In this document: in pieces, positions 1 through 64,000 of the stretch | How positions within the stretch are numbered: the stretch's first letter is position 1 | Layout of the letters: every line of letters starts with the position of its first letter | Assembly (NCBI GenBank): GCA_017408045.1 | Contig: JAFQVL010000063.1 | Span: 5,568-69,567, forward strand | DNA from: Clostridia bacterium | GTDB lineage: Bacteria; Bacillota; Clostridia; Christensenellales; Borkfalkiaceae | Length of the DNA stretch: 64,000 nucleotides | Reading direction: 5' to 3' | The notes under the pieces: model-generated | The model's input: only the letters and a program-made list of their open reading frames with translations | Database searches by the model: none | Told to the model about the DNA's origin: nothing | Made by a program: the position numbers and the translations under genes

Positions 1-178
1 TTTTTAACAAGGGGGCAGATAGGAACAGCACGGCAAGCGTGCAAACGATTGCGGAAACGAACGAGAAAAAGCAGGTAATAAACCCTTTTTTCCCATCTAC
101 AATCGCCCAAATCGCCAAGCCTATCAAAAAGACGATATCGGCTATATATTCTGCTTTGAAACCTATTGCAAGCAACAT
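1..178 (-). CDS. CvpA-like small membrane protein, N-terminal part (gene runs off the window)
   Basis: ATG at 178 preceded by GGAGAG. Translation is MLLAIGFKAEYIADIVFLIGLAIWAIVDGKKGFITCFFSFVSAIVCTLAVLF..., hydrophobic with a G-x-K-G-F motif like CvpA. It is open to the window edge, so it is absent from the ORF track. Confidence 0.4.
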   Translation of the reverse strand, partial: MLLAIGFKAEYIADIVFLIGLAIWAIVDGKKGFITCFFSFVSAIVCTLAVLFLSAPLLK

Positions 179-325
179 TTCGCTCTCCGTTTTTCTTGAT
201 TATTTCTTCGCGCAGCACGCACCTTTCTATCTTATATACAAGTATAGCATATTTTAGCCGCACATTACAAGACTTTTTTACAAATTTGTCGTATATTTCG
301 AAGGGATTTCGGCTATGATTGAAGC

Positions 326-940
326 ATGGAACACTCTTTTCACGCCTACAACTCCCATTGTTCGGGCGGCGTAGCCAGCTCTCTGCAACGCTTACTGCCG
401 TTAAAAAGTATGCAACCTGGGCACAACCCCGAGCCTAATTCAAGCGCCTCTGGGACTACGTTGCCCATCGTCGTCTGCGTCGGCAGCGACTTAGTCATAG
501 GGGACAGTTTAGGCCCTTTAACCGGAAGTATGCTCGCCTTTAAAACACAGGGGCTTGGAGCGTATATTTACGGTACTTTGCAAAGCCCTATCACCGCAAA
601 AGAGGTGAAATATTTAAAGGACTTTTTACGAAAAACCCATCCGGGGCGTGCGATTATCGCCGTAGACGCGGCGGTTGGACGGGTGGAGGATATCGGTATC
701 GTCAAGATCACTTCCTCTCCGCTTTCCCCAGGCGCTGGCGCAAATAAACAATTGGGCAGTTTCGGGGACGCCACGGTGCTGGGCGTAGTTGCCGAAAAAA
801 GCATGGGAAATTACGCCCTATTTAACAACACGCGGCTCAGGCTGGTGCATACGATGGCAGACAAAATCTCCGAGGGGATTGCTACCCTGCTGCACGACTA
901 TTCCGCGCGCGCGTATCATTCTTATCAAAGCGCCTTATAG
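326..940 (+). CDS. yyaC: spore protease YyaC (GPR-like, DUF1256)
   Basis: Motifs VVCVGSDLVIGDSLGPL, YGTL, IIAVDAAVGR, PLSPGAGANK and NNTRL match my recollection of B. subtilis YyaC. The gene is origin-proximal as in Bacillus. Confidence 0.8.
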   Translation: MEHSFHAYNSHCSGGVASSLQRLLPLKSMQPGHNPEPNSSASGTTLPIVVCVGSDLVIGDSLGPLTGSMLAFKTQGLGAYIYGTLQSPITAKEVKYLKDFLRKTHPGRAIIAVDAAVGRVEDIGIVKITSSPLSPGAGANKQLGSFGDATVLGVVAEKSMGNYALFNNTRLRLVHTMADKISEGIATLLHDYSARAYHSYQSAL

Positions 941-952
941 GCTACCTCTGCT

Positions 953-1489
953 CTACAAAAAGTAGGGCAGATTTTTTTTACGTAAGGTCTTTATGGTGAA
1001 ATAGAGCGGAACACCCAAAGCGTACACCCAAACGCTTTCGGTTGCGGCAAGCGAGGCAGCGAAAAAGAAATACGCGCCGACGGCTGTGGCTTGACCGCCC
1101 ATATCTCCGCACAAGAACACGATAACAAGAGGAATTAAAAAAGCGTTAAACAGTACGGGGGGCAAGCCTCCCAAGACGATTTTGCCGCCGTCTTTTTGGA
1201 AGAGCCTACCGATAAAATAGGTGCACAGCGCCGCCAGCAAGGTCGCCGCCCCACCCACCGCAACGTCGTAGATGGCAAAGGGGGACACGAGGTTCGCAAC
1301 CGCGCAACCGACAAGCAGCGCTGGCACAGCCTCTACGTAAAAAAGAGGCAATATACACAGCGCCTCGGCGGGTCGGATTTGTAAAAAGCCGTTATAAGCC
1401 AAAGCCGAAAACACCCACGTAAGCACGACGTATAAAGCCGCAATAATCCCTGCTCGGCACAGCCGACGGGTAGTAAAAAACTCTCTCAT
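953..1489 (-). CDS. queT: QueT family queuosine-precursor transporter (ECF S-component-like)
   Basis: Polytopic membrane protein with a QueT-like sequence. I chose the internal ATG at 1489 (MREFFTT...) because the promoter and riboswitch-like leader occupy 1499-1578. Confidence 0.7.
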   Translation of the reverse strand: MREFFTTRRLCRAGIIAALYVVLTWVFSALAYNGFLQIRPAEALCILPLFYVEAVPALLVGCAVANLVSPFAIYDVAVGGAATLLAALCTYFIGRLFQKDGGKIVLGGLPPVLFNAFLIPLVIVFLCGDMGGQATAVGAYFFFAASLAATESVWVYALGVPLYFTIKTLRKKNLPYFL

Positions 1490-1498
1490 ATACAATTT

Positions 1499-1540
1499 CC
1501 TCGGTTTTTTTAATCGGAAGTGTTTACCGAAAACCTTCCG
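1499..1540 (-). promoter_or_regulatory. preQ1 class I riboswitch candidate in the queT leader
   Basis: Minus-strand RNA is CGGAAGGUUUUCGGUAAACACUUCCGAUUAAAAAAACCGAGG. P1 is GGAAG/CUUCC, followed by an A-rich tail. Loop UCGG can pair with tail CCGA (pseudoknot P2), which would sequester the GAGG Shine-Dalgarno 10 nt before the ATG. This is the same layout as the Bsu and Tte preQ1-I aptamers. Confidence 0.6.
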
Positions 1541-1548
1541 TACGATTG

Positions 1549-1578
1549 AGTATAGCAAAAACCCGTATCATTTGTCAA
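1549..1578 (-). promoter_or_regulatory. sigma-A type promoter of queT
   Basis: On the minus strand, TTGACA (1573-1578), an 18-bp spacer, then TATACT (1549-1554). Confidence 0.55.
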
Positions 1579-1589
1579 GGCTTTTCTAT

Positions 1590-1618
1590 AAAAAAATACC
1601 TGCTTTAAAAGCAGGTAT
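1590..1618 (-). terminator. intrinsic terminator after jag
   Basis: 8-bp stem ATACCTGC/GCAGGTAT (1596-1603 / 1611-1618) with a 7-nt loop. The A7 run at 1590-1596 reads as T7 on the minus strand. Confidence 0.7.
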
Positions 1619-1625
1619 CTACTGT

Positions 1626-2519
1626 TTACATATCCTTACTGTTGCCAAGGAACGTGCCGAAGAAATCAGAAGACTTCTTCATCGACGTACCGCCGCCGCC
1701 CGTAGAGGGCTTTTTGTCGCGGTTCATCGACTTTCTGTCATAGCCACGGCTGCCCCGTCTATCATCACGTCTGCCGCCGCGTCTGTCGTCCCTTCTGCCA
1801 CCGCGTCTGTCGTCGCGTCTTTCCGATCTTGCAGCGATTGCAGGCGCATCGGGGTCTTCCAAGTTCTCAGGTACGATCACTACGTAGCGGTTGGGCTCTT
1901 TCCCTTCGCTCTCCGTCTTAACCCCCTCGTACTCAGACAACGCCGCGTGGATAATTCTTCTTTCGTAGGGGTTCATCGCTTCCAATTTGATTTTCTTGCC
2001 TAAGCGAATGGCTTTCGCCGCCAAGTTCTCTGCCAAGCGGTTGAGGGTAGCCTCTCTGCTCTCACGGTAATTTTCGCAATCTACCACCACTCTTTTATAA
2101 TCCTCGCGGCCCTTGTTTGCCACCGCGCCAGCGAGGGTTTGGATCGCGTCGAGCATTGCGCCGTGCTTACCGATCACCGATTGCGAATTTGCCGCAACTA
2201 CGTTGATTTCGATTTTCTTGTCCTCGGATACGAGCTGCGACACCGCTTCGATGTTCAAAATCTCAAACAGCCCGCCCAAGAAAGCAATGGCTCTTTCGCC
2301 GTCCGTTGCTTCCGCAGTCGTTTCTTCGCCAGCAACTTCCGCCGCTACCTCTGCCTCAGGCACACCGATTTCTACCTTTGCAGGAATCGAGCCGAACAAT
2401 TTTTTCTTTCCTTCTTCCAAAACGCGGATTTCTACGTCTGCTCTTTCCACGTTCAACTCGGCAAGCCCCTTTTGGATTGCATCTTCTACCGTCTTGCCAG
2501 TAAACTCTCTGTATTGCAT
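1626..2519 (-). CDS. jag: Jag/KhpB RNA-binding protein (Jag_N, KH, R3H) with Arg/Gly-rich C-terminal tail
   Basis: N-terminus MQYREFTGKTVEDAIQKGLAEL (Jag_N). R3H region NPYERRIIHAAL...EGKEPNRYVVI. Sits directly downstream of yidC, the conserved synteny. Confidence 0.85.
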   Translation of the reverse strand: MQYREFTGKTVEDAIQKGLAELNVERADVEIRVLEEGKKKLFGSIPAKVEIGVPEAEVAAEVAGEETTAEATDGERAIAFLGGLFEILNIEAVSQLVSEDKKIEINVVAANSQSVIGKHGAMLDAIQTLAGAVANKGREDYKRVVVDCENYRESREATLNRLAENLAAKAIRLGKKIKLEAMNPYERRIIHAALSEYEGVKTESEGKEPNRYVVIVPENLEDPDAPAIAARSERRDDRRGGRRDDRRGGRRDDRRGSRGYDRKSMNRDKKPSTGGGGTSMKKSSDFFGTFLGNSKDM

Positions 2520-2544
2520 GCTTTTTTCCTTCCTTTACTCTCTC

Positions 2545-4068
2545 TTATTTGTTCTTATTTTCTTTATTTTCTTTTTTCGGCTTATCTTCCTTGCCTTTTT
2601 TACCTTTCTCGTCCTTGTTGTCCTTCTGCCCGGGTAGCGTACGGTTCAATCTTTCCTGCATCGCCTTTTCTTCCTTCTTGCTCATCGTAACGTCCACGAT
2701 TTTATTGATAAGCATCGTAGACAACAACGAGAAGACGCTGGATATAACCATATAGATAGAGAATGCCGCGCTATACATAAACGCAAAGATACCGAACATA
2801 ACGGTCATGATGATCATGGTCGTTTTTTGCGTCGCCGCCTGCTGACCGTCTACGGACGAATACTTGTTCTGCGCTTTTTGCGAACGCATCGAAATAAACT
2901 GCTGCAGCAAAATCGTACCGATGGACAAAACAATCAAGATAAAGTATCCGTTCGGGGCTTCCTTTGCTTGCGTCAAGTTCATGGTAATTTCATGAAACGC
3001 CACTTCGCTGTAAGGGGATGCGTTAAATTTTTGCACGTTGGTGAAATCCACCGCCGTTCCGTTCACGTTAAACGTATTTTTGTCCCCATTAGGCAGCATT
3101 TTTTCGTGCGCAGTCAAAGGATGCTCGTACGCAGCGTCCACGTTCCAAACGTTCTTTACCCATAAAAAGCCTACGCGCGTAAAGGAATTGTCTTCATAGT
3201 CCTTGCGTACCGCCTCGCGCGCAATTTGGTAATAATAATTGCGGATTACGTTTTCGTTTTCATCGTCGTTCCCCGTCAACGTCAACGTAGGCGCAATCGC
3301 CAAGGTTCTATCCTTGTCCGTATAGTACTTTGCTTTTTCCGCCTGAACGGTTTTCTGCTCCTGTTCTACGGTTTCATAACTCGTTTGATATGCAACCGCC
3401 GCTTTGACGTATCTTACAAGGTTTTCCTTGGACAAATCGGTGAGGTTTTCGCTCGTCTTTATCGTATAATAAACCGCCTTACCGTCCTGTTGTACGGTGA
3501 TCGTGCCGTGCGCAGATTCCTCTTCCGTCGCCTCGTACCAAACGTACGTGAGCATGTCCTCGTTAATATTCTCCGTTTCGGGAGCAAAACTTTCAATCGC
3601 TTGGTTATAGGCGTGGACGAAACAGTTGTAGTTTTGCACGTTTGCATACTTTGCATACGCGTTGAAACCGCCGATTGCCGTAAAGAACACGACCATCGAA
3701 AGGATCATGGGTAAGCAAGAGGAAAACATCGAGATCCCGTTTTCCTTATACATTTCCATAACCTTTTGGTTGTATTTTTCCTTATCGTTGGCATACTGCT
3801 TTTGCAGTTTTTCCATTTTCGCTTGATTTTCCTGCATCTTGTTGTTTTGCTTACGCATTACCACTCTTTGATAAATATCAAGAGGCAAAACAATCAATTT
3901 CAAAAGCAGAGAAAATACGATAACGCCAATACCAACCGAGCCGATACCTGTAATCAGCCATTCGATAATTTGACCGATCCAGTTCAGCGAAATATCATAA
4001 GTTTGACCAAAGTGGTTCAACTCTATCGCATTGAGAAGTTGTATTATTTCCATATTGATTCTTTCCAT
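2545..4068 (-). CDS. yidC: membrane protein insertase YidC/Oxa1 family, unusually long (507 aa)
   Basis: YidC core motifs PLDIYQ...MQENQAKMEKLQKQY...MEMYKENGISMFSSCLPMIL, multiple TM segments and a Lys-rich C-terminal tail. The true start may be the ATG at 4053. Confidence 0.85.
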   Translation of the reverse strand: MERINMEIIQLLNAIELNHFGQTYDISLNWIGQIIEWLITGIGSVGIGVIVFSLLLKLIVLPLDIYQRVVMRKQNNKMQENQAKMEKLQKQYANDKEKYNQKVMEMYKENGISMFSSCLPMILSMVVFFTAIGGFNAYAKYANVQNYNCFVHAYNQAIESFAPETENINEDMLTYVWYEATEEESAHGTITVQQDGKAVYYTIKTSENLTDLSKENLVRYVKAAVAYQTSYETVEQEQKTVQAEKAKYYTDKDRTLAIAPTLTLTGNDDENENVIRNYYYQIAREAVRKDYEDNSFTRVGFLWVKNVWNVDAAYEHPLTAHEKMLPNGDKNTFNVNGTAVDFTNVQKFNASPYSEVAFHEITMNLTQAKEAPNGYFILIVLSIGTILLQQFISMRSQKAQNKYSSVDGQQAATQKTTMIIMTVMFGIFAFMYSAAFSIYMVISSVFSLLSTMLINKIVDVTMSKKEEKAMQERLNRTLPGQKDNKDEKGKKGKEDKPKKENKENKNK

Positions 4069-4119
4069 TTTGGCGTTTACAAACGCCGTTCTATGATTAT
4101 TTTGTCCGATTAAACCTGA

Positions 4120-4425
4120 TTACAATACCCATTTTTTCTTAAACGGGTTTTCAGGAGCAGGGTCGTAAGTACCACCTTTCACAAACGGCGTACACCGCAA
4201 AATACGGCACGCTCCCAAAAAAATCCCGATGATCACCCCGTGGTTGTTAATACACTCTAAGGTATATTGCGAACAAGTCGGGCGAAACATACAGGTATGC
4301 TTAGAGAGCCGTCTTTGGTAGAGCAAAATCAGCCGCATACACAGCATTTTACCATACGGTTTCCACACGGTTTTACGTAAAAACCTGCCGTTTTCTTGGA
4401 TAAGCAGACCAAGGTTAATCCTCAT
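4120..4425 (-). CDS. yidD: membrane protein insertion efficiency factor YidD
   Basis: YidD signature [20 protein letters not shown]...[14 protein letters not shown]. Its start overlaps the rnpA stop (ATGA). Confidence 0.8.
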
Positions 4426-4739
4426 AGACGTCCCCTCTTTATCATTCGCTCTATATCCTCTTTGTAGGTGTGGAAGGAATATTTTTCCCCTACTTTAGGC
4501 AGTAAAACGACGGCATACGCCCCCTTCATTTCCCCTATCGCCATCCGAAACGCCTCTCTGAGCAGCCGCTTAATACGGTTGCGTTGCACGGCTTTTCCGT
4601 GTCTTTTTCCTACGGAAATCCCAAGCGTCATTTTTTTAGCAGGGCGTACAAGCATCGTTAAAGACGGCGAAAAAAGCCTTGTACCTGCGGTAAAAAGCTT
4701 TTGAAAATCCGATTGTTTTTTCAACCTGTAATATTTCAT
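4422..4739 (-). CDS. rnpA: ribonuclease P protein component
   Basis: [12 protein letters not shown]...[26 protein letters not shown] is typical RnpA. Lies in rpmH-rnpA-yidD-yidC synteny. Confidence 0.85.
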
Positions 4740-4886
4740 TCTTCCGTCTACACGCGCCCTTAATTTTTTTTAATTTAGCCTTTTTTTCTTCCTTTTCGCC
4801 CCGTTGTAGGGGGCAAACAGAAAGCGGCTAATTTACACGAAAACCGCCCAGCTTTTTTTGAACAAGGCGGTTTTATGTCATTTCAA

Positions 4887-5021
4887 TTAGTGGGTCAATC
4901 TCTTTCTACCCTTGTTTCTACGTCTTTTCAACACGTTTCTGCCTGCCGTCGTTGCCATTCTTTTACGGAAGCCGTGTACCTTGCTCTTCTGTCTTTTCTT
5001 GGGTTGATAAGTTCTTTTCAT
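4887..5021 (-). CDS. rpmH: 50S ribosomal protein L34
   Basis: Not in the ORF track because it is under 60 aa. Hand translation of the minus strand gives [44 protein letters not shown], 44 aa, a canonical L34. Confidence 0.9.
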
Positions 5022-5101
5022 AACATTTCTCCTGTTTTTGGATTTTTTTATTCTTTGTGTTCATGGCGGACAAAAACGTCGTTTTTCCCGCAACCTTACA
5101 T

Positions 5102-5130
5102 ATTATACCGAAATCCACCTTTCTCGTCAA
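5102..5130 (-). promoter_or_regulatory. sigma-A type promoter of rpmH-rnpA
   Basis: On the minus strand, TTGACG (5125-5130), a 17-bp spacer, then TATAAT (5102-5107). Confidence 0.55.
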
Positions 5131-5183
5131 GCGATTTTTCCTCGTTTTTGCCTATAGGCGCGGATTTTTCAACCTTTTTTTGC

Positions 5184-6290
5184 TTAGTTGTCCATTTTGA
5201 CGGGCATCATCAGATACTCGCTGCCGTTTTCCTCTAAGCCCTCTACCGTATACGGCGACATCGGCGAATTGAAGGAAAGCACCGCTTTTTCCCCGGTCAG
5301 CGCCTTCAACGCCTCTAAGAGATACTTACCGTTGAGCGCAATTTTCAGTTCCTTGCCTTCCACTTCGCTCTTTTCCAAAATCTCATTGACGTTGCCCATA
5401 TCGCTCTGCGCCTGCAACACGATACCGCCCGTCTTGATCTCCAAAACGATGAGGTTGTATTTATCGCCGCGCATAATCACGATTGCGCGCTCTACGCAAT
5501 CTATGAGTTCCGCACGGTCCACAGTCGCCTTCGTCGTAAACGCCGCAGGGAAAATATGCTCCTTTCTGACGAATTCGCCAAGGTACAACTTGGATTTCAA
5601 AACGGTATCGCCTACGGACACCGACAGCATATTTTTCTCTACGTACAGTTTGAGGTTTTCATCCCCTTCCAAAATACGTGCGATTTCCGTCAAAGTTCTT
5701 GCGGGGCATACGATTTTTAAGTAGCCCGAGCCGCCTTGCAGGGGGCAGGAAGAAACCGCCATTCTAAACCCGTCCAAAGCGGTAGCGTTCAACGTGCCTT
5801 CGCTCGTTTCCAAAAGGCAGCCGCGAAGAATGGGGCGGCTGTCGTCGGTAGCGCAACAAAATACCGTGTTCGCAATCAGTTTTTTCAAATCCTCTTGCTT
5901 TACCTCGAGGTAATCCTGCGTAGGGTCGGCAGGAATGACGGGAAATTCTTCCGCAGGCAGAGTGGGCAGCAGGGTAGAACTATCGCCATAATGGATTTTC
6001 ATACCGTTTTCCTTGTAAGAAATAACAAGTTGCTTGTCCGCAATCTTATTGACGAAATCCGAGAAAAATTTACCGTTTACGCAAATTTCCCCTTCGTCTA
6101 AAACCTCTGCTTTCATGGTTTTTTTAATGGAAATTTCCCCGTCGAATGCGGTCAGCGTAATACTGTCGTTTTTGACGGAAATTTTAATACACTCATAGGC
6201 AGGAATTAACGTTTTCGTAGCGCAAGCCTTCGATACCGTAATCGCAGCATCCGCCAACACCAAACCGTCGCACATAAATTTCATATTCAT
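5184..6290 (-). CDS. dnaN: DNA polymerase III beta sliding clamp
   Basis: 368 aa with three-domain clamp-like sequence (MKFMCDG..., LNATALDGFRMA, ...MMPVKM). Confidence 0.9.
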   Translation of the reverse strand: MNMKFMCDGLVLADAAITVSKACATKTLIPAYECIKISVKNDSITLTAFDGEISIKKTMKAEVLDEGEICVNGKFFSDFVNKIADKQLVISYKENGMKIHYGDSSTLLPTLPAEEFPVIPADPTQDYLEVKQEDLKKLIANTVFCCATDDSRPILRGCLLETSEGTLNATALDGFRMAVSSCPLQGGSGYLKIVCPARTLTEIARILEGDENLKLYVEKNMLSVSVGDTVLKSKLYLGEFVRKEHIFPAAFTTKATVDRAELIDCVERAIVIMRGDKYNLIVLEIKTGGIVLQAQSDMGNVNEILEKSEVEGKELKIALNGKYLLEALKALTGEKAVLSFNSPMSPYTVEGLEENGSEYLMMPVKMDN

Positions 6291-6380
6291 TTTCTCCTTA
6301 GCGTTTTGTTCCCGTATATTGTACCATATTCCCCTTTTTTAAGCAAGTGAAAACAGCGTAATTTTCCAAGTTATTTTTAT

Positions 6381-6415
6381 AAAAAATAAAAAGGCAGGGG
6401 GCAACCCCCGCCTTT
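6381..6415 (-). terminator. intrinsic terminator after the LRR lipoprotein gene
   Basis: GC-rich stem GGCAGGGGG / CCCCCGCC (6393-6412), flanked by an A-run (T-run on the minus strand) and a T-run. Confidence 0.7.
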
Positions 6416-6419
6416 ATTT

Positions 6420-9400
6420 TTATAACTTATACCAATAATAATCGTAGTATGTCATCCTAAAATATTTTGCGTTGGTGGACGAATCCTCTACGCTTGTATT
6501 TGTACCGCCCGTTTTATTTTGCCAAGAATACAAGTTTGTTGTTTGATACCAAGCAAACGTGTCCTTAAAGGTAACGCTTGCCAAATTGCCGCACTTGTAG
6601 AACGCCTCTTTGCCAATACTCATTACACCGCCACCGATTTCTACGTTCGTCAAGCCGCAAGAATAGAAAGCTTGAATGCCGATACTCGTCACGCTATCGG
6701 GAATGACCACGTTCGTTAAACTGCTGCATGTGGCAAATGCATAATCACCGATAGACGTGACACCGTCACCAATTACCACACTCGTCAAACTGTTGCAACC
6801 GTAGAACGCATACTGATCGATGCCGCCACACGTAATTCTTACTTCCTTCAAGGAAGTAGGAACATAACTAGCATTATTCTTATAACTACTCCCCCCGAAA
6901 AGATACCCCAAGGGCTTATCTGCGAACCCGTCTTTTCTGTACCAACCAAACGGCATCGTAATACTTTCCAGCGATGAACAGCCATAGAACGCACTCACGC
7001 CAATCGAAGTTATGCTGTCGGGAATGACCACGCTTGTCAAAGTGTTGCAATTATAGAAAGCGCGTTCGTGAATCTCAGTAATATACGAAGGCAAAACCAA
7101 GTCCGTTTCCGTCCCCACGTATCCAACCAAAACCTTTTGGTCTCCGTCTGTACAAATTACATAGCCGTTGTCGTTAAGCAATTGACTTTCCGTTATACCG
7201 CTATCGCTATTGTATACCGCCAAAGCATAATACCCTACGTAGCCGTTGGTGGAATAACCTTTTTCCACAGTAATATGCGTAGACTTATTGATAACTTCTA
7301 TAAGTCTATTACATTGATAGAACGCCTTTTCGCCTATCGAAACAACGCTATTCGGGATAACCACACTCGTCAAACTACCGCAATTATAGAAGGCGTACGC
7401 CCCAATCGTAGTGATACTGTTGGAAAATTCCACGCTTTTCAAGCGATTGCACCAATAGAACGCATCGTCGCCAACATACACCACACTATCGGGCATAACA
7501 ACGCTCGTTAAATGATAACATTCGCTAAACGCACCGTTCTCAATACTGATTACTCCGTCCGGAATGATAAACGTCGTCGCCGTTTTTGCGGCTGCATATT
7601 GAATAAGCCTTGTCCCGTCCTTCGTATACAAATTACCTTCTATGGATTGATACGCCGTGTTGTTCTGATCAACGGTTACATTCGCCAAGTTAGTGCAACC
7701 ATAGAACGCCATTTTTTCTATCGAAATAACGCTTGCGGGTATGTCTATACTCGTCAAACCATCGCAATAAGCAAACGCTTTTTCACCGATAGAAGTTACG
7801 CTGTTCGGGATAACCACGTTCGTCAAGTTCTTAAATTGACAGAACGCATAATTTCCAATCGTGCTTACACCGTCGGGAATCACAAACTCGGTTATGATTT
7901 CGTTGTTTACATACAAATTCTCTACTCGCCATAAAGGATTTGCGGAAGAATTGCTAAACGAAATATTACACCAAGCCGCAAGATCCGTAATATATATCCC
8001 TTTTAACATTGTGTCCATTCCAGAGCCGAAGGCATAATTGCCTATTGAATTTACGCTGGCAGGTATGGTGATACTCTTCATATTTTCGCAAGACTCGAAC
8101 GCATAATCACCAATCGAAGTAACGCCGTCGGGAATCACCAAATCCGTTATATATTCATTGTTTACGTACAACGACCCTGCATACCATAAAGGGTTGGCGT
8201 AAGAATCCCCAAACGAAATATTACACCAAGCCGCAAGACTATCAACGTATACCTTCCATAAACCATTGCAATAATAGAATGCACCTTCGCCAATAGACGT
8301 TATATTGTCAGGAATGGTTATGCTTGCCAACTTATTGCAATCCTTGAATGCGTAATCGCCAATCGTATTTACGCTATTGCCAAGGGATACGCTCTTCACG
8401 CTGGCGCAATAAGCAAACGCTTTTTCACCAATCGTAATTACGTTTTCGCCGATGACTACACCTGTCGCGCTATCACAATAACAGAACGCACCTTTCCCGA
8501 TACTCACAACGCTGTTAGGAATGGTTATACTCGTCAACCTATGGCAATAAGCGAACGCGTAATCCCCAATCGCCGTTACGTTGATGGGAAGTGAAAACGA
8601 AGTGGCGCTTTTGCCGATTGCGTATTGAATAAGTGTTTTTCCGTCTTTGCTGTATAAATTTCCATCTATGGATTGATACACCGTATTGTTTTCCGATACG
8701 ATTATGCTCGTCAAGTAAGAGCAATCATAGAACGCTTTTTTTCCAATCGAAGTGACACTATCAGGAATAGCTATGCTTGTCAATCCGTTGCAATAAGCAA
8801 ACGCATAATCCCCAATGGAATTTACACCGTCGGGAACGGTTATACTCGTCAAACTATTACAATAATAGAACGCATTTTCGCCAATCGTAATTACGCTGGC
8901 GGGAACGGTTATGCTCGTCAAGCCCTTACAAAACTCGAACGCGCAATCACCAATCGAAGTTATGCCGTCGGGAATGGTTATGCTCGTCAAGTTGTTGCAA
9001 GACTCAAACGCGCCGTAAAGGATATTACCGCCTTTAACCACTACCGTTTTTAACGAAGTCGGAATATAGTAGGTGGTGCTGGTTGTACTGCTTGTGCTTG
9101 AACCGTAATAAGATTGTACGGTTTCTGTTCCGCCTGTATAACTATTCGCACCGAAAATATACCCGAACGGATATTGATAAGTATCGGTTGCTGTTTTTCT
9201 GCTGCCACCCACAAATGGAATGGTAATGCTTTTCAGCGAAGAACAACCGCTAAATGCGCCTTCCGAAATACTCGTTACGTAGTCGGGCACGACGATTTCC
9301 GTCACGTATTTATTTTTTACGCCCGTAATCTCACAGGTGGTCGTTGTAGACGTGAAGTTAAAACCGCTCATTTCCGCTTTTAACGCAAACTTTGCCGTCA

Positions 9401-11546
9401 CGTTTTTATCCACCGTGAATGCATATACCAAATCGGTAGAAAGCAATTCATTTCCGCTGTACCAGCCGATAAATTCATAGCCTAAATGAGGTGTTGCCGT
9501 TGCCGTTATAGCCTTGCCGTATTTATACGTACCCTTGTTTGTAATCGTGCCGTAAGTGGTATTATTTACCGATAATACATAAGCATTTCTCGTATAATAT
9601 ACGCTCAAAACACGGCCGCCGTCGCCGTCGATATTGCCACTTACCGTACTCATACTTGCGTTGTAGGTAAAGTGCGCATATTCCTTAATTGCCGCCGTTG
9701 CGGTGGTATCCGTTTTTCCTTTGCCTTCCACCGTTTCGTGCGGCGTGTAGTTATCATTGTCGATATTTTGCAAATAATAGATAACCGTGTATTTCGTATC
9801 GGTGTTTACAGACCAAGTCGCCGTATACGATGCGCTTTTTTCCGCTTTGAAGGTAAATACTTCGTCTTTACAAACGCAAGTTTCACCTTCGTACCAACCA
9901 AGCCAAGTATACCCTGCATTGGTGTTTGCTGTCAACGTGATTTGCTTGTCGTATTTATACGTACCTGCGCCCGAAATAACACCTGCTTTATCGTTGCTCT
10001 TCGTCGTGGAAATCGTATAGAAATTCCGTTTATAATATACGCTTAAAACTTGGCTACCGTCGCCGTCGATATTACCGCTCAATACGTTTTTAAAATACTC
10101 TTGATTGAGTGTAAAATGCGTATACTCCTTAATCTCTGCTTCTACGGTAGTATCCGTTTCCCCTTTACGTTTTTCGGTTTCGTATAAGGTATATTCGTCA
10201 TCGTCAAGGTTTTGCAAATAATAATTGACCGTATATTTTGTGTCTTTATTCACATACCAACCTGCCGTAATGGTCGTGTTTTCCGTAATCGGTTTTGTAA
10301 AATCGTAATCCCACCCTGTAAAGGTATAACCTGTCCTTGTTGTGGTTGGCTCGGTGGCAAGATAGCCTTCTTCTATCGTTTGCTTTTCCACCGGCGTACC
10401 GCCGTCTACGTCAAAGATTACTTCGTACTTATGCAAACGGTAAAGGTTTACCGTATACGTATTGCGCAACTCGTCGTCCAACATCTCAAATACGTATGCG
10501 ACGTTATTTCCTTCTTGTAAAGTTATCTTTTTCGTTGGAATCGGGGGCACACCGTTTTTATCAAAAGAAAGAATAAATTTCGCCTTTCCTACTACCGCGA
10601 CTTCGTCTACAAACGAAAATTCCGTTATTGCGTTTCGCACCGTGCCGTAGACGTTCGTGCCGTCCACGGTAAGGGTGTTGAATAAAATACCCGTTTCCTC
10701 TTGAAGTACATAGCCACAAACGGTGCAGGTTTGCGGCGTGTTTACTGTTGCGGGCGCACCTGCCGTGTGTTTTTCTTCGTTTTCTTTATCACCGCACTCG
10801 CATTCATGCCAATGGTGGGTGTCGTTGCTTTCCCATTCCGTGCTGTGTTCATGGGGGAGCTTGTCGATAGGCTCGGTTTTCGTTGCCGTTTTGCAAACCG
10901 TACACGTATAGGTCGTTTCGCCTTCTTTCGTGCAGGTCGGGGCTTTGGTTTCTTCGCCCTTATCCCAAGTATGTACGCCCGTCGCAGGGATTTCTTGGTA
11001 GGTGGAATACTCACACCCTTCTCTTTCGCAGGTTACGTATTCTTCCCAACCGATCTCCGTACAGGTGGGGGCTTTTGCTTGGTGTGTTTTCTCATCGTGC
11101 GTAAGGGCTTCTACGTCTTCGGTATAGGTCGCTGTTTCACAAACAGTACACGTAAACGTTTTTACACCCTTTTCCGTGCAAGTCGGTTCGGTGGTTACTG
11201 TACCGTCATCCCAAGTATGTACGCCCGTTACGGAAATTTCCTGGTAGGTGGAATACTCGCACCCTTCTCTTTCGCAGGTTACGTATTCGTTCCACCCAAT
11301 TTCCGTGCAGGTGGGGGCTTTTGCCTCGTGGGTTTTTTCATCGTGCCCGAGCGCAAGAATTTCTTGTGTGTAAGCACTGCCACAGGAGCAAGTGTACGTG
11401 ATTAAACCTTTTTCTATACAAGTCGCATTTTTTGTGATTTCCGCCGTATAAGCGTGCTCGTGTTGTTCACGGCACGCAGAAAAACCGAATATACATACAA
11501 GCATCGTCGTGATTGTCATAATAAAAAGTAAACGTTTCTTTTTCAT
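6420..11546 (-). CDS. giant cell-surface lipoprotein: Cys-rich repeats, Listeria-Bacteroides-type repeats and a BspA-type leucine-rich repeat array
   Basis: I chose the start at ATG 11546 because it has a GGAGG RBS. Signal peptide with lipobox (MKKKRLLFIMTITTMLVCIFGFSAC). Two about 82-aa near-identical Cys-rich repeats (HDEKTH.AKAPTCTEIGW.EYVTCEREGCEYSTYQEI...) span about 10853-11345. GYTFTGW repeat modules follow, then dozens of IP..VTSIG..AF..C..LTSI LRR units. Confidence 0.8.
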   Translation of the reverse strand: MKKKRLLFIMTITTMLVCIFGFSACREQHEHAYTAEITKNATCIEKGLITYTCSCGSAYTQEILALGHDEKTHEAKAPTCTEIGWNEYVTCEREGCEYSTYQEISVTGVHTWDDGTVTTEPTCTEKGVKTFTCTVCETATYTEDVEALTHDEKTHQAKAPTCTEIGWEEYVTCEREGCEYSTYQEIPATGVHTWDKGEETKAPTCTKEGETTYTCTVCKTATKTEPIDKLPHEHSTEWESNDTHHWHECECGDKENEEKHTAGAPATVNTPQTCTVCGYVLQEETGILFNTLTVDGTNVYGTVRNAITEFSFVDEVAVVGKAKFILSFDKNGVPPIPTKKITLQEGNNVAYVFEMLDDELRNTYTVNLYRLHKYEVIFDVDGGTPVEKQTIEEGYLATEPTTTRTGYTFTGWDYDFTKPITENTTITAGWYVNKDTKYTVNYYLQNLDDDEYTLYETEKRKGETDTTVEAEIKEYTHFTLNQEYFKNVLSGNIDGDGSQVLSVYYKRNFYTISTTKSNDKAGVISGAGTYKYDKQITLTANTNAGYTWLGWYEGETCVCKDEVFTFKAEKSASYTATWSVNTDTKYTVIYYLQNIDNDNYTPHETVEGKGKTDTTATAAIKEYAHFTYNASMSTVSGNIDGDGGRVLSVYYTRNAYVLSVNNTTYGTITNKGTYKYGKAITATATPHLGYEFIGWYSGNELLSTDLVYAFTVDKNVTAKFALKAEMSGFNFTSTTTTCEITGVKNKYVTEIVVPDYVTSISEGAFSGCSSLKSITIPFVGGSRKTATDTYQYPFGYIFGANSYTGGTETVQSYYGSSTSSTTSTTYYIPTSLKTVVVKGGNILYGAFESCNNLTSITIPDGITSIGDCAFEFCKGLTSITVPASVITIGENAFYYCNSLTSITVPDGVNSIGDYAFAYCNGLTSIAIPDSVTSIGKKAFYDCSYLTSIIVSENNTVYQSIDGNLYSKDGKTLIQYAIGKSATSFSLPINVTAIGDYAFAYCHRLTSITIPNSVVSIGKGAFCYCDSATGVVIGENVITIGEKAFAYCASVKSVSLGNSVNTIGDYAFKDCNKLASITIPDNITSIGEGAFYYCNGLWKVYVDSLAAWCNISFGDSYANPLWYAGSLYVNNEYITDLVIPDGVTSIGDYAFESCENMKSITIPASVNSIGNYAFGSGMDTMLKGIYITDLAAWCNISFSNSSANPLWRVENLYVNNEIITEFVIPDGVSTIGNYAFCQFKNLTNVVIPNSVTSIGEKAFAYCDGLTSIDIPASVISIEKMAFYGCTNLANVTVDQNNTAYQSIEGNLYTKDGTRLIQYAAAKTATTFIIPDGVISIENGAFSECYHLTSVVMPDSVVYVGDDAFYWCNRLKSVEFSNSITTIGAYAFYNCGSLTSVVIPNSVVSIGEKAFYQCNRLIEVINKSTHITVEKGYSTNGYVGYYALAVYNSDSGITESQLLNDNGYVICTDGDQKVLVGYVGTETDLVLPSYITEIHERAFYNCNTLTSVVIPDSITSIGVSAFYGCSSLESITMPFGWYRKDGFADKPLGYLFGGSSYKNNASYVPTSLKEVRITCGGIDQYAFYGCNSLTSVVIGDGVTSIGDYAFATCSSLTNVVIPDSVTSIGIQAFYSCGLTNVEIGGGVMSIGKEAFYKCGNLASVTFKDTFAWYQTTNLYSWQNKTGGTNTSVEDSSTNAKYFRMTYYDYYWYKL

Positions 11547-11643
11547 AATCACCCTCCGCAATCAAAAGTAATAGAATTCAAAATCATTTTATCATTTTTT
11601 AATCCACTCGTCAATAGAATTGTATAGAAAACCTTTTCTATAA

Positions 11644-11673
11644 GAAAAAACTCCTTTTTAAAGGAGTTTTTTT
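11644..11673 (-). terminator. intrinsic (bidirectional) terminator after rsmG
   Basis: Stem AACTCCTT/AAGGAGTT with loop TTTA, flanked by A7 and T7. Confidence 0.7.
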
Positions 11674-11692
11674 ATCGTATATACCGTTTTTT

Positions 11693-12376
11693 TTACAACG
11701 GATTCTTGCGTTCCTTGCCCTGCCCACGAGGGTATTTATTCGGCGTAGGCTGTATTTTTTCCACTACCGCCAAAGTCCTCTCGCCGTACCCCTCGGGTAA
11801 TTCGTATTTCACTAACGTCTTTATTTTCGCCCCAAGCGTTTTATAGGCAGATTTCGCCTCTTCAATCTCCGTCGTATCCCCACTCTTATAAGCAACGAAC
11901 GCGCCGCCTACGCGTACGAAAGGCAAGCAGTATTCGCTCAGCGTATTCATTCTCGCCACCGCGCGCGCCGTCGCAATATCGTACTTTTCCCTATGTATAC
12001 TCTCCCGAGCCAAATCCTCTGCTCGTTTTGAATAAATATTCACGTTGGAAAGCCCCAATTTATCCACAACCGCGTGCAGAAATTCGCATTTTTTCCCCAC
12101 GCTCTCTACCAGCGTAAAGGATAGATCGTCGCGCAGCAGTTTTAAAGGCATCGAAGGAAACCCCGCGCCCGAGCCGATCTCAATCACTTTGGCGTTCTTC
12201 GGAAAGAATTTTTCGCCTGCGACGCTGTCGAGGAAATGCTTATAAAACATATCCTTTTCCTCTAAAATCGTCGTCAGATTATACCGCGTGTTATATTCGA
12301 GTAGCAACGCGCGAAACGCATCGAATTTTTCCTTATATTCCCCTTTTAATAATACGCTATATTCCTCTAATTGCAT
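11693..12376 (-). CDS. rsmG: 16S rRNA (guanine527-N7)-methyltransferase RsmG (GidB)
   Basis: GidB-like sequence with the SAM motif VIEIGSGAGFPSMPLK. I chose the start at ATG 12376 (MQLEEY...), which has a GGTGGAAAGG RBS. Confidence 0.85.
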   Translation of the reverse strand: MQLEEYSVLLKGEYKEKFDAFRALLLEYNTRYNLTTILEEKDMFYKHFLDSVAGEKFFPKNAKVIEIGSGAGFPSMPLKLLRDDLSFTLVESVGKKCEFLHAVVDKLGLSNVNIYSKRAEDLARESIHREKYDIATARAVARMNTLSEYCLPFVRVGGAFVAYKSGDTTEIEEAKSAYKTLGAKIKTLVKYELPEGYGERTLAVVEKIQPTPNKYPRGQGKERKNPL

Positions 12377-12391
12377 ACCTTTCCACCTGTC

Positions 12392-12700
12392 TGTGTATAA
12401 AGTTATCCACATTTGTATACAACTTTGTGGATAACTGTTTCTTTTGTTTTTTATTCATTAAATTTGAATATTTATTTTTGTAATACGCGGGTGTCTTTGT
12501 ATAGGTTTTCCACTTATACACAAATACTGCACAATTTTATCCACCGTGATTTGGCGGGTTATACACCGCCTTAAAAATCGTTAAAAGCCTTGATTTTGTA
12601 AGGATTTTTTTGTGTGTTTTCAACGGTTATACACATCTCCACAGTCTCTACTACTAATACTACTAAATTAATTTGTATATATACCATCATTCTGTTATAG
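12392..12700. other. DnaA-box cluster with AT-rich tracts: candidate oriC or DnaA-binding region
   Basis: Perfect TTATCCACA at 12403-12411 (+) and 12426-12434 (-). One-mismatch boxes at 12392-12400 (-), 12514-12522, 12537-12545 and 12627-12635. A two-mismatch box at 12559-12567. AT-rich runs at 12441-12490 and about 12650-12690. No credible CDS between 12377 and 12820. Confidence 0.6.
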
Positions 12701-12820
12701 GCTGGCTGAAAAAATTGTGTCATTATTTCTACCACAAGGAAAAAGTCTTTTTTTAAACAAGAGAGAATTTTGGACACAACGACAGCCGAGGTAGTTCGAT
12801 TATATCCAAGCCGTAAAAAA

Positions 12821-13309
12821 TTATACGAAAAATCGAACGTTTTCTTTTCCTTTTTTCTTCTGAAAAGCGCGGACGGTGTACGCCGCCCCACCCGATTTCG
12901 AAAGACAGTAAGCAAACAGTAAATCCGCTTTTTCTACCATATAATCGTTTCGGATAAAGTAGCACCCTCTTTGATATTCCGAACAAAAGACGACCACATC
13001 GTCGCATTCTTCCAGCACCTTATAATAGCGGCGTTTGTCCTCGGCGGAGTAATACCTATCCTGTCCGTGGAAAGGGATACAGCCGCATAAATGCAAATCG
13101 GGAAACTCTAACCGCAGTTCAATCAACAGTTCCGCCGTCAGCAAATCAAAACCGACCGCAAGGCCGTTATAAAAGCATTGCACGCCTGCCTGTATCAGCG
13201 CACGCAAATCCGCCTTTAACTTCTCGCGGGAGAGATTTTTAGGCAAATCACGATGCCCCGTAATGGCGCAACTTTTATATTCGGTTGTGGTGATACAAAG
13301 CTGCTGCAT
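12821..13309 (-). CDS. DUF1273 / YpsA-like SLOG family protein
   Basis: ITGHR..., GLAVGFDLLTAE... and EFPDL.L..IPF... resemble B. subtilis YpsA (DUF1273). Confidence 0.65.
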   Translation of the reverse strand: MQQLCITTTEYKSCAITGHRDLPKNLSREKLKADLRALIQAGVQCFYNGLAVGFDLLTAELLIELRLEFPDLHLCGCIPFHGQDRYYSAEDKRRYYKVLEECDDVVVFCSEYQRGCYFIRNDYMVEKADLLFAYCLSKSGGAAYTVRAFQKKKGKENVRFFV

Positions 13310-13328
13310 AGGCGTTTCCTTTTGCGAT

Positions 13329-13955
13329 TTAAGTTTCTTCGACTACTTCCTTATCGCCATAATAAACATCCAAAATTTGGGCGATTTTCTGCAATACTTC
13401 TTCTTTTCCGTAGCCCGTTTCCGAACTGGTAGCCAGCAGGTTGCTTTCTCCCATATAGAGGTCGGCGGCAATTGCCTTTTTATGCTCTTTAAGTTTCATT
13501 TTCGACAGTTTGTCTGCCTTCGTTAAAATCACGGTAAAAGGCAGGATGTTGAAATGCAGGTACTCAATCATTTGCACGTCGTCCGCCGTGGGGTCGTGGC
13601 GGCTATCCGCCAACATAAACACGTGCGCGACGTTTTGTTTTTCCTTAAAAAACGCGTCCAACGTTTTTGCCCACTTCGCTTTCTCTGCTTTCGATACCTG
13701 CGCAAAGCCGTAGCCGGGCAAATCTGCAAGGATAAACTCCCCAAAGTCAAAGTAATTAACCAGCCTCGTTCTGCCAGGGGCGCTGCTGGTTTTCGCCAAC
13801 TTTTTACGATTTGCGAGCATATTAATAAACGAACTTTTCCCCACGTTGCTCTTGCCGCAGACGGCAATCATCGGCTTTGTAGGCGTGATAAACTGCGCCT
13901 TGGTTGCCGCCGAGGTGATAAACGTAGCGTTTTTAATTTGCACAGTCTTTTGCAT
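13329..13955 (-). CDS. engB: ribosome biogenesis GTP-binding protein YsxC/EngB
   Basis: G1 GKSNVGKSS, G3 DLPGYG and G4 TKADK. Lies in lon-engB synteny as in Bacillus. Confidence 0.85.
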   Translation of the reverse strand: MQKTVQIKNATFITSAATKAQFITPTKPMIAVCGKSNVGKSSFINMLANRKKLAKTSSAPGRTRLVNYFDFGEFILADLPGYGFAQVSKAEKAKWAKTLDAFFKEKQNVAHVFMLADSRHDPTADDVQMIEYLHFNILPFTVILTKADKLSKMKLKEHKKAIAADLYMGESNLLATSSETGYGKEEVLQKIAQILDVYYGDKEVVEET

Positions 13956-13977
13956 TTTTTACCTGCCTTAGTCGTTT

Positions 13978-16308
13978 TTATTTCTCTATCGCCACGTCGA
14001 AAACTTCGCTGACGTTTTCCGTAAGTACGAAACGCAGCGTTTTTGCAATCTCCGCAGGAATATCCTGAATATCCCGTTCGTTTGCTTTCGGGATAATAAT
14101 CGTGGAGATCCCAGCGCGCGCCGCTGCCAAAGCCTTCTCCTTTAAGCCGCCGATGGGCAGCACTTTCCCTCGCAAGGTAATTTCCCCCGTCATAGCGACG
14201 TCGGTGCGTACTTTCTTTCCTGTGAACACGGAAAGGATTGCAGTAGCAATCGTAATCCCTGCGCTAGGGCCGTCTTTAGGGGTTGCTCCCTCGGGAACGT
14301 GTACGTGTACGTTGTTCGTTTCAAATAAATTCTCGTCGATGCCGTATTCCTTAGCGTTTGCACGTACGAAGGTCAGCGCCGCCCGCGCAGATTCCTTCAT
14401 GACGTCGCCAAGCTTACCTGTCAAGAGAATCTCCCCTTTTCCTGCTACCTTGGTTGCCTCGACAGTCAAGGTTGTCCCGCCGTACGCCGTCCAAGCAAGG
14501 CCGTTTACAGCGCCTACCTCAGGGCTGCGTTTTTCCTCGTTCAATACGTACATGGGTGCGCCCAACAGTTCGATAACCTTCTTTTTCGTAATCGAAACGG
14601 GACGCATTTTTTTATGGTCTGCATACTTCACCGCAATCTTACGGCAAACAGAGCCAACCGTTCGTTCCAAAGTACGCACGCCTGCCTCTAAAGTATAACC
14701 TTCAATCAAAGTCTGCAACCCTTCTTCGGTAAACAAAGCCTGTTTTTCGGTGATACCGTTTGCTTTTAACTGTTTAGGAATAAGGTAATGCTTTGCAATC
14801 TCCATCTTTTCTTGCAAAGTGTAGCCAGAAAGCCGGATGACTTCCATTCTATCTAAAAGAGGTTTTGGAATGGTGTCTAAGGAGTTTGCCGTCGTGATAA
14901 AAAGCACCTTGGAAAGGTCGTAAGGAACTTCCAAATACCGATCGCGGAAAGTGGGGTTTTGTTCGGGGTCTAAAACCTCTAACAAAGCAGAGGCGGGATC
15001 GCCGCGCATATCCGAGGAAATCTTGTCAATTTCGTCGAGTAAGAACACGGGGTTAATCGAGCCTGCGTTTTGCATCGCATACAAAACCCTGCCGGGGATT
15101 GCGCCGACGTACGTTTTACGGTGTCCGCGGATTTCCGCCTCATCCTTAACACCGCCAAGACTCATGCGCACGAATTTACGATTAAGCGCGCGCGCCACCG
15201 AACTTGCAATACTCGTCTTTCCCACACCGGGAGGACCTACCAAACACAAAATCGGGGCTTTCATATTCCCCGTCAACTTCAATACTGCCAAATATTCGGT
15301 GATACGCTCTTTGATTTTTTCCAAGCCGTAGTGATCGCTTTCCAAAACCTTTACGCAGTCGGAAAGTTTTTCGGTATCCTTCGTTTCTTCCGTCCAGGGA
15401 AGAGATAAAACTTGGTCTAAATAAGTGGTAATAATCGTGTATTCAGGCGCAGAGGGCTGTATACGACTAAGGCGAGAAACTTCCTTCAAGCACTTTTCTT
15501 CCACTTCAGGCGGCAGATGTTTTTCGAGGATTTTTTGCTTATATTCCTCTTCCTCTTTGCCGGTATCTCCCAATTCTTCGTGGATAGCGCGAAGCTGTTC
15601 GCGCAGGAAATATTCCTTTTGATTTTTGTCGATGCTTTGACGGACGGCGTTTGCGATTTTCTTTTCAATTTTTGCGATTTCCAACTCGTCGTTTAAGCAC
15701 TTTTCAAACAATTTCAACCGTTCTAAAACGCGCGGTTCTTCCAAAATTTTCTGCTTGATAGCATTGCGAACGCGCATAGAAGAAAGTAAAATATCTACGT
15801 ACTCGTCGGGGTCAGAGCAAAGATCTGCTTTTTGCAACAGCTCTTTTGCAATCTTCCCATCCGTTCCCAAAACGTCGGAAACGAGCGCTTTTGCCGTGCG
15901 AAAATACGCCTCTGTCAATACGTCGTCTCCCTTTTTAGGCGCAACCTCAACGACGTGCGCCCAAAAGCAGAGATCGTCTTGATAAAATTCAGAAATCTTC
16001 GCGCGATAAAGCCCGTCTGCGTGTACGCGAATCGTACCGCCAGGCAGTTTAGAAATCTGACGAACGCGCGCGACGACCCCGACGGTATACAAATCGTCGG
16101 CGGTAATTTCGTCCCGTTTACTATCCTTTTGAGAAACGATGAAAAGCAGACGGTCTGCATTTTCCGAGGCTTTTTCTACCGCTTTTAAGGTGCGTTCTCG
16201 CCCCGCCTCGAAGATAATCGAAACGTGCGGAAATGCGATTTTTCCCCGAAGGGGAATTAAGGGGATAGACAACTCCCTGATTTTTTGAAATTCTTGATTT
16301 TTTTCCAT
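13978..16308 (-). CDS. lon: ATP-dependent Lon protease (LonA)
   Basis: 776 aa with a Lon N-domain, Walker [10 protein letters not shown] and the protease active-site motif PKDGPSAG. Confidence 0.92.
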
Positions 16309-16405
16309 ATGCTAATTATAACCTAAAAACGAAGTATTTTAAACGCAAGTAATTTATACAAAAACGCCTCTAAAGAGAGGCGTTTTCAGTACCTGCTTTG
16401 CAAGC

Positions 16406-17254
16406 TTAATTTTGAACGGATGTTTCCTCTGTCTGTTCTTCCGGATTCTTCGTATCATCTTCGTCTACGTCGTTTTCATCACAAGTATACCCGTAATTGT
16501 AGGCATATTTAGAATAATGATAATAGCCGCGGTAATTGCTATAGATTTTACCTTGAGACGCGTGGTAATCGTTGACAACCACCCCTAAAACTTCTGATTT
16601 TGCGAACTGCAACGTCGCAAGAGAGCGCTGTACGTCCGAAACGTAGGAAACGTTGTGTCTGCAAATCAGCACCGCACCGTCTGTTTTCGGCGCGATAGCC
16701 AAAGCGTCCGAAACCATCAAAACAGGGGGCGTATCAATGATTGTATAATCAAATTTTTTCCTAAGTTCTTCTAAGAACGTAGCCATTTTGTCGCTTTCAA
16801 GCAATTCATAAGGCTTAGGAGAGTGCGTTCCGCAGGGAATAAAATACAGATTTTCGTTTACAGTCGAGTGATGTAAAATTTCTTCAAAAGAAACCAAACC
16901 CGAGAGGTAGTCGCTAAGACCGGGCGAAGATTTACATTGGAAATATTTTGCAACTCTGCCCTTGCGGATATCGGCGTCAATCAAAACGACCTTTGCATCC
17001 GACATTGCAAACATCAAAGCAAGGTTTACCGTAACCATAGTCTTACCGTCCTCAGGGTAAGAGGAAGTAAAGGTGAGGATGGAGCCTCCCTGCTTTTCAG
17101 GAATGGAAACGGAAAGAGATGCTTTTAAATTACGAAATGCTTCCGTAATATCGAAGGGCGTGTTCTTATCCAACAGGTATACCTTACGGGGAATTTTATG
17201 TTTCTTTGCGTCTTTTTCATGACGACGGTTTTTTAAGTTTTGAAAAAATCCCAT
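16406..17254 (-). CDS. CpsD/CapB-family bacterial tyrosine kinase (BY-kinase) catalytic subunit
   Basis: Walker A-like SSYPEDGKT and Walker A' VVLIDADIRKG. C-terminal tyrosine cluster YSNYRGYYHYSKYAYNYGY. Confidence 0.8.
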   Translation of the reverse strand: MGFFQNLKNRRHEKDAKKHKIPRKVYLLDKNTPFDITEAFRNLKASLSVSIPEKQGGSILTFTSSYPEDGKTMVTVNLALMFAMSDAKVVLIDADIRKGRVAKYFQCKSSPGLSDYLSGLVSFEEILHHSTVNENLYFIPCGTHSPKPYELLESDKMATFLEELRKKFDYTIIDTPPVLMVSDALAIAPKTDGAVLICRHNVSYVSDVQRSLATLQFAKSEVLGVVVNDYHASQGKIYSNYRGYYHYSKYAYNYGYTCDENDVDEDDTKNPEEQTEETSVQN

Positions 17255-17256
17255 AC

Positions 17257-18546
17257 TTACACCTCCTTATTCCGTTGTTCAGATTCATTCTGAGCGTTTA
17301 CTTCTTCTTCGCCGATGGAAGGAATAACACCCAGAAGAGGAACGTTGAGTTGACGAGCAACCAAGTCGTAATCACGGACGCGCTTATCCGATCTATCAAG
17401 GAAGATGACTACAACGCAAGCAACTACAACAGCGATTGCCGCAACCAGCAAAGCAAATTTAATCGACTGTTTTAAAATATATCCCTCATTGATCAGGGAG
17501 ATATCGGTGATGGTGGTGATTTGCGTACAACTCGTCGAAGTATAACCATCAGGAATGATCATTTTTTCACATACGTACTTAGGCAATTCCGACTGCACGC
17601 GCGCCAACAGATCTTCTGCAAACGGCTGATTATCTTCCCCTAAAACGGACAGTTCGACGTAAATGAAGCTTCGCGCCAGGTCGACGGCGTTGTCCAAATC
17701 TTTTTTGTCTTGTACGTAGGAGAATTCAACTGAATCCAAAATAATCAAAAGCAGTTCTTGGTAGCTTGCCGTCTTTCTCCAAGCGTTCAAAGCAACGGTG
17801 ATTTTTTCCTCTGCCGTCTTTGCCGCCGCGAGATAGATTTCTTTCGCTTCCGCTGCAGCATCTTTTGCGCTAATGTAAGCATTCTCCGCACTCTTCATCT
17901 CGCTATACGCTTCGTCCAAATACTCGTCTTTCAAGACTTCTTTCAAACGCAAATATTCTTCCTCGTTGAAGGTGGAGTTAGCAACTTCATCCGCGTTAAA
18001 ATGCTTTAACCAAAGTGGGTTGAGTTTCTTTAAAGCCGCGTTATATATGTTATAGGCCTCACTCTTTTCTGCGTTTGCCGCAAGGTAGTCGTCCTGTTTT
18101 TCCAATGCTACGTTATAATCTGCTCTTGCAGCGACAATCTTATCGTCTAAACCCAAAGCGACTTCCTTTTCATTGAGAGGGTCTACCCACTTACCGGTTT
18201 CAGGTAAAACGTCGCCGTTCAAAATGAGTAATTCCCCAAAACTTTCCGAATTGAGAAGTCGTACGATATTGTCCATAACGTTCTTACCGTAAGCACCGTA
18301 AACGCCGTAAGTAGAACCACCCGTCAAATCCATATCTTCTTCCTTATCGGGGCGCACAGGGTTGACGTAGAATTCCATATTCGTACCCCAGTAATAGACG
18401 TTGTAAGACGTTGCAAAACCAATTGCGCCACCCAACAAACCTCCACACAACAATACGAGAATGAGAATCTTTATTTTCGCCAACAGGATTTTTAATAAAC
18501 CCAACAGGCTAAGTTCTTCATTTTGGAGCTGTTCATTTTCGTTCAT
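17257..18546 (-). CDS. Wzz/CpsC-like chain-length-determinant / BY-kinase transmembrane activator, enlarged extracytoplasmic domain
   Basis: Two TM helices (LILVLLCGGLLGGAIGFA near the N-terminus, FALLVAAIAVVVACVVVIFL near the C-terminus) flank an about 330-aa domain. The gene abuts the kinase gene. Confidence 0.7.
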   Translation of the reverse strand: MNENEQLQNEELSLLGLLKILLAKIKILILVLLCGGLLGGAIGFATSYNVYYWGTNMEFYVNPVRPDKEEDMDLTGGSTYGVYGAYGKNVMDNIVRLLNSESFGELLILNGDVLPETGKWVDPLNEKEVALGLDDKIVAARADYNVALEKQDDYLAANAEKSEAYNIYNAALKKLNPLWLKHFNADEVANSTFNEEEYLRLKEVLKDEYLDEAYSEMKSAENAYISAKDAAAEAKEIYLAAAKTAEEKITVALNAWRKTASYQELLLIILDSVEFSYVQDKKDLDNAVDLARSFIYVELSVLGEDNQPFAEDLLARVQSELPKYVCEKMIIPDGYTSTSCTQITTITDISLINEGYILKQSIKFALLVAAIAVVVACVVVIFLDRSDKRVRDYDLVARQLNVPLLGVIPSIGEEEVNAQNESEQRNKEV

Positions 18547-18693
18547 GGTATTCTCCTTTTTAACTGATATGTAATCGTATCCGCTTTCTTTTCTAAAAGA
18601 AAAGTAAGCCGTTCAAATGACATTATAGCACCATTTTTACGAAAAAGCAAGTATTTCTACAAGAAATAACTGTAAAAATCTTCCCTTAACCGC

Positions 18694-18722
18694 TTGAAAA
18701 AAAGCGGGAAATATGCTATACT
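18694..18722 (+). promoter_or_regulatory. sigma-A type promoter of holB-ricT
   Basis: TTGAAA (18694-18699), a 17-bp spacer containing an extended -10 TGc, then TATACT (18717-18722). Confidence 0.5.
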
Positions 18723-18776
18723 ACAAGGAAGAGGCGCTATACCGGCGGCTAAAAAAGAAAAAAGGGAGCAGGACGG

Positions 18777-19751
18777 GTGCAAGAGATTTTACAAAACACA
18801 ACCGCGTATACCCGTTTGTTGTCGCAAAGGGAAGAAGGAAAACTCTCTCACGCCTACCTACTCGTGTACGACGACCCCGTACACACCAAGACGGCGTTGA
18901 AAGCGCTGGCAAAAATCCTCTTTTACGCAGAGGAGAACGGCTATAACGAGTACGGTAATTTCGAGCAAGAACGCATTGCGCGACTTATAGACGGGGAGAA
19001 GTACGCCGATTGCCTTGTTTATCCAAAAAACGAAAAAAGGTTGAACGTCGAGGAATGTGAGCGTATCGTCGAGGAATGTTTTATCCACGCCGTCGAGGGG
19101 GAAAGGAAGGTAATTCTCATCGACCGTATCGACGAGGCGTTGCCCACCGCGCAAAACAAATTATTGAAAGTGTTAGAAGAACCGCACGAAGGGGTAGTAT
19201 TCTTATTGTCGGCAAGGACAACCTATCCCGTTTTGCAAACGGTTTTATCCAGAACGCAAAAACTGGAAATTACACCCTTCCCGATAGAAAAAGTAGGAGC
19301 GTGTCTGCGACGAAACAAAAAAATCACCGCAAATGCAGAGGAAATTCAGTTGGTGTCTGCACTCTCTTGCGGCAGCGTTGGCACGGCGGAAGGCTTACTT
19401 GCGGCAGGGTATTATAAGACTTTGCTGACCGACGCTTTTGCCCTCTGCGAGTGCGAATTAGACCGTCTGCCGATTGCGGCAAAGCAGGCAGGCGCAACCA
19501 AAAACAAAAAAGAGTTGGTGTCGATTCTGCGTTTAATTTTTAGAGATGCGGCGTTTATAAAACTTGGTCAAAAGGCGCAGATGCTGCTTGCGCCCGAAAA
19601 AGAACGGATTTCCCGCATCGCGCAGCGTTTTTCTTACGCTGCCCTCACCCACGCACAGGAACGGCTCTCGGCGGTGGAAAAAGAGGTAGTATTCAACGCG
19701 AATTTCACGCAGGCTATTGAGCTGTGTATGGCGAGGATTTTAGTGAAATAA
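18777..19751 (+). CDS. holB: DNA polymerase III subunit delta prime
   Basis: HAYLL... and NKLLKVLEEPHEGVVFLL motifs. holB-yaaT synteny. Confidence 0.8.
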   Translation: MQEILQNTTAYTRLLSQREEGKLSHAYLLVYDDPVHTKTALKALAKILFYAEENGYNEYGNFEQERIARLIDGEKYADCLVYPKNEKRLNVEECERIVEECFIHAVEGERKVILIDRIDEALPTAQNKLLKVLEEPHEGVVFLLSARTTYPVLQTVLSRTQKLEITPFPIEKVGACLRRNKKITANAEEIQLVSALSCGSVGTAEGLLAAGYYKTLLTDAFALCECELDRLPIAAKQAGATKNKKELVSILRLIFRDAAFIKLGQKAQMLLAPEKERISRIAQRFSYAALTHAQERLSAVEKEVVFNANFTQAIELCMARILVK

Positions 19752-19763
19752 TAAGGAAACAGT

Positions 19764-20621
19764 ATGGTAAAAGTAGTAGTTATAAAATTTAAAAACGGCG
19801 GAAAGCTGTATTATTTTGCCCCTAAAAACGGGGAAGTGTACGAGAGGAATATGCCCGTCATCGTGGAAACGGCGAAGGGCTTGGAATACGCTTGGGTGGC
19901 GTACCCCACTCGCGAAGTGGAGGACGAAGAGGTGGTACAACCCTTAAAACCCATCATTCGTATCGCCACGCAAAAGGATAAAGATTTCTATGCGGCGGCA
20001 GAGGCGAAAAAACCCGAGGCGATGCGTATCTGTCGGGAACGGATTGCAAAGCACGGGTTAGAGATGAAGCTTGTGGATTGCGAATATGCTTTCGACGGCA
20101 GCAAGATTGTGTTCTACTTCACCTCGGCAAACCGTGTGGACTTCCGCGAGTTGGTAAAGGACCTTGCCTCCACTTTCCACAACCGTATTGAACTCCGACA
20201 AGTGGGCACGAGGGACGAAACGAAGTACCTCGGCGGACTTGCGCCCTGCGGCAGAGTGTGCTGCTGCGCAGGCAATATGCCTGAATTTAAAAAGGTGACC
20301 ATTAAGATGGCAAAGACGCAAGGTTTAGCGTTGAACCCTGCAAAAATCAACGGGCTTTGCGGCAGATTGATGTGCTGTCTTAGTTATGAGAGCGAATACT
20401 ACGCAGACGCGTACAAGAAAGTACCCAAAGTGGGTTCGGAAGTCGGTTCGCCCGACGGCAAAGGGATTGTTGCGTCGGTGAATATGCTGAAAATGACGGT
20501 CAAAGTCAAGATCGACGACCAAAACGGCGGTCTGATTTACAAAGACTTCCCCGTCGAGGAAATCAAATTTAAAAAAGGCAACGCGCCCGTCAAAGACGAG
20601 GACGAGAAAGACGAAGAATAA
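19764..20621 (+). CDS. ricT: PSP1-domain protein RicT (YaaT, stage 0 sporulation protein)
   Basis: PSP1 C-terminal domain sequence with conserved Cys clusters (CGRVCCC, CGRLMCCL). Lies downstream of holB. Confidence 0.85.
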   Translation: MVKVVVIKFKNGGKLYYFAPKNGEVYERNMPVIVETAKGLEYAWVAYPTREVEDEEVVQPLKPIIRIATQKDKDFYAAAEAKKPEAMRICRERIAKHGLEMKLVDCEYAFDGSKIVFYFTSANRVDFRELVKDLASTFHNRIELRQVGTRDETKYLGGLAPCGRVCCCAGNMPEFKKVTIKMAKTQGLALNPAKINGLCGRLMCCLSYESEYYADAYKKVPKVGSEVGSPDGKGIVASVNMLKMTVKVKIDDQNGGLIYKDFPVEEIKFKKGNAPVKDEDEKDEE

Positions 20622-20635
20622 GAACAAGAACAACA

Positions 20636-20666
20636 AAAAGCTCTGCATTATCGCAGAGCTTTTTTA
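20636..20666 (+). terminator. intrinsic terminator after ricT
   Basis: Stem GCTCTGC/GCAGAGC with flanking A-run and T6. Confidence 0.75.
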
Positions 20667-20710
20667 CTCTAAAGAAATATAAAAAAATAAAAAAAAGTGG
20701 CAGTAGAAAC

Positions 20711-20738
20711 TTGACAAAGGAAAAATATAAGATATAAT
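20711..20738 (+). promoter_or_regulatory. sigma-A type promoter of the RHS toxin operon
   Basis: TTGACA (20711-20716), a 16-bp spacer, then TATAAT (20733-20738). A leader hairpin GACACCGAG...CTCGGTGT follows at 20742-20779. Confidence 0.5.
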
Positions 20739-20890
20739 GCGGACACCGAGTTTGTTTTGAGGGGGAAACGGCTCGGTGTTCTTATATTTTAATAAGGGGG
20801 TGTTTACGTGTAAAGGATAGCTAAAAAACAAAAAAATTGAATACGTAAAAGGGAAAAGTAAAAAAGAAAATAAATTTTAAGGAGAGAATT

Positions 20891-23800
20891 ATGGAAGGAA
20901 ATAGCAGAAAAATAATCATCACACCAACGCCGATGCCGGAACCGGGTTCAACCGAAGGCGATGATTCTATTAAGCATGAAATATCGAACGTGCAGCAGGA
21001 ATACGGATTGATTAAAGGCGTGAAAGCACACGTCAATTTTGACGATAAGAGCTACGCAATGTCCGTGCCGATCATTCAAGGCAAGGACACAACGATGGGT
21101 ATTACATTGTTGCAGATACATAACCCCAGCAACGAATTGACGGTCTTTGGCGGCGGCATTCGATTTAATTTCAGCGAGGAATTGCGGATAGACACAGAGG
21201 ATAGTAGCTACTACAAATACACAGACGAGGTTGGCAAGCAGGAGCGTTTTAAAAACCAATATTATTATAAAGGCAGCAGCTACGTATTAAGCGAAGCGGA
21301 TATAAACGAGATGACGTACGACCAAACGCTTGGTTGCTACGTACACGGCTCCGCAAAGGTGGAATACGACGGGCAGACAAAAAACGGATGGAGATTTGTA
21401 TCTGCCAAAGAAATGCCAACGGTGCAAGGGGTTTTAAGCGTAATGGAAACCAGCTTAAACACCGTAAAAAGCAATCACGACGAAGGTGAAACGTCAGGTA
21501 TGGCTACGAAAGCATATTATCTTAGGAAAGGCAACCAAATTAAAGTATTCAATACAGCTGGGTATCTAATTCAGATTGGCAACAGTACAGGTCAATTCGT
21601 GTATATTGTGCGAGAGAATGGGCACAAGATTTTGCGTATTTTTGACCATGAGGGCAGAGAGATTACCTTTGAGTACAGTAGCGGCAAACTGCAAAAAATC
21701 ACAGACAGCCGCGGTAGAGAAATTCTCTATACGTACGACGGACAAAGAGTCCAAAAAATCAGATACCGCGCGAATGCAAGCAGCAGTACTTCGTATGAAA
21801 GTTTAACCTATAATCACCATATCGTAGACGGCGTAAAGCAAAACAAGACCACTATTACATCTTCAGACGGCGAAAGCGCGACCTTAGAATATACCACGCA
21901 AGAGGGAAATTCGCTAACCAAAATCACCTACCAGCCGCAGAACAAAACGTTATCTTTTTTATACACCGACACAAAGGTTATTGTCAGCGCCGAAAAAGGC
22001 ACGCAGGAAGAAGGCACGCAGGAAGAAGGCACGCAGGAAGAATACACCGTTTATAGAGGCGCGGAGATTCCGTATATCAACGAATATAAACAGACGGTGA
22101 ACGGAAAGATAACGGCATACAATACCTATTTAATTGCCCAAAGAAGCGGGCTTATCGTGCGGGAAACGAAATATCCAAAGCGTTCACAGCTTTGCAAGGC
22201 AACGGTTCCAAGCAGCTTGCCGATTATCCACACGGTAAAGAACGATCGTCGAAAACTGGTTTTAGAGGAAACGCAGGAGAATATCGAGGTATCACCAACA
22301 GTCAACAAGGACGTGCATACGACGTATACTTATAACGAATATGGAATGCCTGTAAAACGCCGAACGGTAGAAACGTACTCCACGGGCGAAAGCTACGCTT
22401 ACGTAGAAGAAAGCTTTTACAATCCAACGACCCTTGGCTTACAAAAGAAAGTATCCTACGTAGAGGGCGAGGAGCAAACGACGGGATACGCGTTTGAATT
22501 CTATACCTACGACAGCCAAGGCAGAGTAATTAAAACCAAGACGGTGAGAAAGATTTGTGAATGCAGCGGGGATTGTACCTGTAAAGGGTTAGAGGATAGC
22601 ACCACTCTTTTGGGCTTCGTGCAGGAGCAGACCTATGACGAACACGGCAACGTGGTATCTAAAAAGGACGAAACGGGGCTGTATTATACGGCTTACACGT
22701 ATACGGAGAATACCAAACTTTTAAAGCGAGAGCATAGACCAGGGACTACCTCACAACACCAAATCGAATACACCTATGACGAACGGGATAGATTAGTCAA
22801 GGCGGCGGAAACAGCCACATATAACGTTATGGGGTATACCGCAGACAACGTTTCCGTAATGGGTGTAAAGAACAACGAACAGCTGTTGCAGTTTACTTAC
22901 GACACAAGAAAGCGATTGTCACAGGTATCGTTTGGCGGTAGCGTGTACGAGGGTATGGAGTATGGCGAGAACGAAACTTACAGCGAATACGACGTGGACA
23001 GGATTGAGCTGAACAACGCCAACGTCGAAAAATTCAAACTCTTGTCCGATGTAAAGGGCGCAAAGGAATGGTATTTCTACACCCCTGCTGCTACTGAGGA
23101 AAGCCCTACCCCTGAAGAAACCTTGTTGTTTACCAACGAATACGACGAATACGGACAGTTGGTGAAATTAGATGCAACCGTCTACGGCGATACGTATCAC
23201 TATGATGAAACGTACGAATATGACGAGACAGGTAGGCTAACCTATTACGACGGAGACCTTATCAGAGAAACGTATACGTATAACAATAAGGGACAGATAT
23301 CGCAGATTGTGTATACGGGTGTGGCAAGCAGAACGGAAACGCGAGAATACACGGACGATTCGCGAGGGTTGTTAGAGAGAATCAGCTACGGCGACGTGGC
23401 GTGCTGGAAAACGTATGATAAATACGGGCGTTTACAATACCAAGGAGTTGAGCTGAATGGTTGCTATGACGTGTCTGATATAAAGTATAAAACCGTAAAC
23501 GACCACGAAACGAATCAGGTGCAGGAATTTAGAAACTCGGTAGACTGCTTTACTTATACCTATGATAAAAATGGGAATATCACGGAAATCTACAACTGGG
23601 GCAACCTCATTAAAAAATACACGTACAGTATTCAGGGAAGATTGACCACGGAAGAAAATCTGTCGATATCACAAAAGACGGAATATACGTATAGCCAGCA
23701 AGGAGATATTACCCAAAAGACAAGGTATATAAAGGATTTTAATGGAAACTATTTTAAACCTACAACGAAAACCTATACGTACAGCACGGACGGAAAGTAT

Positions 23801-24880
23801 TTGTTGACGGCTTACAATGGTAGCGCGTGTGTATATGATGCGTTAGGTAATCCCACTACCTATAAAGGGAAGACCTTGGTGTGGGGTCAAGGGAAACGCT
23901 TGCTTTCTTACGACGGCTTAAATTTCACTTACGATGCGAGGGGTAGACGAATCCAAAAAGGCAGCGAAAGCTACTATTATGATAGCCGAGATAGGTTGGT
24001 AAGAGGTGGCGTGTTAGACTATTACTACGCCGATAACGAGGTAATAAGTTGTGCGTATAACGGCGTAAGATACATTTATTGCAAAGACGTGTTTGGAAAT
24101 ATTACGGCAATACTTGACGAAAACGAGAATGTTGTGGTAAAATATGATTACGATGCTTGGGGCAACCACCGTGTATTAAACAGCGCGGGCGCGGTAATCA
24201 CGGACACGCAGCATATCGGGCATAAGAATCCGTTTAGATACCGTGGGTATTATTACGATACCGAAACGGGGTTATATTACCTGAAATCAAGATATTACGA
24301 CCCCGAAACCTGCCGTTTCATCAATATGGACAGCGTGGAATACGCCGACCCGACCTACCTGCACGGCTTAAATCTCTACGCATATTGTAATAACAACCCC
24401 ATTATGTACGTTGACCCGAACGGGAATTTCTTCTGGCTATTAGTAGTTTTGGGTTTAGGTGCAGTAGCGGGCGGTATTTTAAGTGGAGTAGAAGCGTATA
24501 ACAGCGGTGATCGAGGCTGGGAACTTGCAGGGGATATTGTTTTAGGGGCAACCATAGGGGTTGCTGTTGCTGGAGCCGCTATAACGGTTTCCTCTGTTGT
24601 TGCTGGTGCATTTGGTCAAGTTGCTTTTTTAGGAACAACGGTTAAACAAGCATTTGCTATTGGCGCGTTGGCATATAATGGTTTTGGTGCGATAGTTGCG
24701 CCGCTAATAGGACAAAGTATGCAGCTGATAGAAATAGGAGGCAATTCTTATAAGGATGCTATAGAATATCCTGTTTCAGGAATTACAACCACGAATGGTA
24801 TCGTTAAGAATAATCAAAGCCCTAATTCAAACGTAAAAAATCTTTTTAGAAAATTAAGGAATTTAAAAGATTTTATGTAA
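20891..24880 (+). CDS. RHS/YD-repeat polymorphic toxin with glycine-zipper hydrophobic C-terminal domain
   Basis: Many YD repeats (YTYDERDRL, YEYDETGRL, YTYDKNGNI, FTYDARGRR...). RHS core end is RYRGYYYDTETGLYYLKSRYYDPETCRFINMDS...YVDPNG (D at 24413). An about 150-aa Gly/Ala-rich hydrophobic tail follows (GLGAVAGGILSG, GATIGVAVAGAAI, AIGALAYNGFGAIVAPLIG). Confidence 0.9.
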   Translation: MEGNSRKIIITPTPMPEPGSTEGDDSIKHEISNVQQEYGLIKGVKAHVNFDDKSYAMSVPIIQGKDTTMGITLLQIHNPSNELTVFGGGIRFNFSEELRIDTEDSSYYKYTDEVGKQERFKNQYYYKGSSYVLSEADINEMTYDQTLGCYVHGSAKVEYDGQTKNGWRFVSAKEMPTVQGVLSVMETSLNTVKSNHDEGETSGMATKAYYLRKGNQIKVFNTAGYLIQIGNSTGQFVYIVRENGHKILRIFDHEGREITFEYSSGKLQKITDSRGREILYTYDGQRVQKIRYRANASSSTSYESLTYNHHIVDGVKQNKTTITSSDGESATLEYTTQEGNSLTKITYQPQNKTLSFLYTDTKVIVSAEKGTQEEGTQEEGTQEEYTVYRGAEIPYINEYKQTVNGKITAYNTYLIAQRSGLIVRETKYPKRSQLCKATVPSSLPIIHTVKNDRRKLVLEETQENIEVSPTVNKDVHTTYTYNEYGMPVKRRTVETYSTGESYAYVEESFYNPTTLGLQKKVSYVEGEEQTTGYAFEFYTYDSQGRVIKTKTVRKICECSGDCTCKGLEDSTTLLGFVQEQTYDEHGNVVSKKDETGLYYTAYTYTENTKLLKREHRPGTTSQHQIEYTYDERDRLVKAAETATYNVMGYTADNVSVMGVKNNEQLLQFTYDTRKRLSQVSFGGSVYEGMEYGENETYSEYDVDRIELNNANVEKFKLLSDVKGAKEWYFYTPAATEESPTPEETLLFTNEYDEYGQLVKLDATVYGDTYHYDETYEYDETGRLTYYDGDLIRETYTYNNKGQISQIVYTGVASRTETREYTDDSRGLLERISYGDVACWKTYDKYGRLQYQGVELNGCYDVSDIKYKTVNDHETNQVQEFRNSVDCFTYTYDKNGNITEIYNWGNLIKKYTYSIQGRLTTEENLSISQKTEYTYSQQGDITQKTRYIKDFNGNYFKPTTKTYTYSTDGKYLLTAYNGSACVYDALGNPTTYKGKTLVWGQGKRLLSYDGLNFTYDARGRRIQKGSESYYYDSRDRLVRGGVLDYYYADNEVISCAYNGVRYIYCKDVFGNITAILDENENVVVKYDYDAWGNHRVLNSAGAVITDTQHIGHKNPFRYRGYYYDTETGLYYLKSRYYDPETCRFINMDSVEYADPTYLHGLNLYAYCNNNPIMYVDPNGNFFWLLVVLGLGAVAGGILSGVEAYNSGDRGWELAGDIVLGATIGVAVAGAAITVSSVVAGAFGQVAFLGTTVKQAFAIGALAYNGFGAIVAPLIGQSMQLIEIGGNSYKDAIEYPVSGITTTNGIVKNNQSPNSNVKNLFRKLRNLKDFM
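21998..22042 (+). repeat. 3 x 15-bp perfect in-frame tandem repeat (GGCACGCAGGAAGAA; GTQEE x3) inside the RHS gene
   Basis: Read directly from the sequence: three consecutive identical 15-mers. Confidence 0.95.
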
Positions 24881-24898
24881 TAGGAAAGGAGAATATAA

Positions 24899-25366
24899 GT
24901 GATAGTTTTTAAAGGAGAGATATCGAAAAGCTGTAAAAAATATTTAAAAAAGCAAGACTTGCATGGGCGATGGATTCTATGGTCGATAATTGTACTTGTT
25001 TTAAGCGCAGGCATTATTTTTTTAGCGGCAATTTACGATTGGATTGTTTTAAGTTTTCTTTTTCTCCCTTTTTTGATTGTCGCAGGGGATTATTTTTCAA
25101 TGCCTCAAAACGCAATGCTTAGCTATCCTAAATCAATAACGATAACAAACGACGAAGTTTGGTTAGAATGTCAATCTGGAACAATAACACGCTCGTTGTT
25201 GGATGTCAAATGTGTCATTGATTGTGGAGATTGGTATTATGTTCAATTTTATTTTCCTCATCATAAATATTTCGCCTGTCAAAAAGATTTAATCATAGAA
25301 GGAACAATAGAGGAATTTGAAGAACAATTTAAAGGTAGTATTACACATATGAATGATGTGAAATAA
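24899..25366 (+). CDS. putative immunity protein, 2-TM YcxB-like
   Basis: GTG start with an AAGGAG RBS, 18 nt after the RHS stop. Two adjacent TM helices (WSIIVLVLSAGIIFLAAIY, IVLSFLFLPFLIVAG) precede a soluble domain. The region is AT-rich like the toxin tail. Confidence 0.6.
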   Translation: MIVFKGEISKSCKKYLKKQDLHGRWILWSIIVLVLSAGIIFLAAIYDWIVLSFLFLPFLIVAGDYFSMPQNAMLSYPKSITITNDEVWLECQSGTITRSLLDVKCVIDCGDWYYVQFYFPHHKYFACQKDLIIEGTIEEFEEQFKGSITHMNDVK

Positions 25367-25374
25367 AGCGAAAG

Positions 25375-25407
25375 GCGGAGCGTGGAAACACGCTCCGCCT
25401 GTTGTTA
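25375..25407. terminator. bidirectional terminator between the immunity gene and clpX
   Basis: 11-bp stem GGCGGAGCGTG/CACGCTCCGCC with loop GAAA. Confidence 0.75.
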
Positions 25408-25424
25408 TAAACAAAGAAGCGGTG

Positions 25425-26654
25425 TCAAACCGCTTCCTTGTAGATAATTTTGGGTTGTGCTTTTTGCGTGATACACTCTTTGGTCAAAATGACCTCGGAA
25501 ATATTTTCCTCGGAAGGGATTTTGTACATGACTTCCGTCATCACGCCTTCGATAATCGTTCTAAGCCCGCGCGCGCCCGTCTTTAAACGGATTGCCGTCT
25601 GCGCGATTTCGCGTACCGCCTCTTCCTCTACCGTCAGTTGTACGCCGTCTAAGCCCACTAACTTTTGGTACTGCTTGATGATGGCGTTCTTCGGCTCGGT
25701 CAAAATCTTCATGAGCGCCTTTTCGTCCAAAGGCTCTAAATTGACGACGATGGGGATACGGCCTACGAATTCAGGGATTAACCCGAACTTCGTCAAATCC
25801 TGCGGCTGTACGTCCTCTAAAAGAGAGTAATCCGCCTCGCCCTCGCCTAATTTTACCTTGCCGCCAAACCCAAGCGACGAAGTCTCCGTCCTTGCCGACA
25901 CAATCTTGTCGAGGCCCACGAACGCACCGCCGCAAATAAACAAAATGTTGGTGGTGTCAATCTTCAAACACTCCTGCGAGGGGTGCTTTCTGCCGCCCGT
26001 CGGGGGAACGCTCGCTTGTGTGCTCTCGATAATCTTTAAGAGTGCTTGCTGTACGCCTTCGCCCGACACGTCGCGAGTGATAGAAACGTTTTCGCCTTTT
26101 CTGGCAATCTTGTCGATTTCGTCGATATAGATGATACCGCGCTGCGCCTTTTCGATATTGAAATCGGCGTTTTGAATGAGCTTTAAAAGGATATTTTCGA
26201 CGTCCTCACCGACGTAGCCTGCCTCCGTCAAAGTGGTAGCGTCCGTCGTAGCAAAGGGTACGCCGATGATTTTCGCCAAAGTGCGCGCCAGCAGCGTTTT
26301 GCCGCTACCCGTAGGACCGAGCAGCAACACGTTGCTCTTTTCAATTTCCACTTCGTCGTCCTTGGACTTTTTCATACCTGCGTTGATACGCTTATAGTGG
26401 TTGTAGACGGCAACGGAAAGCACGCGCTTTGCCTTGTCTTGTCCAACGATATATTTATCTAACTCGGATTTTAATTCAGAGGGCTTTTTGAGGGGGATTT
26501 CTTCCGTTTGCGGCTGCGTTTCAGCTGCCTCTACCATATCGTAGCAGACACGAACGCACTCCTCGCAGATAAAAGCGTCGTTGCCTGCAATCAGTTCGCT
26601 GGTTTTTTCTTTTTCTCTTCCGCAAAAGGAACAGTAGTGCTTATTTTCTGACAT
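25425..26654 (-). CDS. clpX: ATP-dependent Clp protease ATP-binding subunit ClpX
   Basis: Zinc finger CSFCG...CEEC, Walker A GPTGSGKT and an IGF-like loop LGFGG. Confidence 0.93.
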
Positions 26655-26731
26655 ACTTTTTTTAACACTCCGTGTTATAGTTTATAAAAATAGCGTAAAA
26701 CCTCATCGTTGGTGGCTTTACGCTATCAAAA

Positions 26732-27322
26732 TTATCTTCTTACGAACACCTTATCAATCAAGCCGTATACACGCGCCTCTTCCGCAGACATATAGTTGTC
26801 GCGGTCGGTATCACGTTCGATGGTGGCAAGGTCGTTGCCGGAATTTTCCGAAAGGATACGGTTGAGCTTCGCTTTCGTGCGAAGAATGTGCTCGGCGTGG
26901 ATTTTAATATCGCTTGCCTGACCCTGCGCGCCACCAAGGGGCTGATGGATCATAATTTCCGAGTTGGGCAAAGCATATCGCTTGCCTTTTGTACCGCTGG
27001 AGAGAAGGAACGCGCCCATCGATGCAGCCATACCGATACAAATCGTCGAAACGTCGCATTTGATATAATTCATCGTATCGTAAATAGCAAGACCTGCCGA
27101 AACGCTGCCGCCCGGGGAGTTGATGTACAGACAGATATCCTTCGTAGGGTCTTTACCTTCCAGGTAAAGCAACTGAGCAACCACCGTGTTTGCCACGTTG
27201 TCGTCAATCGGACCGCTTAAAAAGATAATTCTGTCTTCGAGCAGCCTCGAATACAGGTCGTAGGAGCGTTCGCCTGTTGACGTACGCTCTACAACGTAAG
27301 GGATGAGAACGTTCTTTTCCAT
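26732..27322 (-). CDS. clpP: ATP-dependent Clp protease proteolytic subunit
   Basis: [19 protein letters not shown] and [11 protein letters not shown] (active-site Ser), HQPLGG. Confidence 0.93.
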
Positions 27323-28626
27323 TATTTGGATTCCTCCACGTACATTTCGTTGTTTGCCTTTAAGAAGTCAAACAACTTCGTGATGATAACGTCGTTTCTA
27401 AGATAGTCGATCTGTCTGGGATCCATCGTCTTCTTGTATTCTTCTGCGGACTTGTCCACGGAAGCAGCCTGCGCTGCAATCTTCGCGTCCACTTCTTCCG
27501 TCGTTGCTTCGATCTTCTGTTCGTCGATGATTTGCGCGATGATGAGCTGATGTTTTACGTTCTTTTCAGCCTGATCCTGGTAGTTCTTTCTGAAGTCTGC
27601 CTCGGAAACCTTCAAGAAGGAGAGGTAGTCGGCAAGCTTCAAACCCTGATACATCAGCTGATATTCAAATCTCTTTACAAGGTTGTCGATTTCTCTTTCG
27701 ATCATCACCTGAGGGATTTCCACTTCGGTGTTCAAAGCGATTGCTTCCAAAATGCTGTTTTCGGTAGCATCATTTGCGCGTCTATCCAAGTTTTCCTGCA
27801 ATCTTGCAGCCGTCTTTTCCTTGTAAGCCGCTACCGTTTCGTCGCCGGTTGCACCCTTGATGAACTCATCGGTGAGCTCGGGCATTACCTTTGCCTGAAT
27901 CTTGTGCAAGGTAACCGCGAACACAGCCGCTTTGCCTTTGAGTTCAGCCGCCTGATAATCTTCAGGGAATACGACGTTTACGTCCTTCGTTTCGCCGATA
28001 TTCATACCAACGACCTGTTCTTCAAAACCGGGAATAAATGCGCCGCTGCCCAAGGTGAGGTCAAAGCCTTCCGCTTCGCCGCCGTCGAACTTCACGCCGT
28101 CCACCGTACCAACGAAGTCAATCGTCGTGATGTCGCCGTTTGCTGCGGGACGGTCAGAAACCTCTTCTTTCTTTGCGTTTCTGTCCAGCAATCTGTCGAG
28201 TTCTGCTTGAACGTCAGCATCGCTTACAGTATATGCAAATTTTTCAATCTTCATACCCGTATAAGCGGAAATTTTCACTTCGGGTTTTACGGGAACGGTT
28301 GCAATGATAGAGATAAGGTCGTCCTCGAACTTATCAAGCGCGAATTCGGGTTCGCCAACGAAAACGTGCTTTTTGCTTTCTTTTTCTTCAATCTTGCCGT
28401 AGTTTTCCGCAATCAAAAGGTTGAGCGCATCTTCGTAGAATACGGACTTGCCGTATGCGTTTTCAATTACGTTCTTGGGAGCTTTGCCCTTGCGGAAGCC
28501 GTTCACGTTGTACTTGTGGCGGGTCTTCATGTAAGCGTCGGACAACGCTTTCTTCCATTCTTCACCGTCAAACTTGATGGTGATTTTTACGGTGCTTTTT
28601 TCAGCAGCTTTGGTGGTATACTTCAT
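27322..28626 (-). CDS. tig: trigger factor
   Basis: GFRKGKAP ribosome-binding motif and an FKBP-type middle domain. tig-clpP-clpX synteny. Confidence 0.92.
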
Positions 28627-28924
28627 TTTATATCTCCTAAAACCATAGTTTTTTATTTTATTTGAGTTGATAAACTGCGCATCTCTTCGTTGTTGTTCAG
28701 TCGCGTACTACCGGTACGCTCCTTCGCACCGCCTTGACCTGCTTGTTTCTGAATCCAAAACGGGTTTCGAGGTTCAAGAGGTGGCATCTTATCGTTGCGC
28801 ACAGTTCAGCAAGCTATATTTTAACACATTTCTTTTTAAAAAGAAAGCGTTTTTGTTTACAATTTTCAAATTTTGCGGTATAATTTACAAAAATAGTATC
28901 GCAAAGTAGCAACGAGGAAAGAAT

Positions 28925-30619
28925 ATGCCTTTAGACGCATTCCATTTAAAAAGGCTCGCCGTAGAGCTGAGAGAGGCGCTTGTCCACGGGAAGATTAACA
29001 AGATTACACAATCTTCCAAGGACGAGCTTACCCTCTATATATACACAAAAGGCAAAGTGGTTAAACTGCTTTTTTCCACAAATGCGACGTTTGCACGCGT
29101 TTGTTTGACAAAAACGGAAAAAGAGCCCCTGCCCGTCGCGCCGAATTTTTGTATGCTCTTACGAAAACACCTGCTCGGCGGCGAGATTTTGTCCGTCCGT
29201 CAGTACGGCTTTGAGCGTATTTTAGAAATCACCGTTCATTGTACCGGGGATTTTTCCTCTTGCGATAGAGTGTTGCACGCCGAGATTATGGGGAAGTATT
29301 CCAACCTCACCCTCACCGAAAACGGTGTGATTTTAGGGGCGTTAAAGCCGTCCAGTCTGGACACTTTGAACGGCAGACCGCTGTTCCCGGGGGCGCAGTT
29401 CGTTTACCCCCATCCGCAGGACAAAGCGTCCCCTTACGATACCGCCGCCGTGCGTGAACGGTACGCAGCATTCTGCGCGAACCGAGAAAGCGTTTCCGAC
29501 GAGGAAACGGCGGGCTTTATCTTTGATAACGTAGCGGGATTCGCTCTTTCGACGGCAAGAGAAGTATTGAAACAACCTGCTCCTCGCCTGTTGCTTCCCG
29601 AGCGTTTGGCTTGGGCTTGCGACAGCCTTGCGTCTGCCCCCTGCGTCGTGCAAAAAGCAGGGGAAACCACCGACTTTTTTGCTTTTCCCGTCGAGGGCGG
29701 CGTGCCTTGCGACAGCTTAATGGAGGCGGCGGATTGCTATTATTCGGGCAAGGAGAGCCGTCGCGGCTTTGCCGATAAAAAACGCAAGTTGGAGAGCGCA
29801 ATTCGCGCGCTCATCAAAAAGATAGCGAAGAAAAAGCAGGACACCTTAGAACGGCTTGCCGAGGCAGAAAAAGCGGAAACCTACCGCGTCAAAGGGGAGC
29901 TGCTGACCGCCAACCTCTACCGCCTTGAAAAAGGGGCGAAGGAAGTCGTATTAGAAAACTGGTACGAGGAGGGGTGTCCGACGGTAAAAATTTCGTTAGA
30001 CCCAACCCTGCCCCCCACAAAAAACGCGCAAAAGTACTTTAAGACCTACAATAAATTAAAGCGCGCGCAGGAAATTTTAACCCCGATTTTACGCCAAGAG
30101 GAAACGGAAGAGGGGTACGCGCACAGCGTGCTTTCGTCCGTGCTTTTGGCGGAAACAGACCTCGACTTAAAGGAAATTGAGGCGGAGTTGATTGCCCTGG
30201 GGCTGTTAAAAGCACCCAAGGAACGGGCAGGCGTAAAGAAGAAAGAGCTTATCACCCCCTATCGGGAATTTTCTTACGGCGGATTTACCATACTTTCGGG
30301 GCGGAACAACCTGCAAAACGACAGACTGGTACGCACGGCAGACGGCAAGGATATTTGGTTGCATACGCAAAAATACCATTCCTCGCACGTGTTGATTTTG
30401 GCAGGCGGTAAAAAAGTCCCCGACGAGGTCATCAAAGTAGCCGCCGAGATATGCGCGTATTATTCGGACGGGCGCGCGGGGGATAAAATTCCCGTAGACT
30501 ACTGCGAAAAGCGGTTTGTTAAAAAGCCGTCGAAGTCAAAGGCAGGGTTTGTCGTCTACACCGACTATAAAACCGCCCTCGCCACCCCCAACCCCCATAG
30601 CGAATATTTGAAAGAATAA
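28925..30619 (+). CDS. rqcH: NFACT-family ribosome quality control protein RqcH (FbpA-like)
   Basis: NFACT-N N-terminus (PLDAFHLKRLAVEL...), a coiled-coil middle and an NFACT-R/DUF814 C-terminus (GRNNLQND.L....DIWLH..K..SSHV). Confidence 0.8.
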   Translation: MPLDAFHLKRLAVELREALVHGKINKITQSSKDELTLYIYTKGKVVKLLFSTNATFARVCLTKTEKEPLPVAPNFCMLLRKHLLGGEILSVRQYGFERILEITVHCTGDFSSCDRVLHAEIMGKYSNLTLTENGVILGALKPSSLDTLNGRPLFPGAQFVYPHPQDKASPYDTAAVRERYAAFCANRESVSDEETAGFIFDNVAGFALSTAREVLKQPAPRLLLPERLAWACDSLASAPCVVQKAGETTDFFAFPVEGGVPCDSLMEAADCYYSGKESRRGFADKKRKLESAIRALIKKIAKKKQDTLERLAEAEKAETYRVKGELLTANLYRLEKGAKEVVLENWYEEGCPTVKISLDPTLPPTKNAQKYFKTYNKLKRAQEILTPILRQEETEEGYAHSVLSSVLLAETDLDLKEIEAELIALGLLKAPKERAGVKKKELITPYREFSYGGFTILSGRNNLQNDRLVRTADGKDIWLHTQKYHSSHVLILAGGKKVPDEVIKVAAEICAYYSDGRAGDKIPVDYCEKRFVKKPSKSKAGFVVYTDYKTALATPNPHSEYLKE

Positions 30620-30633
30620 GTTTTTATAAAAAA

Positions 30634-30921
30634 TTATTTATCGAAGTAACCAGCTATATCCATACCCAACAAGATACCTGCACGGAAACCTTCCGCATAA
30701 TAAACGGCAACTTCCTCACTCATCATTCCGCCTAAGCAATCCATAGCCTTTTTATACAGAGCATAAACAGTATCATCCCTTTTTAGAAGTTTTTGGATTT
30801 CTTCATCTGTTTTTACGAGTTCGTCTAAAAATGCTTCATGTTCTTTTGTGTTTACAGCAACACAATCAGGGCTTATTAGTTCCCCATAATACATTCTCAA
30901 AATAGGTGTTTTTAATTTCAT
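30634..30921 (-). CDS. hypothetical small protein (95 aa), divergent from the XRE regulator
   Basis: Internal ATG at 30921 (MKLKTPILRMYYGEL...). The upstream part of the track ORF overlaps the promoter region. AT-rich. No confident family assignment. Confidence 0.45.
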   Translation of the reverse strand: MKLKTPILRMYYGELISPDCVAVNTKEHEAFLDELVKTDEEIQKLLKRDDTVYALYKKAMDCLGGMMSEEVAVYYAEGFRAGILLGMDIAGYFDK

Positions 30922-31010
30922 AACAATCTCCCAAATAAAATAGATAATGGAAGTATACCACAGAAATATCTGTAAGTCAAGACTTTCCACAGAAATTTTT
31001 GTATAATAAC

Positions 31011-31026
31011 AAAAAAAGGGGGGGGG
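31011..31026 (+). repeat. A7G9 homopolymer pair overlapping the RBS of the XRE gene
   Basis: aaaaaaa (31011-31017) followed by ggggggggg (31018-31026), read directly. The ATG is at 31033. Confidence 0.95.
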
Positions 31027-31032
31027 AACAGT

Positions 31033-31242
31033 ATGAAATACGGAGAATATTTTAAAGCGCAAAGAGAATTGGCTGGTTTGTCTCAAAGTGAGTTATCGAA
31101 AAGAACGGGTTTATCCCAACAAATGATTAGCCATTGGGAGAACAATAAAGGCGAGCCGGGGATTGAAAAACTGGTCGTGTTGGCGGATTTCTACGGAATT
31201 TCTCTCGATGAGTTAATAGGCAGGACGATAAAAATAGATTAA
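31033..31242 (+). CDS. XRE-family helix-turn-helix transcriptional regulator (69 aa)
   Basis: LSQSELSKRTGLSQQMISHWENNKGEP...LADFYGISLDELIG is a canonical HTH_3/Cro-C1 fold signature. Confidence 0.85.
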   Translation: MKYGEYFKAQRELAGLSQSELSKRTGLSQQMISHWENNKGEPGIEKLVVLADFYGISLDELIGRTIKID

Positions 31243-31274
31243 AGATTAGCACTTGGAAGAATTTGATAAGAAAC

Positions 31275-31311
31275 AAAAAACCGACGAGGTGTCTCGTCGG
31301 TTTTGTTTTTT
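31275..31311. terminator. bidirectional terminator (XRE gene / rpmA)
   Basis: 8-bp stem CCGACGAG/CTCGTCGG with loop GTGT, flanked by A6 and T-rich runs. Confidence 0.75.
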
Positions 31312-31323
31312 AATTGCTAAAAA

Positions 31324-31614
31324 TTATTCAGCCACTTTTTCGGTTGCGGGGTAAACGCAAGCCTGTTTCTTATCTCTGCCCAATCTTTCGTATCTAACGG
31401 TGCCGTCCACCAAAGCGAACAGCGTGTCGTCTTTACCGATACCTACGCCCGTGCCGGGATGAATCTTCGTGCCTCTCTGGCGAACGAGAATGTTCCCTGC
31501 GAGAACGAACTGACCGTCAGCGCGCTTTACGCCAAGGCGTTTTGCTTCGCTGTCGCGTCCGTTGTGGGACGAACCGGTACCTTTCTTATGAGCGAATAAA
31601 CGGATAAAAATCAT
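31324..31614 (-). CDS. rpmA: 50S ribosomal protein L27 with N-terminal pro-peptide
   Basis: [30 protein letters not shown].... The ATG at 31614 has a GGAG RBS and there is no alternative start next to AHKKG. Confidence 0.92.
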
Positions 31615-31692
31615 ATTTACTTCTCCTTTTCATTCTTTTTTCTCATGCCCTGCGTTTTGCGAGGGCGGTGTGCAGCAAAATCTCTAAAACAA

Positions 31693-31998
31693 TTAGAGTT
31701 CGATCTTTTCGATCTTTACTGCGGTGAAGGGCTGTCTATGACCCTGCTTTTTACGTTCGTTCTTCTTTGCTTTGTACTTAAAGACGATGATCTTCTTTGC
31801 CTTAGCGTGTTCAACGACCGTAGCGGTCACTTTTGCGGATTCTACTTCCGCGCCCGTTTTGATACCGGACTCATCAGCAACCATCAGCACTTTAAAGGAA
31901 ACGGTTTCCCCTTCTGCAGCCGCGAGCTTTTCCAAACGGATTACGTCGCCCTCTGCAACCTTGTACTGCTTATTGCCGTTATCGATGATAGCGTACAT
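31693..31998 (-). CDS. rplU: 50S ribosomal protein L21
   Basis: The internal ATG at 31998 gives [25 protein letters not shown]..., a canonical L21. Confidence 0.92.
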
Positions 31999-32092
31999 AC
32001 AGATTTTACCTCCTCTTTCCAGTCTCGAAGTCCCCCAAGGCGGATGCAAAATTGCATCGCTTAAAAAGCCCGTGTCTATCGGCTCGACTAAT

Positions 32093-32122
32093 ACTATACC
32101 ACACTCCCGATTTTCCCGTCAA
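32093..32122 (-). promoter_or_regulatory. sigma-A type promoter of rplU-rpmA, followed by an about 90-nt hairpin-rich leader
   Basis: On the minus strand, TTGACG (32117-32122), an 18-bp spacer with TG, then TATAGT (32093-32098). The leader contains the perfect hairpin GATGCAA-TTT-TGCATC. It could be an L21-leader type element, but I did not verify this. Confidence 0.45.
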
Positions 32123-32206
32123 GCGTTTTTCTTTCTTTTTTATAAAAAAATTTGCATATTTTCTACGAAAAACAGGGATACTAAATCAAAACGGAGGTAT
32201 AAAGCT

Positions 32207-32656
32207 ATGGAAAACGAATGTAAACGCAAAAAGAGCGAAGAAGCTTTGGCGGAAATCTACCGCAACACCAACCTTGCTATGCAGTCTATCGAAGATATTT
32301 TGCCTGAAGTGGACCACGATGGAATGACCAAGGAACTTCGCGCGCAGCACGAAGGCTACTCGCAAATCGGCTCGAAAGCGGCGAAAATCGCAAAGGACAA
32401 AGGGATTGCATTGAAAGAGCCGGGGGTGTTCAAAAAAGCGATGATGTGGAGCTCGATTAAGATGAGCGCGATGATAGACGGCAGCAAAAACCATATCGCG
32501 GAAATGATGATACGGGGCACGGTGATGGGGATTACCGCCCTTCGAACCACGCAGACGGACTTGCCCATCAATCCCGATCCCGAGGTGGAAAAACTCCTTT
32601 CGGAGCTCATTGACTTGGAAGAAAACTACGAAAAAAGGTTGAAAGAATTTCTATAA
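32207..32656 (+). CDS. hypothetical helical protein (149 aa)
   Basis: ATG at 32207 with a GGAGG RBS. The longer track ORF (from 31772) is antisense to rplU and was rejected. Helix-rich, no family recognised. Confidence 0.5.
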   Translation: MENECKRKKSEEALAEIYRNTNLAMQSIEDILPEVDHDGMTKELRAQHEGYSQIGSKAAKIAKDKGIALKEPGVFKKAMMWSSIKMSAMIDGSKNHIAEMMIRGTVMGITALRTTQTDLPINPDPEVEKLLSELIDLEENYEKRLKEFL

Positions 32657-32705
32657 AAAAAGCAGAGCAAAGCTCTGCTTTTTCATTTGCAAATATAAGT
32701 AAAAA

Positions 32706-34217
32706 TTATTCCACCAAAATTGCCTTTTCAGACAGCGTGGGGAAGCGGTCGTTTTCTCCGCGGACGAAGAAAGTATGCTCCTTATACGTCTTGTGCGGAA
32801 CAAGGTAAATGCGCTTGCTTTTCCACCTACCCGCCAACTCCTTAGAAAAGACTTTATCCTGCAAAATTTTCTTTGCCATTCCCTCGTTTAAATCGACGAC
32901 GGCGGATTGATACCCCTCAAAGAAACAATCCAGCAAATCCTCGCGAAGGTTGGTCAACATAAACAAGTCGTTGTGCACCGAGCCGTTGCCGTGGCAATGG
33001 GGGCAGGGTTTAATCAGCGAGGTAGCAAGATCCTTTCCCACCCGTTTACGGGTGAATTGCGTAATGCAGAGTTCGCTCATCGGCAACACGTTGCATTTTG
33101 CTTTGTCTTGGGAGAGGTATTCGCGCAGAGTTTCGGTAATCTGCTGCTTGTGTTCTTCGTTTAGCATATCAATAAAGTCCACTACGACGATGCCGCCGAT
33201 GTTGCGCAGGCGCACCTGACGGGCGATTTCCTTCGCTGCCCGAAGGTTGACCTCAAACACCGTTTCTTCCAAACTGCTGCTCCCGACAAAACTACCAGAA
33301 TTGACGTCTATGACCGTCATCGCCTCGGTATGGTCGATAATGATCGACCCGCCCCCTTCCAAGGGTACGCGAGGTTTGGTGGCGTCGTATACGAGTTGCG
33401 AAATCCCGTACTCACGGAACATCGAACGCTCCCCAGAATATAAGCAAAGCTTATATTTATCCACCTCACCGAAGGTTTCGATGAACTGAGCAAGTTTATG
33501 ATACAATTCCTTGTCCCCCACGTGCATCGCCGTGATTTCGTCGCCGAAACTGTCGCGCATGACGCGGACGGGCAAGTCTTCTTCTTGATAGAGCAGCGCG
33601 CCCACGGGTGCGGTTGCCGCTTTTTGGGAGGTAAGGGCGAACAGTTTTCTAAGATAGTTTGCCTCTCGCTCCAATGCCTCTTGGGTTGCCGAAGGGGCTT
33701 TCGTACGCAGGATAAAGCCTGCGTTTTCGTTCTTTTGTCGCAAGGATTCCGCTACCGCCATCAACCGTTCCCGTTGCGCCTCGTCGGTGATTTTCCTTGA
33801 AACCCCAAAAAAGAGGGTTTTAGGCAGGTAAATCAGGTGCTTTCCTACAAAGGAAAGGTGCGAGGTGAGTTTCGCGCCCTTATTGCCGCGAGGGGATTTG
33901 GTGACCTGCACGATAATTTCGTCCCCTTCTTTTAATTCGGATAAGGGCGTGGCGGCGGGTGCGTCTAAAATCCCGTCGTATTTGGTGCAATCCGCGTACG
34001 TGTCGTCGGTGGAGAGGTAGCAATTCCTGCCCAAGCCACAGTCCACGAAAGCAGCGTTCATGCCTGAAAGGACGTTCATGACCCTGCCTTTATAGATATT
34101 GCCGACGATGCTGCCGTTCTCCTCGTTTTCGCTCTCGAATTCCACGACCTTGCCGTCCTCTAAAAGGGCGACGAACTGCCCACCGCAGTATCTGTCGAAA
34201 AACCATTCTTTTTTCAT
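32706..34217 (-). CDS. rng: Rne/Rng family ribonuclease (RNase G-like)
   Basis: S1 domain GNIYKGRVMNVLSGMNAAFVDCG, the catalytic region ...IIDHTEAMTVIDVNSG..., and a Zn-link-like CPHCHGNG. Confidence 0.85.
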   Translation of the reverse strand: MKKEWFFDRYCGGQFVALLEDGKVVEFESENEENGSIVGNIYKGRVMNVLSGMNAAFVDCGLGRNCYLSTDDTYADCTKYDGILDAPAATPLSELKEGDEIIVQVTKSPRGNKGAKLTSHLSFVGKHLIYLPKTLFFGVSRKITDEAQRERLMAVAESLRQKNENAGFILRTKAPSATQEALEREANYLRKLFALTSQKAATAPVGALLYQEEDLPVRVMRDSFGDEITAMHVGDKELYHKLAQFIETFGEVDKYKLCLYSGERSMFREYGISQLVYDATKPRVPLEGGGSIIIDHTEAMTVIDVNSGSFVGSSSLEETVFEVNLRAAKEIARQVRLRNIGGIVVVDFIDMLNEEHKQQITETLREYLSQDKAKCNVLPMSELCITQFTRKRVGKDLATSLIKPCPHCHGNGSVHNDLFMLTNLREDLLDCFFEGYQSAVVDLNEGMAKKILQDKVFSKELAGRWKSKRIYLVPHKTYKEHTFFVRGENDRFPTLSEKAILVE

Positions 34218-34400
34218 AAAAACTCAACACTCCATAGCATTTTTTGAGTATGCAGGGGCGTAAAAGTTCTGCGTCCAAGCACGATGAATAACGGTGTGCC
34301 GCTGCCTTAAGACGGGCGACAGACCTTAGATAGTATACCATATATTTCCAGCCGTTTCAAGGGGTTTTTATGAAAAATCTACCGTGTTTTTTCATAAAAA

Positions 34401-35321
34401 TTAAGAAAAATACCAAGCAAGTGTGGCGTATAGGTGGTTTTTTTGAAAAAAGTCAGATAGCTGTGTTTGCGTCATGCTGCCTAAAAACCCCTCGGTTTCG
34501 TCGTATACGTCCAAGACGAGATAACTGTCCGCGCAAAGAAAGGTGAGCGCTTTTTTAACAGTACAGTTTGGAGAAACAGCGACGTGTTTGATGGGTGTGC
34601 CCCGTTCGAAGGCTCTGCGGTCGGAAAAATCCAACTTCACGTAGTGAGGCTCTCCCTTGTCGAAAAGCGAAAGCAATAGGAACAGCGTAAACACCGCCAA
34701 AGACAGGTTGAAAGCCCCGTGGACGGCGGAAAGCACGCAGAGGACAGCGCCTACAATGCAGAAGACGGCGGTGCTGATTTTGCAGACGAGATTTGCCCGT
34801 TTTTTTGCTTTTGCAGGGGGCAGGTATGCGTGGAGCAGGGAATATGTGCCGCAATACAGCACTTTGCCGCCGTCCAAGGGCGGCGCGGGGATTAGGTTGC
34901 AAAGCCCTAAGGACAGCGAGGTGTAAAAGGCGGTCTCCGTATACGGATAAGTAGAGGGGAAACACCACCATAACGCCAAAAAGAGGGCGGCGGTGCAGAG
35001 ATTGCAAAGAGGGCCAGCTAAGGCGATGCAGAGTTCGTCTTTTGCGGACGCATCCTCGATATCCATACGAATCGTCGCGCCGTAAGGCATCAACGTCAAT
35101 TGCGTTGCGGCGTACCCCAATTTTGCCGCTTGCGCGGCGTGCGCAAATTCGTGTAGAACGGCGCAAACAACGGAGCAGAAGAAAACGGGGAATTCCCCCA
35201 CCAGCGTATTCCAAAGTCCGAGCAGTAAAAACAGCGGATGAATACGCAATCGTCCGTAAAACAAGGAAAAGCGGCGTCTGCCGCTTTTCGTCTTCTTATT
35301 CCGCCCAGACAAGTTCGCCAT
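34401..35321 (-). CDS. spoIVFB: site-2 (M50) intramembrane metalloprotease, SpoIVFB-like
   Basis: HEFAH zinc motif inside a TM helix, NLIPAPPLDGG motif and a C-terminal CBS-like domain. Lies downstream of a SpoIVFA-like gene. Confidence 0.75.
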   Translation of the reverse strand: MANLSGRNKKTKSGRRRFSLFYGRLRIHPLFLLLGLWNTLVGEFPVFFCSVVCAVLHEFAHAAQAAKLGYAATQLTLMPYGATIRMDIEDASAKDELCIALAGPLCNLCTAALFLALWWCFPSTYPYTETAFYTSLSLGLCNLIPAPPLDGGKVLYCGTYSLLHAYLPPAKAKKRANLVCKISTAVFCIVGAVLCVLSAVHGAFNLSLAVFTLFLLLSLFDKGEPHYVKLDFSDRRAFERGTPIKHVAVSPNCTVKKALTFLCADSYLVLDVYDETEGFLGSMTQTQLSDFFQKNHLYATLAWYFS

Positions 35322-36378
35322 CTTCCGTCAGGGTAAAGCAGTTGAGCAGCGCCCCTGCTTCGTACATGGAAACCTGTACTTCGGCATTCCCGTCGCTGTA
35401 CCCCACGGGAACGTTGCTCTTTACGAGGCTGCCCGCCGAGCAAGCGGCGTAGGACAAGCCGCTGATGATTTCCGAAAAAGTGTCGGAGTGGGAGATTTTC
35501 ACCGTCCAAGTTCCGTCGCTGTTTTGCACCACCGTTTCCACCTTTCCGTCCACGGCAGGATATACGCAGCCTACTTCACGGAAGGACAAAATGCCCGACG
35601 GGGAAAGGGTCAGCGCGGCGTCTTCCTCGGAAAGAATGGAGGAAAGCTTGAAATCTGCATAGGTGCGGCTGTCCGTCTGCGTGGTGTCGCTAAGCGAACG
35701 GAAAAAGGTGTTGATTGCGCTGTTTGGCATAAACACGTTGGTCAAAAAAATGCCAAGGCAGAGGGCAAAACAAGCCGCAAATTCCATGCCGACAATCAGG
35801 GCGTTTCGTTTTGAGCGTCGCTGTTGCTCGTTGTTTTCCTCGTTTTCATATAAGCCATAGTTATAGATAGGTAAACTTTCTTCCGAGGGGACGTCTGCGC
35901 TATCGGCTTTTGAAAAGTCCTCTTGCGCCGGTGTAAAAGCGGGAAGAGTGTCGATTTCCTCGAATTCCCACGCGCTTTCCTTTTTTCCAAACAACCGCGC
36001 AAAGAAGGGGCGTTTTCTTCTTCTGGGAATTGCCACGGGGATACTCTCCTCTATAATCGGTGCAGGAACAGCCTCTTCCATGGGGGTTGTCTGCAGGTTG
36101 ATTTCGGGCGTTTCGATTGCAACGGGGGGTTCTGCGGTTGCAGCCGTATCTGCCATAGAAGGTGTTTCCGCGGCAGGCTCTTCGACGGGCGCGGATTTTT
36201 TCGCCGTAGGTTTTCTTCCGCGCTTCGTTTTCGTCGTCTTGTTTTCGTCGTTCACCTTGCTGATCACTTCTTCTTTTAAATCCTGCGCCTTCTTTGGCTT
36301 GCGTCCCCTTTTCTTCTTTACGTCTATCGTAGATACCGGGATTTCCAGCATTTCAGCGTATTCCATTTCTTCGTCCAT
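35296..36378 (-). CDS. spoIVFA: SpoIVFA-like protein (membrane-anchored, degenerate M23/LytM C-terminal domain)
   Basis: Charged N-terminus and a single TM (IVGMEFAACFALCLGIFLTNVF). C-terminus VYPAVDGKVETVV...WTVKISHSDTFSEIISGL is LytM-like without an obvious HxH. Overlaps the spoIVFB start. Confidence 0.6.
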   Translation of the reverse strand: MDEEMEYAEMLEIPVSTIDVKKKRGRKPKKAQDLKEEVISKVNDENKTTKTKRGRKPTAKKSAPVEEPAAETPSMADTAATAEPPVAIETPEINLQTTPMEEAVPAPIIEESIPVAIPRRRKRPFFARLFGKKESAWEFEEIDTLPAFTPAQEDFSKADSADVPSEESLPIYNYGLYENEENNEQQRRSKRNALIVGMEFAACFALCLGIFLTNVFMPNSAINTFFRSLSDTTQTDSRTYADFKLSSILSEEDAALTLSPSGILSFREVGCVYPAVDGKVETVVQNSDGTWTVKISHSDTFSEIISGLSYAACSAGSLVKSNVPVGYSDGNAEVQVSMYEAGALLNCFTLTEDGELVWAE

Positions 36379-36603
36379 ATACTTTATACTCCTTTCGTTT
36401 TCATTTGTATTCTAATATATGCGGCTTGTCTTAAAAAGAGAACAGAAAAACAAAAAACCGACCCACGACTTTTGTCGAAGATCGGTATTGTTTATCGAAT
36501 TGTATACAAAGAGTATCTTATAACCGCAACTTATATTATTAAAGAGATTGAAAAGTACACAAATACCTGCCCTGCCCGTATAGAGGATATATATAAAAGC
36601 CTC

Positions 36604-37209
36604 TTATATTTCAGGCAATGCGGTAAAGCGGAGAATTTCGACCTCGTAAGCGGTTTTCGTGGTTGCGCCGTCGTCGCCTAAATCCATATACTGATAGGAA
36701 TGTAATTGTCCTAATATAGAAACGGCGTCCCCAAGCTGTAATCGCTTGGCGATAACGGCATTCTCTTCGTTTGCCATGACGGGAACGTACACAAGCGGGT
36801 TGTCCGCGCTGTCTACCGTGAGTTGAAACTCTGCCCGTTCCCCTTCGCCGATTGCGTAGGAATAAGGTTTTCTAAAGACGTTGCCTGTCAGAAACACACC
36901 GCTGGTGATTTCCGTTTCCCCTGCGTAAACTTCTTCCGCGCGCACTTTCAAAAGAAGGGTACGATCCTCTCCGTCCACAACTTCTTCCGAGAAGATTTTG
37001 CCCGTCAAGGAGAGAGTTGCTCCCTTTTGTACGGTATCGTCCATCTGCTCCTTTGCGATCAAAACGGGCAGAATATCCACCCCCGTCGGCAGGGTGATTT
37101 TCATCAAAAATTCGAAATATTCCTTTCCCGCGCCGTTGCAGACGGGCGTACCGTCCGTCGTCAATTCGCCGCAAAGTAAAATTAAATTTTCCGGTGCAAT
37201 CTTCTGCAT
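36604..37209 (-). CDS. tandem OB-fold SSB-like protein, divergent paralogue (201 aa)
   Basis: Two halves each with an OB/SSB-like pattern (LILLCGEL...DILPVLIAKE...TLSLTGKI and VFLTGNV...VPVMANEENA...LGDAVSILGQLHSY.Y...TAYEVEI). Has its own TGGTATAAT promoter. Confidence 0.5.
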   Translation of the reverse strand: MQKIAPENLILLCGELTTDGTPVCNGAGKEYFEFLMKITLPTGVDILPVLIAKEQMDDTVQKGATLSLTGKIFSEEVVDGEDRTLLLKVRAEEVYAGETEITSGVFLTGNVFRKPYSYAIGEGERAEFQLTVDSADNPLVYVPVMANEENAVIAKRLQLGDAVSILGQLHSYQYMDLGDDGATTKTAYEVEILRFTALPEI

Positions 37210-37273
37210 AGCCCTTTCTCCTATCCCGCTATCGTTTATGAGTATTATACCATACTATCGCGAAAAAAGCAAA

Positions 37274-37298
37274 GAAAAAAGACGGCAAAAACGCCGTC
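37274..37298 (-). terminator. intrinsic terminator between the two OB-fold genes
   Basis: Stem GACGGC/GCCGTC with a T-run on the minus strand (A7 at 37274-37280). Confidence 0.7.
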
Positions 37299-37313
37299 TA
37301 ATATAAGTTATTA

Positions 37314-38012
37314 TTATACCACAGTATCAAGAACTGTATCAACCTCGGGAACAGAGTACAAGGCGAACTCCGTTTCGAGGTCAAAGTCCTCTTTGTCGTC
37401 AAACGCCGCCAACTTAGAGACGGACACCTCGTAGGCGGTCATCGTTTTCACGTCCGTATCCGACAGTTTTTTCTGGTATTCGCGGCTCTGAATTCTTCCA
37501 GCCACCGCAATCCGATCCCCCACGGAGAGGGATTTGACAAAGCGCGCGTTTCTACCCCAAGCGATGCAGGGGATATAATCGGATTTGTTATAGGCGCGGT
37601 TGACCGCCACCAAAACGTCGGCGATTTCGCGGTTGAAAGGGGTCGTTCGGTAAATGGGCGGCTTGCAGATATACCCTGAAAGCAGGATATTATTCGGGTT
37701 TTTGTCGGGGTCTTCGTTGATAAGTTCCCGTAAAAACACAGTCAGCATCAAGCGCGATTTTCCGTTTTCCAACTTATTATAGCTTCTAAATTGCCCGACG
37801 GCGGCAATCCGCTTGCCTTTTTGCAATTCTCCGCCGGCAATCAAGCGTTCGGAAACGGTAACGGGCAAAATATCTGCCTGCCCCGAAAGCCGCAAGACCT
37901 TGACGAAAAATTCGTAAAAGCCCTCGCCGTACACCTCGTGGGAGAAGCTTGCGTCGCTGACGATTTCCCCCGTCAAATACACTCGGTTGTTCTTTTCGCA
38001 GTTGTAATTCAT
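37314..38012 (-). CDS. tandem OB-fold SSB-like protein (232 aa) with acidic C-terminus
   Basis: N-half VYLTGEIVSDASFSHEVYGEGFYEFFVKVLRLSGQADILPVTVSE. C-half ILLSGYI...IPCIAWGRNARFV..LSVGDRIAVAGRIQSREYQKK....TMTAYEVSV is classic SSB OB-fold wording. Tail DDKEDFDLETEF. Confidence 0.55.
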   Translation of the reverse strand: MNYNCEKNNRVYLTGEIVSDASFSHEVYGEGFYEFFVKVLRLSGQADILPVTVSERLIAGGELQKGKRIAAVGQFRSYNKLENGKSRLMLTVFLRELINEDPDKNPNNILLSGYICKPPIYRTTPFNREIADVLVAVNRAYNKSDYIPCIAWGRNARFVKSLSVGDRIAVAGRIQSREYQKKLSDTDVKTMTAYEVSVSKLAAFDDKEDFDLETEFALYSVPEVDTVLDTVV

Positions 38013-38038
38013 AAAAGTACCTCTCTAATTTTTTTCCG

Positions 38039-38833
38039 TCAAACGGCAGGGTGTTGTTTTCCCGTATGATCGACGGTGTAGTTCGTTTTGTAAATCAGTT
38101 GTCCGATGGGTATAAACGAATAGCCTCGGTTTTGCAGAGTGGAAAAAATCATCGGCAGAGCCTCGGCTGTGTGTAGTCCGTTATTGTGGCAGAGAATAAT
38201 GCTTCCTGCCTTCGCGCCGTTGATAATTCGCAGCGAGATTTCCGTAGCGGACAGGTTTTTCCAGTCTAAACTGTCCACGTCCCATTGAATAGGGTAGAGA
38301 TTAAGTTCGGCGCAGGTTTCGATTAAAAGGTCGTTGTAATCGCCGTAGGGGGGACGAAAGAGAGTGGGTGCAACCCCCGTCGTCTTTTGAATGGCAGAGC
38401 AAGAGGATTGTAATTCCTGTACCATTTCCTCTTTGGAGAGTTTGCTCATATACGGGTGGGTTTTGCTGTGCGTGCCAAGCTCATGCCCCCTCTCCACGAT
38501 TTTTTTGGCGTATTCGGGGTATTTCTCCACCCAAAACTCCACCGCGAACCAAGTACATTTGACGTTGTGGCGGTCTAATTCGTCTAAGATTTTATCCGTG
38601 TATTCTACGCCCCATGCGCAATCAAAGGAGATAGCGATTTGTTTTTCTTGTCGCTCCACCGAGTATATGGGCAATTTTCTCTGCTTGGCGGCGGTTGCCT
38701 GCAAAGGCACGGTAAGGGCAAAATGCAGGACGAAAAGCGCTGTCAGCCACACTGCAAAAGCGACGGCAGCGATCTGCAGAGCGTGCGCAGCGGTTGTGCG
38801 CGGTTTGCTATGACGAAAAAACAAAAATTTCAT
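38039..38833 (-). CDS. polysaccharide deacetylase (NodB domain), membrane-anchored, PdaA/PdaB-like
   Basis: N-terminal TM. NodB motifs FDCAWG (degenerate TFDDG), HELGTHSKTHP, LFRPPYGDYN and IILCHNN. Confidence 0.8.
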   Translation of the reverse strand: MKFLFFRHSKPRTTAAHALQIAAVAFAVWLTALFVLHFALTVPLQATAAKQRKLPIYSVERQEKQIAISFDCAWGVEYTDKILDELDRHNVKCTWFAVEFWVEKYPEYAKKIVERGHELGTHSKTHPYMSKLSKEEMVQELQSSCSAIQKTTGVAPTLFRPPYGDYNDLLIETCAELNLYPIQWDVDSLDWKNLSATEISLRIINGAKAGSIILCHNNGLHTAEALPMIFSTLQNRGYSFIPIGQLIYKTNYTVDHTGKQHPAV

Positions 38834-39048
38834 ACGGTTTTCTCCAATTTATCATGGTTCTTGGCGCGAATAGAAAGGCATTTTGGCAGGTTATTAGAGG
38901 TTTTGTCGAAAGACAAAGCGCTCTGCGAGGGGTAGACCCTTTTTTACGAACGGGGACGCTTTTCTACGAATCGTATACCCTATCATATTGACAAAAAAGA
39001 GGGAAATATGCTAAACTAAACAGGAAAAATAGGAGGCAGACGTATCTT

Positions 39049-39825
39049 ATGGAAAACGTTTTGGTGGCGAGTGGGTTAAAAAAGCAATTTACCCTCTCCA
39101 GAAAGCAACAACAGATTGAAAAAACCAAACAAAAAACCCGCGTGGCCGTGAATGGGCTTTCCTTTGCGGTAAAACGCGGAGAGATTTACGGATTACTTGG
39201 CCCGAACGGCGCAGGAAAGACGACGACCTTGCGGATTTTATCTACCCTCATGCAACCCGACGAGGGGGACGCGACGGTGTGCGGATTTGGCGTTGTCAAT
39301 CAGCCCGAGCAGGTGCGCGAAAGGATCGGCTTTTTGACCAGCGAGCTTCGTCCCGACGAATTTTTTACCCCGAACTACCTGTTTGATTTTTTCAGTGAAA
39401 TGCAAAAAGTACCCGTACAGGTACGCGACCAACGAAAAAAAGAGCTGTTTGAACGCTTTGGCATTTTGGACTTTTGCGAAACGAAAATCGGGGAACTGTC
39501 TACGGGTATGAAACAAAAGGTGAGCATCGCCATTTCCTTGGTGCACGACCCGGACGTCGTCATCTTCGACGAGCCGACGAACGGGCTCGACGTCTTGACG
39601 GCAAAGGTGGTGACCGACTTCCTTTTGGAATTGAAGGCGCGCGGAAAGACGATACTGCTTTCCACCCACATTTTCTCGTTGGTGGAAAAGATTTGCGACC
39701 GCGTAGGCGTGATTATCGACGGCAAAATGGTGGCAGAGGGCGAAGTGAAAGCCCTGACGAAGGAAAAGAACCTCGAGGACGTGTTCTTTGATATTTACCA
39801 ACAGGTAAAAGGGGGTGAGGTATGA
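39049..39825 (+). CDS. ABC transporter ATP-binding protein (NatA-like, ABC-2 type)
   Basis: Walker A GPNGAGKTT, signature LSTGMKQKV and Walker B VVIFDEPTNGLD. Confidence 0.9.
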   Translation: MENVLVASGLKKQFTLSRKQQQIEKTKQKTRVAVNGLSFAVKRGEIYGLLGPNGAGKTTTLRILSTLMQPDEGDATVCGFGVVNQPEQVRERIGFLTSELRPDEFFTPNYLFDFFSEMQKVPVQVRDQRKKELFERFGILDFCETKIGELSTGMKQKVSIAISLVHDPDVVIFDEPTNGLDVLTAKVVTDFLLELKARGKTILLSTHIFSLVEKICDRVGVIIDGKMVAEGEVKALTKEKNLEDVFFDIYQQVKGGEV

Positions 39826-40969
39826 AAAGGTTATCGGTGATTTGGACGATTGCCAAAAAAGAATTTTCCCGCTTTTTTAAAGATAAGAGAATGTTGTTCG
39901 CCCTCTTTTTCCCCGGGATTATGATTTATATCCTCTATTCGTTTTTGGGTGGAGCGCTGATACCCAGCCTGACTCCGTCCGAGGATTATACCTATCGCGT
40001 CTGCGTGGTGAACGCTCCCTCTTGGCTGACCGAGGACACGCTTTCGGCGATCGGGAATTTCGAGCTGCAAACCTCGGAAACGGAACTTGCGGACGGTGAG
40101 GAAAAAGTACGGAACGAGGAGCTTGAGGCGTACCTGGTATTCCCTAATGACTTCGTTTTGGGCGGCGTGAACGGACAGTTGAGCGAGGTGAAACTGTATA
40201 CGCACTCGGCAGACACGGAGTCGGCGATGGCGGCGCAGCTACTGACGGCGGCGCTTTCCGCGGCACAGTACGGCGCGCCCAACTTCCTTTTAATACCGCA
40301 GGACTCGCAACGGAAGGGGATCTTTCCGCGATGCTAGTGTCCACGGTTGGGCCGATGCTGATTTTGGCGATGTTGCTAGCAGGCTGCGTTTCGGTTGCAC
40401 CCGAGAGCATCGCGGGCGAAAAAGAGCGCGGAACTTTCGCGATGATGCTCATTACCCCCGTCAAAAGAGGGTATATTGCCGCAGGTAAGGTGATTTCGCT
40501 GTCGACGATTTCTCTGCTTAGCGGACTTTGCAGCTGCGCAGGGATTACGCTGTCGTTGCCAAAGCTTGTGGGCGAGGAAAATCTCTCTCTGTCGGCGCTT
40601 GGCTACGGCTTTGCGGAGTACGCGTCGCTGTTTGGGATCGTGCTGTCCTCGGTGTTGCTGCTCGTGTCGTTGGTTTCTATCCTTTCGGCTTGGGCAAAGA
40701 GCGTTAAAGAGGCGACGGCGATGATTTCCCCTATAATGGTTATCGTGCTGTTGGTGTCGCTGGGCACTTCCTTCCTGCCGATGAACGAATGGTATTTCTT
40801 CTGTATTCCCCTCTTGAACAGCGCGGCGGCGCTCGGGGGCGTGTTCTCCATGGCGACGCAGCCGTTGTTCGTGGTGATTACCGTTTTGACCAACTTGGCG
40901 GTGGCAGGCGGCTTGATGTGGGTGCTTTCGAGAATGTTCTGCAGCGAGAAAATCATGTTTACAAAGTAA
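39822..40969 (+). pseudogene. ABC-2 family permease (NatB-like) split by a frameshift into two ORFs (39822-40337 and 40331-40969)
   Basis: The N-terminal ORF has TM1 and an extracytoplasmic domain. The C-terminal ORF carries SIAGEKERGTF and 5 TMs. The second frame is open from 40151, so both frames overlap over 40151-40337. The most sensible junction is near the T-run at 40285-40292. Confidence 0.7.
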
Positions 40970-41058
40970 AACTCATAGGAATATAGCAAAAAACAACGTG
41001 TAAAAGAGCTATCTAAAAGTTGCATTTTGCAGAAAAATTGTGTATAATATAGCGTATT

Positions 41059-41313
41059 ATGAGAATTTGGGCAAAAGTCATGTCTGACGGAAAAATTAAA
41101 AAGCAAACGGTGTACGAAAAAGCGGAAGTTTTGACCTATTCAAAACTCTTTGACTACGTGGCGGAAATATGCAGCGCGTTGGACGTACCCACGCCCGTGT
41201 TGGTGAAAGCGCATATCTTCAATTTCGCAAAGTTCAACCACGTGAAGTTCACGCAGAGCGATTTTTTAGAAGATATCCCCTTTGACCATTTGTTTATCGA
41301 AAATCTGTTTTAA
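41059..41313 (+). CDS. hypothetical small protein (84 aa)
   Basis: ORF only. No recognised motifs. Lies upstream of the Lrp/AsnC regulator. Confidence 0.35.
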   Translation: MRIWAKVMSDGKIKKQTVYEKAEVLTYSKLFDYVAEICSALDVPTPVLVKAHIFNFAKFNHVKFTQSDFLEDIPFDHLFIENLF

Positions 41314-41327
41314 CGGAGGTTTAACCT

Positions 41328-41816
41328 ATGAAGGCTTTAGAAAAGGACGTATTAGAAATCTTAAAGAGCGATGCAAGATTGACGGCAAAGCAAATTGCGG
41401 CGGCGCTCGGCGTAGCGACGGAGGACGTGCAGGCGTGCATCGACGGAATGGAACAATCGGGCGCAATCGTCAAGTACGCCGCAATCGTCAACGGTGAAAA
41501 GACAGACGAAACGCTGGTAGAGGCGCTCATTGAAGTCAAGGTTACCCCCAAGAGTGTCGAGGGCTTTGACGGAATTGCCAAGCAGATTGCCGCATTCCCC
41601 GAGGTAAAGGGGGTGTATTTGATGAGTGGCGCTTACGACCTTGCCGTATTCATCGAGGACGCGTCTTTGCAAAAGGTAGCCCGCTTTGTTTCCGAGCGTA
41701 TCTCCACCTTTAACGGCGTCATTTCGACGGCGACCCACTTCATTTTGAAAAAGTATAAGGTGGAAGGCGTTTGCACGGAAAAGGACGAAGATAGACGTAT
41801 CTCTATACAGGCGTAA
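41328..41816 (+). CDS. Lrp/AsnC family transcriptional regulator
   Basis: N-terminal HTH (LDVLEILKSDARLTAKQIAAALGV...) and a C-terminal AsnC/RAM domain (...KGVYLMSGAYDLAVFIE). Confidence 0.85.
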   Translation: MKALEKDVLEILKSDARLTAKQIAAALGVATEDVQACIDGMEQSGAIVKYAAIVNGEKTDETLVEALIEVKVTPKSVEGFDGIAKQIAAFPEVKGVYLMSGAYDLAVFIEDASLQKVARFVSERISTFNGVISTATHFILKKYKVEGVCTEKDEDRRISIQA

Positions 41817-41893
41817 ACGCGTACCTGGTATCTATTATTGCCTACAAAATGCGGCAACGGTCGAATTAAACATGAAAAGTAAATAGGTTTTTT

Positions 41894-43060
41894 ATGCGTA
41901 GTTTTATCAATGAAAAATCAAAGGCGTTAAAGCCAAGCGGTATCCGAAAATTCTTCGATATCGTACGGGAAACCGAGGGCGCGATTTCGCTGGGCGTAGG
42001 CGAGCCGGATTTCGTCACCCCCTGGCGCGTGCGCTCGGCGGCAATCACTTCCCTGCAAAGAGGCTATACGCAATATACGGGCAACCGCGGCTTGCCCAAA
42101 TTGTTAGAATTGGTTTCTCGTTATTTAGAAGAACGGTTCGGGTTGCGTTATGACCCGAAAAATATCATTATCACGGTGGGCGGCAGCGAGGCGATAGATC
42201 TTGCCCTGCGCGCCTGCATAGAGCGTGGGGAAGAAGTGCTTGTCCCCGACCCTGCCTACGTGTCCTACGCCCCCCTTATCACGATGTCGGACGGCGTTCC
42301 CGTGGCGGTGGAATGTCGGGAGGAGGACGCTTTCATCGTCCGCGCGGACGCTATCGAAAAAGCGGTGTCTGCAAAGACGAAGGCGATTATTTTGACCTAT
42401 CCCAACAACCCCACAGGCGCGGTCATGACCAAGGAGCAGTTGGAAGAGATTGCTGCGGTCATCATCAAGCACGACTTACTTGTCATCACCGACGAGATTT
42501 ATGCGGAACTTACCTACGGCGGCAAGCATTGTTCGATTGCTGCGCTGCCGGGAATGCAGGAGAGAACGGTGTACGTCAGCGGCTTTTCCAAGGCGTTTGC
42601 GATGACGGGTTGGCGGCTTGGGTACGTTGCCGCACCTGCGGAGATTGACAATGCCATGTTCAAAATCCACCAGTATGCGATGCTTTGCGCACCGATTACC
42701 TCGCAGTACGCGGGCATCGAAGCGCTGACCGAGGGGTTTTCGGACGGATTTACCGTGGTGGAGGAGATGCGCGACGCGTATGATAAACGCCGTCGGTTTG
42801 TGCTCAGTTCCCTGCAAGAAATCGGGCTGGAATGTTTTGAGCCGAGAGGGGCGTTCTACGCTTTCCCTTCGGTAAAGAGTACGGGTATGGACAGCGAAAC
42901 GTTTGCGGAACGCTTATTAAAAGAGCAAAAGGTAGCGGTCGTGCCGGGGACGGCGTTCGGGCGGTTCGGGACGGAAAACGTCCGTCTTTCTTACGCGACG
43001 GGAATGTCGCAATTAAACGAGGCGTTTGAACGAATGGCGGCGTTTATGAAGAAACTGTAA
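41894..43060 (+). CDS. pyridoxal-phosphate-dependent aminotransferase (class I/II)
   Basis: GEPDF, NPTG and SGFSKAFAMTGWRLGY (PLP lysine) motifs. Confidence 0.88.
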   Translation: MRSFINEKSKALKPSGIRKFFDIVRETEGAISLGVGEPDFVTPWRVRSAAITSLQRGYTQYTGNRGLPKLLELVSRYLEERFGLRYDPKNIIITVGGSEAIDLALRACIERGEEVLVPDPAYVSYAPLITMSDGVPVAVECREEDAFIVRADAIEKAVSAKTKAIILTYPNNPTGAVMTKEQLEEIAAVIIKHDLLVITDEIYAELTYGGKHCSIAALPGMQERTVYVSGFSKAFAMTGWRLGYVAAPAEIDNAMFKIHQYAMLCAPITSQYAGIEALTEGFSDGFTVVEEMRDAYDKRRRFVLSSLQEIGLECFEPRGAFYAFPSVKSTGMDSETFAERLLKEQKVAVVPGTAFGRFGTENVRLSYATGMSQLNEAFERMAAFMKKL

Positions 43061-43146
43061 AAAGTATAGAGGCTTTTACGAAAGAAAAAAACCCGAAAAA
43101 AACGCAAAAAATTCTTTTTTTCCTACGGAAATAGGGGAAAAATGAA

Positions 43147-43175
43147 TTGACAAGCGTAAAAAAAACGGGTATAAT
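43147..43175 (+). promoter_or_regulatory. consensus sigma-A promoter of greA
   Basis: TTGACA (43147-43152), a 17-bp spacer, then TATAAT (43170-43175). Confidence 0.65.
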
Positions 43176-43196
43176 AATGACCATAGAAGCGAAATC

Positions 43197-43229
43197 ACCG
43201 TGATCGAATTCGGTCGCGGCGGTTTTTTT
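43197..43229 (+). terminator. intrinsic terminator inside the greA 5' leader (attenuator / short leader RNA)
   Basis: Hairpin ACCG-TGATCGAATTCGGTC-..CGGT followed directly by T7 (43223-43229). It lies about 20 nt downstream of the -10 and 49 nt upstream of the greA ATG. Confidence 0.6.
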
Positions 43230-43277
43230 GCGTTTAATAGGGATTACGCCGTGATGGCGACAGGAGGAGAAAAGTAA

Positions 43278-43802
43278 ATGGCAAAGACGTATTATACGGA
43301 GAGTGGCGCGCTTGCGGAAATCGAGCAAGAAAAGGTCTACATGTCCAGAGAGGGCTACGAAGAAAAGAAGGCGTACTTGAAGTATTTACAGACGGAAAAG
43401 AGGGATGAGATCGTGGCGAGAATTACCGAGGCGAGAAGCCACGGCGACCTTTCGGAGAATGCGGAATACGACGCTGCAAGAAACGAACAGGCAAGCAACG
43501 AAGGGGAAATCTTCGAATTGGAGCATAAACTGAAAAACCGTTGTATCTACGGTACGCCCAAGGCAGACGTGGATTTTGTAACTTTCGGGGTGAAAGTAAC
43601 GGTATACGACGATATGTTTGAAGAGGAAGAGGTGTACGAAATCACCGGCTCTATGGACGCGAATATCGAGGAGAATAAAATCTCCAACGAGTCCCCGATG
43701 GGCGCTTCCCTTTTTGGTCACAAGCAAGGGGAAACGGTAACGGTACATTTACCCAACGGCAACTCTTACGAGTTGGTTATCAAAAAAGTAGAGCTGGCGT
43801 AA
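43278..43802 (+). CDS. greA: transcription elongation factor GreA
   Basis: REGYEEKKAYLKYLQ...RDEIVARITEARSHGDLSENAEYDAARNEQ (coiled-coil with acidic tip) plus the C-terminal FKBP-like domain. AGGAGG RBS. Confidence 0.88.
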   Translation: MAKTYYTESGALAEIEQEKVYMSREGYEEKKAYLKYLQTEKRDEIVARITEARSHGDLSENAEYDAARNEQASNEGEIFELEHKLKNRCIYGTPKADVDFVTFGVKVTVYDDMFEEEEVYEITGSMDANIEENKISNESPMGASLFGHKQGETVTVHLPNGNSYELVIKKVELA

Positions 43803-43827
43803 ACGAAACGTAAAATAGAGGTGTACG

Positions 43828-45333
43828 ATGCAGGATAAGAACGTGAACGTAGAAGTTAAGGAAGAGGAGCAGTTGATTGAGCAGGCGAGAATTCGTCGTG
43901 AAAAACTGCAAAAACTGATTTCGGAAGGCAAGAACCCCTACGAGCAGGTAAAATACGACGTCAATGCGGATTCGGCGGCGATCAAGGCGAATTACGAGGC
44001 GTACGAGGGCAAGCTGGTGTCCGTGGCTGGGCGTATGATGTCTAGACGTATTATGGGTAAAGCGTCCTTCTCCCATATCACGGATAAAAGCGGCAGCATT
44101 CAGTTGTACGTTTCCCGCAACGATTTGGGTGAGGAAAACTATACTTCCTACAAAAAGGACTACGACATCGGCGATATCATCGGCGTAAAGGGTGTTGTTT
44201 TCAAAACGCAGACGGGAGAAATTTCCCTGCACGTGCAGGAGATGATTATGCTGACCAAGTCCCTGCTCCCCCTGCCCGAAAAGTATAACGGCTTACAAAA
44301 TCAGGACTTGAAGTACCGTTTGCGCCACTTGGATTTGATTATGAACGACGACGTGAAAAAGACCTTCCGTATCCGTTCGCAAATCCTCAAGGAAATCCGC
44401 GCATACCTCGACGGTATGGGTTATTTGGAAGTAGATACCCCTACCCTCTTGACGCTTGAAATCGGTGCGGACGCACGTCCTTTCAAGACCCACCACAACG
44501 CGCTGGACTTGGATATGTATATGCGTATCGAAACCGAGCTGTTCTTAAAGAGATTGATCGTAGGCGGCTTGGATAAGGTATACGAAGTAGGCCGTATCTT
44601 CCGCAACGAGGGTATGGACGCTTTCCATAACCCCGAATTCACCACGATTGAAATGTACCAGGCGTACAGCGACTACGTCGATATGATGAACCTCATCGAG
44701 GACTTATATAAGACGGTTACCTTGAAGGTATGCGGCACGCTGGACATCACCTATCAGGGCACGGTAATCCACATGGGCGAATGGACGAGAATGACCATGG
44801 CGGAAGCGGTGAAAAAATACGCGGGCGTGGACTACAACGACTGGGCAACGGACGAGCAGGCTCGCGCCGTAGCAAAGGAAAAGGGCTTAGAACTCGAACA
44901 GGGCGACGCCGCAACCAAGGGGCATGTCTTGATTGAATTCTTCGACGCGTTCGTAGAGGACAAACTCATTCAGCCCACTATTATCTACGATTATCCCGTA
45001 GAAAACTCGCCTTTGGCAAAACGCAAACCCTCGAACCCTGCGTTCACCGAACGCTTTGAATATTTTATCTGCGCGCACGAATACGGCAACGCGTTCTCGG
45101 AATTGAACGATCCGATCGACCAAAAGCAGCGTATGGTAAAGCAGGTGGAAGCAAAGCGCGCGAAGGGCAACAACGAAGCGCAGGTGGACGAAGATTTCAT
45201 CAACGCTTTGGAATACGGTCTGCCCCCCACAGGCGGCTTGGGAATGGGTTTAGACAGATTGGTAATGCTGCTTACGGACAGTTCTACCATTCGCGACGTC
45301 ATTCTCTTCCCTACGATGAAACCTAAAAAATAA
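43828..45333 (+). CDS. lysS: lysine--tRNA ligase (class II)
   Basis: OB anticodon-binding domain and class II motifs (FRNEG, ...GLGMGLDRLVMLL). greA-lysS synteny. Confidence 0.93.
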   Translation: MQDKNVNVEVKEEEQLIEQARIRREKLQKLISEGKNPYEQVKYDVNADSAAIKANYEAYEGKLVSVAGRMMSRRIMGKASFSHITDKSGSIQLYVSRNDLGEENYTSYKKDYDIGDIIGVKGVVFKTQTGEISLHVQEMIMLTKSLLPLPEKYNGLQNQDLKYRLRHLDLIMNDDVKKTFRIRSQILKEIRAYLDGMGYLEVDTPTLLTLEIGADARPFKTHHNALDLDMYMRIETELFLKRLIVGGLDKVYEVGRIFRNEGMDAFHNPEFTTIEMYQAYSDYVDMMNLIEDLYKTVTLKVCGTLDITYQGTVIHMGEWTRMTMAEAVKKYAGVDYNDWATDEQARAVAKEKGLELEQGDAATKGHVLIEFFDAFVEDKLIQPTIIYDYPVENSPLAKRKPSNPAFTERFEYFICAHEYGNAFSELNDPIDQKQRMVKQVEAKRAKGNNEAQVDEDFINALEYGLPPTGGLGMGLDRLVMLLTDSSTIRDVILFPTMKPKK

Positions 45334-45353
45334 GCGCCCACATCGGCGCAGAC

Positions 45354-45384
45354 AAAACGCCGATACAATCTTTCGGCGTTTTTT
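45354..45384 (+). terminator. intrinsic terminator after lysS
   Basis: Stem AAAACGCCGA/TCGGCGTTTT with a T6 tail. Confidence 0.75.
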
Positions 45385-45435
45385 CATACGTCTATCACAA
45401 GCAAGTGATAAAATAGACGGATAGGAGAATATGAT

Positions 45436-46470
45436 ATGGATGCAAAAATCACAAAAAAACGGTTAGAGCATTTGCTTTCTTACGATTGGATAAAAATACT
45501 TCTCGCGGCGTTTGCGGCGGTGATGGTATGGATGCTCGTGTTCACGATGACAGCCACTCGTATCACCACTACGGAACGCTTTGTCGTCAATAACTATTAT
45601 GGGGTTCACTACGGTACAAGGGTGAAGATTTACGACAGCTATTCCTATGGGGTCATAGAGGCAGAGATCGTGGATAATATGCGTGCCGGCGAAGGCACTT
45701 TTAGAGATTTGTTCAGCTCCAACCTCGAACTTTCGGATGGGGACGTCTTAATGGTTGCGGACGCGCCTAGGGGTCGTTCGGCAAAAAAGGACGAGCAGGG
45801 CAACGAACTGAAGGATGCGGAAGGCAACGTAATATACGAATACGACGAAAGTTATTTGCACGCAATGCTGCGCGCGTACGGCAGTAGATATTTCACCCGT
45901 CTGGACGACAGCGAGAAAGGCAAGGGCTACTTTACGCAGATGCAGGAATACCTTGCGAAATTCTATCCTGTAAAAAGCGAGGCGGTAAAAGTGTTTGGCG
46001 GCGTATCCTTAACGAAGGCAACCTTTGATAAAGACAGTCTGGACGAGGAGGCTGTGGAAGCGGCTTTCCGCGCCCGTGTAGCGAACAACAAGGACAAGCG
46101 GTTTAAAAAAGAGTCGCAAATCGTGGAAGGTATTGAGATGGATAAGGCGCGTATCCGTTCCTACCTTGAGGCGTATGAAAATATCTTTTCCTATTTAGAA
46201 AAAGGGTACGTGGAGTTGACGACGGTTTCGTTGGAAATCAACGAACAATATACCCTTACGGGCGCGTACGGCATCAACCTTTGTCCTAGCGCAAGCGCCA
46301 CGATGAAAAATCTCAAAGAGCATATCTATTACGAAAATTTAGACGGCGCGATCACGGCGGATAATCTCAACGCGCTGTTTATGACCTTCGACGACTTAGA
46401 CAAGGATTTTCAGTATGAAAACCTGCTGTATTTAAACGCCTTGATTCAAGACGTTTGTACGGAGTTGTAA
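45436..46470 (+). CDS. hypothetical N-terminally membrane-anchored protein (344 aa)
   Basis: Single TM (ILLAAFAAVMVWMLVFTMTA) followed by a soluble domain. No family recognised. Confidence 0.5.
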   Translation: MDAKITKKRLEHLLSYDWIKILLAAFAAVMVWMLVFTMTATRITTTERFVVNNYYGVHYGTRVKIYDSYSYGVIEAEIVDNMRAGEGTFRDLFSSNLELSDGDVLMVADAPRGRSAKKDEQGNELKDAEGNVIYEYDESYLHAMLRAYGSRYFTRLDDSEKGKGYFTQMQEYLAKFYPVKSEAVKVFGGVSLTKATFDKDSLDEEAVEAAFRARVANNKDKRFKKESQIVEGIEMDKARIRSYLEAYENIFSYLEKGYVELTTVSLEINEQYTLTGAYGINLCPSASATMKNLKEHIYYENLDGAITADNLNALFMTFDDLDKDFQYENLLYLNALIQDVCTEL

Positions 46471-46474
46471 GCGT

Positions 46475-47767
46475 ATGCAGGGCTATTTTGCAAATCGCTC
46501 CGTGGCAGAGCGCTGCCATATCCTCAAAATGTTAGAGGCGCAGGCAAAGGCGGAGCATTACTCCTACCATACGCCTGGGCATAAACGGAAGGGGTACGAT
46601 ATTACCGAGCTCGGGTATTCGGACAATCTTGCCTGCCCGCGCGGCGTGATTTTGTCTGCGCAGCAGGATATTGCAGAGATTTTGGGTGCGGATGCGTCCT
46701 ACCTTTTGACGGACGGTTCGACGGCAGGCGTGCTGTCGATGCTGTATGCGTTAAAGTCGTTGGGCTGCCGCACGGTTTCGGCGTTTACCGCCTCGCATAA
46801 GAGCTTTTTCAGCGGCTGTCTATTGACGGGCTTACAACCCGTATTGCTCGAAACCCCGATGGGGGCCAACGGCTTGCCTCGTAAAATTTGCGGGGAGGAC
46901 GTTTTAGAGGGCGTAGAGGGCGCGGATGCTCTGTTTTTGACCTCGCCCGATTATTACGGCAACGTTGCTGACTTGAAAGCCATTCAAGCGATGTGTAAAA
47001 AACACGGTAAGTATTTGGTGGTCGACGGCGCGCACGGGGGGCACTTACATTATAACTGCGCGCTGTATGCAGGCGCATACGCGGATATGTGGGTGGACGG
47101 TGTGCATAAGAGCCTGCCTGCCCTCACGCAGGGCGCGGTGGTTTCCGCGCAAAAACCTTGCGTAGAGGCGCTTTGTGCGGCGGTGGATATTTTCCGTACC
47201 ACTAGCCCCTCTTACCCGATTATGGCATCGGTGGAATATGCGGTAAAGTACCCGCAAAACGCATGGTTGGAAGGTTTTGTGCACGGCTTAAAAAAGGAAA
47301 AACCCTATCTTTACGCGGGTGAGGACTATACCAAACTTTGCGTGTTTGCCGCGGACGGCTTTGCTATGGAGCAAGCGGCGATTGCCGAGGGTATCTACCC
47401 TGAATTTGCAACCGAGCAGTTGGTGTGTTTTTATCTATCTCCTGCGCAGGGAAAGGAAGAGATAGACCGACTGGTTGCCTTTTTGGAGAGAGCGAACGAG
47501 CAGGGGCTACTTTTAGCGGAAAAAGACGTTCATTCCAACCCTGCCCCCGTCGAAATATGCCAAACGGAAGGGTACGAAACGGAAAAAACCCCTTTGTTAG
47601 AGGCAGAGGGGAGGATTGCGGCGCGCGTTTGCGGCTTGTTTCCGCCCTGTCTGCCGCTCATCCGCAAGGGGGAGCGTATCACAGCGGAAAAAATCCAAGC
47701 CTTAGAAAAGGGGGCAAACGTATTCGGGGTTGAAAACGGAAAAATTTTAGTACATAAGGATCTTTGA
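46475..47767 (+). CDS. Orn/Lys/Arg decarboxylase-family PLP enzyme (YaaO-like)
   Basis: YHTPGHKRKG N-terminal motif and the HKSLPALTQGA PLP-lysine region. Confidence 0.75.
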   Translation: MQGYFANRSVAERCHILKMLEAQAKAEHYSYHTPGHKRKGYDITELGYSDNLACPRGVILSAQQDIAEILGADASYLLTDGSTAGVLSMLYALKSLGCRTVSAFTASHKSFFSGCLLTGLQPVLLETPMGANGLPRKICGEDVLEGVEGADALFLTSPDYYGNVADLKAIQAMCKKHGKYLVVDGAHGGHLHYNCALYAGAYADMWVDGVHKSLPALTQGAVVSAQKPCVEALCAAVDIFRTTSPSYPIMASVEYAVKYPQNAWLEGFVHGLKKEKPYLYAGEDYTKLCVFAADGFAMEQAAIAEGIYPEFATEQLVCFYLSPAQGKEEIDRLVAFLERANEQGLLLAEKDVHSNPAPVEICQTEGYETEKTPLLEAEGRIAARVCGLFPPCLPLIRKGERITAEKIQALEKGANVFGVENGKILVHKDL

Positions 47768-48387
47768 TAATGGGCGTTATAGAACTTTCATTAACGGCAC
47801 TTGCTTTGGCAATGGACGCCTGCGCCGTCAGTATGACCAACGGTATGACGGCAAAAAAATGGCGCACCTCTAACGTGTTTATTATTGCGCTGTTCTTCGG
47901 GGTGTTTCAGGGTGCGATGCCTTTAATCGGGTATTACGTCGCGCATCTGTTTGCCGAGAATTTTATGGAGATCTTTGAAACCGCTTCTTCCGTAATCGCG
48001 TTTATTCTGCTCGCGTTTTTAGGCGGAAAAATGATTGTAGACGCTATCAAGGAGATATGCAATAAATGCCCTTGCGAATGTGAGGAAGAGGGTTGCATAG
48101 GAGAGCGTTTGCACTACGGAAAACTCACCTTGCAAGCGGTGGCAACCTCTATCGACGCCTTAGCGGTGGGAATTACCCTGCGCATGGTGGAAATGACGGA
48201 AACGGGCTTGGCGCTTGGAGTGTTCGGCTCGGTGGGAATCATCGCCGGCATCACCTTTGCGCTGTGCATAGGGGCTGTGTACTTAGGGCGCGCAATCGGC
48301 AACAAGTTGGCGGACAAAGCAGGCTTGGCGGGCGGTATCGTCTTGGTAGTAATCGGCATTAAATTGCTTATCGAAGGCTTAATCTAA
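47764..48387 (+). CDS. mntP: manganese efflux pump MntP with a Cys-rich loop insertion
   Basis: LALAMDACAVS...FGVFQGAMPLIGY and the second half ATSIDALAVGITL. Loop CNKCPCECEEEGC. The start overlaps the upstream stop; the ATG at 47770 is also possible. Confidence 0.8.
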   Translation: MIMGVIELSLTALALAMDACAVSMTNGMTAKKWRTSNVFIIALFFGVFQGAMPLIGYYVAHLFAENFMEIFETASSVIAFILLAFLGGKMIVDAIKEICNKCPCECEEEGCIGERLHYGKLTLQAVATSIDALAVGITLRMVEMTETGLALGVFGSVGIIAGITFALCIGAVYLGRAIGNKLADKAGLAGGIVLVVIGIKLLIEGLI

Positions 48388-48396
48388 CAAGCAGAA

Positions 48397-48441
48397 AGAG
48401 AGAACAAATCGGTTCGTAGCCGAAACGTCTCTCTTTTTTTT
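48397..48441 (+). terminator. intrinsic terminator after mntP
   Basis: Stem AGAGAGA...TCTCTCT enclosing the inner hairpin TCGG/CCGA, followed by T8 (48434-48441). Confidence 0.7.
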
Positions 48442-48444
48442 GTT

Positions 48445-48643
48445 GGTGAAGTTTTTCCTGACGCAAAAGTGAAGTTGCTTTGCAGTGAAGTTTGTACTAT
48501 GCACAAGTGAAGTTAAGTTTGCCCACTTTGCCAAAGGCAAAACTTCACTATCCGTAGGATAACTTCACTTACACAGTAAACTTCACTTGCCCGCATGGGC
48601 AAACTTAGTTATGCGTGTTATCCTTAACGGAAGACACGCATAA
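48445..48643. repeat. mirror array 1: 4 x (A/G)GTGAAGTT, then 3 (+1 degenerate) x AACTTCACT, with palindromic mini-hairpin spacers
   Basis: Forward copies at 48445, 48468, 48484 and 48506. Reverse copies at 48541, 48561 and 48579, with a degenerate copy at 48602. Spacers are GC-TTT-GC, TGTaC-TAT-GcACA, ATCC-GTA-GGAT, TAC-ACA-GTA, TGCCC-GCAT-GGGCA and TTATGCGTGT-15nt-ACACGCATAA. All abut the repeats with no linker. Confidence 0.9.
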
Positions 48644-48919
48644 GCTGACAAGACTTGAACCTTTCAGTCTTAAAATATTATTTTGCGCGCCTTTAAGACG
48701 GTTGCGCCCTTGCAGTATGCTGATACGGCGGCGGTCGCCACCGCCTAAATTCATCACAAAATCCCTATTTTAAGATGCTGCGCAGGTTTCACGAGCGCGA
48801 AATTTCTTAAATGAAAGGATTTTCGCGCAGGAATACCGTCCGTATTGCAAGAGAAAATCCTGTACAGTTGGGGGATTTCTCGCCGTCAAAACCTAAAAAG
48901 TTCAAGTCTTGCCAGCTTA
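48641..48919. repeat. about 275-bp segment bounded by 20-bp terminal inverted repeats (19/20) with TA at both outer ends; MITE-like or structured RNA
   Basis: TAAGCTGACAAGACTTGAAC (48641-48660) versus GTTCAAGTCTTGCCAGCTTA (48900-48919). Internal nested inverted repeats include TCTTAAAATA/TATTTTAAGA, AGGATTTTC/GAAAATCCT and GCGCGAAA/TTTCGCGC. Confidence 0.7.
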
Positions 48920-48931
48920 AGGCAAGTCCTT

Positions 48932-50065
48932 TTACCGTACCGGCGCAAAGCGAACGGTAATCTGTAATTGCAACCGTTGCACGAGGCTATCTTTGAGCCG
49001 CGCGAAATGATTATTTTCATATTTTTGCAGTTTTCCGATGGCATCAAAGGCATCGAAACCGATGCTTTTGCAGTAAGCAAAGGTCGATTGAATTTGCTCT
49101 GACAAAACATTTCCTGCGTTGGTGTATAGCGCCGACTGCTTTTCTCTGCTCGAAAGCGCCTCTAAAGGTTGGCTATTTGCCGCGTCCGTCCATTCTGCAT
49201 AGAGGGTGAGGTTGATGCGCATCGTAGGCTCGTCCCCGTCTAAAAGAAAGCGAAGTTTCCTTTGGTTTTGCTTGATGAGCAGGGTGTTTTCTTCCCCCTG
49301 GCTTTGCACCGTGTATGCGGCAAGGCGCAGGGGATTTTTGATACACGAAAGAGCGAACGTCCCCTTTTCGTCCAACACGCCGATCCGCCGTCCGTTTTGA
49401 AATAGAGCGGTCTTCGAGGCGTTGAAAACGTCCCCGTCCTTTCCCGTTTCCTTAACAATCAGCGGCATATATCCACTATTCCCTGCCGAAAAGTAGGAGA
49501 TAGCGAACGGCCGCAGACTGGCGGTAAGCACCGCGCCCACCCGTTTGGGTTGGTCGGAAAGCACCTTTTCGATTGCCTCGCTGACGGCGGCCTTTAAGGG
49601 CGGCTTGGCTTGCAACAGTTCGCTTGCCTTTCCGTCGGTGGCAGCGAGTAGCGGATCGTCGGCGGCATAGTCGCTGCGCAAGAAATAATCGAGCGCATCG
49701 AACACGTTGCCGCTGCAAAGGCTTTCTCCAAGCAACAACACCCGACAAAACACCAGTTTTGGATACCAGCCCGTTTTGGCGTTGACGTCTTCCAACGCCT
49801 CCGCCACCGTTTTGCCTTGCCCTTGTACGGCGGCATATCCGTCTGCGGTTTGCCCGGTCTTCGCTCCCCCCTCGCTGCCCCCTTGCGAGGCAGGGTTGGC
49901 AATCAACGCCGTCAAGGAAAACCCGTCTTCTTCTTTGTCAATGGCGATCGCTGTGATAATGGCGGTCTTTTGCACGTTGACGAGGTTAAAGTCGTTGCTA
50001 AAAAATGCAATCAGCAAAAAGAGTAAAATACAAAGATAATAAAGAATGGATTTTTTACTCCTCAC
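48932..50065 (-). CDS. Ger(x)C family spore germination protein
   Basis: GTG start at 50065 with a GGAGG RBS (the track ORF extends further upstream in frame). N-terminal hydrophobic anchor. GerAC-like sequence as third gene of the operon. Confidence 0.7.
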   Translation of the reverse strand: MRSKKSILYYLCILLFLLIAFFSNDFNLVNVQKTAIITAIAIDKEEDGFSLTALIANPASQGGSEGGAKTGQTADGYAAVQGQGKTVAEALEDVNAKTGWYPKLVFCRVLLLGESLCSGNVFDALDYFLRSDYAADDPLLAATDGKASELLQAKPPLKAAVSEAIEKVLSDQPKRVGAVLTASLRPFAISYFSAGNSGYMPLIVKETGKDGDVFNASKTALFQNGRRIGVLDEKGTFALSCIKNPLRLAAYTVQSQGEENTLLIKQNQRKLRFLLDGDEPTMRINLTLYAEWTDAANSQPLEALSSREKQSALYTNAGNVLSEQIQSTFAYCKSIGFDAFDAIGKLQKYENNHFARLKDSLVQRLQLQITVRFAPVR

Positions 50066-51218
50066 GATGCACCTCCGTTTCTTCCCTTTTTTGGTTATTC
50101 TCGTACCTGCCCTGCCGTTTTCGTCCGAAAAGTAGTAAAAACGCAATCGGTAAAAGAACGGAAAAGAGCAAAAAGACTGGCGGCATCGCCTCAGCGAAAA
50201 AGGCGTGAAAGGCGTTGTTGTACTTGTTGCAAAACAGAGTAAAAAGCAGCAAAGCAACAGACGAAATACTTGCTATCATCCATTTTTTTCGTATGGAGAA
50301 ACAGCGGGTAAAACACTCGGTAAACAGATGAATAGGCAACGCCGTGTAGTAAAACAGCCAGACAGAAAGGGTGTATACGAGCAATAGGTCTATCCGTCCG
50401 ACGAACTTCAAAGCAGGAAAGTATTGCGCCAACTTCATCACGGCGTAATGCTCCTTTTCCCCCGTCAGCCCGAATACGGCGAAGAAAGTGGCAAGAAACA
50501 GCAGGGTCAATGCAGCGCCTACGCCAAAAGCAGGCAACAACTTTTTCTCGTCCCCGTCGCGGTATTGATAGGCGCTCATCATCGGCAATAGCAGGCCGCT
50601 ACAGGAAAAATACGCCGTCGTCTTCCACACCGCTTTTAGGGAAACGGTCAGCGGCTTTTCCATTACGGGCAGCAACCGAGTAAAATCCGCTTCGCTAAGG
50701 CTCATGCCGATTAAGCCGAGAATGGGCAAAAGAAACAGCACGGGCAAAAGGTCAGCGGCTCTGCCATAGGCAGACAGTCCCTTGGTGCAGATAAAACCGC
50801 AGAGCACAAAAAAAGGGGCGAAGATAAAGAACGTGGGCGAGGTGTCCGAGAACGCCGCGTGGGAAAACTTTTCCAAATCGAGCAGCGGCAGGACGGCATA
50901 AGAGAGTAAAAACAGCCCGTATACGCCGCAAAAAATTCGCGCGGTAGGCGCGCCGCAACGGCGCTCTAAAGCCTCTATCGGGGCAGTTTTACTGCGCTTG
51001 CAAAGGAATAGCAGGCAGCAAAACGGGATGAATTCTATCGTAAGCCCCAAAAGGGCGGCAATCAGCAAATCACCCCCTGCGTAGGCGGTTAAAAGAGAGG
51101 GCAATTCTAACAGTTTTCCGACGGGCAATAGGAACGCCGTGAAAAAGGCGAGTTGCCGCGCGGTGATGCGTTGAGAATTTGTGCGCAAGCAAGGCGCGCC
51201 AAGAGAATTATTCGTCAT
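50055..51218 (-). CDS. spore germination protein, GerAB-type permease subunit
   Basis: About 10-TM APC-like membrane protein. N-terminus ...ITARQLAFFTAFLLPVGKLL is typical of GerB-type subunits. Confidence 0.75.
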   Translation of the reverse strand: MTNNSLGAPCLRTNSQRITARQLAFFTAFLLPVGKLLELPSLLTAYAGGDLLIAALLGLTIEFIPFCCLLFLCKRSKTAPIEALERRCGAPTARIFCGVYGLFLLSYAVLPLLDLEKFSHAAFSDTSPTFFIFAPFFVLCGFICTKGLSAYGRAADLLPVLFLLPILGLIGMSLSEADFTRLLPVMEKPLTVSLKAVWKTTAYFSCSGLLLPMMSAYQYRDGDEKKLLPAFGVGAALTLLFLATFFAVFGLTGEKEHYAVMKLAQYFPALKFVGRIDLLLVYTLSVWLFYYTALPIHLFTECFTRCFSIRKKWMIASISSVALLLFTLFCNKYNNAFHAFFAEAMPPVFLLFSVLLPIAFLLLFGRKRQGRYENNQKREETEVHREE

Positions 51219-52707
51219 AGTTTTGATTTTTTAAACGCGTACGGTTCTTTGAACCGTACATATACGGGCGGCGGCGCAAACTTTCCAGCCCGAACTTCAT
51301 AAGAGAGTCCTTCAAATCCTGCCTCGACAGCGGCGCAAACGGGGCGAGTAGCGGCACGCCAAAGTTGTCCGTGGTCAGCATATAGAACAGCACGAACGCC
51401 ACGGCGAGGGTCAAGCCAAACGGGCCAAGGCTGCCTGCGGTAATCAAGAACAGCCACCGAAGAATACTGCCCGTTTCCACGAAGTTGGGGACGGCGTAAA
51501 GGCAGATTCCCGAAAAGGCGACGACGATGATGGCAGGGGTGGATAAAAACCCTGCGGATACCGCTGCTTCGCCCAAAACGAGCGCTCCCACGACGGACAG
51601 CGACATGCCGACGTATTTTGGCATACGAATGCTTGCTTCCTTTAACACCTCTAAAACGAACAGCACCAAAAACATCTCCATACTTGGGGATAGGGGAATG
51701 TCCTTCGTGCTCTTTGCGATGGTAAGCGTTAGATTTAAAGGGAGCAACTGCATTTTGAACAGTTGGCTGCAAACGTACAAGGCGGGCGCGAGTAGCGCAA
51801 TCAGCACGGAAATCAGCCGCAACGCGCGAAAAATCGTCGCCATGAACGGGGAAACGTAGTAATCCTCGTTGCTTTGAAAATCCTCGACCTGCGAAAAGGG
51901 CAGGGTTAAAGCAATGGGCGAGCCGTCCACCAAAATCCCCACTCTACCTTCGGCGAGCTTGGCGGCGAATACGTCGGGACGCTCGGTCGTGCCCACCGAA
52001 CGAAAGACAGAGTTTCTGCGTTCGGATACAAGCGTCGCCACGTACGAGGAGTCGGGCAAAATATCAATATCTATGTTTTGCAGCCTCTTTTCCACCTCAG
52101 CTTTCACCTGCTCGTTTACAATGCCGTCAAGATAGCAAAGACAGACGATGGTGTCCGAACGCCGTCCTATACGGGAAGTATTGAGGCGCAAATCGGGGGA
52201 TTTTAACCGTTTTCGCAGAAGGGTCATATTCGTCTTTACGTCCTCGATAAACCCCTCTCTCGGACCTTTTATCGCCACGTCGGTGGGCGGCTCGGCAACG
52301 GTGCGGGTGGGTAGGAGTTTTGCCCCAAAGACAAGCCCTAAGGGCATACCGTCCACAAGCAGCAGGGTGTTGCCGTCTAAAATCTCCCTGCCGCAATCGT
52401 TCAGACTTTCCACTTCTTTACATTCAGGGAAACGGCAGGTGGTTTTGACGACCTCTTTCAGTTCCTTCCCTTCGGGGAGAGCAACCTGCTGCAACGGCTG
52501 AGCCACCTGTTCTCCTAAAAGTTCTTTGTTCACCATACCGTCCGCATAGACAAGCAGGCAGGGCACGCCGTCCGCGCTTTCAAACGCGAAGGTGAGAATA
52601 TCCTCGGCGGGCAGCAGCCCCTTTACTGCCTCTTGGTTTTGTTGTAAGTTGTTCGTTAATTTTTCCATTTTCCGTAGTTTGCCGCACTCTCGTCCAGAAT
52701 ATTCCAT
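51208..52707 (-). CDS. spore germination protein, GerAA-type subunit
   Basis: GerA family core (...PTDVAIKGPREGFIE...NMTLLRKRL...RRSDTIV.LCYLDGIVN...) plus C-terminal TM helices. The start may be the ATG at 52668. Confidence 0.8.
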   Translation of the reverse strand: MEYSGRECGKLRKMEKLTNNLQQNQEAVKGLLPAEDILTFAFESADGVPCLLVYADGMVNKELLGEQVAQPLQQVALPEGKELKEVVKTTCRFPECKEVESLNDCGREILDGNTLLLVDGMPLGLVFGAKLLPTRTVAEPPTDVAIKGPREGFIEDVKTNMTLLRKRLKSPDLRLNTSRIGRRSDTIVCLCYLDGIVNEQVKAEVEKRLQNIDIDILPDSSYVATLVSERRNSVFRSVGTTERPDVFAAKLAEGRVGILVDGSPIALTLPFSQVEDFQSNEDYYVSPFMATIFRALRLISVLIALLAPALYVCSQLFKMQLLPLNLTLTIAKSTKDIPLSPSMEMFLVLFVLEVLKEASIRMPKYVGMSLSVVGALVLGEAAVSAGFLSTPAIIVVAFSGICLYAVPNFVETGSILRWLFLITAGSLGPFGLTLAVAFVLFYMLTTDNFGVPLLAPFAPLSRQDLKDSLMKFGLESLRRRPYMYGSKNRTRLKNQNYDE

Positions 52708-52763
52708 TTTCTTGACATTGGCGGCGCGGCTGTGTTATAATACCCCAAGAGCGAGGTTTTTCT

Positions 52764-53465
52764 ATGCAGGAAGTGGTACTGTCGCCCACCGAAGTAATCG
52801 AGGATATGGGCATTGACAATTTAAAAATCGTGCAGGATACGGCGCTGTATCGGTTTACTTCCGATTCGGTGCTCTTGTCCCGATTTGCCTCTGTGAAAAA
52901 GTCGGACAAGATTGCAGATTTTTGTGCAGGGAGCGGGATAGTTGCCTTCCATACGCACGCGCTGCATCATCAAGAAAAGCCCAACCTTACCTATACCTTG
53001 TTTGAAATGCAATCCCCTCTTTGCACTTTAGCGCAAAAGACGGTGGCGCTGAACGGCTTTACGAATTTTACGGTGGAAAATTGCCGCCTGCAAGAAATTC
53101 CTAAGGACTATTGCGAACGGTTTTCGTTGGTGCTTTGCAACCCCCCTTACGAGAGGGCTGGCACGGGCTTTGATAACGCCGAATACGAGAAAGCAATCTG
53201 CCGAAAAGAACTCACCTTAACCTTAGAGGAAATCGCGGCTGCGGCGGCGAAGTGCTTACAATACGGCGGCAGGCTGTGTATGGTGCATCGGGCGGACCGT
53301 CTGGCGGAAATTTGCTATGTTTTAAAGGGGCACGGCATCGAGGTAAAGCGTTTGCAGTTCGTCGCGGGTAGAGAGGGCGCAAAGCCGTACTTGCTTCTCG
53401 TGGAAGGAGTGAAGGGGGGCAAACCAGCTACCGAGATTTTGCCTACCATCATCAATCAAAGATAA
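52764..53465 (+). CDS. SAM-dependent N6-adenine methyltransferase, tRNA1(Val) m6A37 TrmN6/YfiC-like
   Basis: ADFCAGSGIV SAM-binding motif and the LCNPPY catalytic motif. Confidence 0.7.
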   Translation: MQEVVLSPTEVIEDMGIDNLKIVQDTALYRFTSDSVLLSRFASVKKSDKIADFCAGSGIVAFHTHALHHQEKPNLTYTLFEMQSPLCTLAQKTVALNGFTNFTVENCRLQEIPKDYCERFSLVLCNPPYERAGTGFDNAEYEKAICRKELTLTLEEIAAAAAKCLQYGGRLCMVHRADRLAEICYVLKGHGIEVKRLQFVAGREGAKPYLLLVEGVKGGKPATEILPTIINQR

Positions 53466-53686
53466 AAAGTTGGAGCGCGAGCGACGGGTTGCGCTCTATT
53501 TTCTTGATAAAAGCAATCGAAAAAACGAATTAAAAAGCGTGTTTTAAAAAATTTTTTCGATAATTCACGATTTATTTGATAAATTAGTGTGTTGGTTGCT
53601 TGCTTTCTTAGCAAAAAAAAGGTACAATAAATCTGTTGTTTACAAAACGGAGCAGAAAACAGCGAATTTACGAACGGAGTAAAGAA

Positions 53687-54886
53687 ATGAGTGAAAGAAT
53701 TGCCAAGAGAATGAAATCCATTTCCCCTTCCTTGACCCTTGCGATTTCCGCAAAAGCGAAGGCGATGAAAGAGGCGGGAGAGTCCGTCGTTTCCTTTGGT
53801 GTAGGCGAGCCGGATTTTAACACCCCCGACAATATTATTGCCGCGGCGAAAGCGGCGCTGGATAAAGGATATACAAAGTATACGCCGTCCTCTGGGTTAT
53901 TGCCCTTGCGTAAGGCGATTTGCGAAAAATTCAAAAAGGACAACGGGCTTTCCTACGAGCCTTCGCAAATCATCGTTTCCAACGGTGCAAAGCATTCCAT
54001 ATATAACGCTTGCTACGCGATTTTGGACGAGGGGGACGAAGTGATTATTCCCGCGCCCTACTGGCTGACCTATCCCGAGGTGGTAAAGGTATGCGGCGGC
54101 GTTCCCAAGTATCTCTACTGCAAGAAGGAAAACAAGTTCAAATTTTCCGCAGAGGAATTAAAGGCGGCGATTAGCCCTAAGACGAAGATGCTGATATTCA
54201 ACTCCCCGTCCAACCCGACGGGCGCGGTATACAGCGAAGACGAAGTGCGCGCAATTGCAAAGGTGTGCGAAGAGGCAGGGATTTTCGTGCTTTCGGACGA
54301 GATTTATGAAAAACTCTGCTATAACGGCGTCAAGCCCTTTTCTATTGCCGCTTGCAGCGAGAAGATGAAGGACCTGACGATTGTCGTCAACGGGGTTTCA
54401 AAATCGTACGCGATGACCGGTTGGCGTATCGGCTACCTTGCCGCGCCGAAGGACGTGGCGAAAGCAATCGACTCTTTCCAGAGCCACGCAACCTCGAACG
54501 CGAGCTCGATTTCGCAATACGCAACGCTGGAAGCGCTGGCTTCCCCCGAGGAAGAAATGCGGAAGATGGTAGAGGTGTTCGACGCGCGTCGGGCAAAGAT
54601 TTTGCAGTTGATTGCCCAGATAGACGGCGTTGAGGCGATTGAACCGGACGGCGCGTTCTACGTCATGCTGTGCGTGGGCGGCTTGTACGGCAAAAAGTAC
54701 GGCGACAAGGTCATTGACGGGTCGATTGCGTTTGCGGACGCATTGTTGGAAACAGAAAAGGTGGCGACCGTGCCGGGTGTTTCGTTTGGCGCAGACGATT
54801 GCGTACGCCTTTCTTACGCTCTGTCCGAGGACGATATCGAAGAGGGTTTAAAGAGAATTGCCCGGTTTGTTAAGGCTCTGGCGTGA
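53687..54886 (+). CDS. aspartate/class I aminotransferase
   Basis: I chose the start at ATG 53687 (MSERIAKRMK...). Motifs GEPDFNTP, NSPSNPTG and NGVSKSYAMTGWRIGY. Confidence 0.88.
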   Translation: MSERIAKRMKSISPSLTLAISAKAKAMKEAGESVVSFGVGEPDFNTPDNIIAAAKAALDKGYTKYTPSSGLLPLRKAICEKFKKDNGLSYEPSQIIVSNGAKHSIYNACYAILDEGDEVIIPAPYWLTYPEVVKVCGGVPKYLYCKKENKFKFSAEELKAAISPKTKMLIFNSPSNPTGAVYSEDEVRAIAKVCEEAGIFVLSDEIYEKLCYNGVKPFSIAACSEKMKDLTIVVNGVSKSYAMTGWRIGYLAAPKDVAKAIDSFQSHATSNASSISQYATLEALASPEEEMRKMVEVFDARRAKILQLIAQIDGVEAIEPDGAFYVMLCVGGLYGKKYGDKVIDGSIAFADALLETEKVATVPGVSFGADDCVRLSYALSEDDIEEGLKRIARFVKALA

Positions 54887-55043
54887 AAAGCGTGTGAAAA
54901 AAGTAAAAAAATTACAAAAAAGCAGAAAAATTTTTCAAAAAGGTCTTGAAATCGGCGAAAAAATTTGCTACACTATAACTGACCCCGATGCTGTCAAGCG
55001 GCGTGTTTTGGGGGAGAAAGATAATCTCGGAGGATTTTGAACT

Positions 55044-55451
55044 ATGATTAAAGTAATTTACGGCGCAAAAGGTACGGGCAAAACGAAGATTTTGATCGAC
55101 GCAGCGAACGCAACCGTATCCCAAGCCAAAGGACATATGATTTTTATTTCCGATTCCAAACGCGGTATGTACGATTTAGAGCGTGAAATTCGTTTCATTG
55201 ACGTAAGCGAATACGACATCGCTGGCGAGGCGGCGCTGTGCGGCTTTATCAAGGGCGTTATCGCAGGCAACCACGATAACGAATACGTATACATCGACGG
55301 TATCGTTCGCATTGCAGGCAAACCCGTAGCGGAACTTGCAAGCTTCTTCTATATGCTTGACAAGGTGGCAACGCAGGGAAGCTTGACGATTACCGTATCG
55401 GTAACCGCAACCAAAGAAGAATTGCCTGATTTCGTGGCAAAGTACGTTTAA
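55044..55451 (+). CDS. minimal stand-alone P-loop NTPase (135 aa), function unknown
   Basis: Walker A GAKGTGKT at residues 7-14 and a Walker B-like YVYIDGI. No other domain. Confidence 0.55.
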   Translation: MIKVIYGAKGTGKTKILIDAANATVSQAKGHMIFISDSKRGMYDLEREIRFIDVSEYDIAGEAALCGFIKGVIAGNHDNEYVYIDGIVRIAGKPVAELASFFYMLDKVATQGSLTITVSVTATKEELPDFVAKYV

Positions 55452-55475
55452 TTCCACGCACGGCTTAAGACAAAA

Positions 55476-55511
55476 GACGCCGAAACGCATATGCGCCTCG
55501 GCGTTTCATTA
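55476..55511 (+). terminator. intrinsic terminator after the P-loop gene
   Basis: Long stem GACGCCGA...TCGGCGTT with the inner palindrome CGCATATGCG, then a T-rich tail. Confidence 0.65.
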
Positions 55512-55559
55512 TTTAACCAAAGCAATATAATCCGAAATAGACTAGGATGGTGAATACCT

Positions 55560-57095
55560 ATGAGTAAAATTATGCGTTTTGTTTCCACGCGCAGCAAAGA
55601 AAAAGTATCGGGCGCAGAAGCGATTGTAAAAGGGCTCGCTTCTGACGGCGGTTTGTTCGTGCCCGAGAGCTTTCCAAAGGTGTCCGAGGAAGAACTATTG
55701 AAAATGGGCGAGATGAACTACCCCGAACGGGCGGCGTTCATTCTCGGGAAATACCTCGGCGCAGAGCTGGGGCAGGATTTCCTTTTGGAAACCTGCACGA
55801 AGGCGTATTCCGCGTTTGAAGGGGACGATCCCGTACCCCTCGTCAAAATTGACGACGGTTTTTATATCATGGAACTTTTCCACGGCCCTACCTGCGCGTT
55901 TAAGGATATGGCGCTGACCGTATTGCCTTACCTTTTGAAGCGCAGCTGTGAAAAGTTGGGGATTGACGACGAGATTTTAATTCTCACCGCGACCAGCGGC
56001 GACACGGGCAAAGCGGCGCTTGAGGGCTTCCGCGACGTGCCCGGCACGAAGGTATCGGTGTTCTATCCCGATGAAGGGGTTGCAAAAATGCAACGCCTGC
56101 AAATGTGCGTGCAGGACGGAAAAAACGTCTTTGTTGCGGCGGTTTCCGGCAATTTTGACGATTGCCAGCGCGCGGTGAAAAAGCTGTTTGGCGACGAGGA
56201 TTTCAATAAGGCTCTGCAAGAAAAAGGGGTGCGTGTTTCCAGCGCGAATTCCATCAACTTCGGACGGCTTGCGCCGCAGATTGCCTATTACTTCTCCGCA
56301 TACGTGGATTTGATTACGGGCGGCAAGGCGGATATGGGCGAACCCATTGACTTCGTCGTACCGACGGGCAATTTCGGGGATATTTTGGCGGGCTGGTATG
56401 CAAAGCAAATGGGCTTACCCGTAAGAAGATTGCTGTGCGCCTCCAACAAAAACAAGGTACTTGCCGACTTCTTTGCGACGGGAAAATACGACGTAAAACG
56501 CGATTTCCACCGTACCATGTCTCCGTCTATGGATATTTTGGTGTCTTCCAACCTTGAACGCTTACTGTTTGAAATCAGCGGTAGGAACGCGAAGTTGACC
56601 GCCGAAAGAATGAAGTCCTTACAGGAAAAGGGCGAGTATACGATCACGGCGGAAGAACTTGCAAAAATCAAAGAGGATTTCTACGGCGGCTTTGCCAGCG
56701 AGGACGACACCGTGGAGGCAATGTACGAAATCTTTGAGGAATACGGCTATGCGATGGATACGCACACCGGCGTTGCGCTGGCGGTGTATCTGGACGCTAT
56801 GGATAGACGGGATAGAAAGGACATTACGCAGACGGTGGTATTGTCTACGGCGAACCCCTACAAATTCCCGCAGGACGTTTTGTACGCCCTTTCGGGCAAC
56901 GACGTCAAGGACAGTTTTAAGGGGATTAAGCGTTTGAACCTCTTAACGGCAATGAAGCCGCCGAAGAGTTTGCTTGACCTTCGTTATCGTCCCTTGCGGT
57001 TTAAAAAGACCTACCCCAACGACCTCAAAAAGATGGCGGCGGCGGTGCTGGATTTTGTAGACGGTAATATCGTCCCTATACCAGATGAAAAGTAA
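55560..57095 (+). CDS. thrC: threonine synthase (long form)
   Basis: FHGPTCAFKDMAL (PLP lysine) and SGNFG motifs, 511 aa. Confidence 0.9.
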   Translation: MSKIMRFVSTRSKEKVSGAEAIVKGLASDGGLFVPESFPKVSEEELLKMGEMNYPERAAFILGKYLGAELGQDFLLETCTKAYSAFEGDDPVPLVKIDDGFYIMELFHGPTCAFKDMALTVLPYLLKRSCEKLGIDDEILILTATSGDTGKAALEGFRDVPGTKVSVFYPDEGVAKMQRLQMCVQDGKNVFVAAVSGNFDDCQRAVKKLFGDEDFNKALQEKGVRVSSANSINFGRLAPQIAYYFSAYVDLITGGKADMGEPIDFVVPTGNFGDILAGWYAKQMGLPVRRLLCASNKNKVLADFFATGKYDVKRDFHRTMSPSMDILVSSNLERLLFEISGRNAKLTAERMKSLQEKGEYTITAEELAKIKEDFYGGFASEDDTVEAMYEIFEEYGYAMDTHTGVALAVYLDAMDRRDRKDITQTVVLSTANPYKFPQDVLYALSGNDVKDSFKGIKRLNLLTAMKPPKSLLDLRYRPLRFKKTYPNDLKKMAAAVLDFVDGNIVPIPDEK

Positions 57096-57108
57096 ACACA
57101 AAAACAGA

Positions 57109-57141
57109 GAAAGCCACGGACAACCGTGGTTTTCTTTTTTT
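57109..57141 (+). terminator. intrinsic terminator after thrC
   Basis: Stem CCACGG-ACAA-CCGTGG extended by A/T pairs, then a T-run. Confidence 0.75.
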
Positions 57142-57240
57142 GTATGAAAGGTTTTGGAAAGGCGCAAACTACAAAAAGGCGGTTTGTGTGAAAAGAAGAT
57201 GATATTTTTCTGGATTTTCTACGAAAATCAAGTTTTCCGT

Positions 57241-57269
57241 TTGCCTTTTCCAGGTGGGCGTGTTATAAT
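57241..57269 (+). promoter_or_regulatory. sigma-A type promoter of the DUF5685 operon
   Basis: TTGCCT (57241-57246), a 17-bp spacer, then the extended -10 TGTTATAAT (57261-57269). A leader hairpin GAGCCAAA...TTTGGCTC follows. Confidence 0.5.
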
Positions 57270-57331
57270 GATACTGAGCCAAAGTACGCAAAAAGCAGGA
57301 TTTTTGGCTCTTCGTCAAAGGAGAACGCTTT

Positions 57332-58207
57332 ATGTTTGGATACGTCCGTCCGGATATGCCCTATTTATACCTCAAAGACCAGACCTTGTACGAGGCTCTG
57401 TATTGTGGTGTATGTAAGGGGATCGGTCGGGTCTGCGGACAGGTTGCGCGAATGGGTTTAACGTACGATATTGCCTTTCTTTCGGCGCTGCTGCATAATC
57501 TTTTGGGGCAGGACGTAAAGGTGGAAAAACAGCATTGTCTTACCCATTGTATTCGTACCAAGCAGATGGCGGAGGTAGACGAGCTGACGAAAAAGCTTGG
57601 GGCGCTGAACACCGAACTCGCCTACTATAAGTGTGTGGACGACATCGAGGACGGGGATAAGGGTGGCATCAAAAAGTTGGCGTTCAACCGAGGGCACAAA
57701 CGGGCGCAGAAAGCGTACCCGGAGCTTTGCGCCATTGTCCGCAAAGGGATAGAGGAGCAGGCTGTGGTGGAAAAGGCGGGTACGGATAGTATCGACCGAG
57801 CCGCAGACCCTTCCGCTACGATGATGGCAAGGCTGTCCGAATACTTTTTAGGGGACAGAAAAAGCGAGGATGCCTACGCTTTGTTTTACAGCGTTGGGAA
57901 GTGGGTGTACCTCATTGACGCGCTGGACGATTACGACAAGGACGTGAAAAAGAACGCTTACAACCCCTTTCGGCTTTGCTACGGCGCAGAGAGCAGGTGT
58001 GCTCTTATCGAGGCGCAAGCAGAGGAGCTGCATTTTATTTTCGGCACGCTATTTACGGATATACGGGAACGGTTGGCAAGGCTGCCAATGCACTTTAATC
58101 GGGATTTGGTGGACAATATCTTATTGCGCGGTTTACCTGCGGAAACGGCAAGGGTGATGCAAGGTGGCTGCAAGGATTGTGAAAAACACAAAAAAGAGGA
58201 TAGATAA
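57332..58207 (+). CDS. DUF5685-like protein
   Basis: N-terminus MFGYVRPDMPYLYLKDQTLYEALYCGVCKGIG....LTYDIAFLSALLH matches my recollection of the DUF5685 family signature. Confidence 0.6.
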   Translation: MFGYVRPDMPYLYLKDQTLYEALYCGVCKGIGRVCGQVARMGLTYDIAFLSALLHNLLGQDVKVEKQHCLTHCIRTKQMAEVDELTKKLGALNTELAYYKCVDDIEDGDKGGIKKLAFNRGHKRAQKAYPELCAIVRKGIEEQAVVEKAGTDSIDRAADPSATMMARLSEYFLGDRKSEDAYALFYSVGKWVYLIDALDDYDKDVKKNAYNPFRLCYGAESRCALIEAQAEELHFIFGTLFTDIRERLARLPMHFNRDLVDNILLRGLPAETARVMQGGCKDCEKHKKEDR

Positions 58208-58825
58208 ATGGATTTATATGCATTATTTGGGTTGACGGAAACGGCGACGGACGAGGAGCTTAATGCCGCATACGAGCGACTGCGTGAACAGTATCGTGAA
58301 GAACGCTGGCAGGACGGCGAGCCGGGTAACGAGGCGGCACGGAAGTTGACGGAGCTTGAAAACGCCTATAAAGAACTGACGGCAGAGAGAAAACGTCAGA
58401 GCAAAAACACCACGGGCGAAGCGGCGTTCGAGGAGATTTCCCGTTTGCTCAAAGAGGGGGATATCAACGGAGCGCAGGCGGTGTTGGACGAATTTAACGA
58501 ACGCAGCGCCGAATGGCATTATTTGCAAGCGGTTGTTTATTATAAAAAAGGCTGGATGAACGACAGTAAAAAACAGCTCGAAATCGCCATGCAGATGAAC
58601 CCCGACTGCAACAAGTACCGAGATGCCTACGGAAAATTGAACGCCAAAGCGGATTACGAGCAAAAACAGAGGGATGCGGCTGGCAATCAGCAAGCCCCTT
58701 ACAGCTCAATGCCCAGCGGGGAGATGCCGCAGATGGGCGGTATGGGTATGTGCGAACAATGCTGTTGCTGCTGCGGTGCCAATATGTGTATTAACAGCTG
58801 TTTGCGCGGCTGTATGTGTAGGTAA
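58208..58825 (+). CDS. J-domain-like / TPR-like protein with poly-Cys C-terminus
   Basis: N-terminus DLYALFGLTETATDEELNAAYERLREQY is J-domain-like but has no HPD tripeptide. C-terminus MCEQCCCCCGANMCINSCLRGCMCR has 10 Cys in 24 aa. The ATG overlaps the upstream stop (TAAATG). Confidence 0.6.
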   Translation: MDLYALFGLTETATDEELNAAYERLREQYREERWQDGEPGNEAARKLTELENAYKELTAERKRQSKNTTGEAAFEEISRLLKEGDINGAQAVLDEFNERSAEWHYLQAVVYYKKGWMNDSKKQLEIAMQMNPDCNKYRDAYGKLNAKADYEQKQRDAAGNQQAPYSSMPSGEMPQMGGMGMCEQCCCCCGANMCINSCLRGCMCR

Positions 58826-58830
58826 GCAAG

Positions 58831-59358
58831 GTGCGAAAAATTACCGCGCACGAGGTGGCTTTGGCAGGGGTAGCCACGGCGATAGCCACCCTATTTCTTG
58901 CCGTGGGCAATTTTACTTCCGTTTTGATGTTCGTTGGGTACATGGTTGCGTCTATTGCGCTTTCCTTGCCTCTTGCTAAAAAATCGTACATAGGGTACGC
59001 GCTTGCATACGTGGCAACGCTGCTGCTTACCGTTTTAATCATCGGCACGGCAGGGTATTTTATTGACCTGCTGCCCTTTATTTTGTTTTTTGGACTGCAT
59101 CCGCTGCTCAACGATTTGCAGGAAAGGTTGCAGGTGAAAAAGTGGTTGGCGTTCTTGATGAAATGCGTGTGGTTTGACGGGGCGATGCTACTGTTTTGGT
59201 GGTTAGTGGTGCAAACGACGGGCGTCAGTTGGTTGGATGCGTATGCTCTGCCGATTGTGCTTGTAGGCAGCACGCTGTACTTTGCGTTATACGATTACGC
59301 TTTTTATCGTTTGAATCAGCAAGTCTTTGCGCTGGTGTCGAGGATTTTAAAAAAGTGA
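58831..59358 (+). CDS. hypothetical polytopic membrane protein (175 aa)
   Basis: GTG start 5 nt after the preceding stop. Four to five hydrophobic helices. Confidence 0.5.
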   Translation: MRKITAHEVALAGVATAIATLFLAVGNFTSVLMFVGYMVASIALSLPLAKKSYIGYALAYVATLLLTVLIIGTAGYFIDLLPFILFFGLHPLLNDLQERLQVKKWLAFLMKCVWFDGAMLLFWWLVVQTTGVSWLDAYALPIVLVGSTLYFALYDYAFYRLNQQVFALVSRILKK

Positions 59359-59387
59359 AAAGCTTTCTCAAAAGGGGGAAAGATGAA

Positions 59388-60827
59388 ATGATAGAAAAGA
59401 ATACGATTATTACCGCCGTGACGAGCGCGATTGGGTCGAACGGGGAAGGCATCGTCAGGCACGAAGGGATTACCTTTTTCGTGCCTGCTTGTTTACCGGG
59501 TGAAAAGGTGCGCTTTCGGGTTTTGAAGGTCAAGGACGGTATCGGATATGGAAAAATAGAGGAGATTTTGACTCCTGCCGAAGAGCGTGTACGTGAAAAA
59601 TGTCCCGTATTTTTGCGTTGCGGCGGCTGCAAATTGCAGCATATGGAATACGGCACGCAGTTGTACTTTAAGCAGAATATCGTCAAGGACTGTTTGCGCA
59701 AAATCGGGGGCTTAAACGTCGAGGTAAAGCCGACGGTAAAAAGCGATTTGCCCTACGCCTATCGCAATAAGTTGCAGTTGCCGGTGGGGGTAGACAAAGA
59801 GGGAAATACCGTCATCGGGTTCTATGCCGAGCGCTCCCATCGTATCGTGCCGACGGATAGTTGCGCGATTCATCCAAAGTGGGCGGAAAAACTGATTGCT
59901 GTCATCAAACGCTACTGCGCGGAGTGGGGTGTCGAGGGGTACGATGAGGACAGAAAAACGGGTGTTTTGCGCCATATCGTAGCAAGGGAAATCGGTGAAA
60001 ACTTCTTAATCACGCTAGTGTGCACGCAAAAGAGCCTTCCGGCGCTGCCGCATCTTATCGAGCTGCTTTCGATGGTGTTTTCCGTTTTCTCGCTGTATAT
60101 CAACGTAAACGACAAGGATACCAACGTAATTCTTGGAAAAGAGTTTCATCTCGTACACGGTAGCCCCGTTTACGAGGCGCAGGAACAGGGGATTTTGTAC
60201 GAGGCAGGGCCTCAGACCTTTTTGCAGGTCAATGAAAACGTGCGCTCAAAACTATACAACGCCGCCCTCAAGTCGGTGATTGAAACGGGGGACGAAGTGG
60301 TGGTAGATGCCTATTCGGGCGGCGGCTTATTGACGGCGATGCTGGCAAAGCGCGCAAAGCGAGTGTATGGCATTGAGTTAGAGCCAGAGGCGGTGGCTTG
60401 CGCCAATTCGCTCAAGCAAAAGAACGGCTTAAAAAATATGACGAACATCTGCGGCTACGTAGAGGAAAAACTTGCGGCGGTACTGGAACAAGAGCGCGGC
60501 GAAAAGGTGCGCTTAATTCTCGATCCACCGAGAGCAGGAATACACCGCAGCGTATTAAAGGCGCTGCTGGAAAGTGGGATACCGTCGTTGACGATTATCT
60601 CGTGTAATCCGTCGACTTTGGCGCGGGATTTGGGGATTTTGACAGGCAGACTGATTGAAAAAGAGGGTTCAAACGGAGAGTTGATTAAAAACCCTGCTTA
60701 CGAGGGTTTAGCAGACGACGAAACTCTGCCTGGGTACTACGCTCCGACGAAGATTCAGCCGTATGATATGTTCCCCCAAACGAAACACGTAGAGACGCTG
60801 GTTTGCCTTGCGCGCAAGGCGGACTAA
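59388..60827 (+). CDS. rlmD: 23S rRNA (uracil-5-)-methyltransferase RlmD/RumA family
   Basis: I chose the start at ATG 59388, which has an AAGGGGG RBS. TRAM domain, a 4-Cys Fe-S cluster (CPVFLRCGGCKLQH), LDPPRAG, ISCNPSTLARD and the DMFPQTKHVE C-terminus. Confidence 0.88.
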   Translation: MIEKNTIITAVTSAIGSNGEGIVRHEGITFFVPACLPGEKVRFRVLKVKDGIGYGKIEEILTPAEERVREKCPVFLRCGGCKLQHMEYGTQLYFKQNIVKDCLRKIGGLNVEVKPTVKSDLPYAYRNKLQLPVGVDKEGNTVIGFYAERSHRIVPTDSCAIHPKWAEKLIAVIKRYCAEWGVEGYDEDRKTGVLRHIVAREIGENFLITLVCTQKSLPALPHLIELLSMVFSVFSLYINVNDKDTNVILGKEFHLVHGSPVYEAQEQGILYEAGPQTFLQVNENVRSKLYNAALKSVIETGDEVVVDAYSGGGLLTAMLAKRAKRVYGIELEPEAVACANSLKQKNGLKNMTNICGYVEEKLAAVLEQERGEKVRLILDPPRAGIHRSVLKALLESGIPSLTIISCNPSTLARDLGILTGRLIEKEGSNGELIKNPAYEGLADDETLPGYYAPTKIQPYDMFPQTKHVETLVCLARKAD

Positions 60828-60896
60828 AATATCTATCCGCCCCCTGCGGGAGTTTATTGACGCAAGGGCAGGATACATATTTTAGTGTTTTACACG

Positions 60897-61034
60897 GAAA
60901 ACAAAAACGAGCGTATCAAGTGTTTTAGTTCGCCGTCGGCGAGAGACGGACATACATTCCGCTTTGCGGGATATATGTTCCCCCAAACCAAACACGTGGA
61001 AAGTTTAGTTTGTCTGACGAAGCAGACAAACTAA
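60897..61034 (+). pseudogene. relic 3' fragment of a second rumA/rlmD-like gene; 60897-60995 is direct-repeat copy A
   Basis: In-frame reading gives ...ERIKCFSSPSARDGHTFRFAGYMFPQTKHVESLVCLTKQTN*. Compare the genuine RlmD end ...ISCNPSTLARD...YDMFPQTKHVETLVCLARKAD*. There is no upstream body. Confidence 0.7.
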
Positions 61035-61259
61035 AGCGATATAAATCCTCACGGATTTGCGATATTTGCCTTGTGGCAAGCGATATGCCTGCGGCGCGAT
61101 ATGCCGCGAACTGCGCGGCGTGAGGATTTATAGGTAGCGTGCTTTCCACCACGTTCGCCATAGGCGAACATATCGCTGTTTCGCAACACGAAACAATATC
61201 GCGCGCGCGGAGCGAGCATATCGCGCACCGAAGGTGCATATCGCGTGAGCGAAGCGAAC
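61004..61259. repeat. mirror array 2: 4 x GCGATAT, then 4 x ATATCGC, with ten different flush mini-hairpins
   Basis: GCGATAT at 61036, 61059, 61080 and 61096. ATATCGC at 61170, 61196, 61218 and 61238. Hairpins are 61004-61035 (13 bp), AAATCC-TCAC-GGATTT, TTGCC-TTGT-GGCAA, GCC-TGC-GGC, GCCGCG-AACTG-CGCGGC, TTCGCC-ATA-GGCGAA, TGTTTCG-CAACA-CGAAACA, GCgCGC-GGA-GCGaGC, GCACC-GAA-GGTGC and a partial one at 61245-61259. Confidence 0.9.
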
Positions 61260-61349
61260 TAAAATAGGACAAAAGTGATTTTTGAGCAAACCTCAAAACT
61301 CTTATTTACATCTGTTTGGTATAACATATCGAAAGAAAAGGAAGTGCAT

Positions 61350-62354
61350 ATGACATCTTTGCTGCTAAAAAATTTTAGAGACCTATACAATAAACACCAA
61401 TTTAGTGATAATCTTCCTAATTATTCTGTTTTGTGGCATTATACCAGTGTTAATGGGCTTATGGGTATTGTACAAAATGCAACTTCAGAGCATGGAAAAC
61501 TGCACTTTTGGTTTACTCGTAGTGATTGTCTAAATGACACCTCTGAGGGGATGCATGTTTTGGATTTATTTAAGAGAATATGTTGTGAATTGTTAAGTAA
61601 GGGACAAATAAGCAATGCTTTTTATGAATGTTTGAAACACATTGAAATACCAAATAGCCACTTCGTTAGTTTCCCTGTTCCTAGCGACGAAAAATATACA
61701 CATATGAGTGTTCTTGATTGTCCAGAGTGCGATGCCTATATTTGCAGTTTTTCATTAAAAGAAGATTCTTTGGATATGTGGCGATATTATTCCAAGGGAG
61801 ATGGGGGCTATGCGTTAAAACTTTATGCATTTATGTTCGATAAACATAAGGAGTATGAGTATTCTGACTATGATGAAAAAGCTGTTTTCAGCAACATTTC
61901 TTCATATAAAGTCATTTACGATGAAGCAACTAAACAAAACATGCTCGAAAATGTCATTTTGGATACTTTCAAAGTTTATGAACAGTTAATAGAAACAGAG
62001 CCAGACTGTGAAGAAAACGCAATGGGTTTTATCAAGCACGCATTAAAAATATTCCAATTTCAATTTAAACACGACTGTTACGCTTCGGAACAAGAATATC
62101 GCTTTGTTTTTTATCGTCCATGTAGCAAGCCCGAATTGTTACAAAACGAACTACCTGAAGTGAAATACAGATCACAGAACGGAGTAATTGTTCCGTATAT
62201 AGACCTCACCATAGAAAATGGCGCATCGTACTTATCAGAAGTTTTAATTAGTCCATTTATCAAGAGTAAAGTGGTTAAAAAAACAACACAAGAATATTTG
62301 TCTCAATGTGGTATTAACTGTGAAGTACGACACTCGGAATTGCCTGTTCGGTGA
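61350..62354 (+). CDS. DUF2971-like protein
   Basis: I chose the start at ATG 61350 (MTSLLLKNF...). LWHYTSVNGLMGIV...WFTRSDCLNDTSEG...EQEYRFVF resembles the DUF2971 pattern. The gene is markedly AT-rich. Confidence 0.55.
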   Translation: MTSLLLKNFRDLYNKHQFSDNLPNYSVLWHYTSVNGLMGIVQNATSEHGKLHFWFTRSDCLNDTSEGMHVLDLFKRICCELLSKGQISNAFYECLKHIEIPNSHFVSFPVPSDEKYTHMSVLDCPECDAYICSFSLKEDSLDMWRYYSKGDGGYALKLYAFMFDKHKEYEYSDYDEKAVFSNISSYKVIYDEATKQNMLENVILDTFKVYEQLIETEPDCEENAMGFIKHALKIFQFQFKHDCYASEQEYRFVFYRPCSKPELLQNELPEVKYRSQNGVIVPYIDLTIENGASYLSEVLISPFIKSKVVKKTTQEYLSQCGINCEVRHSELPVR

Positions 62355-62421
62355 GCAAATGTTAAAGAATAGCTAGGATTCCGTAAAATAAGTTGTTATT
62401 AGTGTTTAGGAGATAAATCAA

Positions 62422-62883
62422 ATGAAAAAGTTATTAGCTTTATGCTTGACAGTAGTTTTATGCTTATGCTGTCTTGCATCGTGCGGTATTACGGGATTTC
62501 GTTCTATAAGCTATCAGGATGCTGACACGGAAAGGTTATTAATGGACGGTTATGCACCAAAAAGGGCAAAGCCCGGCGATATCGTTGTGCTCCGCACAGG
62601 TCCTATTATGGACGCCAACCTCGATTTATACGCTAATGGTGTAAAGCTCGATAACACCCATAACGATTCTGATTATTGGGAATATATTTTTACAATGCCT
62701 GACGAGGATGTTGTAATAACGCATGACATAATCGGTGGATTTGGATATAAGGAGTGCGTTAACCACATTGACGAAAACAAAAACGAGCGTATCAAGTGTT
62801 TTAGTTCGCCGTCGGCGAGAGACGGACATACATTCCGCTTTGCGGGATATATGTTCCCCCAAACGAAACACTTGTTTTCATAA
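62422..62883 (+). CDS. small lipoprotein whose last about 36 codons derive from the rumA-relic repeat
   Basis: Signal peptide and lipobox MKKLLALCLTVVLCLCCLASCG. The C-terminus ...NKNERIKCFSSPSARDGHTFRFAGYMFPQTKHLFS* is encoded by repeat copy B (62773-62871). Confidence 0.6.
   Translation: MKKLLALCLTVVLCLCCLASCGITGFRSISYQDADTERLLMDGYAPKRAKPGDIVVLRTGPIMDANLDLYANGVKLDNTHNDSDYWEYIFTMPDEDVVITHDIIGGFGYKECVNHIDENKNERIKCFSSPSARDGHTFRFAGYMFPQTKHLFS
62773..62871 (+). repeat. 99-bp direct repeat copy B (98/99 identical to 60897-60995)
   Basis: Base-by-base comparison shows a single C/G difference (60989 vs 62865). The last 23 bp, ATATGTTCCCCCAAAC[G/C]AAACAC, also occur at 60766-60788 inside rlmD. Confidence 0.9.
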
Positions 62884-62953
62884 GATTGTGGGACAATTTA
62901 ATAGATAGGTCGATTTTAGCAAAAACACAAAGTAAGAACCAAGGAGGTAATAT

Positions 62954-64000
62954 ATGAAAATTATAAAATGTCAATTATTGCTTGTATTAGTAAGTTTGTG
63001 TTTTTTGTTAGGCGGATGCGGATTTTTGCCGTCTGGAAATTTTGGCGGAAGTCAACCCGCGCAAACGATTGATAACTTTGAATTTATTACGGATGAGAAG
63101 TTGACGATTGAAAATTTTTCCGATGATGAATACTACAAATTAGTTTTGTACGCTGGGGAAGAATATCAAATAAAAACTACCGTCGACGATCAGCTGGGCG
63201 AAGATTATTACATAAAATACGTGACGGATGACGATATTGACGGTAAGTTTACTTTGTCCGAGGACGGAAAAATAGAGACAAATTCCGCCCTGGAAAGCAA
63301 TGAAACTTTTGTCGTTGACGCGGAATTATATCAAACGGGTTTCACCAAGAGAATTAAGCGAAAGTATTTGATTTTGTCCATTTTGGTTGGGGAATATGCA
63401 ACCGTAACTTTGACCAACGACGGTTTGGAATACGACGAAAATACTTCCACCTATTCTCTTGCTGTTGAGTCGGGAAACTCTTTTTCGCTCTCTTATACCG
63501 TTTCCTATAACACCGCGTATATAATGACCTTTTCTCTTGCCGATCCGAACGACGCACCCTTTATATCGGTAGACGATCAAGGGCGTATTACGACGAGTAA
63601 AGTGGGCGAAGATAAAGCCTGCGAAATTGTCGTTCGTTTGACGGGTGCAAATGGTATGCTGGATGTCGTATTTTTACAAGTAACGCTTAAAAAGAGTGCG
63701 GATTTTATTAACCAACTTACGGTTGTAAACAAAGCCAACGCGCAAAGCATTCAAGACGGGGACGTCCTGACCATGTACAAAGGCACAGAACTTGCCTTTG
63801 ATATAAAATACAACAACGAATTAAAGACGCAAGCGATTACGGTTGGTTCCGCTTCCGTTTTACAGGTAAATAACGACACGAATACGCTGAAAGCAACGGA
63901 TATCGGTACGAGCGAAGTGGTTTTTGCTTACGCGGATAAACAAATCACCGTTACGGTAAACGTAGTGAAAGACCACTTGACTAGGTTGTATGCGGAAAAC
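62954..64000 (+). CDS. lipoprotein with Ig-like (Big-type) repeats, partial (runs off the window)
   Basis: ATG at 62954 with an AAGGAGG RBS. MKIIKCQLLLVLVSLCFLLGGCG lipobox. The frame is open to 64000 and beta-rich (..TLKATDIGTSEVVFAY..ITVTVNVV). It is absent from the ORF track because there is no stop. Confidence 0.65.
   Translation, partial: MKIIKCQLLLVLVSLCFLLGGCGFLPSGNFGGSQPAQTIDNFEFITDEKLTIENFSDDEYYKLVLYAGEEYQIKTTVDDQLGEDYYIKYVTDDDIDGKFTLSEDGKIETNSALESNETFVVDAELYQTGFTKRIKRKYLILSILVGEYATVTLTNDGLEYDENTSTYSLAVESGNSFSLSYTVSYNTAYIMTFSLADPNDAPFISVDDQGRITTSKVGEDKACEIVVRLTGANGMLDVVFLQVTLKKSADFINQLTVVNKANAQSIQDGDVLTMYKGTELAFDIKYNNELKTQAITVGSASVLQVNNDTNTLKATDIGTSEVVFAYADKQITVTVNVVKDHLTRLYAEN

Follow-up and report, generated by a model that had tools for sequence, protein, structure and literature searches.

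The window (the whole 64,000-nucleotide stretch of DNA that was analysed, from an uncultured gut Clostridia bacterium) contains what is probably a two-gene interbacterial RHS toxin/immunity operon, with a membrane-depolarising payload at the C-terminus of a 1329-aa RHS protein and a 155-aa membrane immunity protein encoded directly downstream. From its architecture and its relatives we infer that the RHS protein cleaves itself, is delivered to other cells and inserts into and depolarises their membrane, and that the 155-aa protein protects against it. The features on which this reading is built are collected in Table 1.

Table 1. Features of the RHS operon and its borders (nucleotide positions in the window; aa, residues of the RHS protein unless a length is meant).
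Feature	Position	Strand	Basis or remark
Intrinsic terminator of the upstream holB-ricT unit	20635..20664	+	12-bp perfect inverted repeat, then T-run
Sigma-70-type promoter, TTGACA-16 nt-TATAAT	20711..20738	+	12/12 consensus positions match
Conserved 5' leader	20741..20822	+	Hairpin, U-rich tract, conserved stretch AAGGGGGUGUUUACGUGUAAAGGAUAG
RHS/YD-repeat shell protein, 1329 aa, leaderless	20891..24880	+	RHS repeat and core matches
In-frame exact 3 x 15-bp repeat, GTQEE x3, aa 370-384	21998..22042	+	Sequence repeat
RHS-associated core (predicted aspartyl auto-protease plug), aa 1087-1178	24149..24424	+	TIGR03696, E 1.5e-22
C-terminal payload candidate (CT), aa 1179-1329, 151 aa	24425..24877	+	Directly after RHS core YVDPNG
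Tail helix 1	24428-24502	+	AlphaFold model/alignment
Tail polar turn AYNSGDRGWEL	Between helix 1 and helix 2	+	
Tail helix 2	24518-24610	+	
Tail helix 3, motif AFAIGALAYN...APLIG..IE	24641-24709	+	
Disordered linker, then basic amphipathic end helix of the tail	End helix 24830-24874	+	
Cognate immunity candidate, 155 aa, two TM helices	24899..25366	+	GTG start, AGGAG 7 nt upstream
Bidirectional terminator common to the operon and convergent clpX	25373..25400	.	12-bp stem, 9 G-C pairs, called on both strands

The RHS operon reads as a 4.7-kb insertion between ricT and clpX, because the corresponding site is empty in a relative (G015), where one bidirectional terminator lies between the two genes; the first-pass annotation had placed the insertion between the holB-ricT block and clpX, and the empty site bears this out. 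The two terminators of Table 1 form the left and right edges of the inserted operon. Its neighbours in the window are holB, ricT (PSP1), clpX, clpP and tig; no secretion gene is found among them, which agrees with the earlier remark that T7SS and T6SS genes are missing nearby. Neither flanking direct or inverted repeats nor other signs of a mobile element were found around the insertion.

Upstream of the RHS gene, the initial proposal of an own consensus promoter and of a leader hairpin with a U-rich tail proved correct in both parts. The promoter is conserved in the RHS loci L004 and L005. The hairpin occupies positions 20741-20782 and is followed by UUAUAUUUU (fold of -28.4 kcal/mol, z = -2.6); its outer stem, ACACCGAG/CUCGGUGU, is invariant, and the U-rich tract precedes the conserved AAGGGGGUGUUUACGUGUAAAGGAUAG. 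Promoter and leader together (20693-20822) show 91% and 86% identity in two other RHS loci, against 78% and 72% for their RHS coding DNA and 60% and 46% for the spacer before the ATG. The leader gave no match in Rfam, and no full-length copy of it was found in 40 related species genomes; it could act as an attenuator, a 5' stabiliser or a regulator site.

The RHS reading frame starts 7 nt downstream of an AGGAG; only 14 codons are open upstream of its ATG, and they offer no alternative start. About 45 aa precede the shell, which is recognized by RHS_repeat PF05593 (E 1.3e-16, four stretches) and by PF25023 TEN_YD-shell, precomputed for an identical protein. The core reaches 79.9 bits with Rhs_assc_core TIGR03696 (cut-off 32.5) and can be aligned with the core in solved structures of Rhs, Tc and teneurin proteins. 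It includes the motifs RYYDPE (D1137) and YVDPNG (D1175), the latter with its Asp at nt 24413, exactly where the end of the core had been marked at first; both catalytic Asp of the predicted RHS auto-protease are present, and the core is intact. The GTQEE repeat had been pointed out as potentially variable in length, and indeed the protein has been deposited in two versions that are identical except for one unit (2 vs 3 copies); in the relatives P0009 and P0011 a single degenerate unit is left.

These two relatives are also informative on the modular nature of the system, since they share the N-terminus and body of the window's RHS protein (64-73% identity) and bear different tails and different downstream genes, in line with the original classification as an RHS polymorphic toxin. 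Orphan core-tail-immunity arrays occur in L004, L005, L008 and L012; the orphan core fragments of L004 and L005 are ~90% identical to window positions 23763-24424, and the homology ends at 24404-24424, the DPNG junction. Cassette swapping, as postulated in the first-pass annotation, is supported by these fragments, and the alignments mark the RHS core as the recombination substrate for the exchange of tails. A search for orphan C-terminal/immunity cassettes in this same genome, proposed at that stage, found none. Relatives carrying both the tail and the immunity family were encountered among Clostridia, Christensenellales, Borkfalkiaceae, Coproplasma and Oscillospiraceae MAGs.

Regarding the tail itself, the available models support a three-helix membrane bundle, that is, a membrane-type module rather than an enzyme. 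Gly and Ala make up 34.5% of its first 110 residues (11.4% in the body), with 8 charged residues in the same stretch; the AlphaFold model (pLDDT 83 overall, >89 for residues 1-100) consists of three long hydrophobic helices, and the tail matches no enzyme family. The first reading of these ~150 residues as Gly/Ala-rich hydrophobic helices, of membrane type and not a nuclease or deaminase, is therefore retained. Its “glycine-zipper” label stands only in part: the small-xxx-small motifs number 18 vs a mean of 16.7 in composition-preserving shuffles (p=0.38), with p=0.18 for the triple zipper and p=0.71 for GxxxG, so that these motifs follow from composition, whereas the Gly positions are conserved across relatives (G16, G41 and G45 are invariant, and G28, G31, G50, G70 and G80 are kept in at least 90%). 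Pro positions are conserved in the family alignment too. The Pfam glycine-zipper families PF13441, PF13488 and PF13436 do not match the window's tail at E<=1, and PF13441 gives a sub-threshold match in 1/23 tail-family members. HMM and structure searches of the tail, suggested from the beginning, returned no relative in Pfam or NCBIfam (aa 1179-1329, even at E<=1) or in the PDB; there, nothing was found below E = 2 with the tail model, as can be expected for a small helical bundle. The claim of an AT-rich tail and downstream gene had to be narrowed: GC falls to 0.30-0.36 from ~24600 to 25500 vs 0.42-0.48 in the body, so the claim holds for the final ~150 nt of the RHS gene and for the immunity gene, but not for the Gly/Ala-rich part of the tail (0.47-0.49).

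Homology searches place the tail in a recurrent C-terminal family that is confined to RHS proteins and unnamed in Pfam and NCBIfam, with 113 cluster representatives (E<=1e-3), all of them C-terminal and directly after the ...DPxG of an RHS core. Its first helix-turn-helix (…AYNxGxRGWEL…) recurs in RHS proteins whose tails have soluble-looking end domains (P0034, P0038, P0044, P0017, P0080), and part of the tail may hence be a delivery device and not the toxic principle. In its extreme form, this idea reduces the Gly/Ala helices to a membrane-entry module, with the toxic principle in the poorly conserved last ~45 residues, or in what they recruit, delivered across the target membrane. The proteins encoded downstream of the hairpin toxins with soluble ends, which are soluble and unrelated, speak for it, and so does SGS1, where the TM helices that follow the core are themselves followed by a separate Tox-SGS domain. 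Nonetheless, we deem it unlikely: what comes after helix 3 is a disordered and highly variable linker, for the most part rich in Pro, and a single amphipathic helix, a remainder too small for an enzyme. The integral-membrane immunity protein, for its part, goes with tails that are membrane-type throughout, also in a second subfamily that has nothing but the first hairpin in common with this one, and is absent from the hairpin-plus-enzyme toxins. By analogy, the tail would most likely function as a Tse5-like depolarising toxin.

The 155-aa protein, with the two TM helices already noted in the first inspection, is modelled by AlphaFold (pLDDT 86.9) as a basic N-terminal strand, a TM hairpin (~aa 10-75) and a PH-like beta domain, with the N- and C-terminus predicted on the cytoplasmic side; the family alignment reveals an invariant motif, CQK..L..EGTIE.FE, in the PH-like domain. 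The HMM and structure searches that had been advised for this protein were run as well. All Foldseek matches of the model are PH/PTB-like domains (E 3e-3 to 1e-1, probability 0.9-1.0), DUF2244 remains below its cut-off (16.6 bits vs 27, seen in 3/12 family members), and the Pfam, NCBIfam and PADLOC scans gave no family above cut-off.

Genomic distribution supports this protein as the cognate immunity candidate of the tail family. Three independent full-length RHS genes with the same tail are directly followed by a homologue (32-39% identity, E 3e-18 to 2e-32), and 19 more in named genomes also have one downstream; in the 79 named-genome loci, which were gathered with the immunity-protein alignment as query, the homologue follows 22/22 tail-family matches. 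In L008 and L009, homologues stand beside truncated toxin stubs. This co-occurrence in many independent loci, together with persistence beside decayed toxins, strengthens the immunity role that the downstream gene had been assigned. Orphan immunity genes were found in 42/79 loci, in unrelated contexts and with no recurrent neighbours apart from scattered ABC ATPases, which fits protection against incoming toxin, just as the membrane location of the protein fits a membrane-located toxin. On the other hand, pairwise divergences of tail and immunity protein are uncorrelated over 15 pairs (Spearman 0.13, Mantel p about 0.14), and co-evolution is consequently not demonstrated beyond co-occurrence.

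The same observations bear on the suggestion that the hydrophobic tail is a non-toxic anchor, tethering the shell to the membrane of the producer, with the 155-aa protein as a structural partner. A hydrophobic, helical tail and a partner that is a membrane protein would suit such an anchor, but the intact auto-protease site upstream of the tail would sever it, the same shell bears unrelated tails with unrelated partners in sister strains, and partner genes remain intact beside degraded tails or occur as orphans; we consider the anchor highly improbable.

Under the preferred toxin/immunity reading, the 1329-aa protein would fold into a YD-repeat shell around its own last ~150 residues, and the aspartyl-protease plug (D1137, D1175) would free the payload by a cut after ...YVDPNG. 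The payload, a non-enzymatic Gly/Ala-rich bundle of three predicted membrane helices plus a short basic amphipathic helix, would partition into the bilayer once the shell reaches the cytoplasmic membrane of the target, where it may oligomerise via its small-residue helix faces and dissipate the membrane potential, as experimentally shown for Tse5 of Pseudomonas aeruginosa. The 155-aa partner (TM hairpin plus cytoplasmic PH-like domain) would reside in the membrane of producing cells, and of many cells that make no toxin, and neutralise the toxin in the bilayer, most likely by binding the conserved first helical hairpin. Since the toxin/immunity pair is small and self-contained, its toxicity, immunity and membrane action are directly testable.

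The locus also sharpens the question of export, as it adds leaderless ~150-kDa shells in genomes without a T7SS. As originally stated, the 1329-aa protein shows no Sec signal peptide (by a heuristic, hydropathy peaks at 0.77 over the first 80 aa, with no hydrophobic N-region), no match to LXG (Pfam, NCBIfam) and no match to PAAR; wall-binding domains are missing from it, too. The T7SS search of the genome that the first-pass annotation recommended found no WXG100 in this genome (81% complete) or in eight RHS-bearing relatives, and in the same set no EssC above cut-off, only FtsK-like partial matches. Signal-peptide-like N-termini were seen in 5/98 full-length relatives. Given that the other 93/98 and the window's protein are devoid of a known export signal and that the genomes have no T7SS, a folded shell of ~150 kDa must take an exit that is either undescribed or based on lysis. 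Our leading guess is that lysis or a holin releases it; in the relative L100 a Phage_holin_5_2 gene overlaps the RHS start codon, a link that we take as a lead only, with the PF16079 holin absent from the window, the genome (81% complete) and the other loci examined except L100. A wider scenario, tentative and on balance doubtful, is that the leaderless RHS shells of T7SS-less gut Clostridia leave via a dedicated phage-derived holin/lysis route, as an interbacterial, Gram-positive counterpart of T10SS-dependent Tc release; the promoter-hairpin leader would then confine expression to a sacrificial subpopulation, the window's operon would be a minimal one with its release factor elsewhere, and the Gly/Ala hairpin would be a lineage-wide membrane-entry device turned weapon in this tail family.

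The scarcity of signal-peptide-like N-termini and the lack of a T7SS in this genome and the eight relatives would also suit a system acting inside the producer (suicide, abortive infection or lysis), the shell holding its depolarising payload in the cytoplasm until a trigger releases it and the 155-aa protein serving as antidote; the terminator-like leader hairpin, which suggests tight control, points the same way. Yet the locus matches no known defence-system model (PADLOC), some relatives do have Sec signal peptides, and variable tails, arrays of orphan cassettes and many orphan immunity genes without a nearby RHS gene are hallmarks of intercellular antagonism; action within the producer seems to us quite improbable. 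For the interbacterial toxin that we favour, the frequent orphan immunity copies suggest real toxin traffic between gut commensals.

Among known systems, WapA of B. subtilis and S. suis is likewise a Firmicute RHS polymorphic toxin with a downstream immunity gene and orphan cassettes in relatives, but it is Sec-dependent, with a signal peptide, it carries wall-binding repeats, and the tails known for it are nucleases (PMC12704120). The window's protein shows no signal peptide and no wall-binding domain. With Tc toxins and large clostridial toxins the window's protein shares a large size and the lack of a leader (in the Tc case also the YD shell). Those toxins exit via phage-derived holin systems: the Tc toxin of Yersinia entomophaga is released by T10SS-type holin/endolysin lysis (PMC10847048) and large clostridial toxins depend on TcdE (PMC12150058). 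In contrast, a Phage_holin_5_2 gene was found in the present material in L100 only. The mosquito salivary proteins SGS1 and SGS4 (PDB 8fjp, 9on3) combine a Rhs/YD shell, an auto-protease site and, immediately after it, Gly/Ala-rich predicted TM helices, which in SGS1 are stored inside the shell on hydrophobic patches (PMC9935623). They differ in being eukaryotic and much longer (3,364 and 3,398 aa), with receptor domains and a further Tox-SGS domain. In the PDB, the last 329 residues of the window's protein are matched best by SGS1 and SGS4, with an alignment extending 70-85 residues past the core; homology of the tail is unproven, as the extension appears only when anchored in the core and neither the tail alone nor its profile finds an SGS protein, and we regard the similarity as architectural only.

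Another group for comparison are the T7SS LXG membrane-depolarising toxins with glycine-zipper tails, such as TspA and TelE. EsxX of S. aureus belongs to the same type (PMC12744356). These toxins resemble the system proposed here in their Firmicute antibacterial type, Gly-rich C-terminal helices and membrane immunity proteins; unlike them, with their N-terminal LXG and T7SS, the carrier here is an RHS shell, with no LXG, WXG100 or EssC.

A close parallel is Tse5 (RhsP1, PA2684) of P. aeruginosa, whose Rhs shell encapsulates a pore-forming fragment, carries it to membranes and thereby depolarises cells; the ~16-kDa hydrophobic C-terminal fragment is released by an aspartyl auto-protease and forms ion-conducting pores, cleavage mutants are inactive, and the Tsi5 gene lies directly downstream (PMC10684867). 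Both systems have a Rhs shell of similar size, a hydrophobic post-core tail and an immunity gene directly downstream, but Tse5 is a T6SS effector of a diderm with an N-terminal PAAR-type region, whereas the window's protein has no PAAR and its host is a monoderm-type Clostridia. In the PDB sequence search nothing outside the core resembles Tse5 (match at aa 1112-1178, E 6e-6), and searches with the tail, its profile and its fold detected no homology to Tse5-CT or any characterised pore former. The RHS membrane toxin is a weapon type already known, but the payload family and the TM-hairpin/PH-like immunity family found here both lack a name. For membrane-depolarising payloads in RHS shells the one known example had been a T6SS effector from a Gram-negative species, and this locus suggests that uncultured gut Clostridia (Christensenellales-type and Oscillospiraceae MAGs) use the principle widely.

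The 1329-aa product of the RHS gene contains RHS repeats (Pfam, E 1.3e-16) followed by an RHS-associated core at aa 1087-1178 (NCBIfam, 79.9 bits versus a cut-off of 32.5), and the YVDPNG in which the core ends proved to have its D1175 at nt 24413, exactly where the first-pass annotation placed it. Just 14 open codons precede the ATG, so the ORF has no hidden N-terminal extension. The protein had been called a polymorphic toxin, and two close RHS relatives, P0011 and P0009, agree with this: they match it in N-terminus and body (first 400 aa, 73 and 64% identity), yet their tails differ from its C-terminal 151 aa (aa 1179-1329, hereafter the tail), although hydrophobic too, and the genes downstream are unrelated to the 155-aa gene. 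Orphan core-tail-immunity cassettes come next in both loci. The orphan cores of relatives are ~90% identical in DNA to window 23763-24424, compared with 72-78% for the main RHS bodies, and this homology breaks off at the DPNG junction, which is the classical RHS recombination breakpoint; the cassette swapping proposed earlier is supported. A search of the window's own genome for orphan cassettes found none: RHS, tail and immunity gene are each present there once. The cassette had also been described as AT-rich, which holds for the toxin gene's 3'-terminal ~150 nt plus the entire immunity gene (GC 0.30-0.36) and not for the Gly/Ala-coding part, which is GC-normal. The GTQEE repeat was found as reported; two deposited and otherwise identical versions of the protein (1324 versus 1329 aa, on contigs of 103,350 versus 103,364 bp) differ by exactly one unit, which supports the suspected length variability, even if the copy difference may be one of assembly.

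Features of the RHS operon and of the tail of its toxin
Feature	Position	Strand	Remarks
Promoter	20711-20738		12/12 consensus; upstream of RHS gene
Leader hairpin with U-rich tail	20741-20793		between promoter and RHS gene
RHS ORF, 1329 aa	20891..24880	+	good Shine-Dalgarno sequence, AGGAG, 7 nt upstream of ATG
GTQEE repeat	21998-22042		exact 3 x 15 bp; inside RHS gene
155-aa immunity candidate	24899..25366		two TM helices; downstream of RHS gene
Tail helices (AlphaFold)	tail residues 2-26, 32-62, 73-95		followed by a disordered linker
Basic amphipathic end helix of tail (AlphaFold)	tail residues 136-150

The family and structure searches that had been suggested for the tail gave neither a Pfam or NCBIfam match to its 151 residues, even at E<=1, nor anything similar in the PDB, by fold or by sequence. 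On the other hand, 1.84 billion cluster representatives yielded 113 matches at E<=1e-3, 41 of them at E<=1e-10, which cover tail residues ~3-111, form the C-terminal end of the protein in every case, and always lie directly after the ...NNPxxYxDPxG of an RHS core, the short ones being RHS ends that are truncated or orphan. LXG, CdiA and other carriers are absent from these matches, and the tail represents a family confined to RHS proteins. In its consensus, helix 1 is joined to helix 2 (ILGAxxGLAVGG) by a polar turn (AYNxGxRGW(D/E)L), and helix 2 to helix 3 (QAFAIGALA(Y/F)N...APLxG..M..IE) by a Gly-rich connector; a short variable end, often Pro-rich, follows. The AlphaFold model built from the family alignment is confident, with a pLDDT >89 for residues 1-100. 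The glycine-zipper character attributed to the tail survives in part. Its first 110 residues contain 34.5% Gly+Ala (11.4% in the body) and only eight charged residues, and the Gly positions are kept across aligned relatives, but small-xxx-small motifs are not in excess (18 observed versus 16.7 in shuffles, p = 0.38), since composition alone yields that count. The hydrophobic three-helix model supports a membrane-inserting or depolarising toxin, as had been proposed, rather than an enzyme, and we infer membrane depolarisation as the activity of the tail.

The downstream 2-TM gene is real, and co-occurrence favors its candidacy as the immunity gene of this tail. Immunity homologues lie immediately downstream of three independent full-length RHS genes carrying the tail family, P0002 (39% identity, E 2e-32), P0008 (33%, 2e-25) and P0015 (32%, 3e-18). 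When one genome per species was scanned, homologues turned up at 79 loci, all of them in MAGs of uncultured gut Clostridia; each locus was counted once, and in six the upstream sequence was too short for a judgement. All 22 tail-family matches, belonging to 19 loci, are directly upstream of such a homologue, with an RHS core ahead. At locus L008, a stub of the same tail, truncated at its 5' end (…AYNGFGVIVAPLLGKSMDLIEWGG…KDFM), comes before a 79%-identical immunity copy, and an orphan RHS core with another tail comes after it; at L009 a copy 35% identical is placed after a 77-aa RHS-core stub. Six further loci (L070, L072, L075, L078, L080, L091) carry a second, longer all-membrane RHS tail subfamily (~210 aa), whose likeness to the window's tail is limited to helix 1, the turn AYNEGRRG and helix 2; about 630 nt separate core and immunity gene in these loci, and the partners come from the same immunity family, though divergent (24-29% identity). 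The RHS proteins of L099 and L100 have the same first hairpin with soluble-looking end domains, and the proteins encoded after them are soluble and unrelated. The membrane immunity family therefore accompanies all-membrane tails, and it seems to track the hairpin common to the tails. Tail and immunity divergence are not significantly correlated over 15 pairs (Mantel r = 0.13, p about 0.14), so that the 155-aa protein is a putative cognate partner by co-occurrence, co-evolution not being borne out. Its AlphaFold model (pLDDT 86.9) combines a TM helical hairpin with a basic strand at the N-terminus and a beta domain; the suggested structure search retrieved only weak matches, all to PH/PTB-like folds (Foldseek, E 3e-3 to 1e-1, probability 0.9-1.0), and the Pfam match to DUF2244 is sub-threshold. 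Altogether, the observation is real and the toxin/immunity interpretation supported, with the 155-aa protein presumably protecting against the tail.

Forty-two of the 79 loci are orphan, having no RHS within 6 kb, and their immunity genes lack recurrent neighbours, except for ABC ATPases at variable positions in 7/42. ABC transporter genes near RHS or orphan-immunity loci (L006/L007:4802-6514, L014:3141-5090, L013:13538-16296) may be there by chance. Tandem or duplicated homologues, a poly-immunity arrangement, are seen at L026, L044 and L061. The P0015 gene (L014:8001-14164) reads as the database protein only with TGA=W, and the tail family thus extends to a code-4 gut lineage.

Regarding export, the earlier finding of no recognisable domain stands: signal peptide, LXG and PAAR are all absent from the RHS protein. 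Likewise, the operon neighbours in the window (holB, ricT (PSP1), clpX, clpP, tig, rqcH) include no secretion genes, in line with the reported lack of T7SS or T6SS genes nearby. The genome-wide T7SS search proposed earlier found no WXG100 and only FtsK-like partial matches to EssC in this genome (81% complete), exactly as in eight RHS-bearing relatives; because four of these are at least 95% complete and one is a single contig, the T7SS is absent from the lineage, rather than unassembled. Signal-peptide-like N-termini occur in only 5/98 full-length relatives, and most relatives from this order likewise have no leader. Conserved starts are MG[IT]IK[LI]K… (19/98; P0019, P0025, P0036, P0040, P0045, P0048 and P0049 are among the examples of conserved starts) and MGILNMNG… (7/98), neither of which is found in the window's RHS; such non-hydrophobic N-termini might serve as export or processing signals of an unrecognised kind. 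In one relative (L100), the start of a leaderless RHS gene is overlapped over 4 nt by a 94-aa Phage_holin_5_2 gene (2720-3004), and another holin stub (8285-8365) stands ahead of the next RHS gene. Two further genes, a 93-aa single-TM one and a 189-aa HTH/sigma-like one, lie just upstream. Searches of the window's genome and of the other loci examined turned up no holin of this type. Holin- or lysis-dependent release has precedents in YD-shell Tc toxins (PMC10847048) and large clostridial toxins (PMC12150058), and is, by analogy, only a lead for the presumed intercellular delivery of this toxin.

In G015, the closest relative with this synteny, ~98 nt with one bidirectional terminator separate ricT from the convergent clpX, so the 4.7-kb operon is an insertion between the holB-ricT block and clpX, as first described, or else was cleanly deleted in G015. 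The inserted operon has a terminator on either side and no flanking repeats. A sister species (flanks 87% identical) carries a homologous RHS directly after thrC (L004:4196-10041), where the window has none (55560-57095); the RHS locus has shifted from one housekeeping site to another, with no mobility genes visible. Elsewhere in the window, 6420-11561 (minus strand) encodes a probable surface protein of 1712 aa, of the BspA leucine-rich-repeat type and with Listeria-Bacteroides repeats (LRR_5 E 7e-181); it lies upstream of two paired genes, one Wzz-like and one tyrosine-kinase-like (16406-18546).

Both the operon's own consensus promoter and the leader hairpin were confirmed. Promoter and leader (20693-20822) are 91 and 86% identical in two other RHS loci, about the housekeeping DNA level between those loci; the RHS coding DNA, at 78 and 72%, is clearly less conserved, as is the pre-ATG spacer, at 60 and 46%. 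Across the three loci the outer stem is invariant and the loop varies; the predicted transcription start falls at the foot of the stem, and Rfam contains no match. We read the leader as probably functional, acting as an attenuator or as a stabiliser of the 5' terminus. The stretch 20783-20822 (AAGGGGGUG, then 7 nt on GUG-UAA) contains a Shine-Dalgarno-like site and a start-stop mini-ORF, invariant or nearly so in two related loci.

These results describe two unnamed families that are widespread in gut Clostridia, one of RHS payloads and one of TM-hairpin/PH-like immunity proteins; the carriers are leaderless shells in T7SS-less genomes. The last 329 residues find the mosquito salivary proteins SGS1 and SGS4 as best PDB matches, in alignments that pass the core by 70-85 residues into helix 1, the turn and helix 2, and SGS1 stores predicted TM helices in its shell on hydrophobic patches (PMC9935623); since tail-only searches do not retrieve SGS1/SGS4, we take this as like architecture rather than proven homology. 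LXG/T7SS glycine-zipper toxins such as EsxX act similarly (PMC12744356) from a different carrier, the window's being an RHS shell. The closest working analogue is the Tse5/Tsi5 pair of Pseudomonas aeruginosa, in which an aspartyl protease of the Rhs shell cuts off a ~16-kDa hydrophobic fragment that spontaneously inserts into membranes, forms ion-selective pores and depolarises cells, protease mutants being inactive (PMC10684867). The window's protein lacks PAAR and has no T6SS alongside, and it falls outside the Tse5 tail family because the similarity stops at the core, the part in which the two toxins are alike.

Follow-up and report, generated by a model that had tools for sequence, protein, structure and literature searches.

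Between the convergent genes mntP and gerAC lies a gap of 545 bp, from the mntP stop (48387) to the 3' end of gerAC (48932), which is occupied by copies of a short word in two opposed orientations and by small hairpins. We asked what this array is, how it came to lie there and whether it acts as DNA or as RNA. The window is the whole 64-kb stretch of DNA that was analysed. A preliminary description had drawn attention to the array, and the gap length it gives agrees with ours.

Words, hairpins and end modules in the mntP-gerAC gap

The word GTGAAGTT occurs 11 times in the window against 2.1 expected, and a count of 11 was reached in 0 of 100 shuffles. Seven of the eleven copies fall in 48446-48586. 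Plus-strand copies start at 48446, 48469, 48485 and 48507 (spacing 23, 16 and 22), minus-strand copies lie at 48541, 48561 and 48579 (spacing 20 and 18), and a degenerate word, AACTTAGT, follows 23 nt beyond the last of these. In all, 160 bp hold the word four times on the plus strand and three times on the minus strand, plus the degenerate copy, which reproduces both opposed sets of the preliminary description with their intervals (23, 16, 22; 20, 18, 23). The spacers that abut the words are self-complementary (GC-TTT-GC, ATCC-GTA-GGAT, TAC-ACA-GTA, TGCCC-GCAT-GGGCA); all those named earlier are present, as is the apex hairpin, and the long-range complement is 12 nt long rather than 11. We also agree that this is no chance palindrome. 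Across the family, 144 of 178 spacers form hairpins that directly adjoin the words; after shuffling the figure drops to 14 of 178. When the window was scanned for any 7-mer with at least three spaced direct copies and nearby inverted copies, only this locus and one at 61 kb were returned.

Positions 48388-48645 (258 bp) are one minus-strand copy of an extragenic repeat element that is found in gut Clostridia and is polymorphic for insertion (Table 1). Read 5' to 3' on the minus strand, the element consists of hp0, arm 1, a closing segment, arm 2 and hpT. Arm 1 begins with a variant word, AACTAAGTT, and hairpin 1 (TTGCCC-ATGC-GGGCAA), continues with three GTGAAGTT words that alternate with hairpins 2 and 3, and ends in hairpin 4, whose loop is AAA or GAA among orthologues; the words of this arm are 8-9 nt long. 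Arm 2 carries GTGAAGTT on the plus strand, that is, AACTTCAC on the element's own minus strand. Its spacers have partly decayed in the window copy, where TTTTCCTGACGCAAAA and TGTACTATGCACAA make poor hairpins; in the orthologues L002 and L004 the hairpins of arm 2 are clean and well formed, with stems changed on both sides. The closing segment pairs with the tail of the variant first word and with the 5' strand of hairpin 1, a feature shared by the 61-kb locus, one seed sequence of the published Gut-1 motif and 51 of the 123 metagenome copies.

Table 1. Features of the element at 48 kb, of its insertion site and of the sister locus at 61 kb
Feature	Positions	Strand	Description
hpT, right-end module	48388-48444		hairpin AAAGAGAGA(AC)...(GT)CTCTCTTT around a small inner hairpin, then T8 on +
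Arm 2	48445-48515	-	four words, three spacers, two of them decayed hairpins
Closing segment	48514-48525	-	12 nt, exact complement of 48596-48607
Hairpin 4, apex in the window copy	48527-48541		TTTGCC-AAA-GGCAAA
Arm 1 = Rfam Gut-1 RNA motif	48537-48611	-	cmscan 50.6 bits, E = 5e-7
hp0, left-end module	48609-48643		hairpin TTATGCGTGT-CTTCC-GTTAA-GGATA-ACACGCATAA
Remnant of the ancestral mntP/gerAC bidirectional terminator	48908-48935		CTTGCC-AGCTTAA-GGCAAGTCCTTTT; listed as terminator-like by scan
Sister locus: hp0, arm 1, closing segment	61004-61132	+	GCGATAT x4, four hairpins, closing segment GTGAGGATTTAT
Sister locus: arm 2	61153-61244	+	ATATCGC x4, hairpin spacers; RF01706 16.5 bits on minus

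Both ends of the element are conserved modules. The hairpin of hp0, with 15-nt arms that are 87% complementary, adjoins arm 1 directly on its 5' side (minus strand). It had been grouped with the spacers, and instead recurs as an end module (GCGTGTTATCC TTAAC GGAGAACACGC) 5' of arm 1 at seven other loci (L283, L293, L301, L310, L100, L036 and L101). Likewise, what had been taken for the neighbouring mntP terminator (48395-48441) is the opposite end module: hpT (AAAAAGAGAGAAC...GTTCTCTCTTTCTGCTTGT) also stands after arm 2 at six unrelated loci (L283, L301, L310, L287, L107 and L293) and is missing from empty sites (L001, L003, L006-L008). A new mntP terminator made of rearranged target sequence was considered and dropped, because the same module is present at the unrelated loci. 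The hairpin (48395-48436) is followed by T8 and was missed by the terminator scanner on account of its long loop; the mini-hairpins inside the array have no T run, and hpT is now the only terminator-like structure near mntP. It may have been turned into the proximal mntP terminator, and hairpins at both ends may be what allows insertion between convergent genes to be tolerated. In words and grammar the two arms are inverted with respect to each other, and the outermost modules, hp0 and hpT, do not form an inverted pair. An inverted repeat of 10-12 nt flanks arm 1 taken alone.

The Gut-1 family and its gain at a terminator

On the minus strand, arm 1 matches the whole of the Rfam model RF01706 (model 1-77), whose gathering score is 50, and in this alignment its words read GUGAAGU. 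RF01706 is the Gut-1 motif, named in 2010 from gut bacteria, which has three hairpins separated by GUGAAAU-like heptamers and was classed as likely RNA with covariation (PMC2864571). The same plan of short hairpins of free sequence between such heptamers is found here, in the same gut habitat, and the hairpins are kept by two-sided changes among orthologues. The gathering threshold was reached at the 48-kb locus and at 13 further arrays, always in arm 1 and on the canonical strand. The 61-kb locus stays below it, with 33.8 bits (E = 8.4e-5). At this sister locus the hp0 hairpin is embedded in a copy of the rumA/rlmD 3' end that has been displaced, and arm 2 is followed by a leader and a DUF2971 gene.

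The preliminary description had regarded the two loci as unrelated in sequence and joined only by their design. Their shared architecture does place them in one family, but they are not unrelated: both match RF01706, and the words form a one-step series (GTGAAGT - GTGAAAT - GTGATAT - GCGATAT - TCGATAT; family consensus GYGAWRT). Hairpin 1 is conserved inside each word subfamily. The idea of a locus-specific recognition word stands in part, in that the word differs between loci; however, hybrid arrays combine a GTGAAGT arm with an arm of ATATCAC or ACATCAC words, so that the arms need not share a word. Nor is the family new, since one of its arms has been named as Gut-1 since 2010 (PMC2864571). 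The published Gut-1 is one arm entered as an sRNA gene, without function, host, second arm, end hairpins, mobility or partner, and its seed sequences already hold the second arm, which was left undescribed (PMC2864571). To this published form our analysis adds the host taxa, the two mirror arms with their end hairpins, direct evidence that the element was gained at one particular site, strand and loop features suggestive of DNA rather than RNA, and a candidate partner, PF05635.

That the pattern would recur elsewhere is borne out by more than 150 further arrays in gut Clostridia, with carriers in Acutalibacteraceae, Oscillospiraceae, Ruminococcus, Christensenella, Roseburia and others. More than 30 genome loci show the canonical anatomy of 4+4 words, as do many of the 123 metagenome copies. 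Variants have arm 1 only, hybrid words or a reversed order of the arms, and thus a symmetric 4+4 site is not obligatory. There are several copies per genome, and different word types coexist in one genome. Words are spaced by 16-26 bp without 10.5-bp phasing, which suggests that the spacing is set by hairpin length. Arrays sit just downstream of the terminator of a co-directional gene, of a tRNA (with terminator) or of a rumA 3' end, and the upstream gene is co-directional with the array in 20 of 24 cases. Their orientation is independent of replication, as the two window loci are opposed within one GC-skew domain. A pattern scan of viral contigs gave 120 matches with one true array among them (L167), indicating that the family is not phage-typical, and no phage or plasmid record matched the element in a BLAST search.

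Comparison of the orthologous mntP-gerAC spacers, which the preliminary description had proposed, showed sites with and without the element. In five relatives (L001, L003, L006, L007 and L008) the spacer is 43 bp long and holds the terminator hairpin alone, whereas the element is present in the window and in two relatives, L002 and L004. In the window a remnant of this hairpin survives at 48908-48935 as the target beside which the element is placed. The mntP gene of L002 (filled) is 95.6% identical to that of L001 (empty) and 81.5% identical to that of L004 (filled). Between L002 and L004 the non-coding element is 90.9% identical and the adjacent gerAC 3' end 76.7%. Copies that are more alike than their flanks indicate that the element is mobile and site-selective. 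The element came to the mntP/gerAC terminator independently of the genes on either side.

Filled and empty sites differ in that ~22 bp of target are replaced, and no target-site duplication was found at the filled/empty junctions or at other copies. Clustered ORFs within 3.5 kb of ~35 arrays included no transposase, integrase, RT, primase or RAYT, and in neighbour-ORF clustering no Rep gene was linked to the arrays. The lack of a target duplication, transposase, integrase or RT near the arrays weighs against the mobile part of this account. An ordinary IS or MITE end, which had been named as the reading to guard against, is not borne out, as neither a transposase nor a target duplication nor a known transposase motif was found. 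Exact look-up of the window's MntP protein, with either start codon, gave no match, and a metagenome scan for alleles of the same species, which started from the end of mntP (3' side), gave 0 matches.

Stems, loops and transcription

Stems of the large set, read on the sense strand, hold 821 Watson-Crick pairs against 6 G.T and 9 A.C. Counts of G-U versus A-C in three sets (6:6, 11:3 and 6:9) show no consistent bias. Triloops are TNY in arm 1 (48 of 59) and RNA, that is purine-any-A, in arm 2 (31 of 41); with this opposite polarity the arms are equivalent only under two-fold rotation. Loops of the C-GNA-G or GNNA type are on the strand that carries AACTTCAC, so that their polarity is mirror-symmetric. 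C-GNA-G and C-GNNA-G, closed by C-G, are extraordinarily stable mini-hairpins in DNA (PMC13037366, PMC3201870). About half of the arm-2 tetraloops are GNYA, unlike the GNRA rule of RNA. Together, the near-pure Watson-Crick stems and the mirror polarity of the loops favour, as far as sequence can tell, a DNA-level element over an sRNA, and the mirror loops and want of wobble pairs put the RNA action of Gut-1 in question.

Folding does not discriminate between the two. For a region of 206 nt the predicted fold, in which words pair with words, has an energy of -76 kcal/mol (z = -6.7), and folding is equally strong as RNA or DNA and on either strand. In L369 the first word of the array contains the stop codon of rumA, and in L265, L260, L365 and L126 arm 1 or arm 2 is followed so closely by an RBS and ATG that a promoter would not fit between. 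Thus, in several loci the array is unavoidably transcribed. A scan for sigma-70 promoters in L365 and in the window found none inside the array or in the stretch from the array to the downstream gene. As to the stems themselves, their near-perfection could simply reflect young copies or quasi-palindrome correction.

A candidate partner and rival readings

In many loci arm 2 is followed, at a distance of 10-25 nt or beyond a short promoter, by the start of a PF05635/TIGR02436 gene. All 19 PF05635 genes in the fetched loci have an array directly upstream (17 by an automatic test and 2 by eye), a sample biased by the choice of loci, which had been retrieved on account of their arrays. Among viral contigs chosen solely by protein similarity, 6 of 10 loci have a canonical array upstream; counted as distinct loci, this small unbiased sample has an array in 4 of 8 and something array-like in a fifth. 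The linked gene lies outside the arms and encodes a 117-aa helical bundle whose closest solved relative, 2RLD, was deposited with five chains. The PF05635 family includes the Avd protein of DGRs, and the intervening sequences of 23S rRNA, themselves stem-loops of RNA, can also contain PF05635 genes (PMC10053308). The place of the linked gene directly after complete copies makes its product a candidate partner of the array. The 64-kb window was searched for a PF05635 gene and has none; we therefore assume a trans-acting partner in the source genome. A "23S rRNA IVP" is listed among CRISPR-linked genes (PMC10910872), for which no tie to the arrays was established.

We favour, with a probability of about 0.45, a joint explanation in which the anatomy and the family described above belong to a two-fold-symmetric DNA element with a PF05635 protein as candidate partner. 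The array would act as DNA and not as an sRNA. Upon unwinding or negative supercoiling, the spacers would snap into C-GNA-G and C-GNNA-G mini-hairpins, and their extrusion would leave the four identical words of each arm side by side. Such multivalent words could be the cis site of an oligomeric, Avd-like four-helix-bundle protein (PF05635). Copies without a PF05635 gene, like the 48-kb and 61-kb loci, would be non-autonomous sites served in trans. A bolder version, which we consider speculative and on balance unlikely, holds that the Gut-1 "RNAs" are cis sites of unrecognised small mobile DNA modules: hairpin ladders that would be bound by a pentameric Avd-like protein, home to terminators, tRNA and rumA 3' ends, and possibly be hairpin-primed in the manner of DGRs via an RT in trans. 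DGR Avd, the ORFs of 23S rRNA intervening sequences and the arrays would then be one hairpin-targeting family. This version places small mobile modules in gut Firmicutes, with relatives in Akkermansia and in viral contigs.

Avd binds RNA in DGRs, and the array may after all be a structured RNA, a possibility that we hold doubtful. It would be transcribed as a 3' UTR or intercistronic segment of the upstream gene's mRNA, in which the hairpins form and the words of arm 1 and arm 2 pair into a long branched duplex, serving as an RNase III site, an exonuclease barrier, or a multivalent RNA ligand or autoregulatory leader for the four-helix-bundle protein. The sense orientation to the upstream gene, the obligatory transcription where the rumA stop or a downstream RBS abuts the array, the lack of a sense promoter between array and four-helix-bundle gene in L365, and the strong fold with word-to-word pairing all speak for this, as do the original classification of Gut-1 (PMC2864571) and the PF05635 genes inside rRNA intervening sequences (PMC10053308). 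Yet G-U does not exceed A-C in more than 830 stem pairs, both strands fold equally well, and the tetraloops are GNNA, not GNRA. One transcript would have to carry both UNY and GNA triloops, a mirror symmetry that selection on a single RNA does not give, and the hybrid-word arrays weaken the need for pairing between the arms.

Readings at the level of DNA were weighed against the joint explanation as well. We regard it as improbable that the arms are the ends of a MITE, with subterminal transposase words as in Tn7, Mu or En/Spm-like elements and a transposase elsewhere. Four words per arm in inverted arms, subfamilies with their own word and first hairpin, several copies per genome and insertion polymorphism younger than the flanks would suit such an origin; the replaced target without duplication, the missing transposase, the coexistence of word types in one genome and the want of any autonomous copy with genes between the arms would not. 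Moreover, the sole linked gene encodes a helical bundle from outside the arms, and a transposase site has no need of palindromic spacers whose loops are strand-specific. Very improbable, in our estimate, is a single-stranded initiation signal, with the arms as mirror priming or loading sites on opposite strands (like RSF1010 ssiA/ssiB, or G4-like) in the replication or transfer of a mobile element. Outward from the centre, 5' to 3', both strands do carry units of word and C-GNA-G hairpin, and mini-hairpins of this kind occur in the G4 origin, RSF1010 ssiA and phage N4 promoters (PMC13037366). The copies, however, are chromosomal, numerous and mostly outside recognisable plasmids or phages, in keeping with the viral-contig scan and the empty BLAST; their words differ within one genome, no primase or Rep gene is linked, and the opposed window loci already suggest that copy orientation is independent of a replication origin. 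There is likewise little to expect of host punctuation akin to REP/BIME, a passive or weakly beneficial stack of palindromes that aids termination, insulates or absorbs supercoils with no dedicated protein. The arrays do always lie just after a gene terminator, often between convergent genes or before the next promoter, the element has terminator-like hairpins at both ends, and small C-GNA-G palindromes have been reported, in work on phage N4 promoters, to extrude under supercoiling; but the identity of all eight words per locus, the strict loop polarity, the near-constant 4+4 count and the tight, recurrent linkage to PF05635 are left unexplained.

REP and BIME elements of enterobacteria and pseudomonads, associated with RAYT, are multicopy extragenic palindromes after gene 3' ends, often in inverted pairs. 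In any one genome their hairpins share a single conserved sequence that carries a 5' GTAG, stand one per unit and are recognised by RAYT. The arrays share with them extragenic palindromes after gene 3' ends and many copies, but the hairpins of an array all differ while the word is constant, four units stand together, and the ORFs near the arrays include no RAYT gene. Tn7 and Mu ends and the pneumococcal BOX carry several short direct repeats per end, inverted between the ends; BOX elements are modular and intergenic, with a variable number of internal units. Unlike these, the arrays have no transposase, terminal TG/CA or target duplication, and their spacers are obligatorily palindromic. The 23S rRNA intervening sequences of Leptospira and Coxiella, with an S23p/PF05635 ORF, lie in rRNA helices and are excised from the RNA. 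Like them, the arrays tie a PF05635 gene to an inserted element with inverted repeats at a hairpin (PMC10053308); unlike them, they are extragenic and usually have both arms on the same side of the ORF.

The target hairpin or cruciform of DGRs forms in supercoiled DNA only, has a free stem and a strand-specific 5'-GRNA loop, and lies between a gene 3' end and avd (PMC3240598). The arrays resemble it in their strand-specific loops and in their place between a gene 3' end and a gene of the Avd/PF05635 family. A DGR, in contrast, has one hairpin with a GC stem of 7-10 bp, a template repeat and an RT, whereas the arrays have about eight mini-hairpins and repeated words, and no RT cluster was found among their downstream or neighbouring ORFs. 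C-GNA-G mini-hairpins on a defined strand are common to the arrays, the G4 origin, RSF1010 ssiA/ssiB and the phage N4 vRNAP promoters, and RSF1010 has a pair of such signals, one on each strand, that are directed towards one another (PMC13037366). Those signals are single hairpins with fixed flanks in replicons or phages, without repeated words or chromosomal dispersal.

Further candidates were rejected. CRISPR repeats are about 23-50 nt long and of one orientation, with unique, non-palindromic spacers similar to them in length, whereas the arrays have repeats of 7-9 nt, palindromic spacers of 9-19 nt and an orientation that flips at the centre. Integron attC sites were set aside since the R''-L''...L'-R' boxes of their imperfect palindrome, with its GTTRRRY core, are lacking and the neighbour clusters hold no integrase. 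Chi sites, uptake sequences and restriction-related words do not accord with a word that differs between loci of one genome, Rex/CRP-type operators (GTGAA...TTCAC) have the wrong half-site spacing, and parS or iteron phasing does not accord with the unphased spacing of 16-26 bp. The spacers are not copies of word ends, which disposes of hAT-like excision footprints, and type III toxin-antitoxin repeats were rejected from the sequence.

Since 2010 Rfam has listed Gut-1 as an orphan "sRNA", with unassigned reads of gut metagenomes as its sole source, and the only characterised relative of the PF05635 partner is the DGR accessory protein Avd. Two long-standing questions, the nature of Gut-1 and the role of the thousands of non-DGR PF05635 proteins, thereby become testable. 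In annotation the arrays may pass for sRNA genes or mini-CRISPRs; they also point to hot spots of insertion beside terminators.

The two-armed array and the Gut-1 motif

The spacer between the convergent mntP and gerAC genes holds an array of short words (7-9-nt repeats) separated by hairpins. Re-reading of the sequence confirmed what the preliminary description had reported, four direct, three exact inverted and one degenerate word copy with hairpin spacers that directly abut the words. The window contains 11 copies of GTGAAGTT versus 2.1 expected, and seven of them lie inside 48446-48586. The apex hairpin, the end hairpin and the long-range complement are likewise present, the last being 12 nt long where 11 bp had been given. 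The proposed pattern search, run over the whole window for a spaced 7-mer with nearby inverted copies, returned solely this locus and its sister array at 61036-61244 (the 61-kb locus).

Among the Rfam covariance models, only Gut-1 RNA (RF01706) reaches its gathering threshold in the 64 kb. It matches 48537-48611 on the minus strand (50.6 bits versus a cut-off of 50), covering the arm previously called inverted. The 2010 publication of Gut-1, based on 43 human-gut metagenome sequences, filed it as a probable non-coding RNA and stated nothing further on the motif (PMC2864571). At least two seeds in the raw alignment with flanks carry GUGAUAU four times and then AUAUCAC four times with hairpin spacers; thus the two-armed form was present all along, though undescribed. 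The left arm of the 61-kb locus scores 33.8 bits (E = 8e-5) against the model, and its right arm matches weakly on the opposite strand. The words recorded are GTGAAGT, GTGAAAT, GTGATAT, GCGATAT, TCGATAT, ATGATAT and a few outliers, differing by single steps. Since both window loci match one model and their words belong to such a series, the claim that they share no primary sequence is wrong. The mntP-gerAC locus is a fresh member of a known but uncharacterised family.

Instances beyond the window, on which the idea of a family depended, were found. Scanning species-representative genomes for three copies of GTGAWRTT gave more than 30 two-armed arrays among the matches listed, nearly all in gut Clostridia MAGs or isolates (Acutalibacteraceae, Oscillospiraceae, Ruminococcus, Christensenella, Roseburia, Eubacteriales), and a subfamily-specific pattern gave at least 123 distinct copies in human and ruminant gut metagenomes. 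The canonical array starts with an end hairpin, hp0, formed by an intrinsic terminator, by a tRNA 3' end with terminator, or by the final rumA/rlmD codons, which fold into a hairpin. Next come a first word of variant sequence, hairpin 1, conserved in sequence inside each word subfamily, three words in alternation with hairpins 2-4, a closing segment that is the complement of the beginning of arm 1, and arm 2, with four reverse-complement words and three hairpin spacers. In 13 further arrays the Gut-1 model falls on arm 1 of the canonical strand. The hairpin at 48395-48441, earlier taken for the mntP terminator, recurs 3' of arm 2 at unrelated loci and is an end module of the element. As hp0 recurs likewise, the element extends over ~48388-48645; both end hairpins are part of it, and one of them now probably ends mntP.

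Features of the two window loci
Feature	Position	Strand	Remark
hp0, mntP-gerAC locus	48643-48609	minus	hairpin with 15-nt arms
Arm 1, mntP-gerAC locus	48611-48537	minus	
Closing segment, mntP-gerAC locus	48525-48514	minus	
Arm 2, mntP-gerAC locus	48515-48445	minus	
Direct word copies	48446, 48469, 48485, 48507	plus	n=4
Exact inverted word copies	48541, 48561, 48579		n=3, plus degenerate AACTTAGT
Apex hairpin	48527-48541		
Long-range complement	48514-48525 vs 48596-48607		12 nt
rumA/rlmD 3'-end fragment, copy 1	60760-60827		..YDMFPQTKHVE..
rumA/rlmD 3'-end fragment, copy 2	60966-61033		YMFPQTKHVESLVCLTKQTN*
rumA/rlmD 3'-end fragment, copy 3	~62850-62875		YMFPQTKH

Variants include arm-1-only copies, hybrid arrays whose word differs between arms, one array with reversed arm order and long one-directional arrays that change word. 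The reversed array (L331, 380-700) lies upstream of a gene of PF05635, the Avd-like four-helix-bundle family; its purine-loop arm comes first and its pyrimidine-loop arm second, with a clear extended -10 promoter (TGATATAAT) after them. The reversed order shows that the arms behave as separable modules. The one-directional arrays of metagenome contigs L266, L274, L276, L279 and L292 change from GTGAAGT to GTTATGA midway, have GC-rich hairpin spacers and may be a sister family. Locus L108 (1020-1600) holds two tandem 413-bp units, each with a tRNA 3' end, terminator, full array and perfect sigma-70 promoter (TTGAAA-17-TATAAT); here the array is duplicated along with the tRNA gene.

Insertion at the mntP-gerAC terminator

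Comparison of eight orthologous mntP spacers, found through MntP homologues, revealed the presence/absence polymorphism that the preliminary description had proposed to look for. Five spacers (L001, L003, L006, L007, L008) hold just a 43-bp bidirectional terminator, and three (the window, L002, L004/L005) carry the element. The filled L002 is nested in the empty-site clade, its mntP being 95.6% identical to that of L001, 93-94% to those of L006-L008 and 81.5% to that of L004. Between L002 and L004 the non-coding element is 90.9% identical, versus 76.7% for the adjacent gerAC 3' end. Being more alike than its flanks, the element is younger than they are and was gained more than once at the same terminator, so that it is mobile and site-selective; it is a young insertion. 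About 22 bp of target (outer descending stem, T run, spacer) is replaced in filled sites. Together the results show that this locus holds a non-autonomous copy of a mobile element that seeks out terminators and has two word-and-hairpin arms, one of them the Rfam Gut-1 motif.

Such an element might be a MITE of an unseen transposon. Against this, no target duplication is visible between filled and empty mntP-gerAC sites or at other array copies, and no transposase, integrase or RT was found among ORFs within 3.5 kb of ~35 arrays; the decayed IS or MITE end with a known transposase motif, raised earlier as an alternative, thus finds no match here.

Unlike L002 and L004, the window copy has the canonical closing segment, hp0 and an extra ~275-bp segment (48646-48920), which suggests exchange between copies. 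The extra segment, situated between hp0 and the ancestral gerAC/mntP terminator, is bounded by a 27-nt inverted repeat (48641-48667 / 48893-48919, 89% complementary), the outer copy of which overlaps the ancestral terminator stem. It has no Rfam match and no convincing ORF, and may be a second small insertion or DNA that came from another array copy by exchange.

In 20 of 24 arrays, the gene that precedes hp0 runs in the same direction as the element, and the downstream gene runs in either direction. The two window loci have opposite orientations within a single GC-skew domain, so orientation tracks the local upstream gene or hairpin, not replication. The skew flips at ~16000-20000 (negative before ~16 kb, positive after ~20 kb), which could mark a replication origin or terminus, or a gene-strand change. 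In the rumA region, a ~95-bp direct repeat (~60898-60990, ~62780-62870) brackets a 1.9-kb island with the 61-kb array, a DUF2971 gene (61350-62354) and a 153-aa ORF. The stretch 60760-62883 looks as if small islands had accreted in tandem at the rumA 3' end, an arrangement also seen with arrays in L126, L095 and L369. A 15-nt unit (AAGGCACGCAGGAAG) present as three exact tandem copies at 21996-22040, from the grammar scan, is probably a coding repeat.

Hairpin loops and the level of action

Spacers fold flush with the words in 144 of 178 cases, versus 14 of 178 after shuffling. Two-sided changes keep the hairpins between orthologous copies (e.g. GTGC/GTAC versus GGGG/CCCC), bearing out the compensatory changes that were to be sought. 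The main rival reading is a structured RNA located in 3' UTRs or between cistrons. Gene layout indicates that the array is certainly transcribed at some loci, and the RNA reading is therefore retained: the rumA stop codon lies within the first word at L369, an RBS and ATG directly follow arm 1 or arm 2 at L265, L260, L365, L126 and L275, and a sigma-70 scan of L365 predicted no promoter between array and following gene. At L369-L378 (2290-2520) the rumA TGA falls in the first GTGAAGT word and the variant word and hairpin 1 encode the last ~9 rumA codons; at L365 (~3395-3410) the TAA of a four-helix-bundle gene lies within the variant word AACTAAGTT of the subsequent arm 1.

The hairpins themselves argue against an RNA-only element. 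Stems consist almost wholly of Watson-Crick pairs; on neither strand is G.T in excess over A.C (tallies of 6:6, 11:3 and 6:9, the third against 821 Watson-Crick pairs), and ~85-95% of hairpins are closed by 5'-C...G-3'. Triloops predominate, with strict but mirror-symmetric polarity: on the sense strand, arm 1 has TNY and arm 2 has purine-N-A. The strand that carries the word as AACTTCAC thus has the loops GAA, GTA, GCA or AAA. Tetraloops are GNNA, about half of them GNYA, against the RNA GNRA rule. C-GNA-G and C-GNNA-G loops closed by C-G are "extraordinarily stable" DNA mini-hairpins, the type found in the G4 origin, RSF1010 ssiA and phage N4 promoters (PMC13037366, PMC3201870). The arms are equivalent only by two-fold rotation, which DNA recognition would yield and selection on a single RNA would not. 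Word spacing is 16-26 bp without helical phasing, favouring values set by triloop hairpins; this fits words gathered by folded spacers rather than lined up on one B-DNA face. A REP-like passive punctuation element and an ssDNA priming signal are further rivals.

A candidate PF05635 partner

Clustering of ORFs that start just 3' of arrays gave one recurrent family, of 117 aa with the N-terminus MKxSELRTRAK. It belongs to PF05635 (23S rRNA intervening-sequence protein) and TIGR02436 (four helix bundle protein); its nearest solved relative, 2RLD, was deposited with five chains. PF05635 takes in Avd, the accessory protein of diversity-generating retroelements (DGRs; PMC10053308). Among the 19 PF05635 genes in all DNA analysed, a sample biased to arrays, the array is directly upstream in 17 by automatic test and in the remaining two by eye, including genes of just 43-49% identity, other word types and one Akkermansia case. 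In viral contigs picked by protein similarity alone, a canonical array lies upstream in six of ten loci; counting only the eight distinct loci, four have one and a fifth is array-like. Four of the arrays lie immediately 3' of a tRNA gene and terminator. Homologues in gut metagenomes number 4349 at E < 1e-8, and the best 120 clusters are all at least 81% identical, so that the family is very large and tightly conserved there. L365 and L337 have the order hp0, arm 1, arm 2, gene, arm 1, next gene, with the gene stop within the variant word, and L305, their unfilled counterpart, has hp0, arm 1, next gene. The window has no PF05635 gene.

With moderate confidence, we propose that the element acts at the DNA level, where its spacers would form mini-hairpins and present the four identical words of each arm as a candidate binding site for an oligomeric, Avd-like four-helix-bundle protein encoded beside complete copies. 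DGR targets offer a precedent: they need a DNA hairpin/cruciform with free stem sequence and a strand-specific 5'-GRNA loop, which sits between avd and the 3' end of a gene and does not form unless the DNA is supercoiled (PMC3240598). In the literature searched we found neither the two-armed anatomy, host range and insertion polymorphism of Gut-1 nor its DNA-type loop signature and PF05635 linkage; these link an orphan motif to an orphan protein family as a bench-testable pair.

The legend of Fig. 6 in PMC10910872 lists "23S rRNA IVP" among proteins newly tied to CRISPR adaptation modules or CRISPR-like repeats; if repeat finders detect word-and-hairpin arrays, these could account for some of that association. 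In an Akkermansia sp. MAG (L016, 5660-6180), a partly duplicated GATATAA array with GC-rich hairpins lies ~240 bp upstream of a PF05635 gene, so the pairing extends beyond Firmicutes to a Verrucomicrobiota genome.

Follow-up and report, generated by a model that had tools for sequence, protein, structure and literature searches.

A probable recombinase-free accretion array at the rlmD attachment site of an uncultured Christensenellales bacterium

Introduction

In Candidatus Scatosoma (Christensenellales), an uncultured gut bacterium represented by a short-read metagenome assembly, the methyltransferase gene rlmD is followed by further copies of its own 3' sequence. The window (the whole stretch of 64,000 nucleotides that was analysed) raises the question of how these copies arose and whether they mark the two ends of a single integrated element. 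The related gene rumA is described, in passages of PMC5357655 citing Ambroset 2016, as a common integration site of streptococcal ICEs and integrative mobilizable elements (IMEs) with serine integrases, and IME_SpnAP200_rumA is a streptococcal element that targets it (PMC5704250). Cis-mobilizable elements (CIMEs) and accretion at att sites have been defined, and IME/CIME tandems have been reviewed (PMC5704250). We propose, with a probability of roughly 0.7, that the locus is the left part of a decayed 5.4-kb composite island that lacks a recombinase, sits at an rlmD attachment site and grew by tandem accretion in a CIME-like manner.

Results

The 23-bp core reported by the sequence-only reading (ATATGTTCCCCCAAAC[G/C]AAACAC) occurs exactly three times, always on the + strand (60766-60788, 60973-60995 and 62849-62871), and was absent from all 100 shuffled sequences (0 copies expected). 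The second and third copies end a direct repeat pair of 102 nt (60897-60998 and 62773-62874; 98% identical), and over 60897-60995 the previously reported 98 of 99 identical positions were recovered. The native rlmD tail and the relic tail share 73% identity across 63 nt. GC content drops from ~0.50 to 0.32-0.36 between ~61350 and 62400 and is still low (0.33-0.44) from ~62400 to the window end. An assembly artefact, a concern with short-read metagenome data that had also been raised as a check, is almost certainly not the source of the 99-bp duplication: the region 60700-63000 has the same arrangement, with 0-1 SNP, in four further assemblies, which derive from different samples (L001/L069, L002, L003 and L068), and a k of 141, used in some of them, exceeds the repeat length.

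Table 1 Features of the rlmD 3' region, in window coordinates.
Feature	Position	Strand	Basis or context
rlmD, 23S rRNA U5-methyltransferase, 479 aa	59388..60827	+	Pfam PF05958 + TRAM
Left half-site B (core copy 1), codons DMFPQTKH	60766..60788	+	Left half shared by occupied and empty sites of relatives
Crossover dinucleotide GT, within CACGT of the H-V codons	60789..60790	+	Sole sequence common to three left-half classes, >20 junctions
Right half-site and surrogate rlmD tail (AGAGACGCTGGTTTGCCTTGCGCGCAAGGCGGACTAAAAT)	60791..60830	+	36/44 identical (hand count) to displaced tail, L001 10111-10150
Hairpin H, 26-nt arms, 85% complementary	60823..60886	+	3' of rlmD stop codon in aligned X-bearing relatives
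Module X copy 1, conserved structured non-coding, most of the 99-bp repeat	60887..60972	+	Nine-genome alignment
B* (core copy 2) + GT, decoy copy of rlmD left half-site	60973..60997	+	Base-paired with 5' strand of X in consensus fold
Right half-site P'a with 13-bp hairpin (61004-61035), encoding the '...VESLVCLTKQTN' tail of the relic ORF	60998..61035	+	
Mirror array: 4 x GCGATAT, then 4 x ATATCGC, small hairpins between words	61036..61265	+	
3' part of cassette leader, covarying hairpin TTTTGAG-N5-CTCAAAA	61266..61349	+	Directly 5' of first cargo gene
Cargo gene, DUF2971 protein, 334 aa	61350..62354	+	Pfam PF11185
Truncated lipoprotein gene	62422..62883	+	Genuine coding to ~62785; last ~33 codons read through into X copy 2
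9-nt microhomology junction GAAAACAAA(A)ACG, lipoprotein gene / X copy 2	62773..62785	+	Three-way comparison: junction, relic, intact L070 gene
X copy 2 + B (core copy 3), TT in place of GT	62773..62873	+	nhmmer score 95.9
M6-metalloprotease-like lipoprotein gene, 1059 aa, 5' part	62955..64000	+	Island's last cargo gene, ends at window-equivalent 66133

Orthologues of rlmD in Ca. Scatosoma MAGs are 70-91% identical. Across related genomes with RlmD proteins 45-91% identical, recombination fell on the same GT, immediately 3' of the core, in more than 20 junctions. The rlmD 3' end is indeed, as had been suggested, an integration hotspot with a surrogate gene end, and in this lineage a site-specific one. 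Because the junctions always fall on this GT, the core is a left half-site and not the recombination core that it was first taken for. GT follows core copies 1 and 2 (60789-90 and 60996-97); copy 3 has TT (62872-73). The left halves comprise three unrelated classes, namely rlmD codons, the cassette P-arm (...ACCTTTTGGAGTCTTGACCCAC) and the 3' ends of large serine recombinase (LSR) genes, all joined at GT to a single right-half class. The P-arm, LSR 3' ends and right halves showed little dyad symmetry by eye.

The island extends from 60789 to ~66175, 2.2 kb past the window end, and the window holds its left 3.2 kb. At window-equivalent 66175-66214 (L001 10111-10150, GT-CGAGACGTTGGTTTGCCTTGCGCGCAAAGCGGATAAATAA) stands the original rlmD tail, displaced from the gene. 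It is followed in L001 by a DUF386 gene syntenic with L004, to which homology (92%) resumes at L001 10188. The locus had been read as either a decayed or satellite element or the left part of a larger island; the larger island was found, and a self-contained 1.8-kb unit was not upheld. Clean empty sites, for which a comparison had been advised, are present in L005 (RlmD 90% identical) and L006, where a DUF1292-like gene, c8, begins 24-25 bp past rlmD. In L004, c8 follows a second rlmD tail copy, identical to the first at 44 of 44 positions, 1752 bp downstream. The L004 array bracketed by these identical copies runs native-like site, X-B*-GT-P'1, P-GT-P'2, P-GT-P'3, P-GT-original tail.

The second 99-bp copy has a different left edge. 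There the lipoprotein gene, intact in L070 and represented by a 229-aa full-length homologue (P0003, 98% identical across the shared part), is cut short, and homology to L070 ends at 62785. No right half-site was recognisable after core copy 3, where the sequence resembles one only weakly by eye, and the right junction of this copy may also be illegitimate. Since copy 2 joins the truncated gene through a 9-nt microhomology, the repeats are not the clean attL/attR pair, or element ends, of the original proposal. That they are nonetheless attL and attR of one 1.8-kb satellite that integrated itself into the rlmD tail is improbable. Their near identity, their shared end at the same CAC and the AT-rich insert would suit such an element, but it would not account for the microhomology join inside a gene intact elsewhere, for the single X at that position in at least 10 other genomes that lack the insert, for TT replacing GT with no clear right half-site, or for AT-rich DNA and island extending 3.3 kb further.

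Between the rlmD stop codon and B* lie hairpin H and module X. The sequence of H is poorly conserved (57% mean pairwise identity), and a palindromic stretch is predicted by eye at its position in aligned relatives. Module X is as conserved as the rlmD coding sequence, with indels that are not multiples of 3. Its fold across nine genomes comprises 20 pairs (96% paired), 7 of which have compensatory changes, and these are spread over three helices; none of 500 shuffles reached these values. Such covariation is unexpected for a plain double-stranded recombinase site and counts against the explanation that we prefer. About 76 nt of the 99-bp repeat belong to X, which comes after rlmD in at least 11 related genomes. 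The core of the first repeat copy had been placed in a relic rumA-like 3' fragment, and B* does copy the rlmD left half-site, but most of the repeat is this structured module.

Downstream of B*, the first 27 nt of P'a past the GT are identical in the L027 relic, and an L009 cassette end (10438) is similar. By its Rfam score the mirror array is a relative of the orphan Gut-1 RNA motif that stays under the threshold (RF01706; 33.8 bits, E 8e-5, below the GA of 50); the array of L007, with 50.7 bits, attains the gathering score. The window's array is predicted to fold as a ladder (MFE -115.7 kcal/mol, z -6.7). Passages of Weinberg et al. 2010 (PMC2864571) present Gut-1 as a likely non-coding RNA found only in human-gut sequence and give no gene association. 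Both motifs consist of a repeated 7-nt word separated by short hairpins; the word here is GCGATAT, whereas that of Gut-1 is GUGAAAU, and the motif here forms one half of a mirror-symmetric array within rlmD-linked islands. Copies of the leader, 70-87% identical, precede unrelated ORFs in L007, L009, L026, L029, L032, L047, L070 and L077. The DUF2971 gene, 97% identical at the DNA level in L070, gave a weak PADLOC PDC-S31 match.

Neither a recombinase nor a remnant was found between the repeats, where the earlier reading had seen none either, elsewhere in the window, in the next 10 kb, where a check for one had been advised, or within 8 kb of rlmD in 61 genome loci. LSRs of two types, 556 and 558 aa long and 59.5% identical to each other (Resolvase + Recombinase + Zn_ribbon_recom), are encoded on seven contigs that come from different samples. 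The last codons of both (SVESVVCLTRK*) cross the GT into the right half-site, and 3' of the genes a leader-c41 cassette is followed by P-arm-GT-rlmD tail; the contigs stop short of the element's left end, the expected join to rlmD. NikA-like, relaxase and TnpV genes precede the 556-aa LSR where upstream sequence exists, so this element looks like an IME. LSR C-terminal fragments adjoin the displaced rlmD tail in L073/L074, and in L067 such a fragment has a weak tail-like match (E 0.076) close by. Among annotated proteins, the L077 LSR is nearest to a Streptococcus constellatus 'prophage' integrase (46.8% identity), whose C-terminus (QVECVVLM*) also resembles the methyltransferase tail. Serine recombinases were the only recombinase class found at the site, and no tyrosine recombinase motif was detected in the window or the related loci searched. 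Since the window, the 10 kb beyond and the 61 rlmD loci hold no recombinase, the LSR is linked to the site only through these other contigs, which lead us to infer that the islands are the work of such enzymes.

Discussion

In the accretion model, elements of this lineage would use one fixed GT within the H-V-E codons for recombination, and the right arm of the incoming DNA would mimic the rlmD tail (nGAnnnnnTnGTTTGyCT...stop) and supply the last 12 codons of rlmD. Because of this mimicry rlmD would stay intact and the new left junction would resemble an unoccupied site, which would in turn permit further insertion. Older units would be pushed downstream, with the original gene tail ending the array, and every unit in this genome has lost, or never had, a recombinase, which is why the CIME definition fits. 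Unit 1 would be the 207 bp of surrogate tail, H, X and B*; unit 2 would carry a hairpin, the Gut-1-like array, the leader and the DUF2971 and lipoprotein genes; and unit 3 the M6-like protease gene. The left side of the second 99-bp copy would stem from an illegitimate, microhomology-mediated event (9 nt, GAAAACAAA) and not from a recombinase, the lipoprotein gene being fused to a second X-B copy either by deletion or by homology-facilitated illegitimate recombination with related-strain DNA. An LSR would have made the GT junctions of the window, and the order of events would be as given here. LSRs normally recombine attP only with attB; that the left junction may be used again is suggested by the similarity of the right arms. 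A single enzyme family might, though this is unproven, recognise the P-arm, the LSR 3' ends and the right halves alike.

Module X invites two further readings. It is possible, if doubtful, that the 207-bp H-X-B* is a functional landing pad, a decoy site with a structured arm that channels serial, integron-like capture of small cassettes (leader-ORF-P-arm) by a trans-acting serine recombinase downstream of an intact rlmD. X lies directly 3' of rlmD, with other inserts downstream of it, in every X-bearing genome examined, is conserved like coding sequence and covaries; B* has the species-specific substitutions of native B in several relatives (by eye); L004 cassettes are small, co-oriented and leaderless; and copies of the cassette ORF c41 are 99% identical in genomes that share 66% identity in rlmD. 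The fixed position could also reflect vertical inheritance within a subclade, however, cassettes occur without X in L029, L032 and L047, and covariation suggests an RNA or ssDNA role that serine recombinases do not need. Alternatively, X, with H, might be mainly a structured RNA of rlmD (such as a 3'-UTR element, terminator or sRNA) whose gene-tail likeness is incidental to mobile DNA; compensatory changes in three helices and the long hairpin that immediately follows the stop codon speak for this. We consider this unlikely: the duplicated half-site B* forms the 3' end of helix 1 and stops beside the GT at which foreign DNA joins in readable X-bearing junctions, X matched no Rfam family, and L005, a close relative of L004, lacks X together with the whole insert.

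The arrays could also have formed without a site-specific enzyme, at a homologous-recombination hotspot anchored by rlmD and short conserved modules. The exchange boundaries of c41 inside the conserved leader and P-arm, and the recombinase-independent microhomology junction of the window, would fit this; it is quite improbable given that more than 20 junctions share one dinucleotide despite unrelated left arms and divergent RlmD (45-91%), and that LSR genes and remnants lie exactly at that GT. Very improbable is an integron-like tyrosine-recombinase or hairpin-dependent ssDNA system with attC-like sites. Cassettes are co-oriented, their 90-110-nt ends have internal repeats and X folds with a half-site in its stem, but the P-arm repeats are direct and not inverted, no GTTRRRY/RYYYAAC boxes were seen, a motif search of the window and the related loci covered gave no tyrosine recombinase, and the recombinases found at the site are all serine enzymes.

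The proposed accretion array closely recalls CIMEs and tandem accretion, as with ICESt1/ICESt3 at fda in Streptococcus thermophilus and the IME/CIME tandems reviewed in PMC5704250: units are free of recombinase and transfer genes, a conserved gene has the flanking att-type repeats at its 3' end, repeated site-specific integration stacks the elements, and the original gene end is at the far side. Those examples use tyrosine integrases and new insertions enter attR, whereas the enzyme associated here is an LSR and the order of the array hints that the junction nearest the gene is used again; units here can be as small as about 0.45-0.8 kb with a common conserved leader and P-arm, and the window's array has an illegitimate junction. 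The streptococcal rumA ICEs/IMEs share the target family (23S rRNA U5-methyltransferase), the recombinase class and relaxase-bearing mobilizable elements. They are described at an internal rumA site, whereas here a surrogate tail keeps the gene intact, the host is an uncultured Christensenellales bacterium and LSR identity is only 47%. Integron cassette arrays likewise hold small co-oriented cassettes, as in L004, each with a conserved recombination arm of ~100 nt, next to a fixed upstream platform; here there is no adjacent intI, tyrosine recombinase or attC R/L box to be seen, many cassettes bring a leader with them, and the tail of a housekeeping gene serves as the platform. Tycheposon-type arrays at Prochlorococcus tRNA genes also comprise cargo-only remnants with partial copies of the target 3' end, in tandem at few hotspots, but their recombinases are tyrosine enzymes, their targets tRNA genes and their host a marine cyanobacterium. 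The type of event at this locus is a known one, and the locus has some unusual conserved structured parts.

An island bracketed by two copies of the rlmD 3' end

Three copies of the 23-bp string ATATGTTCCCCCAAAC[G/C]AAACAC were found in the window, at 60766, 60973 and 62849, compared to 0 in 100 shuffles, and the two copies of a 99-102-nt direct repeat (60897-60998 and 62773-62874) were 98% identical, in agreement with the sequence-only reading. Over 63 nt, the 'relic' tail downstream was 73% identical to the native tail of rlmD, and GC content fell from ~0.50 to 0.32-0.36 between the repeats and stayed low up to the window end. The possibility that the repeats were an assembly duplication was dispelled by four further assemblies from other samples, which differed by 0-1 SNP and had the same arrangement; the duplication is thus genuine, and the island was present in 5/5 assemblies of this strain.

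RlmD relatives placed the window in Candidatus Scatosoma, a Christensenellales-type Clostridia lineage represented by gut MAGs from animals and humans. We compared 61 genome loci with flanks, the closest species being L004 (RlmD 91% identical to that of the window; 90% for L005). In L005 and L006, alignment placed c8, an 87-aa gene, 24-25 bp after rlmD, giving the clean empty sites that had been sought. In L004, the DNA after rlmD comprised a hairpin, the 'relic' in another copy and three small ORFs that each terminate in a conserved arm of ~100 nt (the P-arm, ...ACCTTTTGGAGTCTTGACCCAC), then a second rlmD tail adjoining c8. The inserted DNA of L004 thus lies between direct repeats of the rlmD 3' end, identical at 44/44 positions.

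A profile search for right half-sites in L001, the same contig extended 10 kb beyond the window (window coordinate = L001 coordinate + 56064), found GT-CGAGACGTTGGTTTGCCTTGCGCGCAAAGCGGATAAATAA at L001 10111-10150, directly 3' of the gene for a 1059-aa M6-like lipoprotein and 5' of a DUF386 gene, where the sequence again becomes homologous to L004 (92%). Measured between the two GTs, the island thus spans 5386 bp (see table) and continues beyond 64000, as the sequence-only reading had allowed. Its bracketing tails (60789-60830 and L001 10111-10150) were 36/44 identical when counted by hand. Empty sites, bracketing tails and a shared GT together bear out the proposed signature of site-specific integration at the rlmD 3' end. 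Approximately 4 kb past the right end of the island are genes for a 447-aa TIR_2-domain protein and a GDPD (L001 14402-15745, window-equivalent 70466-71809, outside the window), which had no PADLOC match.

Features of the island at the 3' end of rlmD, in window coordinates
Order	Feature	Position
	rlmD	59388-60827
1	Surrogate rlmD tail	60791-60830
2	Hairpin H	60823-60886
3	Module X	60887-60972
4	Decoy half-site + GT	60973-60997
5	Right half-site P'a with 13-bp hairpin	60998-61035
6	Mirror array	61036-61265
7	Common cassette leader, 3' part	61266-61349
8	DUF2971 gene	61350-62354
9	Truncated lipoprotein gene/ORF	62422-62883
10	X copy 2 + left half-site + TT	62773-62873
11	M6-like lipoprotein gene (1059 aa)	62955 to 66133, past window end
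12	Displaced original rlmD tail	66175-66214 (outside window)

Insertions share a central GT

More than 20 junctions were tabulated from genomes with RlmD 45-91% identical to that of the window. The left halves fell into three unrelated classes (rlmD codons, cassette P-arms and recombinase gene 3' ends), and the right halves were of one type, nGAnnnnnTnGTTTGyCT, coding (H)VExLVCL, a few codons and a stop. The central GT was the sole sequence common to all tabulated junctions and was constant across unrelated inserts, with the exception of the third copy in the window, which has TT. The junctions are consistent with a GT crossover between partners whose right arms are alike, as surrogate tails. 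The 23-bp string does recur, as the sequence-only reading stated, but since GT alone is shared by all junctions, the string is the left half-site rather than the core, with the crossover probably immediately 3' of it.

A one-ORF cassette in L075 (5176-6860) occupies the equivalent H-V-E GT of a paralogous 392-aa U5-methyltransferase gene and has a P-arm-like end (ACCTTTTGTACTATTACTCAC-GT), indicating that the system is not confined to rlmD proper. Some lineages have a native RlmD with a ~100-aa C-terminal extension after HVETLVCL, and element insertion at GT leaves this extension as a separate ORF starting at the att site (L033 9410-9770, L047 10026-10382 and L084 8303-8815).

A resident structured module and its second copy

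Most of the 99-bp repeat is formed by module X, which occurred once after rlmD in nine relatives (L004, L007, L009, L011, L024, L027, L038, L060 and L067), with partial matches in two more distant loci (L041 and L054). L067, the one locus added by a pattern search of metagenomes, is from another species and also has the module. Wherever X was present, the hairpin H that follows the rlmD stop, X and the decoy copy of the left half-site come first, with other inserts downstream. The indels in X are not multiples of three, and X is therefore non-coding; its mean pairwise identity was 73.6%, compared to 72.0% for rlmD coding sequence and 57% for H. The X consensus folds into three helices with 20 pairs (96% paired), 7 of which show compensatory changes, a result reached by 0/500 shuffles, and in helix 1 the decoy half-site is the pairing partner of the X 5' strand. 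This covariation points to a single-stranded role, as RNA or ssDNA. The 99-bp repeats differ at one position (C/G), in a column that is paired in helix 1; the relic copy (C at 60989) has a mismatch there, and copy 2 (G at 62865) pairs as U-G and agrees with the native half-site of rlmD at 23/23 positions. In L011, a ~40-nt direct repeat, GCAAAGCGCCGTGTTTACACGAGCGTGACGAGCCATAAA (9437-9480 and 9596-9635), flanks X and replaces the usual end of decoy half-site and GT, another rearranged version of the module.

The lipoprotein ORF before copy 2 is truncated, its homologue P0003 being 229 aa and 98% identical across the shared part. The contig encoding P0003 (L070) was 97.2% identical to window 61267-62785, and this homology ended inside GAAAACAAA(A/G)ACG, a string with which X copy 2 also begins (13 nt). 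Copy 2 is thus joined on its left side by microhomology. On its right side, CAC is followed by TT, not GT, with a weak right half-site likeness beyond. The view that the 99-bp repeats are the ends of one element is overturned by the residence of X after rlmD in relatives and by this junction: they represent instead a resident module that has been duplicated, the left junction being illegitimate. Copy 2 could have arisen by a deletion joining the lipoprotein gene to a downstream X, or by homology-facilitated illegitimate recombination with related-strain DNA anchored in rlmD.

Cassettes with common arms and unrelated cargo

The mirror array consists of 4 x GCGATAT followed by 4 x ATATCGC, the words being separated by hairpins. 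One half of it matched the Rfam family Gut-1 (RF01706) at 33.8 bits (E 8e-5), under the 50-bit gathering threshold, and the other half scored 16.5. The homologous array in L007 (6787-6990) reached 50.7 bits, above the threshold, and a third version was present in L070 (1-330; 6 + 5 copies). The 7-8-nt repeat word differs by genome (GCGATAT in the window, GTGAAGTT in L007 and GTGATAT in L070), and the arrays fold as ladders of junctions (z -6.7 and -9.0). A gene of the four-helix-bundle 23S_rRNA_IVP family follows the array in L070 (Pfam) and in L007 (by eye). In the 2010 paper that describes it (PMC2864571), Gut-1 figures as a likely non-coding RNA, found in human-gut sequence only.

Unrelated cargo ORFs share both a leader and the P-arm. 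The leader (~75-190 nt; window 61266-61349, L029 9480-9598, L032 7760-7876, L047 9470-9599 and L077 4900-5000) contains a covarying hairpin, TTTTGAG-N5-CTCAAAA (TTTCGAG/CTCGAAA in L047), together with an invariant string, TATAACATATCGAAAGGAG, right before the start codon. A clear sigma-70 promoter was not found in the leader, and scanning the region for promoters and terminators gave nothing informative. The DNA of c41, a gene for a 170-aa membrane protein, was 99.0% identical between L029 (9599-10111) and L032 (7877-8389), two genomes with 66% identity in rlmD. The flanking leader and P-arm were 70% and 75% identical, placing the boundaries of this recent c41 exchange inside the conserved arms. 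A ~7-kb gene cluster also lies 3' of rlmD in two MAGs assigned to different genera (L046 9969-17285 and L047 10610-17404; RlmD 71% and 45% identical to that of the window), with cluster proteins that are nearly identical from the printed sequences and by eye resemble beta-helix, kinase-like and AMP-ligase-like proteins.

Serine recombinases in related contigs

Recombinases were not found anywhere in the window, in the following 10 kb, where the sequence-only reading had advised looking for one, or at any genome locus up to 8 kb away from rlmD. The window and L001 were searched by Pfam, motif scan and tblastn with two large serine recombinases (LSRs), described below; window 1 to ~15000 was covered by motif scan and tblastn only, and Pfam annotation of ~15-58 kb was without recombinase. 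An integrase of its own and transfer genes were absent from the window and L001, as in a cis-mobilizable element (CIME). Judged by eye, the 390-455-aa ORFs beside rlmD in ten relatives included no integrase and appeared to encode metabolic, methylase, ATPase or unknown proteins, and the conserved downstream gene clusters appeared housekeeping-like. Exact patterns of the core, X, P-arm and leader gave no match in viral_contigs, nor did 60828-62900 match phages by blastn.

The c41 gene led to seven metagenome contigs with an LSR gene directly before the cassette. The LSR gene that is absent from an element end beside an att site in the window is present there in related contigs (L077-L089). These LSRs are 556 or 558 aa and of two types (genes at L077 3147-4817 and L086 441-2117), 59.5% identical, both with Resolvase, Recombinase and Zn_ribbon_recom domains. 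Both genes end ...SVESVVCLTRK-stop, reading over GT into the right half-site, and are followed by leader, c41, P-arm, and then GT and the rlmD tail. Where upstream sequence exists, NikA-like, relaxase and TnpV genes come before the 556-aa LSR. C-terminal LSR fragments adjoin a displaced rlmD tail in L073 and L074, and in L067 an LSR fragment lies close to a tail-like match that is weak. Among annotated proteins, the closest relative, at 46.8% identity, comes from a 'prophage' record of Streptococcus constellatus; it is an integrase whose C-terminus, QVECVVLM-stop, likewise resembles a methyltransferase tail. No rlmD body was found within 10 kb upstream of the LSR-bearing element in L084 or L087, and L033 was dropped as a candidate left end because a long native RlmD C-terminal extension explains it. 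Upstream of the element, L087 1-749 encodes an RHS/YD-shell fragment followed by small ORFs of 165 and 162 aa; window 20891-24880 contains a gene for a 1329-aa RHS/YD-shell protein, then a 155-aa ORF.

Discussion

The locus is probably a serine-integrase accretion at rumA/rlmD that has decayed to recombinase-less units. Accretion of decayed integrative elements at this gene is an already-known event class: in streptococci, ICEs and IMEs that use serine integrases commonly integrate at rumA (PMC5357655), in line with the hotspot named in the sequence-only reading, and both CIMEs and accretion in tandem are well-defined concepts (PMC5704250).

In the model we propose, an LSR-bearing mobilizable element would integrate at GT, its right arm mimicking the rlmD tail so that a functional RlmD C-terminus is kept. 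The left end would read rlmD body ...ATGTTCCC.CAAAC.AAACAC-GT- joined to element DNA, and the empty site …AAACAC-GT-CGAGACGTTGG…; owing to the mimic arm, the gene-proximal junction would still pass for an unoccupied site. Repeated insertion would then yield rlmD, the newest unit, P-GT-P' junctions, the oldest unit and P-GT-original tail. Units may lose recombinase and transfer genes, or be captured without them, and those remaining would be CIME-like cassettes, movable in trans or cis. We consider it probable (roughly 0.7) that the window island is such an array with one illegitimate junction. The weakest links of the model are that LSRs normally recombine attP with attB only, that no LSR was found in this genome and that no left junction of the LSR element with rlmD was found.

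Other cassette systems fit the locus poorly. An integron was rejected since scans of the window and a first set of loci found no tyrosine-recombinase motif and the gene upstream of the platform is rlmD; by eye, the consensus of the P-arm contains two direct repeats and terminates in ...GACCCAC-GT, with no GTTRRRY as in attC. IMEX/dif and IS200/IS605-type mechanisms were dropped because their defining sequences or genes are lacking. A further reading, suggested by sequence features and in our judgement unlikely, is that the 207-bp module (surrogate tail, H, X and decoy half-site) might be a selected landing pad, capturing cassettes with a trans-acting LSR. If so, it would protect rlmD while offering a fresh attachment site, Christensenellales genomes would capture and shuffle sub-kilobase leader-ORF-P-arm cassettes in a serine-recombinase analogue of the integron, and orphan Gut-1 arrays would be functional in some cassettes.

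Under the accretion reading, the crossover nucleotide is defined and candidate recombinases are directly testable, and serine integrases that combine mimic arms with a bacterial target both compact and conserved are of practical interest for genome engineering. Gut-1 gains a genomic context. The locus represents a recurrent gene-flow hotspot in an abundant uncultured gut lineage (Ca. Scatosoma/Christensenellales), in which very small recombinase-less units with common arms move between species, as seen for c41 (99%, compared to 66% for rlmD).
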